From positions 533,873 to 597,872 of the forward strand of contig NMRA01000145.1 in assembly GCA_002633005.1 (NCBI GenBank): a DNA stretch of 64,000 bases, read 5' to 3'. The DNA is from Phoronis australis. Lineage: Eukaryota; Animalia; Phoronida. This document shows, piece after piece, positions 1-64,000 of this stretch (position 1 is its first letter; each line of letters begins with the position of its first letter). The notes beneath the pieces were generated by a model. It worked only from the letters and a program-made list of their open reading frames with translations. It had not been told where the DNA came from and ran no database searches. Position numbers and translations under genes: made by a program.

Positions 1-586
1 TTTCACGAAACTTGTGAGCCACGTTCATGCGACGAAATCGAGAAGGGTTTTAAATTATCTTAAGAAAAACTCAAGAGACATGTTATTAGTGCCAGAAACT
101 TACCAGGATGCATGAAAATTTCACTATTTGGCTACAAAAACAAAAAAATGGTCTTACACGGAGGGGGGAAACCCCCCTCCCGACCTCCCCCCTCTCGGCG
201 CCACGTGCCTCGGATTCGACCTTTGCGGGAATCCTAAACCCCCCCTTACTGAAAACGTAGATCCGCCCCTGTAGATTACGATAAATAGGATATTTCGTCA
301 GTGTTAAGCAGTAAATGCTAAATTCTTAGCCAAAGCGTTCTGGGTCTAAAAGCACTGTCACGTCCATCTCCCAATCTTGAATAGTTGCAGACTAAGCCGT
401 TAACTCAAGTCACAAGCAGAGCATGCCTGCATACGTCATTTTCGAATTGACAATTTCAAGTTGACCAACCGCAAGAAACTCCGAGGCGCATTCTCAGTTG
501 AGTTGGCTGATGACTTTGTTGTTCGTTGATCGTAATAGAAATTGAGTCACATAAGGACTATTTAGAGACCAATTTAATTATCTTAA

Positions 587-3044
587 AGAGGCATGGGACG
601 CGAAAACTCGTAAAAAACCTTTTTAACAGAACGTACTTCTTGAGGATGCTACCGTGAGAGTTATTCACTTTCAATATTGCAAGAATTTTTAGATACAAGT
701 CGTCAAATTCACTTTTTTTAAAAACTAAATGTATACAAACTTTTTCGTCCCAAGTTAGTTTCAAATTTTCAGCCTACAATAAATATGGGCGCATGGGCTC
801 ATAGTAGTCGAACTATGGCTGCTGCTTGACTGTGATATCACCATTTTCTTTCCATCAAAGGTCCAAGGTCACATTTTCCATATACCGGTAAGGGAAATAT
901 GCTACGTCTATGTCTTGGCCATAGACATATTATATACTAAAGAGCGGGCGCACGCGCTAGTGCAGCTGACAACTTGACGCCATATTGGAGAGTGCTACTA
1001 GTCACGTGACACGGCTGATTGCCGTGTAAACGAACGGGGTAATTTGTCCTTTTCAAAGAGCGATATCTAACAAATAAAGGGGCCGAAGAGTGTAATTTTT
1101 TCCAGAAACATACAAAAACATGTGATGTAACACTTGCATGCGTTTTTTAAGAGTTAGGCAGCCGATAGGGAAAATATCAAACTATTAGAAGATCGCAACT
1201 AGTGGCAGATACTCGAGTGGGCTGAGCGGCTGCACCGCTGTCAATCGAGCGTTCTATTTTTTTCTTTTTTTTCAAGAGAAACCACTCGCGCAAATTTATC
1301 ATTTAATTCATGTCACTCGATGCAAATACATTCTATCCAGGAGACGTGCCGCTCACTCGGGACGTACAATAAGCCTTTTCATAGAGTGTTGCACAATGAC
1401 CCCCGGGTGACTTAGTAAAATTAAGGATGACTTTTAATGGGGCCTAAATTTAATGTGAACTACTATGAAAAATGACCTCACTGGGGTCATATAAATAAAT
1501 GACAGATTTTTAAAGTTCATTAGGGCGTTCTCCCGTTCAGTACAGCGGTTGTGAGCGTGTGATAACATCTAGCTCCTTTTTAAAATGCCTAGCAGTCTTT
1601 TGTCTGGTAGGACAACATGCACACAAATTATCTACCAGGCTTATAACCGATCACATGTGAATACAGTCAAATCCAGTATGCAGGTACGTTCGGACAGAAT
1701 AGATTGTAGTTGGGCGATTTTGGTGATTCAAAAATTAAGCTTGATCAGTATTTGATAGGCAATTCATAAATGTCATTGGGTTATGTTCAAACATTTTATA
1801 ACTTAACTTATTTTTAACAGCACAGCCCTGTGAGGATATAAGATACGATCTTATCGGAGATTAGAGCAATCATCGAACATAAGAGAGCTGACCTTCCAAC
1901 ACTAATTGCCAGAATGGACTTTTATCAGTCGTCAGTGTAAGATATTGGCTATAGCGGTCATCCGCCCAAGTTCTTGTCACATACAATTTAACAAGTTAGA
2001 CTCAACGGGAGAACGTCGTAATGTAAACAGCAAAAAACAGACTCAGTTCCTTTCCTGTGCATCGCTCGGAATTGCCAACGTACAAATATTCTTCTCTCAC
2101 GCACGACATTCCTTTCTGACGGATCTGAGGAGCCCCCCGATCAAGCACCAGACACTTGTTGGCGTTTTGTAGTATCCCCACACCGTGTAAGTGTGTGCTC
2201 ACAAAGAGATCAGCCCCACTCCCACACATTATTTCGAACCGTTCCTGTCCATCCCCGCCCTTAATCTGATACACGTACTGCGCGACCCTCAGCCGAGAAA
2301 GTAAAAATAAATTCTTCTCTCACGCACGCTGTCTGCTTATCTCCAACCCCCTGTTGCGGGGGAGCCGACGGCTGAATAATGACGCGACCGGTTTTCACGG
2401 ACGTGGGGTCATTATTTCATGGCCTGAGAATTCTTCACATTTTAATGTGAAGAATTAATTTAAAAATTTAAACCCTGTGAAAAAACTAACCGGGCTCGGT
2501 TGGGTGTATTTCCATTCGGTTTCGAGTGGGAAATTCTGTATTTAGGGTAAAGGTTGGATGCGCAATTCAATCGTACAGGTTTGATTACTATGCACGTCAC
2601 TTTTAACGCAAGTTTCGTCACAAAACAGAGAGCTCGTAAGCAAGCACTGTAAATCCAAAAAAATTCTATTGTCAACTTCCACATAAGTACAGATTTTGCA
2701 GGGATATGTTTGTTTTGATGCAACAGAAAACAACTGATTTTGGAATACATAGTAAGAAATGAGTTTTTAAAGCAGTATATGTGATGACTATGGTCTTGCC
2801 AAACCAAATACGGCAACGTGCTTTGCCTTGTGGGAGAAAAACCGTCGGAGTGATGAACAGCTGACAAATAATTTTTTTTATGAAATTTGAAGCTAAAGAA
2901 AAAATGCTTTGACATGGACATACATTCAGCATCTTTAAAAACAAAACTTGGAAGTACTTGATGAACACTTTGACTTTTGTTTCAATGGCAGAGAACGCCG
3001 TCTGAAAAATGTAATTTAGTCTGTATTTCGCGTTCCATGCCTCT
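587..3044. mobile_element. Non-autonomous Kolobok-type DNA transposon (~2.46 kb)
   Basis: TTAA|AGAGGCATGGGACGCGAAA at 583-605 and TTTCGCGTTCCATGCCTCT|TTAA at 3026-3048 form a 19-bp TIR with one mismatch. TTAA TSD and AG termini. No long ORF inside. Confidence 0.8.
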
Positions 3045-3279
3045 TTAAGTGATAATGTTTAACGGCAGCTAAACACTGAGGAAATGTACTTTTAACTATT
3101 ATTAAGCCTGTTATCACAAGACATCACATTTTTGACAGTCGTATGACTTGCTGTAATGATAGAAGTTTGCACATTTGCAGACATGAAACACCTCGGAGGG
3201 ATAATTAGAGCTCAAGAAAATATCCAAAGCGCTTCGTATCATTGACTAGTGTTACTTAACGCTTCGTAGGGAGGGTTGG

Positions 3280-4629
3280 CTAATTGCACGTAATAGTTCC
3301 CGGCAAACACCACTCCTTGTCGATTGCAGGGATGCCAAATATATCACAAAGGTTAGAAAATCTATCCATGTCCTTTGCAGTGAAGTGAATAACATACTGG
3401 CGCAGGATTTCCCTGCTCAAGATGCTTCCCTTTTGTGAGTCCTCAGTCAAGGCCGATGGACCACTCACGCAGAATTCCTCCGGCAAACGACAGTGTCTTG
3501 CTACAGCTTTACACGCAAATTCGGTATTACCCACCAAGTCCTCGTAACGTATTCCTGCAATACCAAGCACTGGTTGCAGGCGCATGTATTCCTCGCAAAG
3601 ACGAAACGTTTTCAGCAGCAGTATTTCGTCCAGTGGCAAGTTATAGTTGGCTTCATCCTCCTTGTTCATCCACAAATACGAGTCTTGACTTATTTCCGCC
3701 AGCCGATCTCGTATACGTTTCCCAAGATTTGGACATATGCTTTTTACCAGTTTCGACTCTTTGAATCGGTGAATAAGATAATTGTTATTCATATGCAGCT
3801 TCATCTGAGATATGATGGCTTTGATGACGTTGGCGCGATACAAAAACATAAATCGAACACCGGGCACGGCAGCACAAACGTATTCGTAGAATGACGACCC
3901 GGGTGAAAATTTCACGAAATAAAGCGAAGCTTTCACCTTGCGCGGTTTGCAGAGCATTCTTATCGAGCTTTTCACTAAAAGTTTTGCGTCTGAGTTAGTT
4001 ATAATTTTATTCATCATCATGTCCCTGATGTTGACAAAAACGTACGCTTCGTTGCAACAGATTGCCCCAGGAATATTTTCTACCATTTTGGTCAGCAAAG
4101 TTGATCCGCATCGGCCTAAACTTTCTAAGCCAACAACTGGAGACTCCGGATCACCAATGGCGTCAGCCAGTCGATTGAAATGCTCTAGAGGAATCAGTAT
4201 CATCTGTTTTGCTGAAGAGAACTGAGCCGTATGGAAGAAGGGGTCGACATGAGAGCAGAAGACATCAACTCCAGGAAGGCTGCGGACGAAAATCGCTTCA
4301 TTCGCTGTGACTGTGTATAAGGACACAGTATCTTCGAAAATGCACTCAGGATGACAAAAATGACTGTGCGAAGAAATAAAATGCCGTTTGGTAGGCCCAG
4401 CGAGGGATGTGTTGAAACATCGGAGGTGAATGTTAAGAACTTGGGCTGATGTTTCATATTTTCGGCGGCTTTCTTTTACGCATTTCTGTAATCCAGATAA
4501 ATTCCAGTACAGGCCCTGAAGGATTGTATAGATTTTATGAACGGCAAGGAAACACAAGAAAATCCAAAGTGGCGAATCTGCGATATCCATACTCTGAGTG
4601 ATAATACACAAATATAGTAAATAGATCAC
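3280..4629 (-). CDS. Intronless sulfotransferase-family (P-loop, PAPS-binding) protein with N-terminal hydrophobic anchor; likely ATG at 4590 (MDIADSP...)
   Basis: 449-codon ORF. GRCGSTLL resembles the 5'-PSB loop, FLYR the 3'-PB strand, followed by IRYEDLV and DSQKGSILSR. Hydrophobic LWIFLCFLAV near the N-terminus. Confidence 0.8.
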   Translation of the reverse strand: MIYLLYLCIITQSMDIADSPLWIFLCFLAVHKIYTILQGLYWNLSGLQKCVKESRRKYETSAQVLNIHLRCFNTSLAGPTKRHFISSHSHFCHPECIFEDTVSLYTVTANEAIFVRSLPGVDVFCSHVDPFFHTAQFSSAKQMILIPLEHFNRLADAIGDPESPVVGLESLGRCGSTLLTKMVENIPGAICCNEAYVFVNIRDMMMNKIITNSDAKLLVKSSIRMLCKPRKVKASLYFVKFSPGSSFYEYVCAAVPGVRFMFLYRANVIKAIISQMKLHMNNNYLIHRFKESKLVKSICPNLGKRIRDRLAEISQDSYLWMNKEDEANYNLPLDEILLLKTFRLCEEYMRLQPVLGIAGIRYEDLVGNTEFACKAVARHCRLPEEFCVSGPSALTEDSQKGSILSREILRQYVIHFTAKDMDRFSNLCDIFGIPAIDKEWCLPGTITCN

Positions 4630-4750
4630 TTAGTATTGTTGCCGCTGCCTCTCTACGCCGCCACGGAGTCTGGGTTCATTCAATCAGATATTGAAGTTCG
4701 CCCTGTGTGTAAGTTAAATAATCGAGCCATGTTTGGAACCGAGAGCTTAT

Positions 4751-4915
4751 CAGTAAGGTAAAGTCGCGTGATTTTCGGACACTGAAAATTAATTCCAATA
4801 GAAAAAATTCATTCTTGGATGAATCTCGCCAAACATCATTTCTGTGGTGTCCGAATTTGGCGGCCCTCCAAATTTGGGTTTCGGCTAGTGTCCCAATTTC
4901 GTGGGTGTACATTAT
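4751..4915. repeat. Short dispersed repeat/MITE remnant, inverted relative of 9160-9336
   Basis: GTAAAGTCGCGTGATTTTCGGAC near 4758 is the reverse complement of GTCCGAAAATCACGCGACTTTAC near 9305. Boundaries approximate. Confidence 0.4.
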
Positions 4916-7708
4916 TTCGATGAGCGGTCGTAGTATCAAACATTGCTGGCTCGGTCATTTGATAGCAGCATAATTGCAGGTCAATAAGACTCAAACGGTC
5001 TGCGCGATTAATTTTTGAAAATCTGGCTTTCCCAATAAGAAATGTGCGTTGTCAACGCATAAATACCTTTCCCGACAAGTGTTGGTTCTTCTTTTCAAAG
5101 ATGCCCTTTCTCAATATGAAATATTCGGCTTGCGTTGCCGATGCTCAAAAACCGTTCTCGGCAAGTGACGGAATCTTATCAAAAATGCGCTATCTCACTT
5201 GAAATAGCCGACTGCGTTGTGGAAAAGGAGTCTTCCTGGTGACAAATATGGGCTTTCCAATGAGTGGGTCTGGTTTGCGTTGTTGACGCACATGAAACGT
5301 TCCAGACAACTGATTCTCTTTTGTAAAAATGCGTTTTCTCAATAAAAAATGTCGAGTTTGCGCTGTCAACCCACAAAGAGCGCCTCGATAGGCGCTTTTT
5401 TAATATGGTTTCCCAATAAAAAGCTGGACTTGCGTATTCGACGCACAAAGAGGGTTTCCGACCATCAAAAAATGCGCTTTCTCAATTTTAACGAATTTTG
5501 CATTAAATGTAACAGTAATGGATGTGGGAACGATTTCAATGAAGAAAGTGATGAACAATGACCAGAGCATAGTACATATTTATGTTTGTTCAACGTATCC
5601 ATGCATTGTCTGCTGGTTACAAACCGTAACGCAAGTTAACTCTGACAAGTTTATTTCCATATTACCTGAAAGCTCAGTTTCAACATGAAAACTTCGAATG
5701 AACAATTATCTAAAATAGATTACAAAGACAATCACGATAGTAAATTGAGTAGTTTCTCATTGACTCGTGATCCCCATTCGTCGTTCTGGTAGTCATTGAA
5801 TTGTTGAAGAAGCGCTGTCGTTCTACATATGTTTAGGCCTACTGCAAACTATGGGAATGCGTCTACTAGTACAGTGCCGCGCGGCTGAAGACACGATTAA
5901 CTAACATATTGTATATATAAGGGCGTTGTCTAGAAAGTGAATGCAATTTCAAATGCAACCAACATCAAATTCACCCAACAGTTTTTTTTCAATTAAAACC
6001 TTTTTCATCCACAGCCTTTGAAACGCCCGATGTTACTCAGTGATACACAGGCGCGTCTTCATGCAACTGAAGTGACCTAACACATATGGGTTCGCTTACG
6101 TTTTTAACCACAGTGAAAACTCTGACTTGTGAAATCGGTTTGTGGATGAAATGAAACTGATAATCGTTAACATTTTCTGATAATCTGCGTGGAAGACAAC
6201 AGGGCCGTTTCTTCTGGGGTCGTCACCAGTTTAACGCCATCCACGGTCGTCACCAGTTTCGTGCAGCTCAGTCTCCCTCAGTCACTACTAATTTTCCACC
6301 AGCCTCCTGCTCCACACCAATGTCGATTTTGAGCCACTAATTCCACGAGAGTCTGCTAGGTGCACCCCCCCCCCCTGCCAAGACCGTTCTTGCGCACGTT
6401 GATACAATAGGCTACTGGGCAGATCACGACTGTTAGAAGAATAGACTAGAGACGACTTGAAAAGAAAAAACGAAAACATTGGGACAGCGTGAACTCATCA
6501 AGGACGCAGTTTAAGAACCGGTCAACTATTTATATACTTAATTTTCTTCCTTAATGTACACTTAACCAATTACAATCCATCTATGTCGACCGTTTTCATT
6601 TCATTGTGTCATATATTTGCTACAGTTACGGAAAATAGTTTTTCCTACAGGTATCTGCTGATGGACGTCACACACTTACAATGAATGCTAAAATTTAAAG
6701 TGTGATCAGTTGTGAATTTACTGAAGTCTCATTGTAAGTACAGACTTTTTGTTGAAGAATAACAGTGACTCTCTGAAGAGGGGAATACATAATAAAATAA
6801 AATAAAATATGGAAACACCAAACAAAAATCAAAACAACACTAACCTGTTGCAATAACGCCTTAAACGCGAACGTACTGACCGACTTGCATGAACGGAATG
6901 TTAGTTGAACATGTTAGTAGAACAAAACTGTCTCAATGAAATTTTCATGGTTTACAGGTTTAAGAAGATCCACCGTAGATTTCCGTAAGTATGTAAGTCC
7001 AACAGAATATATGCCCAATTTGCGTATCTTAAATTTTTTCCCTAAAATATACCTGGATGCACATCTGAGAATGAAAAGGCATGCTTGAAATCTGAAAATA
7101 ATGCTATTCCCACTAGAATATAATTAGGGTGAGATACAGTATTTATATACCGTGTTCGTGTATTCGACATTGCCGAGTATAGGCCCTGGTGTATTTTTAC
7201 ATAGACGTTTGGTTTCCCGAACATATATACGGAAATCGCTGGTAATACTTCCCAAAATTATTTACCCTTGCTGCAAGTAAGGCATCACCTCGAGTAAAAA
7301 TAGAACAATAATAATTAGCAATGTAACAGTCATCTCTTTCGAACCAAACACAATTAAACACACTTACAGCTGAAATGCCTCTAAAACTATCTTAAGTAAT
7401 ACAAAAGGCATGGTCTGTAGTTTAAGATCACGTCTCTTTTTGTCTCAAAACTATCAACTGAAGGCGGTGAGATGGACAAGAAGACCAGGCCCTGTGGAAA
7501 GTAGATATGGAACTCCAGGTCGGAAACACCTATAAGGTCCCAGGCTCGTTGCGTCGGACTGGAGGTCCTGTATTCTTGTTAGCCTACCCCTAGGACCGCA
7601 AGAACCAACAACTATCAAATCTGATTCAACTGACTTATCGTTTTTCGAAATGATTGGAGGATTTTCTTACGGTCGCCGCAGACTGAGATCGAGTGCCACA
7701 GGGTACCG

Positions 7709-7852
7709 CTTGGGCGGCGCAGCAGTGAAAAAAGTCGGGGGCTAAAGCCCCTCAGACCCCTGTGGTGCATCGCCTATTGACCATGCGTGGCGTAGCACTG
7801 AAAAAAGTGGGGGGTTATAGCCCCCCCAGTCCCCTATGGTGCGCCGCCCATG
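7709..7852. mobile_element. Short GC-rich MITE with two internal subunits
   Basis: Ends CTTGGGCGGCGCA ... TGCGCCGCCCATG. Duplicated internal GAAAAAAGT-GGGGG-TA-AGCCCC unit, with a related fragment near 26595-26655. Confidence 0.5.
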
Positions 7853-9827
7853 TCCCAGTGTCCTCAGTTGTCGGGATTCATCTTAATCTCGGGACACCAT
7901 GGAGTCCAGGTTGTTGTACCTCAGACGGTACAAGGCGCGAAATTAACAAGACCACAAGTACACAGACCAGTGGATGAGCAAGCAAAATTAGGTCGCCGCA
8001 TATTCAATCTTTTTTAGGTCTACATAGGGGTAAAGCTCGTAACGCTAGGACTTCACTAAAAAGCAAGAATTCATGAAATTACGTGACATATTGTGTATTT
8101 TCAGTTGAATACGTGATTTTGGCTAGATTTTTCTATTCCCAAGACAGCTACTGAACTCTACCCTAGTCTTCGTCCAGGGCCGCAAGGGTGAGAATCTCAC
8201 GAGCACGCTAGTCTGAAGACTTCGAGACCTATGGTCAAGTATTGCGAGCGAAGCACATGATCACACTAGCTTCTTTAGCGAGATTCTTGCATCTGTGATG
8301 CTTATTAGAGATAGAGAATTTGTAAGGGTAGTGAAGCGTGGTTACGTGGGTGTATATTAGTTTTTGATATGTGTTATAGTACAGGCACTTACACAACATA
8401 AGGCAGGAATGCAGTGTCCCTGTAGCAATTGCGTGTGCGGCACTGCGCCAGCGCGCCCTTCTGAGTGCTGGGCCTTACACTGCTTAACACATTACACGAA
8501 TGAGCACTATCAAGAAGACACTAAAAAACGAAAGACGTTTGAACTGCAAACAGATTTTTAATGAAAAATTTTCGTTTCAACCCAAAAATTGCGTTGTCAG
8601 AAGCACGTCTGAATGTTAGTCAGTGGTGGCTCATTCCTTGCTAACTGTCCCATTCAAAATTATTAAGCAAGCCCAGAACGGCTGCACGAAGATTTCAATC
8701 ATTCGCCGGGATGCAGGTAAGTGGCAGCAAAACTTATTGTCCGGCGATAGTTGGGCATTTGCAAAGGCCAGGACGTTTTAAAATAAAAACGTTTCGTAAA
8801 CACGCAAGTTGGTGTCAGGCGTGCATGTTCAATGTCACAGTCTCGAGTCAAACAGCACGGCCTATTTAAACCAGAGCACATGTTATGCTACAACGAAAAG
8901 TTGCAGCCTTCGGTGTATTTCCTATTTGTATTTTCATCAGAAATTTTCGTTATGCGGAACTCGGTGATTCTTTTCATAGCTAAAGCGCCTAACACAAGCT
9001 AAACGCAAGACAATCGTCAAGACAAAGTAAAAATTACAAACCCGTTATACCGATTCTCGGACTCAAGCCTTATACAGTAGAAATCATCCGTTGAACGCTT
9101 TAGTGACACGGGAGGTGCGTCGATCCCAAATTACCGTTTCTAAAATGCTCCTTGTCCGAAAGTCGCGGGACAAATTTCCTATGTTTATGACAATGTCCGA
9201 AATTCGAGGATCTTTGAAAAACAGTTTTTGGACCTTGTACGAATTTCGTGGACTATGAAAAACTCATTTCGGAAATATTTATTCTTGGTCGAAAATGGCG
9301 GGCCGTCCGAAAATCACGCGACTTTACGTACTACTGGTGGGACAGCCAAAAGTTGGGATGACATCAATATTATCAGGAAGAGATAACCAGGAAGGGACAA
9401 CTGTTTTTAGCGCATTTTAACGTTTTTCAAACGTGATTTCAAAAGTAAATGTTCAAGTTGTCTGCAATCCAAGCATTGTGTTTGAAAGCTTAACTCTTTG
9501 GTCCCTGTCGGATGACAATAGTGTATGACTTGAAACGCAGTTCTATCTGATTGGCCAGATCTCATTCAGTCACGCTACCCTTTTGATTGTTCAAAGAACA
9601 TTCAATATGGTTTCACATGAAAATACATTTTACTGTATTTAGATGCTTTCATGTGTGTACGCGTGGACTTTGTCATTTTTTGATTTTAATTTCAATCAAA
9701 ACCAGATTTAGAAGCAGGTATTTGTCGAGGAGCCAGCGAAAATCCGAAGAACACCTCGGCCTCGGGGCCACCTTCACCTGACAAATGACAAGGCCATTGA
9801 TACGATATGTTCATGTAAAGCTGGGTA

Positions 9828-12800
9828 CCCATACCAAAAAAGGCCGTCCTGCAAACACTAGCCGCAAGCTTGCCGCAGAAGTTTCTGCAAACCAGCCGCA
9901 AACACGTAGAATCAACTCTGACCAAAGAGTGGATGCAAATTTCCTGCAACCCAGCGGCAAGCTTGCCGCATGCTTGCTGCAAACATGCAGCAAACTTTTA
10001 CCATGCAAGTGAAGTTTGCCGCAAGCTTGCAGCAAACATCTCTATGTCCTTATATGGAACAGTTCCTGCAATCCAGCCGCACACATTGCTGAGAGCTTGC
10101 CGCAAACATCTCCATATCCTTATATGGAACAGTTCCTGCAACCCAGCCACACACATTGTTGCAAGCTTACCGCAAACATCTTCATGGGGTTATGTAGAAG
10201 TTTCTGCGAACCACCAGAAAAAAATATTGCTGTAAGGCTACAACATACTTGAATTGTGGCACGAATAATTTAATGAAGAAATGTCCTTGACAAATACATA
10301 ATTTTTATTGCATGCCCGCTTGTTAAAACAAGAAAATACACAATCAACTGCACACACTGGACTTAACATGATAATTTACAATCTGGTGTTTAATGAATAG
10401 AAAAAAAACAAAATCACATGACAATGAATAAACTATAAAAGTGTCTACAGTGGCAATTAGTAATAATACTTGTATTACAATTAAAATTGTATCTAGAGAG
10501 AACAACTTGAATGTATGCAAGCTTTAATTACAATATACCGAGATGTTTTATTCTTAACGCACTACAAAATCTATAATAATTGCAACAATGATATTATTTA
10601 CCTGACTAAACTAACAACAGCAACACAGAGCATTGAAATTCGCCCAACGGGGTGTTTATTAGCATTGAAAAAGCGCAAAATATGTCGAATGCCAGTGGAG
10701 AAAACCATGAAATCTGACTTTCCGCCGTTTTAAGGCATGATTACAACAGCATGTCGAGCATATTTAAGCATTTTATTTTAAATTAGATCATTACTTGTCA
10801 ACTGAAAAAAATCACTCTTAACAATTATAAACATATTTATTTTTCCCCATGTTCATCTAAAATACTTGAAAACTGTCTAATACTTCATCGGTTACTATTT
10901 TTGCTTCCCAATATGGTTTCATGATACATCACTCTACTGAATGGGCTATCATTTAACTTGTAGGCCTATGTTGAAATTTGCAATATTTCGACTATAGCGA
11001 TATTATCCAATAACATCATTCATTTATCTAAGGCATCAAACGTAAATTATACCTTTCCATTCTACAATATTACCATGGTGTTGAAAAGAATAACTACAGA
11101 GTTTATCTACTTATAACCATATTAGTGGACGTTCTAAACACATTCTACTCCAGATTAATCTGCATTACAGCAATCAGTGGTGTACCATAGGGTTCATATG
11201 GGATGATCGCTCGTGTTTTCTTCCATGCTTGTTCTAACCAACCTTGAGATGCTGTGTACGCCATTTCTTCCGATGTTTTCAACTTAAACTTGTTGCCTCT
11301 GCAGTGTGTCTGGCTTTCATCAAGTACATTATATCACTCCATATTCATAAACCTAAAATATGAATGCCATTTCACTTTCCACAAAAAGGCATTTGTGATA
11401 GTATTATTAGAATCTCAATTACGTTTTAAGTCGAACTTTTGCTCTTCTGCTCATGTATGAAGAGACAGGTGAACTTGTGTTCAATATTTTGACTGCAGAT
11501 TGAGAACTGGCGTATGACTGAAAGAGGTGACGGCAGTTAAAACACCTACCAGTGGCTAAATATACAATACGCTAATCTTATTTTGTGCCCAATAGTTACA
11601 TGCATTAAACCAAAATAAAAATTTGTTGGTCCTATAGTGAATCAAACAGTCAAAGAGTGATGTGAAAATTGACCATAAACTTAAGTTTTACACTCTCAAT
11701 TAAGTGAGTATTTTGAAAGACTGACTACATGTAACTTGACAACATTTTGGAAACTACTTGATTCTGGTCTCAATCCCAGTTAACTCATTTGATTATGTGC
11801 TGTACTTTTCCCTAACCATTATAACCTCCAATTCAAGTTGGCTGAATCAGTAAGAAAAGCAACTTCCTTTTGTTTGTAAGACAAAACTAGTGATTCATGA
11901 ATGATAACTAAGGAATTTTACTTAACAATAACATCAACATAAATACAATTTTCAATTCAAAACTCACATCCATACAGTTCTTCAGTTATCCATGTAGAGT
12001 CTATTCTATACCAAAACCGTTTGAATTTGGTTCAAATGAAAGCTTATAGGTCACTTCCCAGGCATGTAACTTTGAGAACCACATGCTTTCCTTGATAACA
12101 ATCCCACCAGATCAACATATGGCTGGGCTAGCATAATTTAAATGAACAATCAACAGCCCTAGAGGCATTAAACATTAATGTACTTCAAGAGGCATTCCTT
12201 GAAAACAGTCCTAGCAGTTCAACATGCAGCTGGGCTAGTATGATTAAAATTAACAATGACCCTAGAAGCATAAACAAGAACATAAAGACATTAGTGAAAT
12301 TGAATTTCTTATTTTTTCATAAATAATATGCACTACGACAAGAATCCCGAGTCATATCCAAGTCCGTACCATAGCTGCTGACAGACAATATTTTGAAAAA
12401 TTATGGGTCTTCACAACAATGCTAAATGTCCTTGAAAAATCAAAATGAGTAAATTTTTGCAATTACTTTTGTCCAAAATAGATAAAATTTTACTGCAGCA
12501 ACAGTGGCTGCTACCACCTGATTATGAGATAATTTCATATGTTGGAAAAGTACAAATTGCTCTAAATGCTAATACTAGCACATTTGGTAAAATTGGATCA
12601 TATATTTGTGTTTGGTTTGTATTGATATTTATTATGCTTGTTTACACAACATGCAGGTAACACTGCCTTTGTTGTTTTAAAGCAATTGCATTTAATATTT
12701 TGCTGTACTGACTTTGACAGCAGTATGAAAGTTGAAAACTTGTTAAGTATAGTGACTGAATTAAAAACAAAGTACATACAGATGCAGTTATATTCTCTAG

Positions 12801-13518
12801 TGTTTTAGGACGCATTTGGTCATCTTTGAGCATTTGCTGCTTTTAACAATGTAACTTACCCAACAGTAGGTCACATTCAGGTAATAAGTTATCTAAAATC
12901 AGTAACTGCCCTGCTTAGGTTCTGGGATTTGAGGTTTCTTTGAAATTTAGAAAATAAAAAACAATTTCACAATTTCTAACAATGTCACAATCTTAATGCT
13001 AACACTTTAAACATTGAAGTTTACTGCAAATTTCGTGCAAGCACTTTTTCACCTATTCCTGAGAACACTTTTCACCAATACAGTTTCCTGCAACATTCCC
13101 GCAAATACTTTTTCATCAATAAAGTTTCCTGCAACTTTCCCGCAAACACTTTTTCATCAATAAAGTTTCCTGCAACTTTCCCGCAAACCCTTTTTCACCA
13201 ATAAAGTTTCCTGCAACATTCCCGCAAACACTTTTTCACCAATAAAGTTTCCTGCAACTTTCCCGCAAACCCTTTTTCACCAATAAAGTTTCCTGCAACT
13301 TTCCCGCAAACACTTTTTCAATCACCAAGTTTGCCGCAACATTCCTGCAAACTTCAGTGTTTGCAGCAAGGTTGCAGCAATGTGTGCGGCTGAGTTGCAG
13401 GTAGCGGCAAACTCCTGCGGCAAACTTTGCGGCTGGTTTGCTGCAAACAAAATTGTTTGCCGCAAGCTTGCAGCATGTTTGCTGCAAGCTTGCGGCAAAC
13501 GTGGTCTTTTGGTATGGG
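9828..13518 (+). mobile_element. Non-autonomous EnSpm/CACTA (CMC)-type DNA transposon, copy 1
   Basis: TA|CCCATACCAAAA ... TTTTGGTATGGG|TA gives a 12-bp TIR, CCC terminus and 2-bp TSD (TA). Dense subterminal GCCGCAAGCTTGC/TGCAAAC repeats at both ends and an AT-rich non-coding interior. Confidence 0.85.
13065..13325. repeat. 41-bp subterminal tandem repeat inside EnSpm copy 1 (about 6 units)
   Basis: AATAAAGTTTCCTGCAAC(T/A)TTCCCGCAAAC(A/C)CTTTTTCA(C/T)C recurs at 13118, 13159, 13200, 13241, 13282. More diverged inverted units at about 14550-14755. Confidence 0.85.
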
Positions 13519-14346
13519 TATGTACCTTAAAGTCGAATTATCTGTACGATCTGTCGAATAAAATCAGTGAAGATTCACCGATATTTTTATTCTGTCGTCT
13601 GTTAAATTTCGCCAAATGAAAAGTAGGTCACAACTGGTGGGACTCCTGGAGTAAAGTTGGTCATAGATTACAGACAACACATGCCCTATAGTCTCTGACT
13701 AGGTATACTCGATAGGACTGTTTACGCTTTTCTAATCTTGTAACGAAATATTTTGATAAAAGAATTCAGGTTCATAGCTCAGGTACACACTCATCTCGTC
13801 GTATAGGCAAACAGTTAGCTCCGGTAGGTCTAGGGCTGTGTCTAAGTCAAATTAATGCCTGGAATTCAGTTGCGGATCTAAGATATCACAGGGGGCCCCA
13901 ACATATGTTGCCTCGTGGAATTGAGAAGTGCGATTGTATGTGCACAGGCGGCCCGAAAGTTGAAGGGGACAGGGATGTAGACCTTTGGACCTTCTGTTCA
14001 CAAAATCTATCGGTGGACTAAAAGCAACCGGAAAACGATTCCGCCGCGATCTGGGGTCTGAACCCCCTCTTCAGCTACCGGTCCTAGTTACTGAACTCAA
14101 TATGTTCTCACGCTTCACGCTCTTTCTGTTTCATTTTGCTTGCGGCAGCCAAGGGGGGGGGGATGGGGCGCCTGCCCCCCTAAGTCCGCCTATGGAATTG
14201 TCCGTTTGCACCATTTAGACATTTAAATTAGGCGTACCTTCTCACAAACTTGGCATTTTTTGTAGTTTTATTCCATAAAGGTAGCTTTCATTTAATTTGA
14301 AGGTAGCATGATCACTAAGTCGTGGTATGGTTACAAAAGATTACAA

Positions 14347-17300
14347 CCCATACCAAAAGACCATGTTTGCCGCATGCTTGCGGCAAACATGCCGCAAGCT
14401 TGCTGCAAACAATTTTGTTTGCAGCAAACCAGCCGCAAAGTTTGCAGGAGTTTGCCGCTACCCGCAAATCAGCCGCACACATTGCCGCAACCTTGCTGCA
14501 AACACTGAAGTTTGCAGGAATGTTTCGGCAAACTTGGTGATTGAAAGACTAGTGTTTTCGGGAAAATTGCAGGAAACTTTGTTGTTGAAAAGTGTGAGCG
14601 GGAAAGTTGCAGGAAACTTCATTGGGAAAAAATGTTTGTGAGAAAGTTGCAGGAAACTTTATTTGTGAAAAAGTAATTGCGGGAAAGTAGCAGGAAACTT
14701 TATTGGTGAAAACGTTTTTGCGGGAAAGTTGCAGGAAACTTTATTGGTGAAAAGTGGTCTCCGGAATATGTGAAAAAGTGCTTGCACGAAATTTGCAGTA
14801 AACTTCAATGTTTAAAGTGTTAGCATTAGGATTGTGACATTGTTAGAAATTGTGAAATTGTTTTTCATTTTCTAAATTTCAAAGAAACCTCAAATCCCAG
14901 AACCTAAGCAGGGCAGTTACTTATTTTAGATAACTTATTACCTGAATGTGACCTACTGTTGGGTAAGTTACATTGTTAAAAACAGCAAATGCTCAAAGGT
15001 GACCAAATGCGACCTAAAACACTAAAGAATATAACTGCATCTGTATGTACTTTGTTTTTTATTCAGTCACTGTACTTTCATACTGCAGTCAAAGTCATTT
15101 CAGGAAAATATTACATGCAATTGCTTTAAAACAACAAAGACAGTGTTACCTGCATGTTGGGTAAACAAGCATAATAAATATCAACACAAACCATGCAGAA
15201 ATATATGATCCAGTTTTACCAAATGTGCAAGTATTAGCATTTAGAGCAATTTGTACTTTTCCAACATATGAAATAATCCCATAATTAGGTGGTAGCTGCC
15301 CCTGTAGCTACAGTAAAATATTGTCTATTTCGGACAAAAATTATTGCCAAAATTAGACATTTTGATTTTTCAAGGACATTTAGCATTGTTGTGAATTTTT
15401 CAAAATATTGCCTATCAGCAGCTATGGTGCGGACTTGGATATGACTCGGGATTCTTGTGGTACTACCACAATATTTATGAAAAGGTAAGAAATTTAATTT
15501 CACTAATGTCCTTATATTGTTGTTTTATGCTTCTAGGGTTATTGTTAATTTTAATCATACTAGCCCAGCTGCATGTTGAACTGCTAGGACTGTTTTCAAG
15601 GAATGCCTCTTGAAATACATTAATGTTTAATGCCTCTAGGGCTGTTGATTGTTTATTTAATTTATGCTAGCCCAGCCACGTGTTGATCTGGTGGGACTGT
15701 TATCAAGGAAAGCATGGTTGTCAAAGTTACATGCCTGGGAAGTAACCTATAAACTTTCATTTGAACCAAATTCAAACGGTTTTGGTACAGCCTAGACTCT
15801 ACATGGATAACTGAAGAACTGTATGGATGTGAGTTTTGAATTGAAAATTTTATTTATGTTGATGTTATTGTTAATTAAAATTCTTTAGTTATCATTCATG
15901 AATCAGTAGTTTTTGTCTTACAAACAAAAGGAAGTTGCTTTTCTTACTGATTCAGCCAACTAGAATTGGAGGTTATAATGGTTAGGGAAAAGCACAGCAC
16001 AGAATACAAATGAATTAACTGGGGTTGAGACGAGAATCAACTAGTTTCCAAAACGTTGTCAAGTTACATGTAACCAATCCTTCAAAATAATCACTTAATT
16101 GAGACTGTAAAACTTAAGTTTGTGTCAATTTTCACATCGCTCTCTGATTGTTTGATTTACTATAGGAACAACAAATTTTTATTTTGGTTAAATGCATGGT
16201 AACTATTGGGCACAAAATAAGATTAGCATATTGTATATTTAACTATTGGTAGGTGTTTTAACTGCCATCACCTTCAGTCATCATGCCAGTTCTCAGTCTG
16301 CAGTCAAACTATTGTTCAATTGTCTGTTCATACATGAGCAGAAGAGCAAAAGTTTGACTTAAAACGTAATTGAGATTCTAATAATACTATCACAAATGCC
16401 TTTTTGTGGAAGGTGAAATGGCATTCATATTTTAGGTTTATGAATATTGAGTGGCATAATGTACTTGGTGAAAGCCAGAGACACTACAGAGGTTATGAGG
16501 CAACAAGTTTGAGTTGAAAACACCGGAACAAATGGCGCACACAGCATCTCAAGGTTGGTTCGAACAAACATGAATGAAAACACTAGCGATCATCCCATAT
16601 GAGCCCTATGGTACACCACTGATTGTTGTAATGCAGTTTAGTCTGTAGTAGACTGTGTTTAGAACGTCCACTAGTATGGTTATAACTGGACTTATCCTCT
16701 GTAGTTGTTCTTCTCAACACCATGGTAATATTGTAGAATGGAAAGATATAATTTATGTTTGATGCCTTAGATAAATGAATGAAGTTAGTGGATGATATCG
16801 CTATAGACAAAATATTGCAAATTTCAACATAGGCCTACAAGTTAAATGATAGCCCATTCAGTAGAGTGATGTATCATGAAACCATATTGGGAAGCAAAAA
16901 TAGTAACCGATGAAGTATTAGACAGTTTTCAAGTATTTTAGATGAACATGGGGAAAAATAAAATTTTTGTTTATAATTGTTAAGAGTGATTTTTTTCAGT
17001 TGACAAGTAATGATCTAATTTAAAATAAAATGCTTAAATATGCTCGACATGCTGTTCTAAGCATGCCTTTCCACGGGGGAAAGTCAGATTTCATGGTTTT
17101 CTCCATTGCCTTTCGAAATATTTTGCGCCATTTTCATTGCTAATAAACACCCTGTTGGGTGCATTTCAATGCTCTGTGTTGCTGTTGTTTGTTTACTCAG
17201 GTAAATAATATCGTTGTTGCAATTATTATAGATTTTGTCGTGCGTTAAGAATAAAACATCTCGGTATATTTTAACTAAAGCTTCCATACATTCAAGTTGT

Positions 17301-17922
17301 TCTCTTAAAACACAATTTTGATTGTAATACAAGTATTATTACTAACTGCCACTGTAGACACTTTTATAGTTTCTTCTATTCATTGTCATGTGATTTTGTT
17401 CCATTTCTAGTCATTATACATCAGATTGAAAATTATCATGTTAAATCCAGTGTGCAGCTGATTGTGTATTTTCTTGCTTTAACAAGCGGGCATGCAATAA
17501 AAATTATGTATTTGTCAGCTGGCATTTCTGCATTAAATTATTTATGCCACAATTCAAGTATGTTGTAGTCTTGCAGCAATATTTTTTTCTGGTGGTTCGC
17601 AGAAACTTCTATATAACCCCAGGGAGATATTTGCGGCAAGCTTGCAGCAATGTGTGCGGCTGGGTTGCAAGAACTGTTCCATATAAGGACATAGAGATGT
17701 TTGCTGCAAGCTTGCGGCAAACTTCATTTGCATGGTAAAAGTTTGCTGCAAGTTTGCGGCAAGCATGCGGCAAGCTTGCGGCTGGGAAATTTGCATCCAC
17801 TCTTTGGTCAAAGTTGATTCTACGTGTTTGCGGCTGGTTTGCAGAAACTTTTGCAGCAAGCTTGCCGCAACTTTGCGGCAAGCTTGCGGCAAGTGTTTGC
17901 AGGAAGGCCTTTTTGGTATGGG
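14347..17922 (-). mobile_element. Non-autonomous EnSpm/CACTA-type DNA transposon, copy 2 (inverted relative to copy 1)
   Basis: AA|CCCATACCAAAA ... TTTTGGTATGGG|AA with 2-bp TSD AA. Interior is colinear with the reverse complement of 9828-13518, with scattered substitutions and indels. Confidence 0.85.
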
Positions 17923-19029
17923 AAGTCTGGTGTGGTAGTTGCAAAAATAGGTTATTAATAAAAATAACTCAAATTCTTTTTTAAAGCTTCATAAATCTAA
18001 ATCTCATGTTTGTAATTCAACAGTTTATTTTTATTGACAACAGCTCGACCAAGGCTTTGAGTTCCGGCAGTAAATCAGTGCCCTTCCGTGTGCCGATCGA
18101 ATATCTGAATTTTGACCGGGAGAGAAGTTCAGTTGAACGCCAGCTTACGGTTCATGAATAACAAAAATGTACCTCTGATACGAAACAAAATAATGTCCAT
18201 TAGGTTGAAATAAATTTAAAAAACCCATAAAATAGAAATGTCCTTGAAAACAACAATTTCCGGGGACTACCGCTAGAGTGTTGAGATCCAGCAGGTGCCG
18301 AGACAAAGGCGACCAGACGTTGGAAACTCGGGAGCCCTGCACCATAGCCACCGCGCTGAAAAACGCGTATCTCGGAACTAATATATTAGTGTTTAATATA
18401 GCCTCCGAGTTATCAAGCAAGATCGCTAAGTTCAGCTGCTCGTGTGGCCGTACAGCTTGATCCATAGTTTACGCTTTTCAACAGATTTTTCGGCTTAGGA
18501 CATGCCAAAAATGACGGGATATTATTCTGGAGCACCATAATGGCTCTCGGTGCTACATACGCCATATCAACACCGTTTCCCCATTCTTAGCGGACAATTT
18601 CTTGAGCTATAGACCAAAGTAAGTTTTACTCGACTACCTTTGGTTTGTCGGGTATAATGGCGGCTTGGAAACTCAGATGAAGGTGTGCCAAGAATGATGC
18701 GTTCTGATTGGTCAATTAAGCCGTCCGTCATAATGCTGGTGATAGGTCAATTCAAAGTCCGCCCCTCGAGATAGGGCTTGCTTAGCTGTAATTTAGAAAT
18801 GCGGTCATGGTAGTGTTTTCACCTCCTGACTGCGAAGCGATCGAGTGTTAGCAGTGGTATCTTCATCAGCTTGTGCTCTCCCAATGGTAGGTCACCGGTT
18901 TATCTAGGCTATGACCATCGCCTCTGCTGGCCCAGCCAGTTGAGGCGATGAAGCTTCTATAGGGGTTCCATACGCCGGAAGCTTTTCGGCGAATTATCCC
19001 TCGCACTGTCACGTTGTTCATAAATGCCT

Positions 19030-19195
19030 TTTGCGCATACAGGGACCCCTTAGGAAGTTGTCGATGTTTAACTCCTTCCAACTCGAATAAATACTCCCGT
19101 TATTAAACCTTTTGCGCATAGAGGAACACCTTAGGAGGTTGTCGATGTGTTTAAGTCCTTCCAACTCCAACAAATACTCCCGTTACAAAACTTTT
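19030..19195. repeat. Two-copy ~82-bp direct repeat
   Basis: TTTGCGCATA...CCTTAGGA(A/G)GTTGTCGATG...CCTTCCAACTC...AAATACTCCCGTTA occurs twice in tandem. Confidence 0.7.
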
Positions 19196-19615
19196 TCTTC
19201 GATCAGTCCCTATTTCAGTTCCCAAAATCGTGAACTCACTATTTTTACGCTGCGCACGCTCCAATTTTTACAGCGATCGCAAGGTGATATGACGTCATGA
19301 CCTCAATTTTTTAAATAGGCCAAAGGTGAGAAACTGCGGTCTTGTCAGCCAAATGTTTGTTTCCAAAATGCCACGGCAATGTCATAGGCCGCCACTACAC
19401 TTCTTTAATTGGCGTTACTTGAAACTGATTGTATTTAATGAATTAGTGTTTGTATTTGATAAAAATAAATGCTGTTGATATGACATTTAATTGTCTTTGT
19501 GCACATATTTGACATTTTGATGTTTAAAAGTTTTTTAAGTTAGGGTTCGGATGATTCGTTTTTTGAAGTTCTTTTGCAACAGGTAACGGACAAGTTTCTA
19601 GGTTTATCCACTTTG

Positions 19616-22600
19616 TTACTCTGCGCATGCAAGCGCAGAGTACTGCTGTTCCTTGGTTTTCTTCAATTTTATTCTTCTTATCTTATTCTTACTCTTATGT
19701 TTCTTATTCTTATTCTTCTTATTCTTCTTCCGACCAACTTTGAGGCTTAATAACTCCAAATTGAGTGCAGGTAAGGTCTTTAAATTCAGCATATGACTTT
19801 TGACAGTAAATAGATTTTGATTGGTTATATAATCATATTCCATATTGCACCGGAAGAGGTCGTTTGGTGCAAAGGTCATATAATTTTCAAAATGCTGCTC
19901 CTCCACCAGTTTTAAAGCTATCTTTTTCAAATTCGGTGCACAGGTATATGTCAACATGACAATTTAAAACTTACTTTTTTAAGTAATTGGGTCATCCAAT
20001 CAGGTGAAATAGGTCAAAGGTCATTAGGTGCAACCAAAAGTTTTGAGCTAGACACTTCAAATTCACAGGTCTGATAGCCACAGGTAAATCAAATCGGAAT
20101 CCAAAGTTTCAGGTCATTTAGTGCAAACATGGGGTCATTAGGTGCACTTTTCTTCTGAAAATTTCACCTTTTGAATCAGCAAGTATTCTGATGTGTCAAC
20201 CGTTAGACAACTGTGATTCTCAGCGTTAAATACATTTTCCATGGGCTTTGCAATAGTTCTCCTAAAGATGCTTAAAATGCACCGGATAAGGTCAATTAGT
20301 GCAAAGGTCATGTAACGTTAAAAATGTTATATCTCTTACGTTTTTCAAGGAATTCTTTTCAATTTCAGCACACTGGTGTAAGTCAACATGCCAATTAAAT
20401 ACCCTACATTACTTCGAAATAGGTTTAACCAATCAGAAAAATAGGTCAAAGGTCATCGAGTGCAAACTAAAATTTTGAGCTAGAGACTTCAGAATTACGT
20501 ATCTGTTTACTAAGTGCGATTGAGTTTGAATTCTAAATTTTCAGGTCATTTGGTGCACCCGTGGGGTCATTAGGTACATTTTTCTTCTGAAAGTTTGACT
20601 AATTCATTCATCTTGTATTCTGAAGTGCTTGAAGTAAAACATCTGTGATTTTTAGCATTAATCACACTTTTAATCGAGTTAACAATTACTCCTTTATAGG
20701 GGCTCATAATGCACCGGAAGAGGTAAATTAGTGGAAAGGTAATCAAAAAATTAATATGTAATTTCTCCTACACTTTTAAAGGGTTCCTTTTAATATTGGT
20801 AAAGGGTTGCTGTCAGTAACTTCCCATAACAATTCTAATAATACGCACGCGCAGAGTCGTTATTGTCACGCCGTGAAAATAATCTTTCTAGTTCTTCTTA
20901 TTCTTATTCTTATTCTTCTTCCGAACAACTTTGACGCTTAATAACTCCAAAATGGTTGCAGGTATGTTCTTCAAATTTAACATATGATGTTAGGCATTAT
21001 ATAAATTTTGATTCATTATACATTCATTTTCCATAATGCACCGAAAGAGCTCATTTGGTGCAAAGATCATGTAATTTTCACAATACTACTCCTTCTTTAT
21101 TTCAAAAGCTATTCTTTTCAAATTCGGTACACTGGTAAAAGCCAATAAGGCAATTTAAAACATTACTTTTCTAAGTAATCGGGTCATCCAATCAGGTGAA
21201 ATAGGTCAAAGGTCATCAGTTAAATACTAAAAGTTTGAGCTAGACACTTCAAATTCACAAGTCTGATTGCCACATGTAAATCAAATCGGAATCCAAGTTT
21301 GAGGTCATTTAGTGCAAATATGGGGTCATTAGGTGCATTTTTCTTCTGAAAATGTGACCTTTTCATTCTCCATGTACACTGATGTGTCAACCGTTAGACA
21401 ATTGTCATTTTCAGCATTAAACACATTTTTCATGGGCTTTGCAATAATTCTCCTAAAGACGCTTATAATGCACCGGATACGGTCAATTAGTGCAAAGGTC
21501 ATCTAACGTTCAAAATGTATATCTCTTACGTTTTTCAAGGAATTCTTTTCAATTTCAGCACACTAGTGTATGTCAACATGCCAATTGCATAACCTACTTA
21601 ACTACGCAATAGCCTGACCAATCAGAAAAAAGAGGCCAAAGGTAATTGAGTGCAAAATTAAAATTTTGAGCAAGAGACTTCAAAATTACATATCTTTTAC
21701 TAAATGCGATTGAGTTTGAATTCTAACTTTTTGGGCCATTTGATGCACCCATGGGGTCATTAGGTGCATTGTTCTTCTGAAACTTTGACCAATTCATTCA
21801 TGTTGTATTCTTAAGTGCTTTAAGCAAAACATCTGTGATTCTTAGCGTTAACCACAATATAAATTGGTTTTTACAATTATTCCGACATCGGGTTTTATAA
21901 TGCACCGGAAGAGGTCAGTTAGTGGAAAGGTCATCAAAACATTTACATGTAATTACTCCTACAATTTTAAAGAATTTCTTTTCATATTGGTAAACGGGTT
22001 GCTGTCAGTAACTTCCCATAACAATTCCTTTAATACGCACACGCAGAGTCCATTATTGTCACGCCGTGACAATAATCTTTCTAGTTCTTCTTATTCTTAT
22101 TCTTATTCTTCATCAGACCAACTTTGAGGCTTAATAACTCCAAATTGGGTGCAGGTACGGTCCTTAAATTCAGCATATGACTTTTGACAGTATACAAATT
22201 TTGATTCGTTAAAAAATCATATTCCATATTGCACCGGGAGAGGTCGTTTGGTGCAAAGGTCATATAATTTTCAAAATGCTACTCCTCCTTCAGTTTTAAA
22301 GCTATCTTTTTCAAATTCGGTGCACAGGTATAAGTCAACATGACAATTTTAAAAAATACTTTTCTAAGTAATTGGGTCATCCAATCAGGTGAAATAGGTC
22401 AAAGGTCATTAGGTGCAAACTAAAATTTTGAGCTAGATACTTCAAATTCACAGGTCTGATTGGCACAGGTAATTCAATTCGGAATCCAAAGTTTCAGGTC
22501 ATTTAGTGCAAACATGGGGTCATGTTGTATTGTTAAGTGCTTAAAGTAAAACATCTGTGATTCTTAGCATTAACCACACTTTAAATTGGTTTTACAATTA

Positions 22601-22807
22601 TTCCCTCGTCGGGGTTCATAATGCACCGGAAGAGGTCAGTTAGTGGAAAGGTCATCAAAATATTATCATGTAACTTCTCCTACAATTTTAAAGAATTCCT
22701 TTTCATATTGGTAAACGGGTTGCTGTCAGTAACTTCCCCTAACAATTCCTTTAATACGCACGCTCAGAGTCCATTATTGTCACGCCATGACAATAATCTT
22801 TCAAGTT
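19616..22807 (+). mobile_element. Head-to-tail array of three Helentron-associated (HINE/DINE-1-like) rolling-circle elements
   Basis: 5' hairpin ACTCTGCGC-atgcaa-GCGCAGAGT, then (TTCTTA)n microsatellite and core, 3' subTIR-like GCAGAGT, stem-loop ATTATTGTCACG-C-CGTGACAATAAT and CTTTCTAGTT. Units end at about 20891, 22084 and 22807; the third has an internal deletion. Confidence 0.75.
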
Positions 22808-23000
22808 CTAATGTATTATTACTAAACGTGTCTGTTCAGTTTCAGTTTCGCTCAAAACATGATCTCTCTGCCAGTTGATAAATTTAAGTATGATCTCGTA
22901 CGAAATCAACTGAACCATTTCATTGAGTGGTCTTTAAATACAAAGCCGGTCACGGTTTTTGCAGACCAACGATAACACGGTGATACTGACTTACAAATTT

Positions 23001-23003
<3 letters not shown>

Positions 23004-23040
<37 letters not shown>
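23004..23040. repeat. (TA)n microsatellite
   Basis: Pure TA run of about 18 units. Confidence 0.95.
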
Positions 23041-23041
<1 letters not shown>

Positions 23042-23067
23042 GATAAAGCAATTCACTAAAGTATTAA

Positions 23068-24033
23068 ACAGTACACACCATGGATTTTTGCACATTTTGA
23101 ATTACCGGTGGCCACAGACTAAATGTATGACGTAAAATTTTGCTAAACCCATGTTTATTTCATGTAATTAACTCGAAATTTTGATTTTTCTTTCAATTTT
23201 GCCAATTTTCACATTTCCCGTCATGTGACGTCATGGGTTGAGCACTAGAGATCAGTGACTAGCATTGAACAATGGCGGAAAGCAGGGAATTTGAAAGCGA
23301 CGACGATTATGAGCAAGAATTGAACGAATACTATGAAGAAACGTACGGGAATGGTGGCCAGGATGAGGAAATGGGGTAGCACGAAAGCGAGAATAAGTTT
23401 AATGTGCTTCCGGCAACGTACTTTTCTACTTTGAGCCTTACGAACTGGATCCTCCCGCGAGAGAAGCGGCCTCGGGCTCGGCGAGTCAACCCAGTCATCC
23501 AACAGGCGATCCTGAATTAAGAGCTGATGTTTCTGAGTGATAAATATTGTCCTTTATTGAACCAGGCCTTCATCGTAACGTCTCCTGTGACTGGAGTCGA
23601 AGCACGAGTCCTCAAAGTGGGCAGAACACAAAGTGGCCCCGGACCGAATCGCTTGGTTCACGATGACGTCCCACACTCTCGTTCGGCGCACGAAGCGATG
23701 CCACTTCTGCGCAACTTTGGTGTCCTTCGGAACACTGAGACGTTCTCCCCCTGGCTGCTGTTGCTGCAGCCTCCGGAAACACAACATTTTTTGATCCCTC
23801 TACGATCCTTCTCCACGCTAAATGTACTTTGCTTTCTCTTCACTCTATACACTTGGTCTCTGATCCAAACAGTATGGCGAACGACTTGGGTTCAACCCAT
23901 GACGTTGTACATAATTATTATTTTTTTCAATTTTTGCGTGTTTCTTTATGAGCTGTGCACTAAAGGCACTGAAATCTAGTAAGATATAATAATAAAATTT
24001 ATTTTGAGGTACTAGAGTCATGTTGTGTACACT
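23068..24033. mobile_element. Kolobok-type deletion derivative carrying a frameshifted THAP domain (minus strand, about 23560-23795)
   Basis: TTAA|ACAGTACACACCATG ... CATGTTGTGTACACT|TTAA imperfect TIR. Minus-strand peptides KKCCVSGGCSNS, PKDTKVAQKWHRFVRR and LCSAHFEDSCF give the THAP C2CH signature across two frames. Confidence 0.75.
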
Positions 24034-24099
24034 TTAACATAGACGGTGAGAGACGTTGCATGAATTGCATCAAACCTTTTAAAAAGCCAAAAGACCTCC

Positions 24100-25277
24100 T
24101 AAGGACATGGACATTGAAATACGGAGGCGTAACCGCAGACGGCGTTGCGCGAAACTTAGGTATATTTGCTTCCCCCCGCTACAGACAAAAAGTGGGTTTG
24201 TGAGAAAGCATTGTGTTATCCTTGTTTTTCTTGTCTCGCTCAAATAAAGCTTAAAGAGCAGAAAGAGATTTTCACATTCATACGTCGGAACAAAACGTAT
24301 CTCTTTGAAAAGGCAAAAGACGATAAAAAGGAAGAAAGAAAAAGAAAACAGCAATCGGGCGATGATCTAGCGGCAAGAAAAAAAAGAAAGGTACTTATAT
24401 GCAAACTTTTGTTTTCTGTAAGCTTCATCACAAGCCAGTTTCGTGTTAAATTACAGGCCACTGCATGAGTTCTTGTTGTGGTATTTGGCCTGCCTCAAAT
24501 TAGAATGAGATCGTGAGACTGTGTTTAGGTGAATAAACGCAATGCGCTATACTGTTATTGAAATGAGTCCCAGATGCCTGTGAATGGCAAAATGACAACC
24601 AAGCTGTTTTGCTATTTGTGAATGGCGTTCGCGACAGAAATATATAAGGTAAACATCATGCACGCACCCAGGGGGGCTCGCGGGACTCGAAGGAGACCCT
24701 CCATTTGGCGAAGTGGGCAAAAAAGTCCGTGAAAAACGTGAAAAAGTCCCCTAAATAGGCGCAAACACACAATTCAGAGCTCTGAACATGGTACCCTGTC
24801 TATTTAGTCCTCCCGATTTTTGTTAGTAAAAGGTCCGCATCGTCAAAAAGTCGAGCCCTCATTTAAAAGGCTGGGTGCACATATCAACATTGACCTCAAA
24901 ATTCAAATGTCCTGTCCAAATTCGTAACTTATCTTCCAGTGTCTTGTGCGCAGTGCCACTTGCATATTCTACATACCTTCTTGTAATTTCAAATAAAGCA
25001 CGAAGTAAAGGCCTTGCGAAAAGAAGCAACTCTTGCAAATGAACACCTTGCGCCTGAATCAATGACCAACTTCACTTGGGAACAGTTGCTGCGACCCCCC
25101 CCCCCATTGTTACAAATATTCAGGACTGTGTCATCTAGAAAACTTGAATCTTGGCCACTGGTAACACCCCTGTACTCCTTATGCTGCCTTCTGTACAATC
25201 GGGAAAATCGTCGATCATTTAAGTTTTTGTCTGTATGGATCAGCCTACAACTGTGCATGCGCGGGCACAGCAATGTG
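24100..25277 (+). pseudogene. Degenerate spliced gene relic, probably transposon-related (DUF6589-like N-terminal region, tentative)
   Basis: Two coding-like blocks end at GT donors (AAG|GTACTT at 24390, GTG|GTGAG at 25277). They read ...ALCYPCFSCL...KKRK and NFTWEQL...LLYNRENRR...ISLQLCMRGH, with stops in between. Family resemblance is from memory only. Confidence 0.35.
24657..24883. mobile_element. MITE (CATGCACGCACCCAG family); shorter relative at 47211-47276
   Basis: CATGCACGCACCCAG ... CTGGGTGCACAT inverted ends. At 47211: CATGCGCATACCCAG ... CTGGGTGCGCGCATG. Confidence 0.6.
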
Positions 25278-26119
25278 GTGAGTAAACAGAAATTCTCCAG
25301 CGTGATATGGTTTTCAATTTATTCTGTAGAATTACCAAACGAATGTTTTTCGTATACATGACAAGCTTCTTTGAAAACTTCTATTAGTCCTAATGAATAT
25401 ACCGGCGGACTCCTCACTATTCTTGTCCCCTTGGGAAAAAGGACGCACACTCTTTCAAGACAAAGATATCCCTTCTTGAGATAGATCGCTCAATAAGGAA
25501 ATCTTAGATGTGAAAAAAAAACATTCCCACGTCAACATTTATTTCAAAATTATGGCGAGACAAAGCCAATGTCGTTAACTTTGATATCTTTTCGCCGCCA
25601 TTTTCGCCTCGCGTTGAAAACGGCCAAACCCTCCGATTGTTAAAAAATCGCTCCAACTTAGCAAACGATGATCACGTACCCGTTATTTAGTAGTAAAGTG
25701 CCTGCGAAGACTCAGTGGCATATTGAGTCCTCACTGTTTTAGGAAACAAACGCAGAACCACTAATAGATAAGGGTTAACGCTAAATCCGTGGCCCTTTTG
25801 TATAGTCCCTAATATTAAAAATTGGCCTTTTTCATTTTCCAAAACACTCACTGTCGAACACATCATAATCCACGATACTATTCAAACCATGCTTCCGGTA
25901 GACATAAAATTCATGGAAGCTACTTAGATCACACGAGTATTAGCGAGGCATCGGTTTACATAAGATACGAGACCAAAGTGACTTTACACGCGTTCACTAC
26001 TTCTGTGAAAAACTTGATTTAGTATTTGACGGTCACTGATAGTGTTTCCAATTCAGTAAATCAGCTACTTATTAGCATCCCTGTTTCATGCCTCACAAAC
26101 TGTACACATTGGCGCATTT

Positions 26120-26473
26120 CAATGGCGGATTTGGGGGGGGGGGGGCAAGGGGGCCGTGGCCCCACCTAAAATTCTACCAGATACCATTTGGGAGTTCGGG
26201 TGAGCGCAAGCAGGGGCTCGTCGGGGGTGAATAAACAACGCATAGGCCCTGAACAAACTGAACAAACCCCGTTTACCGTTTTTTTTTAGTCAACAGGTTC
26301 GCATTCGAGGCCTCTGCGTCCCCACAATTTAGCCTGGGTGAGCGCATTTGCCGAAATTCTGGTTATTCCCGTGTCCTCCACCCCCCCCTAACTCAACCCC
26401 TGCATTTGGGGTTACGTTAGTGCAACCGCGATTTTCTAAAGACGGTATGTCAACGTCCTTTAATCTGCCCTTG
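26120..26473. mobile_element. MITE of the CAGGGGCGGAT-type family; relatives at about 1-270 (right end only) and 13867-14194
   Basis: CAATGGCGGATTT ... TAATCTGCCCTTG ends with poly-G/poly-C tracts. AGATCCGCCCCTG at 259-271 and CAGTTGCGGATCT at 13867. Confidence 0.5.
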
Positions 26474-26658
26474 CATAAATAAGCTGTTCTTATGTACTGA
26501 ACGGAGATCGTTCTTAATTAACGGATAACAAAACCGGTACTATCACGCCGAAATTTGTCTAGTCTTCTGCAAAATTAATTGTTCTTTTATGGGCTGCACA
26601 GCACTGAAAAAGTGGGAGCTATAGCCCCCCCCACCCCCCAGCGCGGCCCACGCCTTAA

Positions 26659-27721
26659 AAGAGAACGCCACCCGATTTAATTAATCTTTTTTACCGTCTT
26701 AATCGGTCTATATCCACATTGCCTCTTATACAGTCGACCTCACCTTGCCGAAAGGTGTCGCGTTAACCTGTGAGGAAGGTGAGAAACGACGTAGCGACGT
26801 CAATGGTTCGTCTGCAGAGTGAATGCCGCTATATTGCAGTGCATCGTTCCCGCTTGTCCGAAATATGAAGCTGCGAAAAAAGCGGGTATATCGTTTTTTT
26901 GACTTCCTCGAGAGCCCGAAGTGCTTAGGAAGTGGCTCGCGGTAGTGAAGAATGAAAGGTACGTTGTTAATAGCAAGTATGAGGCCGTGAAACATCTCCG
27001 TGTCTGTGGCCGGCATTTCGTGGACAGTGATTTCTCTGACGAATTCCGTACGTCTTACCAAAGAATTATCCATTCGTTCCGTTGCCTGTGCAGGTTCACG
27101 ACGCCTCTCTAATATTCCTTGATCAGTGTATTGCGGTTTTGGAACTGATAGCCTGTGGAACCTAACGATCCGACCCGTGAAGTCTTCGTCGGATGAGCTT
27201 GACTAAGTCGGGATTGGCGCAGGGCGAGTTGCCATGTAGACGTTTATTATTCTGCGTTCTGTTTCAAAATGAATTATTCTCATCCTAACCAATGCTTATA
27301 TGAAACTGAAACGAAGTCTGTCTCATTAGATACAATTTGTAACGCCTTTGCAGTATTCGTAAGTGTAAATTTTGAGAATCCAGCAATGAATAAACCACTG
27401 CGTTACCGGATACAGTTGCCAGCAACAAAGGTAACTGACCGGGCATCGAGGCCGTGTGAGCACATGCTAATTCAGTGTTTACTGACAGAAAGCTGTTGTG
27501 AAAAAAATACTCGATTTTATATGCTATGGTCACATGTTAGGGGTTAGAAATACAAATGCATTATTCAAATCACTGTTACTGTACATTGTATGACGGTCTG
27601 TGGTAGGGGAACCCGACTTCGCGGGTCCCGACAAGTTAGTAGATTTTCAGTTTCGTGGCTAATTCAAATAATTATGTGCACATTATCTCTTTGGCTCACT
27701 ATTTTTGGGTAGCATTCTCCT
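26659..27721. mobile_element. Kolobok-type deletion derivative (family B, copy 1) with THAP relic on + and second-ORF relic on -
   Basis: TTAA|AAGAGAACGCCACCC ... GGGTAGCATTCTCCT|TTAA. Plus strand reads CIVPAC...GISFFDF / LRKWLAVVK...LRVCGRHFVDSDF (THAP, frameshifted). Homologous to 39784-41317. Confidence 0.8.
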
Positions 27722-29399
27722 TTAAGGTGACTTTGGCGAAGAATTCCAACTCCACTTTTTAAGTTGCCGTTAACTTTTTCACCACGCGCGCAATAGCCAC
27801 AAGTATGTTAACAGAGTCACGTGAGTTAGGCAAAGGCTAGCTCGAGACTGTGCGAAGCGCGTGACGCTAGCGCGTGACACTTCCTTAATAGCAAGGAGTG
27901 TACTAGTACAGGAGAGTTCACTCCGCCACTTTACCATTCGCCGCAATGGTTACCGGTCGAAACACTAGCGCCCCAAGCGGTGAATAATCAACACTAGTTA
28001 GGAGCGCAGTCCGAACAATGTAGACACTGATAAACTCGTACTTTATTGACATTCAACGTGCAATAAAATTACTGTGTGATTGAAAATTGTTAGAATACAT
28101 AAACTAACATCCACTTACAATAGAATGAGAAAGAAAATGTGTACTTTAATCAATATTAAAGTGAATTTGTTTTTATTCTCTTGAAGCTAGGGGGTACCAG
28201 GCAAAAACCAAGTGGGCGCCAAATGGGTGTTGACCCCCTCCCAGGGGGAGGGGGTTACATGGGAGGAGTGCTAAACAGGTAAAAACCAATGGGTATGTAT
28301 GCCACATGGGTGTTGAGCCCCTCCCATCGTCACACATTTTGGTTGCTCCCCTGACCACTGACAAACATGTTGCTCCCAGCTCACTGCTGGTTTCATCTCC
28401 ACCCAATAATTTCGCATGTGTTCCCTGTTCAATGAACCAGGCTACTAGCAATGCAGACAATTGTTTTGTGCAGTGGGTGTTACACAAGTGAGAAGAAGAA
28501 AACAAGGCAATTCATCACTACCATAAAATCGTAATACAATTTTAGAACATTCCATTATTTCTTAGAGATGCCAGTATAGGGCTCAATCCCACTCTCCCAC
28601 TCACCAACAGTTACAAGTCACTTGATAATCTGCAGAATAGCTCACATTTTACAAAATGAAGTAACATTGAGTATATCATCACTCCTAACTAGTCAAAATT
28701 CAAATGTCATGACAAAAAATTAAGAGGTATTGAACAGCAATCAAAATATTCATTACCCACATAGCTTCAAACAAAACTGAACTAAAAAGACTTGGATGAT
28801 AAAACCAAAATTTTATTTTATATACCCACTGTTTCTATTATCAATAACAGTGAGTAAATATTTCAGGTAAGTTAAAGCCAGATCACAAAGTTATATCTGA
28901 TACCTAGCCACTGACAACTGGGGCTTAAATTAATCACAATCTCCAAAAACGTTTAAAGTAGGAAACACATACACCAACCAATACAACAAGAAAATCTGAC
29001 CAACCTTGTCACTCTCTATTAATTCACTCGTAAACAACAGCAGTTTTTGCCAAAGAAATGCGTTATAAATAAAGCTGAAAACTAATTTATTCACAGAGGC
29101 GTTTGTCATCGAGAAGCAAAATGATATGGATAGCTTGGGTTTAACAAAATTTCAGCCCACCATTCAGACTCTGAATGATCCATCAGTTTTTCACTTTGGC
29201 TCTCTCCAAATCACAGGCTAACCATTCATAAAATGTTTCAATCTGATCAACCTTAGTAAAATACGAAAACCAGATTTTGACTAATTGTCCTTTCTACACG
29301 TGATGTTCCAGTACTTGCCTTGTGAGACGATAATCAGAAATGCAAAAAAGCCTATTCCAGACCTGTAATATAATTTCCGGAGAACTTTTTGACCCTGAC

Positions 29400-30346
29400 A
29401 TCTTCATTTTTGGTGGATTGGGGACATCAAATATTATTCGGGCACTGCAGTCAACACCAGCTTGTTCTTCATTCATGAACATGGACTCCTCGAAGTGATG
29501 AGAGCATAAGTTGCAGTTCTTGGACAAATAGGCTGCATCTCTATTCATAAGGTCAGCTCCCAGCGCTTGCACCTGAACAGAAATCAGTGACTGGGAGACT
29601 CAGGAACAAACCTCATACTCACTAGGCTCACATAAGACTAGTAGCCTACACTAAAGTACTGACACTACACTACAGAATTCCTGTCGTACTGTGATTGTGA
29701 TAGAGACAAAAGCGTTTTGGTTTCAACTGAAAAAAACTCGAACTCAAACATCGACCCACAGATATTTTAACAGGGCCTCGCCCCCGCATCATTGACACAT
29801 AGAATTAAGTTTTCAATGACGCACTGCTTACTTAATTGGTCCAACTGGCACATTAAAATTATGTTGATTTTTTTCACCTTTTCACCGAGACCCACAGATT
29901 CTCTAACTTGACTCATGACAGATTTGTGGCCCCACAGTGGCTGTGATGGTGCCATCATGATGGCCATGTCACCAGTCATATTACCCATGGCCACTGGCAT
30001 GGGTATGTTTTCCTAAATTATCCTTGCGATCGTACGGGTGACATTTTGATTTGTAATTCATGGACTCCAAGTATCCAAAAAGCTGACGATCACATCGTAC
30101 GTTCATCATAGTCCTTCCGCCGGCAGCCTAGCCTACACTGCAAACCGAACAGTGGCAACGAGAATGCGATCGACTTGTCTAACAACCGTGAACAACGCAC
30201 AAAATGAAAGACAATGTATCATATTATTGAATAACAGATAACCCTTACCTTTCTGGATCCTTAGGAAACCTAAAAAATGACAAGTCTGGGGTTTTCGTGG
30301 ATGAATTCATGCAATTTATCGCACTGCAAAATGCGTCCTTCCCCAT
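29400..30346 (-). pseudogene. Spliced THAP-domain transposase 5' remnant (exon 1 30249-30346; exon 2 from 29572)
   Basis: Exon 1 MGKDAFCSAINCMNSSTKTPDLSFFRFPKDPE-R with AG|GTAAG donor. Acceptor TTCAG|G, then CKRW, a frameshift, ADL...NLCSHHFEESMF and ...AVP..IFDVPNPPK. Confidence 0.8.
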
Positions 30347-30361
30347 TGTTGGCGCTTCCTG

Positions 30362-30501
30362 GGCTGAGTTGCATAAAACTTTAAAAGTTATACGCTGGAT
30401 AAGTTTGATTGTCAGGTGCATTGTTCAACAATAACAACGTGACGCGTGATAATGCTGCGTCATTATTGCTATACGGCGTATAACTTTTATGCAACTGGGC
30501 C
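30362..30501. mobile_element. PIF/Harbinger-type MITE nested in the P-like element
   Basis: CTG|GGCTGAGTTGCATAAAA ... TTTTATGCAACTGGGCC|CTG with 3-bp TSD. Second copy at 54591-54740. Confidence 0.8.
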
Positions 30502-33500
30502 CTGGTTGACAGTTGCTTAGTCACCACTTGGCGGCGCTAGTAGTAACGGTAACAGCGAACTCACAAGTGAACCCTCCTATACTACTACACTCCTTGATAA
30601 TAGCATGAGAATGTTTCAGGTGAAATTTGTAAGATTTGTGTCCTTTGAACTTATTATTCGTAAACATGCGTGATTTCACGTAACTTCCTCAAAATGGCAC
30701 CCGGTAAGAGAAACTAGAGCAAACCGCAACAGATTTTAATCGATTTGTTCAAATTATTTTGATTGAATCGTCTCCAGACTTATGTTATGAGTTGTTTAGA
30801 AGTCCATGTGCATATATGCATGTTCCATTTGATTTCATTTCCTGTATTTTGAAATTCTTAACTTTTTGTGAGGATGTACTATCGCCCCTGTAAGCCTGCG
30901 GCATCCAGGGCGATGTAATTGCCTATGCGAAACACTACTTCGGCCCCGCTCTTCGTCACCCATTTCCTGGCGGTTCGATCCGCAATATTCCGCTTTAGTT
31001 CATGGATGAAGCCGAACAACTCCTTAAATATTACATCACTAAACGGAGCCAAGACAAACGTGTCCCACAGAAGTTTCCTTGCTGGATAAAATCCGTCACA
31101 ATGAGATTCTTTTCTCACAAGCTCAGGTAAGGACGCCATGTTGATGTAACAAATGACGAGAATCTCAAAAACTCCCATTTGGTGGCACTGAACAGTTATA
31201 CTGCGGCCGCTGCTAATTTGCACTGCTAAAATATTAAAATCTAGGGGAAGGCCAGGCTTGGGGGCATTTTTTAGTTAGGTATTGATTGTAGGCCAAGTGA
31301 ATGTGGTTTGTTTGTATTTGTGAATATGCTGAGAATGAAAAAGGACACTTTCTCTGCTGTAGCTGCACTCTTCTTCAAGATGATGGCCTCCTGTTGCAAT
31401 TGTGCATTGCTGTGTAGCAACTGAGAAATTGGCCGCGATTTTAGGTAGCCCTCAAACAAGCCAGATTTGCCAAAAATAGTAGGTTGACAGTACTTTTGGA
31501 CCTCAGTTTTGGAATCGGTAGGAAATTTGTTTTCGGAATCTAATGTTGACTTTAGTCATGCATCGGCAGGTAAGTGGTAGTTTTGGGGGTGAAAAGTGTC
31601 GATTTTGCATTTTTTGCCCCTATTTTTCTTAGTGTAGCTTGGTTTCCACTGGGAGTGAAAGGGTAAAAAATACAAGAGAGAACAAAATTTCTGTGCTCAT
31701 CTGTAGGTCTTGTGATGTGAAATGACTCAAAACTTTTCTTTATTTGCATGCATTTTTTGACAGAGTGATATAAGGTTGAAGAGTCCATTGACGTGCGTTC
31801 TGATAGGCAACCCCTGTGAGAATTGTTCAGTGCCTCCTTTACTGCATGCAAATTTGAGATGCTAATGAGGGAGGACTTGACTACTACGCCATCTATACAT
31901 CGACGTAAAAGTTTAAATACCCGTGGCTGCGTGTGGGATGTTGCGATTTCGTGCGCTGAAGTCGAGATTTTCAAAGTACAATTACACCACTGTTTAAGGT
32001 TGCAAAGGGAATTTTTGATATTCTTCTGTAGAAAAAGCTTTACTCTCTCTGAAGAAATCATATGTTTCCTTTTAAATGAAACTTAACTCCTGAAATTAGT
32101 CCGGGGAAGGAGACCAAAAAAACGGCGGTTTAGCTAGTTGTTCCCTCCTGGTTATCTCTTCCTGGTTATATTGACCAAAAACAAGTTTCAATTGAGTAAT
32201 TTTAATTACTCAATTGAAACGATTAAAATCGTTAACCACGATATTTTGTTGGCTTGTAACGTTTGCACCCTTTTCTCGGCATCGGCAAGTCGACTTCATA
32301 TGATATTAGGAACAAGAGTTTTCAAAAACTCCTGGGTGAGTTTAACTGAAACTTTCAAATTTTAATATTTACTTATCAATCTCAAAAACACTGCTAGAAT
32401 TTTTCTTTTAAACGTTTAATTTTTGCGTACCGTAGGATAGACGAATACGACTGCTTTTTTACAAAAATACTTTTGCGACATAATCTGGCACATAAAGGAA
32501 AAGTAATCGAAATTCCTAACAGCGTTTTTGAGGTAAATTGTGAAGTTTTCATGAAAATCGGCCAACGGTTTATTTTGATTTGAATGCACCTTTCTTAAGA
32601 ATGAAATTTTAACTCAAAAAGGTGGTAACGTAATAATGGTAATGGCACATAAATATGAAACATACTTTCATAATCTCTGATCTTTTCCTTTCAGAAAATA
32701 TATACGCTTATTGTCGTAGCCTGATTTTTGATATATGAGTTAGAGTAGAGTTCACTGCATAAGGATTGAAGTAACCTTTAAATAACCAATTATATTTGTT
32801 ATACACTAGTGTAGATCGTCAAGTCCGGACATAAGGCACTCGTCGTTTGTAGTGGCTTACATGTATGTCAAATAGTTCTGGTCCAAGGAATTGTTGCATT
32901 CTGCTTCTACACTGTCCATTAGTCCATTTTCAAGTGACCTATCGCCAGGACTTTGAGTGACGGCTTAACCGACCAATCAGAACGCATCATTCTTGACACA
33001 TCTTCGTTTCCAGGCCGCCATTTTACACGACAAACAACACGTTGCCGGGTAAAACTTATTGTTTGTTTGTCGACATTATGCACGGGTGCGGAGCTTGCGA
33101 TAGGTCGAATTATGGAAAGAGTTTTCTTCTTGATAACTGGAAAAATGTCATGTTTGGTACGTCGCAACTCGGATGATGAACTCACAACAGGCTGCTGATT
33201 ACAGGTTCATTTTGGCCATAGTATAGTGTTGGATCTGAGACTGGCCTTTGTTAGTTGCGTCATTGTCGCAACTGTGGAAATGCAAGTTCAAAACCATAGG
33301 TTGAGAAGCGTGTCACATATTATGCTGGTGCTTAGTGGTGTGACTGAGGCTATTGTTACGACTACCTCCTGTGCTTTCATTCACCACCGCTAAACTAAAC
33401 GGAAAATGCCAGGACCTTTGCGTATTTCGCTAAGCCAGTAGGATTTAAAATAAGCGAGAACAATAGAGAAACAATTTCTCCAGGAATTTTGTGAATGACT

Positions 33501-35817
33501 TGTGAGTGACAACTCTCCGCAGGAAGTGTGTCTTGTCGCCAAGCAACAACTAATAGCTATTCTCACTTCTGCTTCGTCTTTTGCACTGAAATGTATTTCT
33601 TCATTGTTTTTACAATTGTGAAAAAATCAGTGTGGAGCAGATAGAGCTTGATGAACTGGAACGTTTGACAATATTCGGAAGTATCGTCGAATATGATTTC
33701 TCTGGATCGAAAATCAGCGATCAAGGAATAAATCACATAATCTTTACAATGATTATCATGATTTCAAAGTAGGGGATTTTTGAAGGTACATGTAGGTCTT
33801 CACGGGCGTTAGGGGCAGTTGACAACATATACTGCAATGGCAGATAGCAGTGATACTGTAAGTTACGAAGACTTAGAGAGCGAGCTTGACGAGTATTATG
33901 AATAGAGGTATGGAGATTGGGTTGACGACGACACCCAGGATATATGTGAAACAGAATTGGACCTGGGCATACCAGCAGACTTTGCGTGTTTGAGGCCATA
34001 CAAACTCAAAGCTCCCGCACCGACATCTCGTGGCGAATGAAGCCAAGTCGGAGCCTTCTCAGTCTGCGGACAGTCCTGATTTCGGAGCTGACATTTCTGA
34101 TTGGTAACTATGGTCATTTATTGAATCACGATTTAAGTTTTTAACCATTTTTTTCTTATCGAGTAATATGTACGTATTGTGTCTCGAACTGTAAATCTAT
34201 ATCCGAAGTTTTTACTTTGAATGTCAAACCCCAGTTGCAAATAGTGGCCACATTGATTAATTTTATTTCTTTTCGAATGTCCAGTGTTTGTCAGGAACGA
34301 TCATATCTATGTATTGTAATACTATCTGGATTTTATTTCTGGTGAAAGATACTCGTTTCTGTCCTGTTTGTTCCAAAACTTTGAAAGCCTCGTAATTCGT
34401 CAATTGTTTCGGTCCAGTGTCCACTCCAGCTCGTGTACCGGCTGTGGTCGTGACCTCAAACTTTTTGCAAAGCCTTTTACATTTTTATTATTGGGCATTG
34501 ACGCATGTGCTGAAAGCATGCGTTCCCATAAAACCTTGATCAAAAATAGACTGATGAGGATTTTCTTACTGCGATCACATTCATTGTCTCAATTTGATGC
34601 TCAATATGTGCCTCAACAACCTCGTTCCTAACAACTGTATAACACAATACACTCTTTTTGTCCTTCAAATGCACATACACGTGGGAGAAACTTTCATCAA
34701 ATATCCGTTTCAGCGACGGATCAAAGCATAATTTGTCAAAATTCCGAACACGCACGTTTCCATAATACTTAATCTCAGACAATTTTTAACTGACTCTTCT
34801 TCGAGACCACTGCGTCTCTCAGCTGGTGTAGACCAATGGCGGAGACCAGTCTTCCACTGATGGTGTCACACAATTTGATAAATGGGTCTATTTTTATTAC
34901 AAGTACTATAACACGAATTGAAAACGAAATACTTAAAGTATCACACCAAAATTGTTGCTGACCGAATTCAAGCATTATGAATATGGTGAGAATGGTTTAA
35001 ATAAAGGCGAGGCCTGAATTACAGATGCATTTCGTCCTGTTTTGGTGGCTAAAAACGAAAATGGAATAAAACCCTCATAAAACTGGTCTAATGATATTCC
35101 TTACCGTGATAAGTTCCCATTTCCGTTACCAACTCGAGGAACACTGATACAATGCATGGCAACTCCATCTGGTGGTTTCGACGCTCTTGCTGACAACGGG
35201 AAAAAGAACCCTATCACGGTAAGGAGTATTATGAGACTTATTCTAATAGAGTAAGAGACCTCATTCGATTTTCCGCTTCACAGCTAAAAAGGTTGAAATT
35301 CAGCTTTATGCAGCGTTAAACCAAATGTGTTTGCGAAACAGCAGCGAATAGAATTTTTCCCCTCACACAGTTTGTGGATTTATATGTCCCCATTCGTAAG
35401 CTCACACTAGCGTGTAATATCTTACTGGTATCCGTTCAGTTATCTTCACAACTAACCTCATGCGATACTCTCAGACGAAAAATGCATTGTACATGTAATA
35501 TCGGGCATCGAAAGCGATGTCAAGAGACCATTTCGGCTTTTGATAAGTTTTCTTCCTTTCGGCTTCCTCAGCTCCTCTTTGGTAAACTATTTTTGGGTGG
35601 ACTCACGAAAGGAAGTTTACAGTTTAAAATATAAAAAGTGGCCTTATGTCACGAAGTGGATCACCTAAAATCAACGTAATTAAGACTGCCAAATAAAGTG
35701 GCTAGCACGTGGTGCGATCAAAAACTTCCTGGCCGATGTTAGACGGAATTGAACTAGACGTTGAAACCAATTTTCAAAGAGATTTGGAGTTGTTATTGCA
35801 ACAGCACTGTACATTAA

Positions 35818-36143
35818 AAAGGTTATAAACCCACGTTCTGTCCAAAAAGGGAACGTTTGATTTAGACTAGCTACAACTAAGCAGTTAGCCTTGTTCTTTA
35901 ATCAGATGAGTGATTGTCGGTTTTACAAAGAACTGATAGTTCGTTGTTCCTTGTGACCACGCTCCAACGGTGACTCACGTGATAAGCAACTTGTACAGCC
36001 TGGTCTCGTGCAACAACGAACTATCAATTCTTTCTGATCTTTGAAATCAACTCAAACTTGATGAAAGCATATTTTCACGCCAATTTCAGAACACCAAGTC
36101 ATCAAAATAAAATTTGTGGTGAAAGGCGGGGTTCATAGCCTCT
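35818..36143. mobile_element. Kolobok-type MITE with internal inverted repeat
   Basis: TTAA|AAAGGTTATAAACCC ... GGGTTCATAGCCTCT|TTAA. Internal arms GAACTGATAGTTCGTTGTT / AACAACGAACTATCAATTC. Confidence 0.65.
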
Positions 36144-37555
36144 TTAACTATGACAAAATGGCGGATGGTGAGTTTAAAACACTATAGGCAATCCTAATCG
36201 TGTACTTAGACATTTTACTGTGACAAACTGGTATAACTATTTAAAGTAAGGTTTTGAAACAAGCTCACAAACATTTTATAAACCAGGTAAAGGAAAAAGT
36301 GCTCGTCAAGACTAAAACGCCATCTATAGGACACTAGAGACATTGGCCACAATGATCACACGTTTTCCCACCCCACTATGTGCAAGGTAGCGCATCACGG
36401 ATTCATATCCGTATACCAAAACAAAAGTTGCTAAAAGAAACATAGGTTTCACATGAATGGGCCATTGTCCTTGAATACAAATAAGCGTGAGTACCAAAAA
36501 CAACCAGTTACATCCAAAACGTTAGGAAATTTGCTTTTGAATACTATAATTCACTTAATTAACTAAACATTGTTTATGAGTATATTACGGACTCAATCAA
36601 AGAAACCTATGGCGTCTATAAATATCCCGTTAGAAAGGACTACTTTTGCTTCCAATATACACATGCGTTGACTTTATAAAAACAGCCCATCCTTGTTCGT
36701 TCCTCATAAATTAACGTATCATTACCGCAGTAATCTTCTCGTACAGTATCCACACTTTTTTGTGTTTTGAAAGAAAAATAGTCATAAAAATGCTTGCCAT
36801 GAGCTGGAACGTAAACTTAAAAGTACGAGATAAAACGACGGGCAACTTAAACAAAACATCTGGCCATAAAAACAGTGCACATTAAACAAGGGCTTTTCTG
36901 ATAATCAAATTCAATGTTTACAGCACAAACAAAAATTGGAAATCTTAATTTAAATGCGTCACCAGTGAGTACGATACAACAACAAAATCACATGGTTAAC
37001 CAGTGTCGTGCAACATCTTCGCGGAATGAAGGAATTTTCTCCCGAACCGTGCACAGTGGGGATACTTTGAAAGGATACTAAGCCAATCCTCGTTCTGTAA
37101 CCTGCTAATGCGCCACTTTGCGTCAATCTTCTACGTTAAAAGCATGAAACAATTAAAACATCCGTAGTCCATATGCCACATATTGGACATTATGGTCCTT
37201 CGTGGGTGGTGTTTTACCGCAGTGGTCGTCCAATTCGCTATTCGAAAGGAGTTTTCAAAAATTTCTCCAAACTTTTGAGGGTTGTCGATGGTTACAGAGC
37301 ATTGCTTTGTTTCAGAGAACTGGGTGGGAAACTCGTTTTCAGTATCTGTCGATAGGTCAAAACCGGGTTTGGTATCCTTTCAAGTTTAAAAGCAAACGAA
37401 ACGTCCGATTTATTGAATAAATAAACTGTTACGGACAAGAAATGTTATCATCCAACGTATCTTAGGTTCATTTTGTGTAAATTCTGACTTCTCCTGCACG
37501 TGTAATACATGCGCAAATGTCAAAAGCTAAAACTTTTAATCCATGTTCAACGCCC

Positions 37556-39331
37556 TTAAGTTTTTTGAGTATAGCTATCAAACTTTCTCTTGATCTCCTC
37601 AATATACTTTTCTGACCCGTCTATTTCCACTGCTTTGCGGACTTCCAAACCTGGCAGAATATCCGTGCATCCAGGTAATTTGACAGGTATTATTGTGTCA
37701 TCTCTTCCAGTTTTGCACCTGTTAAATCTAATAGCTGTAAGCGTATTGTTAGCCATAGAAGTAACTGGAAATAAGCGTTCGCCACAACAAACCACTATCA
37801 AGGTACACATTTTATCGATTTTGTCCCAACCGTTGACAGTATTATCACCACCTAATACATCTCGATCTAAGAAGAAGCAACGCAGTTGCAATTTTTCCTC
37901 TAGACCAGTTACTATTTCGGCAACTTGATGGACGTCTTCTTCATCATAAACGAATCCAAGATCACGCAGATTATCATCGCAGTGGCCCATAGATATCTGA
38001 ATGGCTCTGTTTCGCTTGCTTTCTGCTTGATCTTTTTGATTGTTTGCCTCAAGTATTTCTGCCCACAACTTAAAAAGTTTGACGTCCATGTTACCTCCAT
38101 GTTCCAGTGACTGGTCACACTTTGCAATGGCATCGAGTATATTGCCTTTGAGGAAACAGGTTTTGGCAGAAAAACGATAGAAGTGACCGAGGTCACACCC
38201 CTTTTTCTTAGCCTCTTCAAAACATTTCATTGCGTCATCAAGGAATCGACTTGATTCCGAATTTTCTTGAGATTGTTCTTCGTACATCTTAAGATTCCAT
38301 CGTCCTAGCAAGGAGTAAGCATACCCGTTAGCTCCCTTATCCGACTCTATGGCTGCCTTAAGATATCTCTCAGCCTCTTCCATGTGCCCTGTGTTCATGA
38401 AAACTTGGCCACTTCTTCTAAGAATAGTCGACTTATTCGATTCTGTCGCTTTGGCATTTGCCTGTTTTATGCAATCGCGGACCGTAAACTCGGAGTGGTC
38501 CTTATCACATTCTCCCTTAAAGAAGATACTGAAGTTTTGGTATTCTTTAAATCGATCGTACTTGCTCAGAAGAACTGCCATGTAACACCATGCTTTTGAA
38601 ACAACGTCGTCCATTCTTGTACTGTGTTTCTTCTCGTCCGTCACTTCCGGAACATGTGAACGTTGAGCTACTTTATAGAAATATTTCATGGATTCAATGA
38701 AGTGTTCTGGTGACTTATCACCGAGATTGCCGTCTACGTTGAACAGAAAGAAAGCGTAACCAAATTCCCACTCTGTTTTATCAACCTGAGGAATATCCTC
38801 ACAATCCATTGCCTGAAGGTAGAGAGTTTCAGTGGCAAGAATACCGCCGGGTTGTAAGTGCGCATCTGTTGCTGACATAATCGTAGCAAGTTCGTATCGT
38901 GAGTAGGCCTTAAATTTTTCCACTGATGAATCAGAAAGAATTTTCTCTATGTCGTCATAGCACTTCGTAGCTTCATTAGTAAACTGAATGTGTTCATACA
39001 AGAATGCCATGTTCAGCAAGGCGTTGATATTACGCGGCTCTTCTTTGAGTACTTTTTCAAACCACTCAGTGGCTTTATCATACTCTTTAATTTTGAAGCT
39101 GAGGTACCCCAGTAAGATCATTAGGGGGTGTCGTCTTGCATCTGGCTCAACATCTATTTCTTTTGAAAAACGTTTATGGCAATTCTCAAATGAACTCTTC
39201 ATGTTTTGTAGATAGCGACTTGTGAAAAGACTGATAATGCCATATTTCCACAGCTTTTTTTCAGTTTCAGACATCAATAATCGGTACTCAGCCCTGTCAA
39301 AATATAAAGATGAGACCAAATCAACTTGTTT
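37556..39331 (-). CDS. TPR-repeat (IFIT/TTC22-like) protein with C-terminal TIR domain, in one long open exon
   Basis: 587-aa ORF with several TPR-pattern helical pairs (LLGYLSFKIKEYDKATEWFEKVLKEEPRNINALLNMAFLY; SGQVFMNTGHMEEAERYLKAAI; AYSLLG; AKTCFLKGNILDAIAKCDQSL). The last ~135 aa follow the TIR pattern DLGFVYDEED...LEEKLQLRCFFLDRDVLGG...LIVVC...IIPVKL. A candidate acceptor TTCCTTTTATAG precedes 39331, so an upstream exon may exist; otherwise the start is the ATG of MSETEKK. Confidence 0.85.
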   Translation of the reverse strand, partial: KQVDLVSSLYFDRAEYRLLMSETEKKLWKYGIISLFTSRYLQNMKSSFENCHKRFSKEIDVEPDARRHPLMILLGYLSFKIKEYDKATEWFEKVLKEEPRNINALLNMAFLYEHIQFTNEATKCYDDIEKILSDSSVEKFKAYSRYELATIMSATDAHLQPGGILATETLYLQAMDCEDIPQVDKTEWEFGYAFFLFNVDGNLGDKSPEHFIESMKYFYKVAQRSHVPEVTDEKKHSTRMDDVVSKAWCYMAVLLSKYDRFKEYQNFSIFFKGECDKDHSEFTVRDCIKQANAKATESNKSTILRRSGQVFMNTGHMEEAERYLKAAIESDKGANGYAYSLLGRWNLKMYEEQSQENSESSRFLDDAMKCFEEAKKKGCDLGHFYRFSAKTCFLKGNILDAIAKCDQSLEHGGNMDVKLFKLWAEILEANNQKDQAESKRNRAIQISMGHCDDNLRDLGFVYDEEDVHQVAEIVTGLEEKLQLRCFFLDRDVLGGDNTVNGWDKIDKMCTLIVVCCGERLFPVTSMANNTLTAIRFNRCKTGRDDTIIPVKLPGCTDILPGLEVRKAVEIDGSEKYIEEIKRKFDSYTQKT

Positions 39332-39783
39332 CTATAAAAGGAACACAACCTGTGCTTTGCCGACTTCACTCAAACCTTTGCTTGTCCCTTGTTACTGGGC
39401 AATTATCACTGCCCCTTTGAGGTATAAATTATGACTGAGGTAAACATTTCCCCATTACATAAAATAGGATTAAAGATTCTTTCATGTCTACAAAGAATAA
39501 CTTTTAGAGGAAGATGCTAATTTCCACCTATTTCTTCTCTTAAACACCACCTTAGATTCCCAAACAAAAATACGTAAACTTTCTATCACGGAATAGCAAG
39601 GGAAATTTCAAAGTTTTGCTTTTGCTCGCGCAGGCAAACCGAGCATGTTAGGTGATTCGGATTCAAATGGGATGACAGGAAGACAGTAAGGTAACACAAC
39701 AGTTGGTCACGTGATATTTGCGAGATCAAGATTTTGTAAAGCTAGCATCAAAACGTTTCCTAAATTAATCTTTAAACCATTAA

Positions 39784-41317
39784 ATGAGAATGCCACCCGA
39801 TTTAATAATGTTTTTTAACGTCTTTAAGACGTTAAAAAACATTATTAAATCGGTCTATATCCATATGGCCTCTTATACGGTCTATCTATGAAGCTGCGAA
39901 GAAAGCGGGTATATCGTTTTTTCGACTTCCTCGAGGGCCCGAAAGGCTTAGGAAGTGGCTCCCAGTAGGGAAGAATGAAAGTTACGCTGTTAATAGCAAG
40001 TATGAGGCCGTGAAACGTCTCCGTGTCTGTCGACAGTGATTTATATGACGAATTCTGGCTTACCAAAGAACTATCCATACGTTCCGTTGCCTGCGCATGT
40101 TCACGGCGCCTCTCTAGTATTTCTTGGTCAGTGTATTCCGGTTCGAACTGATAGTTTTCGAAACCTAATGATCCGACCCGTGAAGTCACCGTTGGATGAG
40201 CTCTTGACTAAGTCGGGATTGGCGCAGGGCGAGTTGCCATGCAGACGTTTATTATTCTGCGCTCTGCTTCAAAATAAATTGTTCTCATCCTAACCAATGC
40301 TTATATAAAACTGAAACAAAGTCTGTCTCATTAGATAAAATTTGTAATGCCTTTGCAGTATTCAGGAGTGCAAATGTTGAGAAGCCATCAATGAATAAAC
40401 CATTGCATTACCGGCTTTTGATGCCGGCAATAAAGTAATTGACCAGGCTGCCGAGGCCGTTTGAGCGCATGCTAATTCAGTGTTTGCTGACAGCAAGCTG
40501 TTGTGAAACAAATTACTCGATTTTACATGCTATGGTCACATGTTGGGGGAATGTTTATTTAGAAATACAAAAACATTATTCAAATCATTGTTCTGTACAA
40601 CTTTTGCCCTGACGATCTGTGGAAGGGGAACCCGATTTTGCGGCCCCCTACAAGCAAGTAGATTTTCAGTTTCGTGGCTAATTCACATAAATAATTACGC
40701 GCGCATTATTTCTTTGACTCACTGGTATAGTCTTTTCGTGACTGGAGGTTTAGTTTTCAACTCAAGCTGGTTTATGTTCCTGTCAGTCCCGGCGACGAGC
40801 CTGATCGGATTCCGAGCCACTGGCCGGGATAACAAACGTTTTGTGTGTTCAGAACTAAAAATCCAAACAACACGTGTCTAGGTTCACCTGTCTGTTTTTC
40901 ACGGAAGAATACTTCGAATTTATCTCCGAACAGACCCCAAACTCCTGCTACGGACCTTGGTAAATTGGCCTGCCGAACTTTGTAGGCTACAGTGTGTCCA
41001 AATACCAATAAATCCGTAACAGAGAAATAAAACAGCACGTTTTTATAAGAACTCGGTGTGTTTTTAAGGGTTTTAGATCGAAGTTTGATGATTTATTGGT
41101 GTTAAACTATGAATTCAAGCGATACGCTGACACCAGTAACCAATGTTGTGAACTGCTGAACAGACTGCGTGTGAAACCAAAGACATCACTGGATAATTTC
41201 AACACCTCCGTCTGCTGTCAGGTGTCAGGTAACGCAACCGAACGTGCCGTTATGGCCGAGTAGAACTACTCGATCGAAATTGATACAAAATATGTTGTTT
41301 TTGGGTGGCATTCTCTT
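39784..41317. mobile_element. Kolobok-type derivative (family B, copy 2)
   Basis: TTAA|ATGAGAATGCCACCC ... GGGTGGCATTCTCTT|TTAA. Colinear with 26659-27721 plus about 570 extra bp (about 40725-41295). Minus-strand relic GFENYQFEPEYTDQEILERRR. Confidence 0.8.
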
Positions 41318-44300
41318 TTAACAAAAATAGATTACGAACAGCAGGCAATAACTTACATGTGTCCAGTGATAATGTGTCCCCAATGTTGAACTTGTGACTG
41401 GAATACTGACCTTTACTTCGCACAGTCAAATAATAGTAAGTTTTTATTCGAACGCGAACCCGCTGCTGAAGAAAGATAAGATTTCTTATCTGCTGTTGTC
41501 GGGGACACGTATCACAATGGTTTGATTTTGATATCCCGTCCGTTAAGGTAGGTATTGATTCCTTAACAAAGGGATATAGATTAGTATTTTGTGTACACAC
41601 CGATTTCAATTCGCAAGCAGAACAATGTGTTTGCTTTCTCGGAAAAAGTGTTGGACGTCTACTGTATGGTTACTGCAGACAGTTCTTGCGCCAGATGTAC
41701 AGTCGCTCTCTCACTGTTTATTTTCGTCCAGCCTTTTTTCGAATGTCATTCCACAAACGTTTATAGGGGGGAAACGTCTATTGTACATACACGTAGTTAT
41801 GGCAACGGGATTTGGTTGGACTTGGGGCGATATCGGCGTAAGCACTGTGTTTCTTGATGTAAAGTAGTTTATTTGCATTCGTAAGTTTTCCCCTATTCTG
41901 TCAGTGTATTTTGAACGCTTGCTATTGTATGCCCTTTGCCCGTCGCCAGTTTTTGGGAGTTGTCCGGAGGAATTGGCTTAATTGTTATCTACATGGTATT
42001 GCATTATATGTAACGTGTGAATTTGAACATATTTTCTTTTTGTTACATATCAGTTTAGCTACTACTGTCACTTATACTACTGACAACAAAAGAGTAAAGC
42101 CCCCCCGAGCCTGTTTTGGTTTACTCCAACATCTATTACTCATTAACTTTTGAACCTTCCTTCGGCAGTCTAAGAAACTAACATTTACATCTGTCTCATC
42201 TAGTTCCTTACGCAGACATGCTGGGAAGGAGTGGGAGTCATCTGCAGTACTTGAGAGCATGCTGGGCACGGCCCGCCGCGGCAAGTCAGGCCCCTGGCTT
42301 TTAAAATTGCCGTGCCAGTTTTTAAGTGCCGACCACGAAGTTTTCTCAGCTGAAAAGAAGGCATTTGTAACAAGCTTAGGTGCGTGCACGGTCTTGCTGA
42401 TGGACCCCGTTAATAAAAATAAATTTAAAGATTAGCCATTAAACTTTCTTTATTCCGAAAACATTAGATTTTAAAATATTTGAATTAAAACCATTTTTTC
42501 TCTAAACAGGTATTGCTCAACCCGTCTCTAAATTCACGTCATGTTTTCTAAAGTCTTGATTTTCCTGTTGGCCACCTCGTGCTGAAATGCGCAGTGGCAG
42601 GATGAGGTAAACCCCTTTTGATGCACATCGACAACTCTCCGACGCATACGATGGCGTAGTGCTAATATGACATCTTTGTCTCAAAGTAGCGATTTCTACC
42701 GACATTCGCATTAAAGTNGGTCTTCAAGGGCAAACTTGAACTAGAAACTCCTATGCATAAACTATAATGTATTCGAGCACAGTCTGATAACCAATTATCT
42801 TAAGTTCGCACAAAAGGAGCAGAGAAATTGCCAAAAATAGTTTCGAGTTCCTTTCGAGTACAAAGATTAGAGACCGGGCCCAGGTCACTGGATCATTTCA
42901 ACACCTCCGTCTGCTGTCAGGTGTCAGGTAACGCAACCGAACGTGCCGTTATGGAGTAGAACTACTCGATCGAAATTGATACAAAATATGTTGTTTTTGG
43001 GTGGCATTCTCTTTTAACGAAAATAAACTACGAACAGCAGGCAATAACTTACATGTGTCCAGTGATAATGTGTCTCCAATGTTGAACTTGTGACTGGAAT
43101 ACTGACCTTTACTTCCCACAGTCAAATAATAGTAAGTTTTTATTCGAACGCGAACCCGCTGCTGAAGAAAGATGAGATTTCTTATCTGCTGTTGTCGGGG
43201 ACACGTATCACAATGGTTTGATTTTGATATCTGACGTCCGTTAAGGTAGGTATTGATTCCTTAACAAAAGGGTATAGATTAGTAATTTGTGTACACACCG
43301 ATTTCAATTCGCAAGCAGAACAACGTGTTTGCTTTTTCGGAAATGTTTGACGTCTGTGGTTACTGCAGACAGTTCTTGCGCCAGATGTACAGTCGCTCTC
43401 TCACTGTTTATTTTCGTCCAGCCTTTTTTCGAATGTCATTCCACAAACGTTTATAGTGGGGAAACGTCTATTGTACATACACGTAGTTATGGCAACGGGA
43501 TTTGGTTGGACTTGGGGCGATATCGGCGTAAGCAATGTGTTTCTTGATGCCAGGTAGTTTATTTGCATTCGTTAGTTTTCCCCTGTTCTGTCAGTGTATT
43601 TTGAACGCTTGCTATTGTATGCCCTTTGCCCGTCGTCAGTTTTTTGGGAGTTGTCCGGAGGAATTGGCTTGTTATCTACATGGTATTGCATTATATGTAA
43701 CGTGTGAATTTGAACATAGCCTTCTTTTTGTTACATATCAGTTTAGCTACTACTGTCACTTATACTACTGACAACAAAAGAGTAAAGCCCCCCCGAGCCT
43801 GTTTTGGTTTACTCCAACATCTATTACTCATTAACTTTTGAACCTTTCTTCGGCAGTCTAAGAAACTAACATTTACATTTGTCTCATCTAGTTCCTTATG
43901 CAGACATGCTGGGGAAGGAGTGGGAGTCATCAGCAGTACTTGAGAGCATGCTGGGCACGGCCCACCGCGGCAAGTCAGGCCCCTGGCTCCTTTAAAATTG
44001 CCGTGCCAGTTTTTAAGCGCCGACCACGAAGTTTTCTCAGCTGAAAAGAAGGCATTTGTAACAAGCTTGGGTGCGTGCACGGTCTTGCTGATGGACCCCG
44101 TTAATACAAATAAATTTAAAGATTAGCCATTAAACTTTCTTTATTCCGAAAACATTAGATTTTAAAATATTTGAATAAAAACCATTTTTTCTCTAAACAG
44201 GTATTGCTCAACCCGTCTCTAAATTCACGTCATGTTTTCTAAAGTCTTGATTTTCCTGTTGGCCACCTCGTACTGAAATGCGCAGTGGCAGGATGAGGTA

Positions 44301-44408
44301 AACCCCTTTTGATGCACATCGACAACTCTCCGACGCATACGATGGCGTAGTGCTAATATGACATCTTTGTCTCAAAGTAGCGATTTCTACCGACATTCGC
44401 ATTAAAGT
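41186..44408. repeat. Near-identical tandem duplication (41186-42717 vs 42885-44408) of the CLCA 3' flank, split by N at 42718
   Basis: Colinear ~1.5-kb copies with small SNPs and indels. The first copy stops exactly at the N. Confidence 0.9.
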
Positions 44409-44437
44409 CAGGTTTCGATTAGTTAATTCCAAATAGT

Positions 44438-47400
44438 TCATGTGGGTCTTTTAACTTCCGTGTCCACTAGATTAACGGGTGTCATACCAAAGGAGGAGCT
44501 TTTCCTTACACTCCGTTTCCAATTGGTCATTTCCGCCCAGGTGTCGGTCGGCTGAGGGACTTGACTCACTTTTCGATTCCCGTGTACCTTGGCCCGTGCA
44601 CAGTACAACAGGGTGAAAGAAACTGTGAGAGTTAACGCGACTACGGAGCATCCAGCTATTGTAGCACCCAAGACTACAGGGTTTGCAAAAGGCGACCTGC
44701 TGTCTTCTTTATCTATTGTTGGATGTGGTGTTAATATGGATTTTGTTTGAGATTTCGCTGATACTTTAGATGATGATGTTTTCTCGAGGTTGCTATTTGG
44801 TTCTTTTACTCCGTTGGAACTTTCTGAAGGTCGAAATATACCGGAAGTAGGTGTAGCAGATTGTGACAAAACGGGTATGGGGCTGCTTTTAGGACGCAAG
44901 TTCGAAGGTTTTATGCCTCGCTTTGCCAGTATCTCCTCATAGACAAGAGGGTCAACCATTTCCACTACTATTACATCTGGAACGTAACCGAGACCAGCCG
45001 TAGCGATGTTGGAAAATTTCCCTGCGTGACCTACTTCGTCGAGGGCGCAAACAGCGAACACGAAGCTGGCGTTCTCAGTTGGATTCACGTCTACCTTGAC
45101 AGTGAAGCGTTCCCGTTCTCCTGCCGCTCGTGGTGACGTCAAATTCCCAACTGTGAGCATGGCTTGAGTCACTGGAACAGCTGTTTCCGGGCTGGTAGCG
45201 AGATCATCGTAGATTTCAGCCATCCGGATATCGTACTGGAACGCTAAAAGGACGGAAGTCATGATATTCATAGAAAATTCTAATGCAATTGTAGGCTCAT
45301 TATACCCATTTTCCAATTACGCAATATTTTTCCTATCCCAATACTACCAAATTTCCCAAAATGCTGAAAAGGCATTTTAAAGGAAATAAGATAACTGAAA
45401 TTTTGAAGTTTCAAATGTCTTATAATGCACAACGTTTTAACAGTACTCCAAAACACTTCCTATTAATTTTCTTAATTTGACAGTTACTAAGAATTTGCAA
45501 ATTTTTAATCTCTGGATAAATTGTTTTAAGGTAAAACTTACAAAAAACTAAAACTCTTCTTACTTAGTTTTCTTAATTTCCAAGTTATCAGTCACTAACA
45601 ATTAGAAAAATTGTATCAGTAAATCATTGTAAGTTTAGACTTTTGCGACTTCCACGTTAGTAACTTTACCTTTTCCCACATCTTCGTCGTCACCAGTCGC
45701 CAACCATGACAAAGAAACCGTCCCATTTTCGTGTGATGTCATGCTGACAATAAGGTCGTTTATTTCTCCTGGAGGCACTACGTCTTTTCCCGCCAAAAGG
45801 TCAGAAAATGGCTGAAAAGGAGCGACAGTGCCGTTCCTCTTGAATTCGAAAGCTCCCGCTGTTGTTGTTCTAGACACATTTGACGTCACGGCTGTTGATT
45901 TTGTTTCAGTATCTGGAGGAATATCTGGAAAAGTGTAGTTATAACTAGATCAGTAAATGATACGAAGAAAATATAATTTAACAGTGACGTTAATTTCACT
46001 GCTCTGTAACTAGTCCATTCTAAGCGAGACCATCAGCCATAGCCCCTTTAATCAATTTTCTCGTAAGACGTCGATTTGCAAGTAAATGACGTTTAATCCA
46101 CTGATTTGAAATATGACATGTGATATTTATGCATGCCCTACATTTCAAAGGATCTTCCGGGGAAACTCTGAAAGAGGCCTTCTGTCCCACTTCTTCTGTT
46201 TCTTGCACTACAGCTTTCCCGTTTTGGTTGGACACTTTGACCGAAACACTGTATCGGCCATTGGCCGTGAAAGCAGTGAAATATCGAGAGTAAACCCCGT
46301 CATTCTTTGTCACATCAGCTCCTGAAATGAAATGAAAAATTACCAGCAAAGCATGTTCTCAAAAAACTAACGAAGTCCACCATGTAGAAGGTCTCTTTTT
46401 CATTCCCTGGGTTAATATTAAGCACCATAAGTGGATGTGATTCATTTTAACGGGTGTCTATCACGACGGCATGTGAATGTTATCTTTGAAAATTAAATCA
46501 GATAAGCACAAATGTGCCATTTTTGTTATATTTCAAAACGTTTAAAGCGGCACTTTCGGTTTCACGACCGAAAAACAAAACTCATCTTTGGGAGTATTGT
46601 TGGATGAGATAGAAGTCTTGAAGTTATTACCGTTCACCAGATCTGTAAACAACAAAATCAGTTGCATTTTTGTAACTTTATTTCAAATCGCCAATTCATG
46701 CCATTGTCTGCCAGATGTTTGCTGAAATCGTACCGGTGTGTACGCTTAAAACACTCCCTTACATACAACTCGGGATTTGGCGAATACTGCGAAGCAAAAG
46801 GGTTCCAAACAGCGTTGCGTCTCACTTTTTGCAAAAACATTTTTCTCGATCGAAGAATTATGAATCTTAAATAAATATGTAAATAAATTGTTAATCAACA
46901 GTTTTCTTTGGGATTTTGGGAATTCTAGACTTGGCAGAAGAGCGAGAGAAAATCGCCATCTTGTTGCATAACCTCGCCTAACCTTAAAAGCCTCAGTTAA
47001 GTATTGAAGTTGCGTGATTTATTTTTTATTTGGTTATTCTTTAAAAAACAAAACAGATCGGAGCCAATAAACATACGGTGAAAACAAACAAATCAGCCCC
47101 CGTCTGAGGGCAGCTGTTCTTAGTAAATGTAGAAGCGCTCCATGACATCGCACGTGGCCAACCAAGAGAGCTTGTGTTGCGGAAATCCCCGAAAATAAAA
47201 ACTCTCGTTACATGCGCATACCCAGGGGGGGGGGGGGAGGACGCGCCTCCCATATTAAAGGCTGGGTGCGCGCATGCGTGTGGCTTTGCGAAGTCTTCTT
47301 TTTCTCTCAAGGAACTTTGTCTACGGAATGGTACCCTGACTGAGCGTCATTACCGATGCACTGGTGCTTACCTAAACCGTTGTCCAGCAGTTCCAGTTGA

Positions 47401-50400
47401 TATGGGGTAGCCATCAGACGTTCTACTGTTGCGACAACTGTCATACCACTCACAGGGAAGGGTCCCTTTGTCACCTCGGCATAAATGCCGACCCGCTCAT
47501 TGGTTTTAATAGCGGACATTTCCGTTTTTACTGTTATTGGCTGATCGTTTAGACTACGCGGCTTGGATGAAACACTGAATGATAAACGTTGACTTGCCTG
47601 TGCTGTATTTTTTATATATAGGCTCCACGTACCTGTCTGCAGAAATCAATAAGATTAATTGCAAGACTAGAAGTTGCTGAAACAATTGAAAACTCTGATG
47701 CTACCGAAACTACATCTAGAAATTAGCTGGAAACAAGAATTGTGGGCCTACGTGAGCGAATTGGAATAAAATTAGTACAACATAAGTGTAAGTAGCATTT
47801 GGTGGTGGGGAGTGATAGTCTGCTCAATTTTCAATTTTACTTGATTTTTCACCGCTTTGGATTTCCTCAAAATTTCAGCACACTACATTTATAGTGGCCC
47901 CAACGTTCGTCAGTGCTGAGTTTCAAAGGACTTATCCAATTCAAAAAAGATTACTTTTAAAATGCCCATACTTCTAGACACTCGGGCCGTACCACATATC
48001 CCATGCTTCTAGTGATGGACAGCATGACAGAAACAATAGAAAAGTTATGAAAGGGCCAGCGAATAACTGCAAGCGGCTGTTAATTGGGTGTTTGGAAACA
48101 ATTACAGCAGTAATAAGTCCTATTTTGCTAACTTTGATAGTTGGATTTCACTTCTTCTCGCCACAAAACTAAGAGGTAGATTTATATCCCCTGTAAAAAA
48201 TTTTCGGACATAAGTTAACTTTGTTTGGACACTATCATAAATTGCTCACCTCAGCGATAGCGAAGCGGAACCTGATGAGTTTCAGACTAGTTCTGTCGTA
48301 ATGGGCAGACGACTCGTCATAGCGGACACCAGATGGCGATGTCACGGATGCATTTAAAGGAATGTCATTGGTATAGGATATGACGAAGAGAGTATCCTTC
48401 CCAAGAGTATCGTCAATGGCAACTTGCGACGTTACGGTGTCATATGCGCTCATCATTTTGGCCTCGCTCACAAGCTGTTGGTGAATCATAATCATAATCA
48501 CTCTTACACTTTCTGATTACCGAGTAGGCCCACCCGATTTAGTAATTGGGGGGCGTTACTAAAACGATGTTAGGAGTCGTTTGATAAACACTGCTCGAGC
48601 GTCAGCATGCCCATAACAGCGTTAACATTGTGACGCGTGGTGGCATTGTTCTTAAGAAACGAGTCCCTGAACGCTATTAGACCGCATATTTTGATGGAAT
48701 TGGTCTCAAATTGTTCCTTAGTCAAGGTATGTTTGATTTCTAGGCTTAGATAGAACTATCACTCTTTTCTGACCCCAAAAAAGCATGTCTAAACTTCCAG
48801 AGAAGAAGACAACGCCTATTTTGTAACGGTAAGTGTCCTAAATCAAAACTTCTTTTTTGGACCGAAGACATGGGTTTAATGCAGATTTGAATGTCTGTAA
48901 AAAGTCTCATTCGCCAAGTGACACTAGAGTTCTATTTGTACCTGAATTGGTCGGTTGCTTTCGTCTTTATCAACGGCAGACAAGTCAAAGAACGCATCGT
49001 TCAAAGCAGTAGTGGTCGGGTCATTACTGTCGTAATAGAATTTTCCCCCTGTAATTATGATATGTTATTATTCAAACTATTTAGAGTTTAAGATTTCAAA
49101 CAGTCGGCAATTTTCCAAAAGAAATTATGGAATTATTTCGTGCCTGAGTATTACTTGACCAAACCAGTGTTTTGAAACGACACCCTGAAACCTTTTTGTG
49201 ATCAACTTACATCAATCTATGTAGCTAACCTAACACGCTGAAAAGCAGTTCAAATATACGATCGTTCGTAAGTGGGGGTTTGAACGGTAAAATCAACAAA
49301 AGTTGCAAGTAAAAAGCTGCAGTGCATAAAAACTAAGGTCCCGAACAGCTAGACAAGATTAGATTTCGGCAACGGAATCATGATGAACGAACCTGTCTTT
49401 AAAGATACAGCAGCCAAATTATTGTCTGCTACGAACGTATAGGCAAGGGTGTCAACGGTAATGCCGGCAAAAAACAGCTGCGGCATCACGTCCATGACCT
49501 TCGGTGAGTTGTTCTCAGTTCCATCGGTGATGAGAAGAATAAGAGAACCCTCGGTCTTTCCTCCGCCGGCTTTGAGCATCTGAATAAAACAATGGGTATA
49601 CTCTTTGCTCTGTGCATTTCTTAGACATTTTAGAGTCTATGCTATTGGTAGTAGCAATATTTGGAAATATGATTTGCAAGGGTCTTTGGCAGTAACGTTT
49701 TGGGTAAACCGGGAAAGGAAATAGAAACTTTTAAGTCTTAAAAGAATAAAGAGGTTCAGGGAGGGGAGGAAGGAGCGAGAGGTTGATTATTTTTTGTTTC
49801 TAATACCTACATTTAGTTACGTTACATATTAATCATAAACATAACAAATACTCTTGCCATACTTCGTGTGCCTTCATAAGACCTCCACCAATACTCGTTC
49901 CTCCGCCGGCTTTCTTCACTAAATCGTTGATGAGAATGTCTCGGTCGCCCTGATGTCGTATTTTTCTGATGGGACTAGCCATGCGCGCAGACGTGCTGAA
50001 CTCAACGATACCAAGTTCGCTATTATCATCTATGCCGTCTTTTATGTATTGCTCCGCCGCTTGGTTCATCCGAATTAGTTTGTCGTCCGCCTAAAATACG
50101 ATGCATCAAAGTTATACAACATACTGTAAAGATCTTCGTAAAATGTATCTTTCTACATGCCCTGGTGGTGTATTTTCCATCCAGTCTTTTTAGACGAAAT
50201 GCGACTTTTGTTGTACACGTCAGTGACAATAATATGGTGGCGATGATGACCTTGACATCGAAGATGGTGAAAAGAGTGATGTCAGCAAGGCATATCACGA
50301 TGATCGACAATGGTGAATATAGTAATCACGTAAAGATAAGTAACGATGGTGACGGTGATCATTGATATTGATGATGCTGATGATATTGATGACGTTGACC

Positions 50401-53400
50401 ATGACGATGACTATGGTGATTATAAAGACAATAATGACTTCCATGATTATTATGATGTTTGAAAATGATGATGATGATGATGGTGGTGGTGGTGTTGTTG
50501 ATGATGGTGGAAAAGAAGGTCGATGGTGATGATGTTGGTGATGATGATGATGATGATGATATGATTATGATGATGATGATGATTATGATGATGATGATGA
50601 CGACGACGACGACGACGACGATGATGATGATGACCATGATGCTGATGATGTGGTCAGAAATGACCGTAACCATGGCCACATTAACGACGATGATGGTGGT
50701 ACGGTCGATACTGATCATGAAGGGATTGGCGTAGTTGATAGTGATGGCGATGCAACGGACTTCTGTTGTTTATACATGAAAGACATTTACCGTCATACTT
50801 CCAGATGTGTCCATGACAAGAACGACTCGTCTGTCTCGCGTTCGCACTATCTTAAAGGTAGGCACCAATTGGTCGTCGGGAATTTCTCGGGGAAGATTGT
50901 TGAGGTTTCTGAAATCTTTTGAATTTCCGATGACTTCCCAAGTGCTTTTCCCTCTGCACAATCGGTTGTGTTTGTTGGGGGCTTCGCTGTTGTGATGAAT
51001 TTTAGGATCCGCCTTGTTGTGTTCACAAAAGTAGTCCACCTTGTTTGAGTTAAATTTAGAAATTGTCGTACAAAAACGAAACAAGTTCAATCAATGCGTT
51101 GTTACAGACATTTCTAATTTACACAACGATTGGAATTAGTATTTACTGCTGGGGTTATTCACCCTGAAGTTCCTATGCAGTTCAACTGACTAGGCTTTTA
51201 CATGACTGCGTATACAAAGGCAGAGATGGCCAGTCATGTAACCTTGGCTACGAACGGTAAACGCAAGAATCTTGCGAAAATGTAATATCATGCAAATTTT
51301 CGCTAGAGATCGCCATGCAATGTAACTGAGCACATGAGACTTTTCTTGCCAGTGCGTTTGGTGGGTGAGGCACAATCCTTCTTCAGACAATCGTAAAAGC
51401 GACAGAAACACCAGCTGGATCAATTGTGGAAATCTTGAATACTTAGCTCTGTCTGACCGAAGAATAACTCTCACCATAACTCTCATGAATGTCCACAAGC
51501 AGCCAGGATAGTTGTTGAATCAGGCTAGCGCACCTGCCACATGATTCAAAATGCAAAAGGACAATATATACTTACCCCAGGTACGTATTGCCTGTCCATG
51601 ATAGAACCCTTTAGACCCTTTTGCCATCGTGCCTTTTCGTGTGGATAAAAATGACAATTCTTGGGGTAGGTGCCAAGTATTGGATCAATTCGGCAGAATT
51701 TTATTTTTTTCCTGCCCTTGTCATCGTCTACGTATTCCCAAATCCTCCCTTTCATTGCTGCTGTGCATCGTGTCGGCTCGATCCTTCCCGTCGAAGGAGA
51801 AAAATAAAATTCTTGCTCGCCATCCGTCGGATACTCGTCAAAAACACCCCAACGGAAGTGGGCCCACTCATGCACGATAAGCTTTTCTGAAAAGTAAACA
51901 GAAACAATCCTTATTATTAATGACACAGCATCTATTTAAATGATTTAGCCTACGACATCACACGTAAAATTTTTGTCTTGAGTTATTTCGGGAACTTGGC
52001 AATTATGAATTGTAGTATAGAAAGCAATTTAAGTGCAAGCTGACACAACCCTAATAACTGCTTATTTGTTCAGAGTCAAATTTTCTCGGGACCCTCAGCT
52101 ACAAGAAGTCTGGGGACCCAATAATTTGACCAGTCTCTGATCAACTGCTTCGTCGCAGCCACGATTCCCCCAGGGCATAACCATAACTGTCACTCTCTGC
52201 TCACGTATTCACGATTTTGACCACGGTTAGGATGCAAAATTTCACTCCCTTCCCGCTAACTACAAAATATGTCGCTACTTTTACCGCGCATTTTGTAAGT
52301 CGGGCAAAAGGCGAGGGGATTCTAAACGTCGTTTCAATTACCGGTCAGCTTACGAATATAGCTTACAACCCTTGAAAGACTAGGTGTTACTAACTTAAAT
52401 CTCTAGCATTGCGTTCCATAGACCCAACACAATAGCCACGCACTTGCAAGAAATCTTCGCTTATGGAAAAGAAATAATGAATGCTATCCCACAATTCAAC
52501 ATTCCAACATCACCGACCAATCACTCCAGTGGCAGTCATTGTACTGGGTTACGCTGGTACAGCTAGTTACGGTCTCGAGCTTTCTCGCGAAACTTTCATT
52601 CGTGTCATTTTGCGTGGTCTTGCGTGATCTAGCTTTTCTGGCAAGAAACTTTTAAGTTTTAATTAAAATTGGTTTACGGAAACCTACCCTGATAGCAGTT
52701 TCTTTCTGTGGACGCCTGAGGACGTCATATTTCCGTGGACCTGCCCATCGTTTATGTCGCTCATGTCGTTGTCAAACATTGTAAGGAGATTCAAAAGTTG
52801 CTCCAAAGTCTTGATAATGGGAAACAATTTATAAAGATTGCACTTAATCGGTTTCCAAAACAGAACAGTTATAGTCTACCTGGAGGTCCATAGTAATCTT
52901 CCGACTTCGGATCTGTCAAATATTCCGGAGTCAGGTGCATATGAACGCCCGAGTCGCCGCAACCACTGTAAGTCTTCACGTAAGGATTGTTGCGGTGGCG
53001 CGGATTGGCAGATGCCACGATGACGTCAGCTTTGTCATATAACTCGCCCTTCACCTGAAATGATTTGCGAATGCGCGGAACCAAAGTATTCATAAATTAG
53101 AACTACACGAATTTGAGCTGCAAACTATTATTTTTCTTGATAAAAGCAGTTACTGGTTTATTACATTCGTAAGTGTTACGTGAATCCGCAATATACTGAT
53201 CCTGTCTATACGGGTATTGTTGTCTATTTTTTTACACAAAAGCACAGTGTATTTTTTAAGAAAAACTGCAAAAACCTCTTCACAAACCGGCGTTCATTTA
53301 TAGTAATAGTCTGTCGTGTAATCACCGAGAGAAACGAATACGCGGCTATTGCAATACTTCGCTAATCGATTCTTTCCGTTGTTGTTCGATAGACCTGCAA

Positions 53401-56400
53401 TACATATGGAAGGCAAATCAATTGTAAGAGGTTTTTAAAATGCTTTTTCTAAAAAAACACTCGCCTACGATTTTGTGTCCGTATGAACAAAATAAACAAC
53501 GATTTCCATAAGCGTATGGCTATTTTTTCTCTTTCCGACACCACATTTCTACTGGTGTGTGTGTTTTATGTGCACAGTTGATCTAATCTAATATACCTTT
53601 TGAAAACCACTGTTGTAACACAGCTTACCTGGCCGTATTCCGGTTTATCTGTCCATGACTTCGGGAGCAAGATTGTGATTTCTTTGAAATAAGCTCTCTT
53701 TCTCGTGCTTTTGTACAATTGTTTGGAAGCCGCAATGAACTTTTCCTAAAATCAAATGAGGTACAGTGTTTCGCACGTCAAAGTCATAACTGTTGCATGA
53801 TTTGTGTGACTTTATCTGTGTAACGTTATTCTCAAATCAAGATTTATGTTCGTCACATGTCCCGACGGTAAAAAAGGTGCGTCACAAACTATGGTTCCTG
53901 AAATGGTAATTTATTATAACAAAGCAACGAGAACTCCATGGAAGGGTATTGGACGACGGAAATTATGGGAGAAAACATTTTCGCCTGAAAATATTTAATC
54001 CACACTCGCAATCCAAACCAAGGAATTTGCCAAATAACTGTAAGATGATCGACAAACACATTTCGCGAAACGAAAAGACATGACTGTAGTTCACGTACAA
54101 TGATAGCCATTACCTGTTGCCAAATTGAACAAAATAAAAAGGTTCAAAACGATGGCAAGAGGAAATCAACAGTTGGCCGGCCTTCAAAACCACTTTCCAG
54201 TACTTCAAAACCAGTCGGCTGAACTGCAATAGCAAATGGCCGGTGATCAAACGCGTTGTTTGTTCAAAATCGGTGATTTCTTCGGCCATTGTGTTGGAGG
54301 ACCCGGTAACTTGTTTTAGGTCCGACCAACCAGTTTTGAGGTACTGGCCAATTAGAACATTGGCCATTGTGTTTTGCACTCCAGCCAGCTGGTTTTAAGT
54401 CTGCGCAAGTGGTTTTGAAGTTCGACTAATTGTTGATTCCCCCTTGGATGNGGCGAACAACTGAACACGTTGTCGGTGTCTAGGTTTTCAAAGAGAAATG
54501 TAATAATATCCTATCATTTCGTGTTGAATCGAAACAAACAGTAAACAAATGATTTTTGTTAAAAACACGTTGTATGAGCCTGTACTACTGGGCTGAGTTG
54601 CATAAAGCTTCAAAAGTTATCCGCTGGATAAGTTTGATTGTTGCATGACGTCAGGTGCATTGTTCAACAATAACAACGTGACGCGTGATAATGCTACTTC
54701 CTTGTTGCTAAACGGCGTATAACTTTTATGCAACTGAGCCCAGATGTCGACAACAAGTTGAGTAAATTTGAAAAGCGCACAACCTTTGGTAAAACAAGGC
54801 ATGTCGGCAAGAAAAAATAACGTCTAAAAAGCTGGAAATTGTGTAACAGGCCAATTCGCTTAATCGAAACATTGGCAATAACCCATGCGAATGTTTAATA
54901 TTATTTTTAGAAAATGTCAGTGAATTTGGTCAAAAAATTCTAGCAAGAAGTCTCAACGGAGGGCGTCCTGCAGCTTGAAAATTTACCATACCGAAGAGGG
55001 TAACGTACATGAATATCAAAGGGTTTGGAAAACGCGGCTTTTCTGAAAATGGTGACACCATTTATGTAAAACAGTCGTGAACCAAATTCACAAACTGCAG
55101 AAGGTGAATACTTAAAATCAGAAATTGTTTAAGATGTGTTGCGAGTCTGTCCCGGGAAGTGTGATTTTAGGGAGCAGTGTAGATATGAGTACTCGGATGC
55201 ATGAAACAGTCCCTAGTTCTACTGCGTATTTGTGAGCATGAAACAGTCCCTAGTTCTACTGCGTATTTGTGGGCATGAAACAGTCCCTAGTTCTACTGCG
55301 TATTTGTGGGCATGAAACAGTCCCTAGTTCTACTGCGTATTTGTGGGCATGAAACAGTCCCTAGTTCTACTGCGTATTTGTGGGCTTGTAATAACACTGA
55401 TTGTCCTATACCATGCTGTTTGAGTAAAATCACTATTTTAATGCAAATTTTTGGTTTTGATACAAATCGACGAGGAACTCTATGTTGAATTCTAAATATT
55501 ATTGAAAATAAGCAGGGATCTTTTCATGTAACGCTCCCAATTTAAGGACTAAGACCCTAATTAATTTGGTTGAATTAAGGGCTCAGTTTTTAGTTATATT
55601 ATTGGAAAATTTCATTATTCAAAGAAGAGCTCATAATAAAGATAATTAAAATTATATAAAAATATCACATCTGTGCCTAAAGAACGAAACAAATACGAAA
55701 AAAGATTTAGGAAACTTGAGTCCCTACTTGGCACTGTTTCTTGCAACTGGCCACTGAACTCCTAATTAGGACCCTGCATACACTGAACCAAGGAATTTCT
55801 CACTTTCTTCTCAAGATTTGAACACAACAGGCTCGAACCAAGTGGTGACCGAACAAACGTTGAAAACACTAACTACCGGTGTACGATGATGCAATCAAAC
55901 CATGTTTTGGCCAAAGTAGCATTTTTCATCAAGATTTTGGACGGGCTGAGAGGTTCTAGGGATTGGGTTTGATGTCTGGACCATTAAGTGAAAAGTAGAT
56001 GAAAGTGGATGAATTTGTAGATAAGTTTAATCTGGAACACTAACACTCCATTTACTACACAAATAATATTGATAACACTGCATGGGACGGACAAAAATGG
56101 CACACTGTTCTTGGAACAACCTGGAAATAATTTGCATTTTTGCACACTGGTCAGTACATAAAAACTTTCAGTAACGCGACAACGTGAACATCTAGTGTTG
56201 TTAGGGGAAAGTAGCCGTGTGAACTGAATAAACGACTTTATAGTGGGATTTTTCATCACAACACCACGCACTCAAGGCAATGTTTATTAGAAGTCTTATG
56301 CACTTTTACAATCCCACAAAACAACATCTCTCCGGAAAAAATATTAATCAATTTCAAAATATCACACTTTCTAGACTCAACTTGTTACATAATAGTACAC

Positions 56401-56661
56401 ATGTTGGAAAATTAGAAATAATTGTGAGAATATTGACAATTTCAATAGTTATACAGCGTTTGGTTTTTACGCCTAGACGAAAATAGGCTTGAATAGTACC
56501 TTGATTGCGTCTATTAAGGATGCATTTTCTGGAATCCTCCGATGTATTCCAATCACTAACCCTTCATATCCATTATTTACAAGATGAATCTCAGAAGATC
56601 TACCATATGCGAAAACTACAAGTCCGCTTGTTACCAAGGCAAGCTGTAGGATGGTCGTCAT
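44438..56661 (-). CDS. CLCA: Calcium-activated chloride channel regulator (CLCA family), 13 coding exons, about 1088 aa: 56500-56661, 53629-53745, 52880-53054, 51576-51886, 50791-51039, 49863-50090, 49393-49579, 48942-49048, 48250-48474, 47372-47636, 46142-46321, 45670-45924, 44438-45243
   Basis: All 12 introns are GT-AG with consistent phases (3267 nt total). Signal peptide then NNGYEGLVIGI, zinc-metalloprotease HEWAHFRWGVFDEY, vWA VVLVMDTSGSM / LITDG, LLDNGLGADVTKNDGVYSRYF, FnIII-like LSWLATGDDED, and a C-terminal TM helix. Confidence 0.93.
50200..50752. repeat. (GAT/GAC/GGT)n compound microsatellite in a CLCA intron
   Basis: Long imperfect GAT-rich trinucleotide tract, purest at 50465-50650. 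Confidence 0.9.
54591..54740. mobile_element. PIF/Harbinger-type MITE, copy 2, in CLCA intron 1
   Basis: CTG|GGCTGAGTTGCATAAA ... TTTATGCAACTGAGCC|CAG in a CWG target. Homologous to 30362-30501. Confidence 0.8.
55199..55385. repeat. 37-bp minisatellite, 5 near-perfect copies
   Basis: GCATGAAACAGTCCCTAGTTCTACTGCGTATTTGTG(G/A) with period 37 and no spacers. Confidence 0.95.
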
Positions 56662-57542
56662 AGTGTCACGCGCTGCTTCACAATGGGGGTCTTACAGAAG
56701 ATAATGGTGTTTAAATGAGATGATAGTGTCTTAACAAGTGATAAAATGTGTTTAGGGGACCAAGGCATGCGCAAGGGCAATCAAAATACCTTGCAATCAA
56801 TCATTTCATTGTAGAGTAAAACGATCCAATTATCCAAAATGGAAAAACCTTGACTCTATGACGAACATTCACTTCGTCCTCCCAAATTCAATTATTTCCT
56901 GCTCCCTGTAAAACAAGTATGTTATCACTGAAAAATGAACACAGATAGCCCAGGCAGATGTATTGGGTAAATTTTCCTAGCAATCGATCCCATCATCGGG
57001 AACTCCCTGTGAAACGGAAACCCTTAGTATGGAAATATAAAACACTTCAAAACAATAGAAGGCGGCAATGGGAAGCTATTACGATCTTTCTTTCCTTCAC
57101 GGATGCCTTACACTCCAATTCTTTGCCAGAAAGATCCCTGCAAGAACTGGTTATCTGTTTTAACTCAGCTTATGGAAATTCCTATTTCGCCCACATTGAG
57201 AATCATCACGATTTTCAGGATTCTTTAAGCATGGATTTTTTTATTTCTCAGCAATTACATTTGATGAACGCTGGAGGGACACATACTGCGCTTCAGTCAG
57301 AAACTCTCATGAAGAAAGATGTTGCCAATTATCCTGTATAATTTTTTATTCAATGGCCTTTGCTAATCCAAGAACGAAGAATGACACTTACCAAAATCTA
57401 CTGCGGCAGTTCGCTCACAAGTTCTTTATGTCGGATGTTGTGGTCTCGAGAGAATTTTTTTGGTTTAAAAGCACCTCATTTTTTCGTTGGAACACTTGAA
57501 TGTATTTCTACCGTAAGCTTTTCATCAAGTTAATACAACTTA

Positions 57543-57958
57543 TGGCCCTGTCACACCTTGACGATTTAGCCAGCGTATGCCGACATATCAGAATTTCCCT
57601 AAAACGCTGGCATACGCTGAATTATCGATTTTTTTTCAATTTTGGGCGTATACATAGCGTATTCATAACGAATTGGACGTATACATAACGTATCAGTAAA
57701 TTATATAGAACGTTTCGATAACTTATTCCAACGAATGCCTAGCGTGTTGCCGGCGTACACAACTTATGCCCAACGATAGTCTAACTTATGCATAGCGTGC
57801 AGCAAGGTATTGCCGTCGATCACGTGTCGTAGTCTATAAAAAGGCTGCCGCTCGACGTTTCAAATCATAACTGCACTAGACATTGCAGTACCAACATCAG
57901 CGTCATGCCAAAGAAAAGTGCTAGGAACGCTGCCAAGAAATCTCCTGGCCGTGGCCGT
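57543..57958 (+). mobile_element. Left end of a PIF/Harbinger-like transposon, truncated at the N
   Basis: Starts after TTA with TGGCCCTGTCACACC and is absent from the homologous site at 59063 (CAACTTA|GGTT). Subterminal GCGTAT/ATACGC motifs, TATAAAA near 57835 and ORF start MPKKSARNAAKKSPGRGR at 57905. Confidence 0.6.
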
Positions 57959-57996
57959 NGTTTTTACGCCTAGACGAAAATAGGCTTGAATAGTAC

Positions 57997-58158
57997 CTTG
58001 ATTGCGTCTATTAAGGATGCATTTTCTGGAATCCTCCGATGTATTCCAATCACTAACCCTTCATATCCATTATTTACAAGATGAATCTCAGAAGATCTAC
58101 CATATGCGAAAACTACAAGTCCGCTTGTTACCAAGGCAAGGTGTAGGATGGTCGTCAT
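57997..58158 (-). CDS. CLCA: Second copy of CLCA coding exon 1 (likely alternate haplotype)
   Basis: Same 54-aa peptide as 56500-56661 except Q6H, with the same AAG|GTACT donor. Confidence 0.6.
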
Positions 58159-60532
58159 AGTGTCACGCGCTGCTTCACAATGGGGGTCTTACAGAAGATA
58201 ATGGTGTTTAAATGAGATGATAGTGTCTTAACAAGTGATAAAATGTGTTTAGGGGACCAAGGCATGCGCAAGGGCAATCAAAATACCTTGCAATCAATCA
58301 TTTCACTGTAGAGTAAAACGATCCAATTATCCAAAATGGAAAAACCTTGACTCTATGACGAACATTCACTTCGTCCTCCCAAATTCAATTATTTCCTGCT
58401 CCCTATAAAACAAGTATATTATCACTGATGAGAGTTTCAAAAATGAACACAGATAGCCCCGGCAGATCTATTGGGTAAATTTTCCTGACAATCGATCCCA
58501 TCATCGGGAACTCCCTGTGAAAAGGAAACCCTTAGTATGGAAATATAAAACACTTCAAAACAATAGAAGGCGGCTATGGGAAGCTATTACGACCTTTCCT
58601 TCCTTCACGGATGCCTTACTCTCCAATTCTTTGCCAGAAAGATCCCTAAAAGAGCGGGTTATCTGTTTTAACTCAGCTTATGGAAATTCCTATTTCGCCC
58701 ACATTGAGAATCATCACGATTTTCAGGATTCTTTAAGCATGGATTTTTTATTTCTCAGCAATTACATTTGAAGAACGCTGGAGGGACACACACTGCGCTT
58801 CAGTCAGAAACTCTTATGAAGAAAGATGTTGCTAAATATCTTGTATAATTTTTTATTCAATGGCCTTTGCTAATCCAAGAACGAAGAATGACGCCCATCA
58901 AAATCTATTGCAGCAGTTCGCTCACAAGTTCTTTATGTCGGAGGTTGTGGTCTCGAGAGAATTTAAGGCCAGGCACAAACCTGGTTTAAAAGCACCTCAT
59001 TTTTTCTTTGGAACACTTGAATGTATTTCTACCGTAAGATTTTCATCAAGTTAGTACAACTTAGGTTCGGATGTATTTATAGGGAACAATTCCGAAAGAA
59101 TTAACACATCTTAATACGTCTTGTCTAAAAATCTGTATTTTTGCCAGACTTACTCTGGAATTACTGCTGGACAAATGACCAGTTTTCTACTGTCTGAATA
59201 ATATACTAGGTCCCTCCAAGCTCCAAAAAGTTCCATTTCATACATTGTATCTCACTCACAAAACCATGTAATATTCTTATGTGGATGATTTTGAACAACA
59301 GACTTACCCGGCACAGAGGTATGATCCTTACATTTTTCCTTACCTGCAAAAACTTGGATATCTTTTCACTTGTGGGTGGACAACACTTGAGAATATGTTG
59401 CAACAATAAGCTAGCATAAACTTCGCCGGTCATTTTGAGGAGCATGCAAATCACATTCAAGACAAGAGATTGAAAACAACAGATGATTTATTCAGATAAT
59501 AAACATAAAAATTTATAAATTAATTTAACTAATGACCAAGATGAAATGCCCAGGCAGAGTAATGCCAATTAATTGACCTCAGAAATACTTGCAAACTTCT
59601 TCCACAAATAGCACAACTGAATTCTCAAACTTACTTCTGCCAGCAGTAACAAACTTAAGAACAATTGGAACTAAATTGTCGACTCCTGTATTTCTGTTAC
59701 AACTCAACTCCGAAATTTGTCACTAAACTTCATAACAACCTCCAAAAGCAACAACTTGCTGACTTTAGTGACTATCATAGAAACTTAGCAATAGCAGGTA
59801 GAATTCTACTACTAAGGAAACTCTTATGCAATGTGGGAAAGAGCTCTAATTACAGAAAATATACATTTTCAGTAAAACAATAAAATCTGTGTCAACTATA
59901 CAATATAGTTATTGTCTTTACCTTTCAGTCATTATACTACTTAAAAAACAAGAGGCTCGTTTTATCAAAGGTCATGAATCCGGTCACACCTAAGATGGTC
60001 GTAGGCACGTTATCACAAACATGACGCGCATTAATTTTATCAAATGTAACATAGTCTCTCATATTCTGACTTTATAACAGCTGCCTTCAAAAGACAAGTT
60101 GATGAATAACAGGCAAATAAAAATCAAATAACAACTGTCTCGGCTTAGACCAGACTAACGGCACTTCATACAACGAGGATGGAAAGCAGCATATTGACAT
60201 GGCTGAAAATCAATAAGGTTTTCATGTATTTTTAAAAACCTGCACAAAGGCATAAACAAGTGTAAGTAAGTTTTGAAAGGCTATGATTTTGCCAAGTGAT
60301 GAGTGGATTTTCTTTTTTGAAAAGATAAAAAACTAAAAAAAAAACATTTCACCACCAAGACGAATTTCAAAAAAAAATAAAGACCAGAAGCAGCTATGAT
60401 TTTCTTAATGGCTTTATAAGCATGCAATGTCTTGTTTGGCTCTTGTGTGAGAAGTAGATGAAATCAATGCATCAAAATACAGTCTAAGCAAGGATTCAAA
60501 TCATTCATTAGGTACACTTCCACAGATGTAAC

Positions 60533-60660
60533 AAAAATTTGGCAATATTCACGTACAAGGGTCCCGGATTGTGAGAACCAGTTCGATGTCCGCTATTCAG
60601 TGGTGAAAACTGGTTCTCAAACTGTGGGACCCCTGTAAGTGACTGTTACCAAAATTTTTT
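60533..60660. repeat. Long imperfect inverted repeat (hairpin/MITE) downstream of the coiled-coil gene stop
   Basis: TTTGGCAATATTCACGTACAAGGGTCCC...TGAGAACCAGTT pairs with AACTGGTTCTCA...GGGACCCCTGTAAGTGACTGTTACCAAA. Confidence 0.75.
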
Positions 60661-60831
60661 TCTTATAAACTCATGGTTGGCTCAACACCCATTCCCTAAT
60701 TTCCTAGCTTTTCTGTTTATGCAAACATCGTGGGCTCTACCCTAGACAAGTACAGTAAGCTGAATATCTTGTAGTAGACCAAGGCAAGTATTTAAAGTGC
60801 AAAGATGTGCCAGTCCGTTCCAGTGTAGGGC

Positions 60832-63800
60832 TCACTTGTGTCGTATTGGGTCCAGTTTTGGAGATCCATAACGACCACCTTTTGCCTTTGAGCTTGGGTA
60901 GTCATATTTTCTATCTGTTTCCTAAAACAACGAGTAAGCATTGTTAGATGAAAAAAAAAAAACAAATACAAACAAATCACAACAAAAACTGACCAATTAA
61001 AACCTGTTTTCAACAGACTGTCTCATGAAGAAGTTCTCATTCATGCAATCAACAGGTGGGCCAGACGAGACCGTTGAGAGCACGATATGGCAAACCAAGA
61101 AGTGCCACACAACAAGTCATGGAATTCCAAGACATTTCACGTCTGCTCAAAAATAGCACTTTACGAGACAGCAAGGAAAGCAACAGAAAGAATCCCAGTC
61201 ATCAAAAGAAGAAATGATCACTTGACATTTAGTTTAATGCCCGACACAACAAGATAACGTCATGTTTTTTATTTTTATCTGAAAATACTGTAGATGGTAA
61301 CATGAGGAGATAACTTGAGCTGTTAGCAAGTAACCCTAGCAACAAAACATACCACTATTTTTACATCTCCAGCAAAATAATAGTTACTCAATGCCTGAAT
61401 GTAAGACATCACATCAAAGTTGGATGTCATTCAAAGAAAATATCCTTAAGTGTGGAGACACCTCATGGCAGGGAAAGAAACTGTTGAAAATCTCAAAAAG
61501 AAGGCAAAAATACCTCACCTTGAACAATGACAACTGGCACAGAAGTCAAATTAGTCCTATGGACACACCTCATTTGGGTGTTTTACAAAGAAATTATTAT
61601 TTTTTTTAAATTAGGGTGTATACCATGATACACAGTCAAATATTCGTTACATATTTTATAAACAGTGCATTTCCCATCTATTTTATAAACAGTGCATTTC
61701 CCATCTATTTTATAAACAGTGCATTTCCCATCTATTTTATAAACAGTGCATTTCCCATCCAAGCACCTTGCTTACAGTGAAATTGTTAAGTTGGTTTCAT
61801 TTAAGCATGCTTGGATTGCAGCAACAATGCCAAAGCTCATTTATGATGTATGGTATACATATTACCATATTCCTATGAGTTGACAGCAATGTTTGGCTAA
61901 ACACCCATACCCCAACTTTTCAAATTTTCTCTTTAACCACCATGCTTAGCCATATGCACCCTCTTATTGTGGAACATCTGCTTTGTTTTTGAAGTGCCAT
62001 AACTTTGCGAGTGCTCATTTCAGCTTCCAAAACCCATGTAGTTTGTTCGCTTGCAACTTACAAGTGGCTTATTGTCCCCATTCTCATGAAACCTTCATTT
62101 CTCTTGCAAATGAAGTGGCTCGTCGAAAGACATCATTAAAAAAACCCACTTTGACTTTTAAAAATGTTGACTTTTTAAAGACGCCCATGCTTGGCTGTAC
62201 GCCCAGTCCCTGATTTTTGAGTTACCCAATTTCAACGCTTTGGGTGTGAGCACGGCTGAGAATGGAGTGCGAACAGAGTGTGAACAAAGGTGACTTCTGT
62301 TGCTTACCAGAACAGGAAAATCATGTAAAACCATCGAGCTTGTCCGCCCAAAGCCATGTTCTGCCTCATTGAGCTTAAGTTTCAGTTCAGCTCGTTCTTT
62401 ACCCCACTGCCTTGAGTTGTCTGCTAACTAGAAACAGATGAAGGGAACAATAAGAATTTCGTAAAACAAAATCAAACCTTGAGTGACACAAAATAAAAAT
62501 TTTTCTTAAGACGTACTACAGATTGCTCTTTAGTAATATCTGTTTAAGCTCGAGACATCCTGTGTGGAGCGTCGAATGTTTCAATTCTATTTTGTGAAGG
62601 ACACAAAAAATTGAGTTGTGAAATAAAAAAGGTAAGTCCTACACTCCTTGTTTCTATGGTCACACTGTGATCAGAACGGAGCTCATAAGTGTTAATTGAA
62701 ATAAACTGCTTCATTCTTATTTTTTTATGTTGAAATTGGATACTTTCGACTCCCCCACTCAGCCTTGAATGTAACATCCGTGACATTTTAAGCCCGAATG
62801 AAAAGATTGTGCCCGTAACAGTGGAAATGGTGCAACAAGGATGTTTTCAACAAGAACATTTTCAGTTTTCATTTTTAAGATCATTATCCACTAAAAATAG
62901 GGATTTTCAATGCAACAAACCATGGCATGAGATTTCATTTGATTGACAGGTTGCGCATGAAACCAGCGCATTCGCAATAGCCTTTCAAAAACTGGCGATT
63001 TTTAGAAGAAAACAATTTGCAAGAAATCAACTTTAACTGAAATCTTTGCATAATTAGATGCCTGCACAGCCCACATTTTCAAAACATTTTTTGTAAAATA
63101 TGGGTACACCTAACCTAATACACCACCATAAGCCTTAAAGCTCATAGGGCTGGCTAACTCCACTTTCTACAGCCTGACCAGATGACAGTCTTTCAACTAC
63201 CCCAGGAGGGGGCGCTATTCCATCGCAAGTTCCCATCCACGACTGGTACTCATTTACAGACCAGTCGACTGGAGCACAATGCAAGTCCAGTAACTTGCTC
63301 AAGGGCACTACTAAGCAACAAGAACACACAATCCTTCAGTTGCAAGTCCACCATACCAACCACCATATGCTCAGGGCTCTGTTTCATGAAAAGTGACTTT
63401 AAGACCTCAGACTGAAATGTGTTAGACTCCACAAAAATATTTCTGAAAAATATTAAATATCACTTGAGCAAATGTCCAAAGTCTCAAAGACTATGTAAAT
63501 GCTTGCAAGTTAATGAGATAATTTCTTTTTAATTATTTATAGAGTGTGGTGCTCTTATAATTACTTGGCTAGTGGAAGAAATTAGACCAAATTTCAGACT
63601 TAATCACTATCATGAAACAGGTCCCTGCCTATTATCTTCGGACCAATGCAGCTTAATCACTCATGCTACGACCATATAAGAACATACTAGGATTAACTCC
63701 CCTGTACTAGAGGTTTCCAAACACCTTAGTTTTGGAGTCAGCTTCACTCACTTGTTTTTCTAATGACATAATTCTTCCCTCAGCTTTATCTAAAGCTTGG

Positions 63801-63859
63801 TACAGCTCCAATTTCTCGATGTCTTCACTTGTTTCTGACTTTTTACTTTTCAGTTGATC
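60832..63859 (-). CDS. 3' end of an unidentified coiled-coil protein gene (exons 63752-63859, 62308-62427, 60832-60921); continues beyond the window
   Basis: Three phase-0 GT-AG exons read DQLKSKKSETSEDIEKLELYQALDKAEGRIMSLEKQ / LADNSRQWGKERAELKLKLNEAEHGFGRTSSMVLHDFPVL / ETDRKYDYPSSKAKGGRYGSPKLDPIRHK*. Not in the ORF track. Confidence 0.75.
61653..61759. repeat. 27-bp minisatellite, 4 copies
   Basis: ATTTTATAAACAGTGCATTTCCCATCT in tandem. Confidence 0.95.
63130..63400 (-). mobile_element. Degenerate SINE (tRNA-derived type) in an intron
   Basis: Minus strand contains GTGCCCTTGAGCAAG...GTAAATGAGTACC...TGCGATGGAATAGCGCCCCCTCCTGGGGTAG, which resembles conserved metazoan SINE central domains. 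Pol III boxes are not clearly recognisable. Confidence 0.55.
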
Positions 63860-64000
63860 CTGTTGTTAGAAGAGTTAAAATCAAGTCAGTATTTGCAAAC
63901 TTCATTAAGAAGTAAAGGTAGTCCGGAAAGAAACAGGAGTTATCCGAACAAACAAATATAACATTTCAGTTTGCTAGCATAGTACAGAACGTGCAAGAAC

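Follow-up and report, generated by a model that had tools for sequence, protein, structure and literature searches.

A divergent TTC22-like TPR-TIR gene of Phoronis australis with a predicted IFIT-like fold and a probably non-enzymatic TIR domain

Cytosolic invertebrate proteins in which a TIR domain is combined with TPR or other domains are already on record. Oyster 'TIR-TPR' proteins are named in the Fig. 1 legend of one paper (PMC4346834) and in the abbreviation list of another (PMC9334734), and the ecTIR-DC families are cytosolic TIR proteins for which an adaptor role has been hypothesised (PMC6321704, in part and second-hand). The BcTir/Tpr system of bacteria also has TIR and TPR in one system, as far as the accessible part of that report goes (bioRxiv 10.1101/2023.05.26.542521); it comprises two genes and cleaves NAD, whereas the locus described here is one gene whose animal-type TIR lacks the catalytic glutamate. 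IFITs are described as a jawed-vertebrate invention tied to interferon and are said to be confined to that group, acorn-worm and lancelet matches having been dismissed by a neighbour-joining tree (accessible part of PMC3688568). Knockout mice for Ttc22 showed no phenotype, in a report whose accessible part leaves infection unmentioned (PMC13693868). In the literature outside subscription journals we found nothing that pairs TTC22 with a TIR domain or uses the term 'TPR-TIR'; the accessible parts of PMC6723221 and PMC8195603 hold nothing on the TTC22-like-TIR family, and those of PMC13197388, PMC13693868 and PMC3688568 make no link by term between TTC22 and IFIT. The gene reported here had originally been put forward as the best candidate in the window for an undescribed system. 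For the domain pair 'undescribed' goes too far, TIR and TPR being already listed together for oyster in the figure legend cited above, and the TTC22-like-TIR family may already be covered by the ecTIR-DC description; that the family is poorly studied holds.

The gene lies in a 64-kb stretch of Phoronis australis DNA, the whole of which was analysed and is referred to as the window. It is contained in an open reading frame at 37556-39331 on the minus strand, with 591 codons between stops, and residues are numbered from the first codon of this stop-to-stop frame. About 9e-13 frames of such length are expected by chance in the window, which rules out a chance frame. The likely splice acceptor ending at 39294 (15 of 20 positions pyrimidines, phase 2) precedes a single large coding exon, so that the first 12 or so codons of the frame are probably intron. 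In alignment A2, Met 20 lies level with the start Met in each of the six relatives, a correspondence that terminal alignment favours; the protein is likely 572 aa long and would be slightly longer if an upstream exon is coding. The exon has no transmembrane segment (the highest 19-residue Kyte-Doolittle mean is 1.4, inside the TIR), no Walker A motif and no LRR pattern. The 25 Pfam families listed include none of the NACHT, NB-ARC or LRR type, and for this exon a fragment of an NLR or TLR is rejected. The original prediction of one open exon encoding TPR helices followed by a C-terminal TIR, without transmembrane segment, LRR or NACHT/NB-ARC, is thereby confirmed as an observation by the intact frame, the Pfam TPR matches, and the model and profile of the TIR. 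Feature coordinates are collected in Table 1.

Table 1 Features of the TPR-TIR gene (window coordinates; residue numbers follow the stop-to-stop frame)
Feature	Position	Strand	Remarks
Likely splice acceptor (pyrimidine tract + AG)	39294..39315	-	from sequence; top-ranked among 15 AG sites within 39200-39400
Coding sequence, first ATG to stop, 572 aa	37556..39274	-	likely start Met at 39274
TTC22-family TPR solenoid, predicted IFIT-like fold	37982..39274	-	aa 20-450; Pfam, profile, model
Asn198	38738..38740	-	7 of the 8 distinct relatives have Arg in this column
TIR domain, animal Box-2 type, degenerate	37562..37963	-	aa 457-590; profile, alignment, model
Box 2 / BB loop	37847..37864	-	aa 490-495; MyD88 consensus except Gly for conserved Pro
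Thr530, at catalytic Glu position of NAD-cutting TIRs	37742..37744	-	alignment A3; helix C in model
Putative polyadenylation signal (AATAAA)	37409..37414	-	about 140 bases past stop; sequence only

A single copy of the TPR-TIR gene occurs in the window, amid repeats; a CLCA gene in the same orientation lies 5 kb upstream of it. This multi-exon neighbour (44438-51935, minus strand) was recognised by a Pfam CLCA match of E 8e-23 on exon 51546-51935, and RNA reads give weak coverage of its last exon; as read from the DNA, that exon ends in its own stop, on which ground the TPR-TIR exon is rejected as an alternative exon of CLCA. Tandem duplications flank the CLCA exons at 41186-42717 / 42885-44408 (96%) and 56463-57542 / 57960-59063 (94%), and each copy of the second (56463-59063) bears a kB-like site beside an ISRE-like one (56998-57020 and 58506-58528). 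Near the TPR-TIR gene itself, ISRE-like matches fall at 39259, inside the coding sequence, and at 40664, inside a repeat. The motif GAAANNGAAA occurs 18 times in the whole window against 6.7 expected, and none of 100 shuffles reached 18; several of the matches sit in repeated copies and hence are not independent. A dispersed repeat has one copy just upstream of the gene (39797-40723, with a 57-base palindrome at 39797-39853) and another, 84% identical, at 26864-27700; the repeat is covered by many divergent RNA reads and is likely a mobile element. Elsewhere the window contains a 3.7-kb inverted repeat (9828-13524 / 14342-17922, arms 88% identical and about 0.8 kb apart), an array of diverged direct repeats with units of about 430-1200 bases (19701-22809), an intronless frame of 449 codons at 3280-4629 (minus strand) with a weak Sulfotransfer_3 match below the cut-off (E 0.011), and a short frame at 29294-29599 (minus strand) with a Cys-Ser-x-His-Phe motif, which we take to resemble a THAP domain.

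Transcription was assessed in three RNA runs bearing the same species label, each sampled to about 18-19% of its raw reads, and in one contig set, all from unspecified tissues. At 90% likeness the depth over the frame was zero in all four sets, and at 80% likeness a single bin of one run reached 0.45; the last exon of the neighbouring CLCA gene reached up to 4.7 in the same data. Reads this scarce fit an inducible or tissue-restricted gene, a gene absent from those individuals, or a silent copy. The last of these readings would make the locus a young pseudogene, a decaying copy or a presence/absence variant of the TTC22-like-TIR family, to which the essentially nil reads, the single large exon among repeats and the loss of several family-conserved residues could all point. 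We consider it improbable, given that 572 codons run without stop or frameshift although no relative is more than 18-24% identical, that the core residues of the family are retained from end to end, and that the acceptor and the polyadenylation signal are in place. Silence is moreover reported for IFIT-like genes of fish before induction (accessible part of PMC3688568).

Sequence kinship of the TPR part lies with TTC22. Five Pfam TPR models match above their own cut-offs, and the model of the full protein is helical over about aa 41-448, with a pLDDT of 63.8. A search of 1.84 billion representatives gave 614 matches, and the best 150 of the 614, which were inspected, comprised five full-length relatives and 145 generic TPR matches. 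The five are gar TTC22 (XP_006635058.1, here P0020; E 1.1e-10 over aa 57-350), two acorn-worm proteins named 'TTC22-like', a crinoid protein (P0095) and P0038. When P0103 served as the query, seven matches were obtained, namely P0103 itself, three further relatives (P0157-P0159) and P0160-P0162, which match through the TIR only. A profile of the five relatives, built without the Phoronis protein, gives 159.5 bits to aa 52-446 of the latter, and none of the other TPR proteins compared exceeds 36.4; the score is inflated by the fact that the Phoronis protein itself had chosen the seeds. All named relatives are annotated TTC22 or TTC22-like. Word-indexed protein searches with the Phoronis protein and with alignment A1 returned one generic TPR protein each, and a metagenome scan returned five loci from 64 candidates, all of them short TPR matches. 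By sequence, then, the protein is a divergent member of the TTC22 family.

Within this family, gar TTC22 and the TTC22-like proteins of Ptychodera flava (XP_070579288.1, P0103) and Glandiceps talaboti (XP_077991562.1, P0018) have a collinear TPR solenoid of about 400 aa at 20-29% identity, with core motifs common to the Phoronis protein. A C-terminal TIR is present in six of the eight distinct relatives, the two without it being gar TTC22 and one acorn-worm copy; P0103 resembles the Phoronis protein in that its TIR also lacks the catalytic glutamate. In P0103 and P0157-P0159 the TIR is preceded by additional helices and an extended linker; in the Phoronis protein it follows directly on the last TPR. 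The latter layout is that of the short TPR-TIR proteins P0095 (Anneissia japonica, XP_033097554.1) and P0038, of about 600 aa, although these are only 23-24% identical to the Phoronis protein and P0095 retains the catalytic glutamate that the Phoronis protein does not. A tree of ten rows without outgroup groups the Phoronis protein with P0095 and P0038 at 98/98 support, on a long terminal branch of 1.64 changes per column; a forced grouping with gar TTC22 was not rejected in this small, unrooted set with its long branch (p-AU 0.052). Echinoderm and mollusc clusters adjoin P0095 in the Atlas, with 54 members, 91% of which carry TIR_2. The original view of a poorly described invertebrate family is supported, in that the family is little studied and chiefly invertebrate, and genomes of relatives carry it in more than one copy. 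Anneissia (crinoid) and Glandiceps (acorn worm) each have two divergent family members, and most members are only 18-28% identical to one another. These divergent double copies and low identities fit a fast-changing immune family.

The original prediction had called the protein IFIT-like, and this holds for its predicted shape, while by sequence the protein goes with TTC22. After re-ranking of 958 of Foldseek's top 1000 chains with VIA, the 11 best rows are all IFIT5 or IFIT1, aligned from the N-terminus with model residues 23-450 on IFIT residues 11-413 (Z 18.0-21.2, rmsd 4.7-6.4, 348-369 aligned); the best IFIT5 match has Z 21.2 and rmsd 4.7 over 351 aligned residues, 27-450 on chain residues 14-407. 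Next come Tom70 (Z 17.4, rmsd 26.6), OGT (17.0, rmsd 12.5) and LGN (16.7, 255 aligned). Among the Foldseek matches listed, query-normalised TM is likewise greatest for IFITs (0.38-0.39), and IFIT5, IFIT1 and IFIT2 (PDB 4hot, 4hor, 5w5h, 5udi, 4g1t) are the best end-to-end structural match of the predicted TPR part, at 13-15% identity in the structural alignment and without a TIR of their own. By E-value, however, Foldseek placed IFITs at rank 19 or lower, and in the wide VIA search IFIT2 stood at rank 15 (Z 14.2, against 16.2 for OGT). All of these matches are to the predicted model, whose pLDDT is 63.8. No TTC22 structure is among the PDB matches, so that the nearest relative of solved structure may just happen to be an IFIT.

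Sequence comparisons with IFITs are likewise divided. In the Atlas, IFIT clusters (0.96) directly follow TTC22 clusters (0.98) around the relative P0018, and a four-sequence profile matches IFIT3 (E 3e-4) and IFIT1 (E 0.007) with their N-termini in register, though ranked below generic TPRs. Single-sequence phmmer searches with the Phoronis protein, P0038, P0020 and P0018 listed no IFIT, nor is any IFIT among 42 PDB matches at E<=1. The protein is thus, as far as sequence goes, closer to TTC22 than to IFIT; shared ancestry of TTC22 and IFIT is likely but unproven. A single large coding exon after a likely phase-2 acceptor is reminiscent of the layout of IFIT genes, which have two exons, the second carrying nearly the whole reading frame (accessible part of PMC13197388).

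These likenesses raise the possibility of a true IFIT-type sensor, in which the TPR pocket would bind viral 5'-triphosphate or cap-0 RNA and the TIR would relay the signal. IFIT5 has a basic RNA pocket formed by Q41, K150, R186 and R253, of which K150, R186 and R253 are needed for RNA binding (accessible parts of PMC9677429 and PMC3950709). With the N-terminal offset of 13, Asn198 falls near IFIT5 residues 185-186 and is possibly the site of R186, a mapping drawn from range offsets only. Should this mapping be right, the family may have retained an RNA contact now lost from the Phoronis copy, which has Asn where 7 of the 8 relatives have Arg. The TPR part is furthermore net acidic (charge -7, pI 6.0), though whole IFIT5, with 68 basic and 70 acidic residues in the accessible source, is itself near neutral and slightly acidic. 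Set against the structural ranks after re-alignment, the Atlas neighbourhood, the in-register profile matches and the exon layout, the lost Arg, the acidic charge, the low ranks by E-value and in the wide search, the position of the profile matches under generic TPRs and the modest model confidence make an RNA-end sensor of the IFIT type unlikely for this copy.

The fold of the C-terminal tail was approached by several routes. No Pfam family, TIR and TIR_2 included, matched the last 141 aa at E<=10, though Pfam detects the TIRs of relatives. A profile built from the TIRs of three relatives scored the tail at 15.7 bits, which none of 1000 shuffles reached (791 were scored, the best at 11.5). 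Strands and helices alternate along the tail of the full-protein model, at low confidence. A fold of the tail by itself, made from nine aligned rows, gave a pLDDT of 73.5 and a pTM of 0.69. Foldseek with the isolated tail model returned TIR/SEFIR-family rows only among the matches listed, MyD88 being best (TM 0.67), and VIA-align gave Z 14.4 for MyD88 (rmsd 3.4, 131 aligned) and Z 14.3 for TIRAP. Ranks 1-24 of the wide VIA search are TIR/SEFIR-type or receptor entries, whereas non-TIR folds such as GTPases and deoxyribosyltransferases reach Z 10.5 at most. The folding alignment contained known TIRs, and the tail model therefore leans towards this fold; the shuffle test and the place of the protein in a TIR-bearing family support the TIR independently of the model. 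The tail is accordingly predicted to be a TIR domain: the possibility that the C-terminal 135 or so residues would not adopt this fold was named beforehand as one that would refute the prediction, and the modelled fold is flavodoxin-like and matches MyD88 and TIRAP at Z of about 14.

A glutamate in helix C is the catalytic residue of the TIRs that act as NADases, such as SARM1 and those of plants and bacteria. In the Phoronis protein, alignment A3 places Thr530 at this site, where Hydra TRR-2 has a Thr too, and Val461 at the site of the Box 1 Ser. Alignment A3 includes the TIR-only proteins P0160 and P0162 and is biased towards TLR-type TIRs, and the assignment of type rests also on the family-only alignment A2, whose profile has Hydra TRR-2, TLR2, TLR6, TLR1 and MyD88 as its best natural PDB matches. 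Of the Box 2 consensus RDxxPG, the R, D and G are present with Gly in place of Pro, and the helix-A Glu is present; Box 2 and a Glu ending helix A mark the TIRs of TLRs, IL-1R, TIRAP and MyD88 and are typically absent in prokaryotes (accessible part of PMC7075850). The Phoronis TIR is likely, on these residues, of the TLR/MyD88 type and a scaffold rather than a NADase, as Thr530 at the catalytic position suggests. It has the fold and the Box-2 type of the TIRs of MyD88, TIRAP, TLRs and Hydra TRR-2, and differs from MyD88 and TLR proteins in having no death domain, LRR, transmembrane segment, BB-loop Pro or Box 3.

Structural comparison also brings in enzymes. SARM1 (Z 13.9) and oyster TIR-STING (Z 13.6) tie with MyD88 within 1 in the wide VIA search, so that the fold alone does not fix the type of TIR, and the SARM1 E642A variant appears among the Foldseek matches to the tail. 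The catalytic Glu is kept in two of six family TIRs (P0095 and P0158, the six including P0038, which ends early), both with the Box 1 Ser as well; these two are candidate TPR-gated NADases, and the TTC22-like-TIR family is probably, to judge by these residues, a mixture of enzyme-competent and scaffold members. That the Phoronis protein itself is an enzyme cleaving NAD upon ligand binding, in the manner of SARM1, TIR-STING or the TIR proteins of bacterial defence, is very improbable in view of Thr530, Val461 and the animal Box-2 type. A NADase of bacterial type is rejected on these features and on the lower Z of bacterial TIRs, at most 11.9 among the matches listed; the comparison with NADase and bacterial-defence TIRs is one of layout only.

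The TIR is degenerate: the Box 1 aromatic residue and Ser are lost, the BB-loop Pro is Gly and the Box 3 FW is absent. Loss of the BB-loop Pro blocks TLR signalling. Such degeneration may indicate a decoy or else a domain in decay, and a decoy or brake, whose TPR part would bind the ligand or partners of signalling paralogues while its TIR caps TIR assemblies, would agree with the exchange of a Pro kept in four of six family TIRs, the eroded Box 1, the failure of Pfam on this TIR alone and the long terminal branch. TIR-only forms of MyD88 in oyster have been proposed as competitors (accessible part of PMC4346834). Yet the same position is Gly in P0038 and Ala in P0157, which indicates that the change is tolerated in the family, and the Box 2 Arg and Gly and the helix-A Glu are retained, so that we regard a decoy as rather unlikely.

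The explanation that we favour, tentatively and at somewhat less than even confidence, is that the TTC22-family TPR solenoid, with its predicted IFIT-like fold, and the TLR/MyD88-type TIR without catalytic Glu together form a soluble one-piece immune receptor or adaptor. Beyond the architecture, its steps are drawn by analogy with TLR/MyD88 biology. A ligand would be held in the TPR clamp, and for this copy a bare RNA end is a less likely ligand than a protein or ribonucleoprotein; binding would cluster the TPR-TIR molecules; the clustered TIRs would seed TIR-TIR assemblies with MyD88-like adaptors; and these assemblies would switch on NF-kB/IRF-type transcription without cleavage of NAD. Counted against this receptor or adaptor are the near-zero RNA depth, the degenerate TIR, the closeness of SARM1 to MyD88 in Z, the lack of a phenotype in the Ttc22 knockout mice and the inflation of the family profile score by its seeds.

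Taken on sequence and model, the gene is real and belongs, as a divergent and probably non-enzymatic variant, to an uncharacterised family of TTC22-like-TIR proteins whose fold is predicted to be IFIT-like; its function is inferred. It supports, at the level of the family, the idea of an ancestry common to TTC22, the IFITs and invertebrate TPR-TIR proteins, and is not the best member to begin with, being divergent, probably non-enzymatic and without a transcript seen; P0095 or P0158, in which the catalytic Glu is kept, would be better first choices for testing. We regard it as conceivable, though on balance doubtful, that an old animal family of TPR-TIR receptors gave rise to TTC22 and to the IFITs as two vertebrate branches without a TIR. 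Genes such as this one would then represent the receptor form that survives, in which a clamp for RNA or ribonucleoprotein is joined directly to a TIR, some versions being competent as NADases and others scaffolds only. If such a family is real, the origin of the IFIT fold would move to before interferon and human TTC22 would gain a testable immune role; shared ancestry would make TTC22 worth testing under infection. If TTC22 and IFIT share fold and ancestry with the invertebrate TPR-TIR proteins, invertebrates may possess a pathway of cytosolic sensing that runs parallel to RIG-I-like receptors and NLRs.
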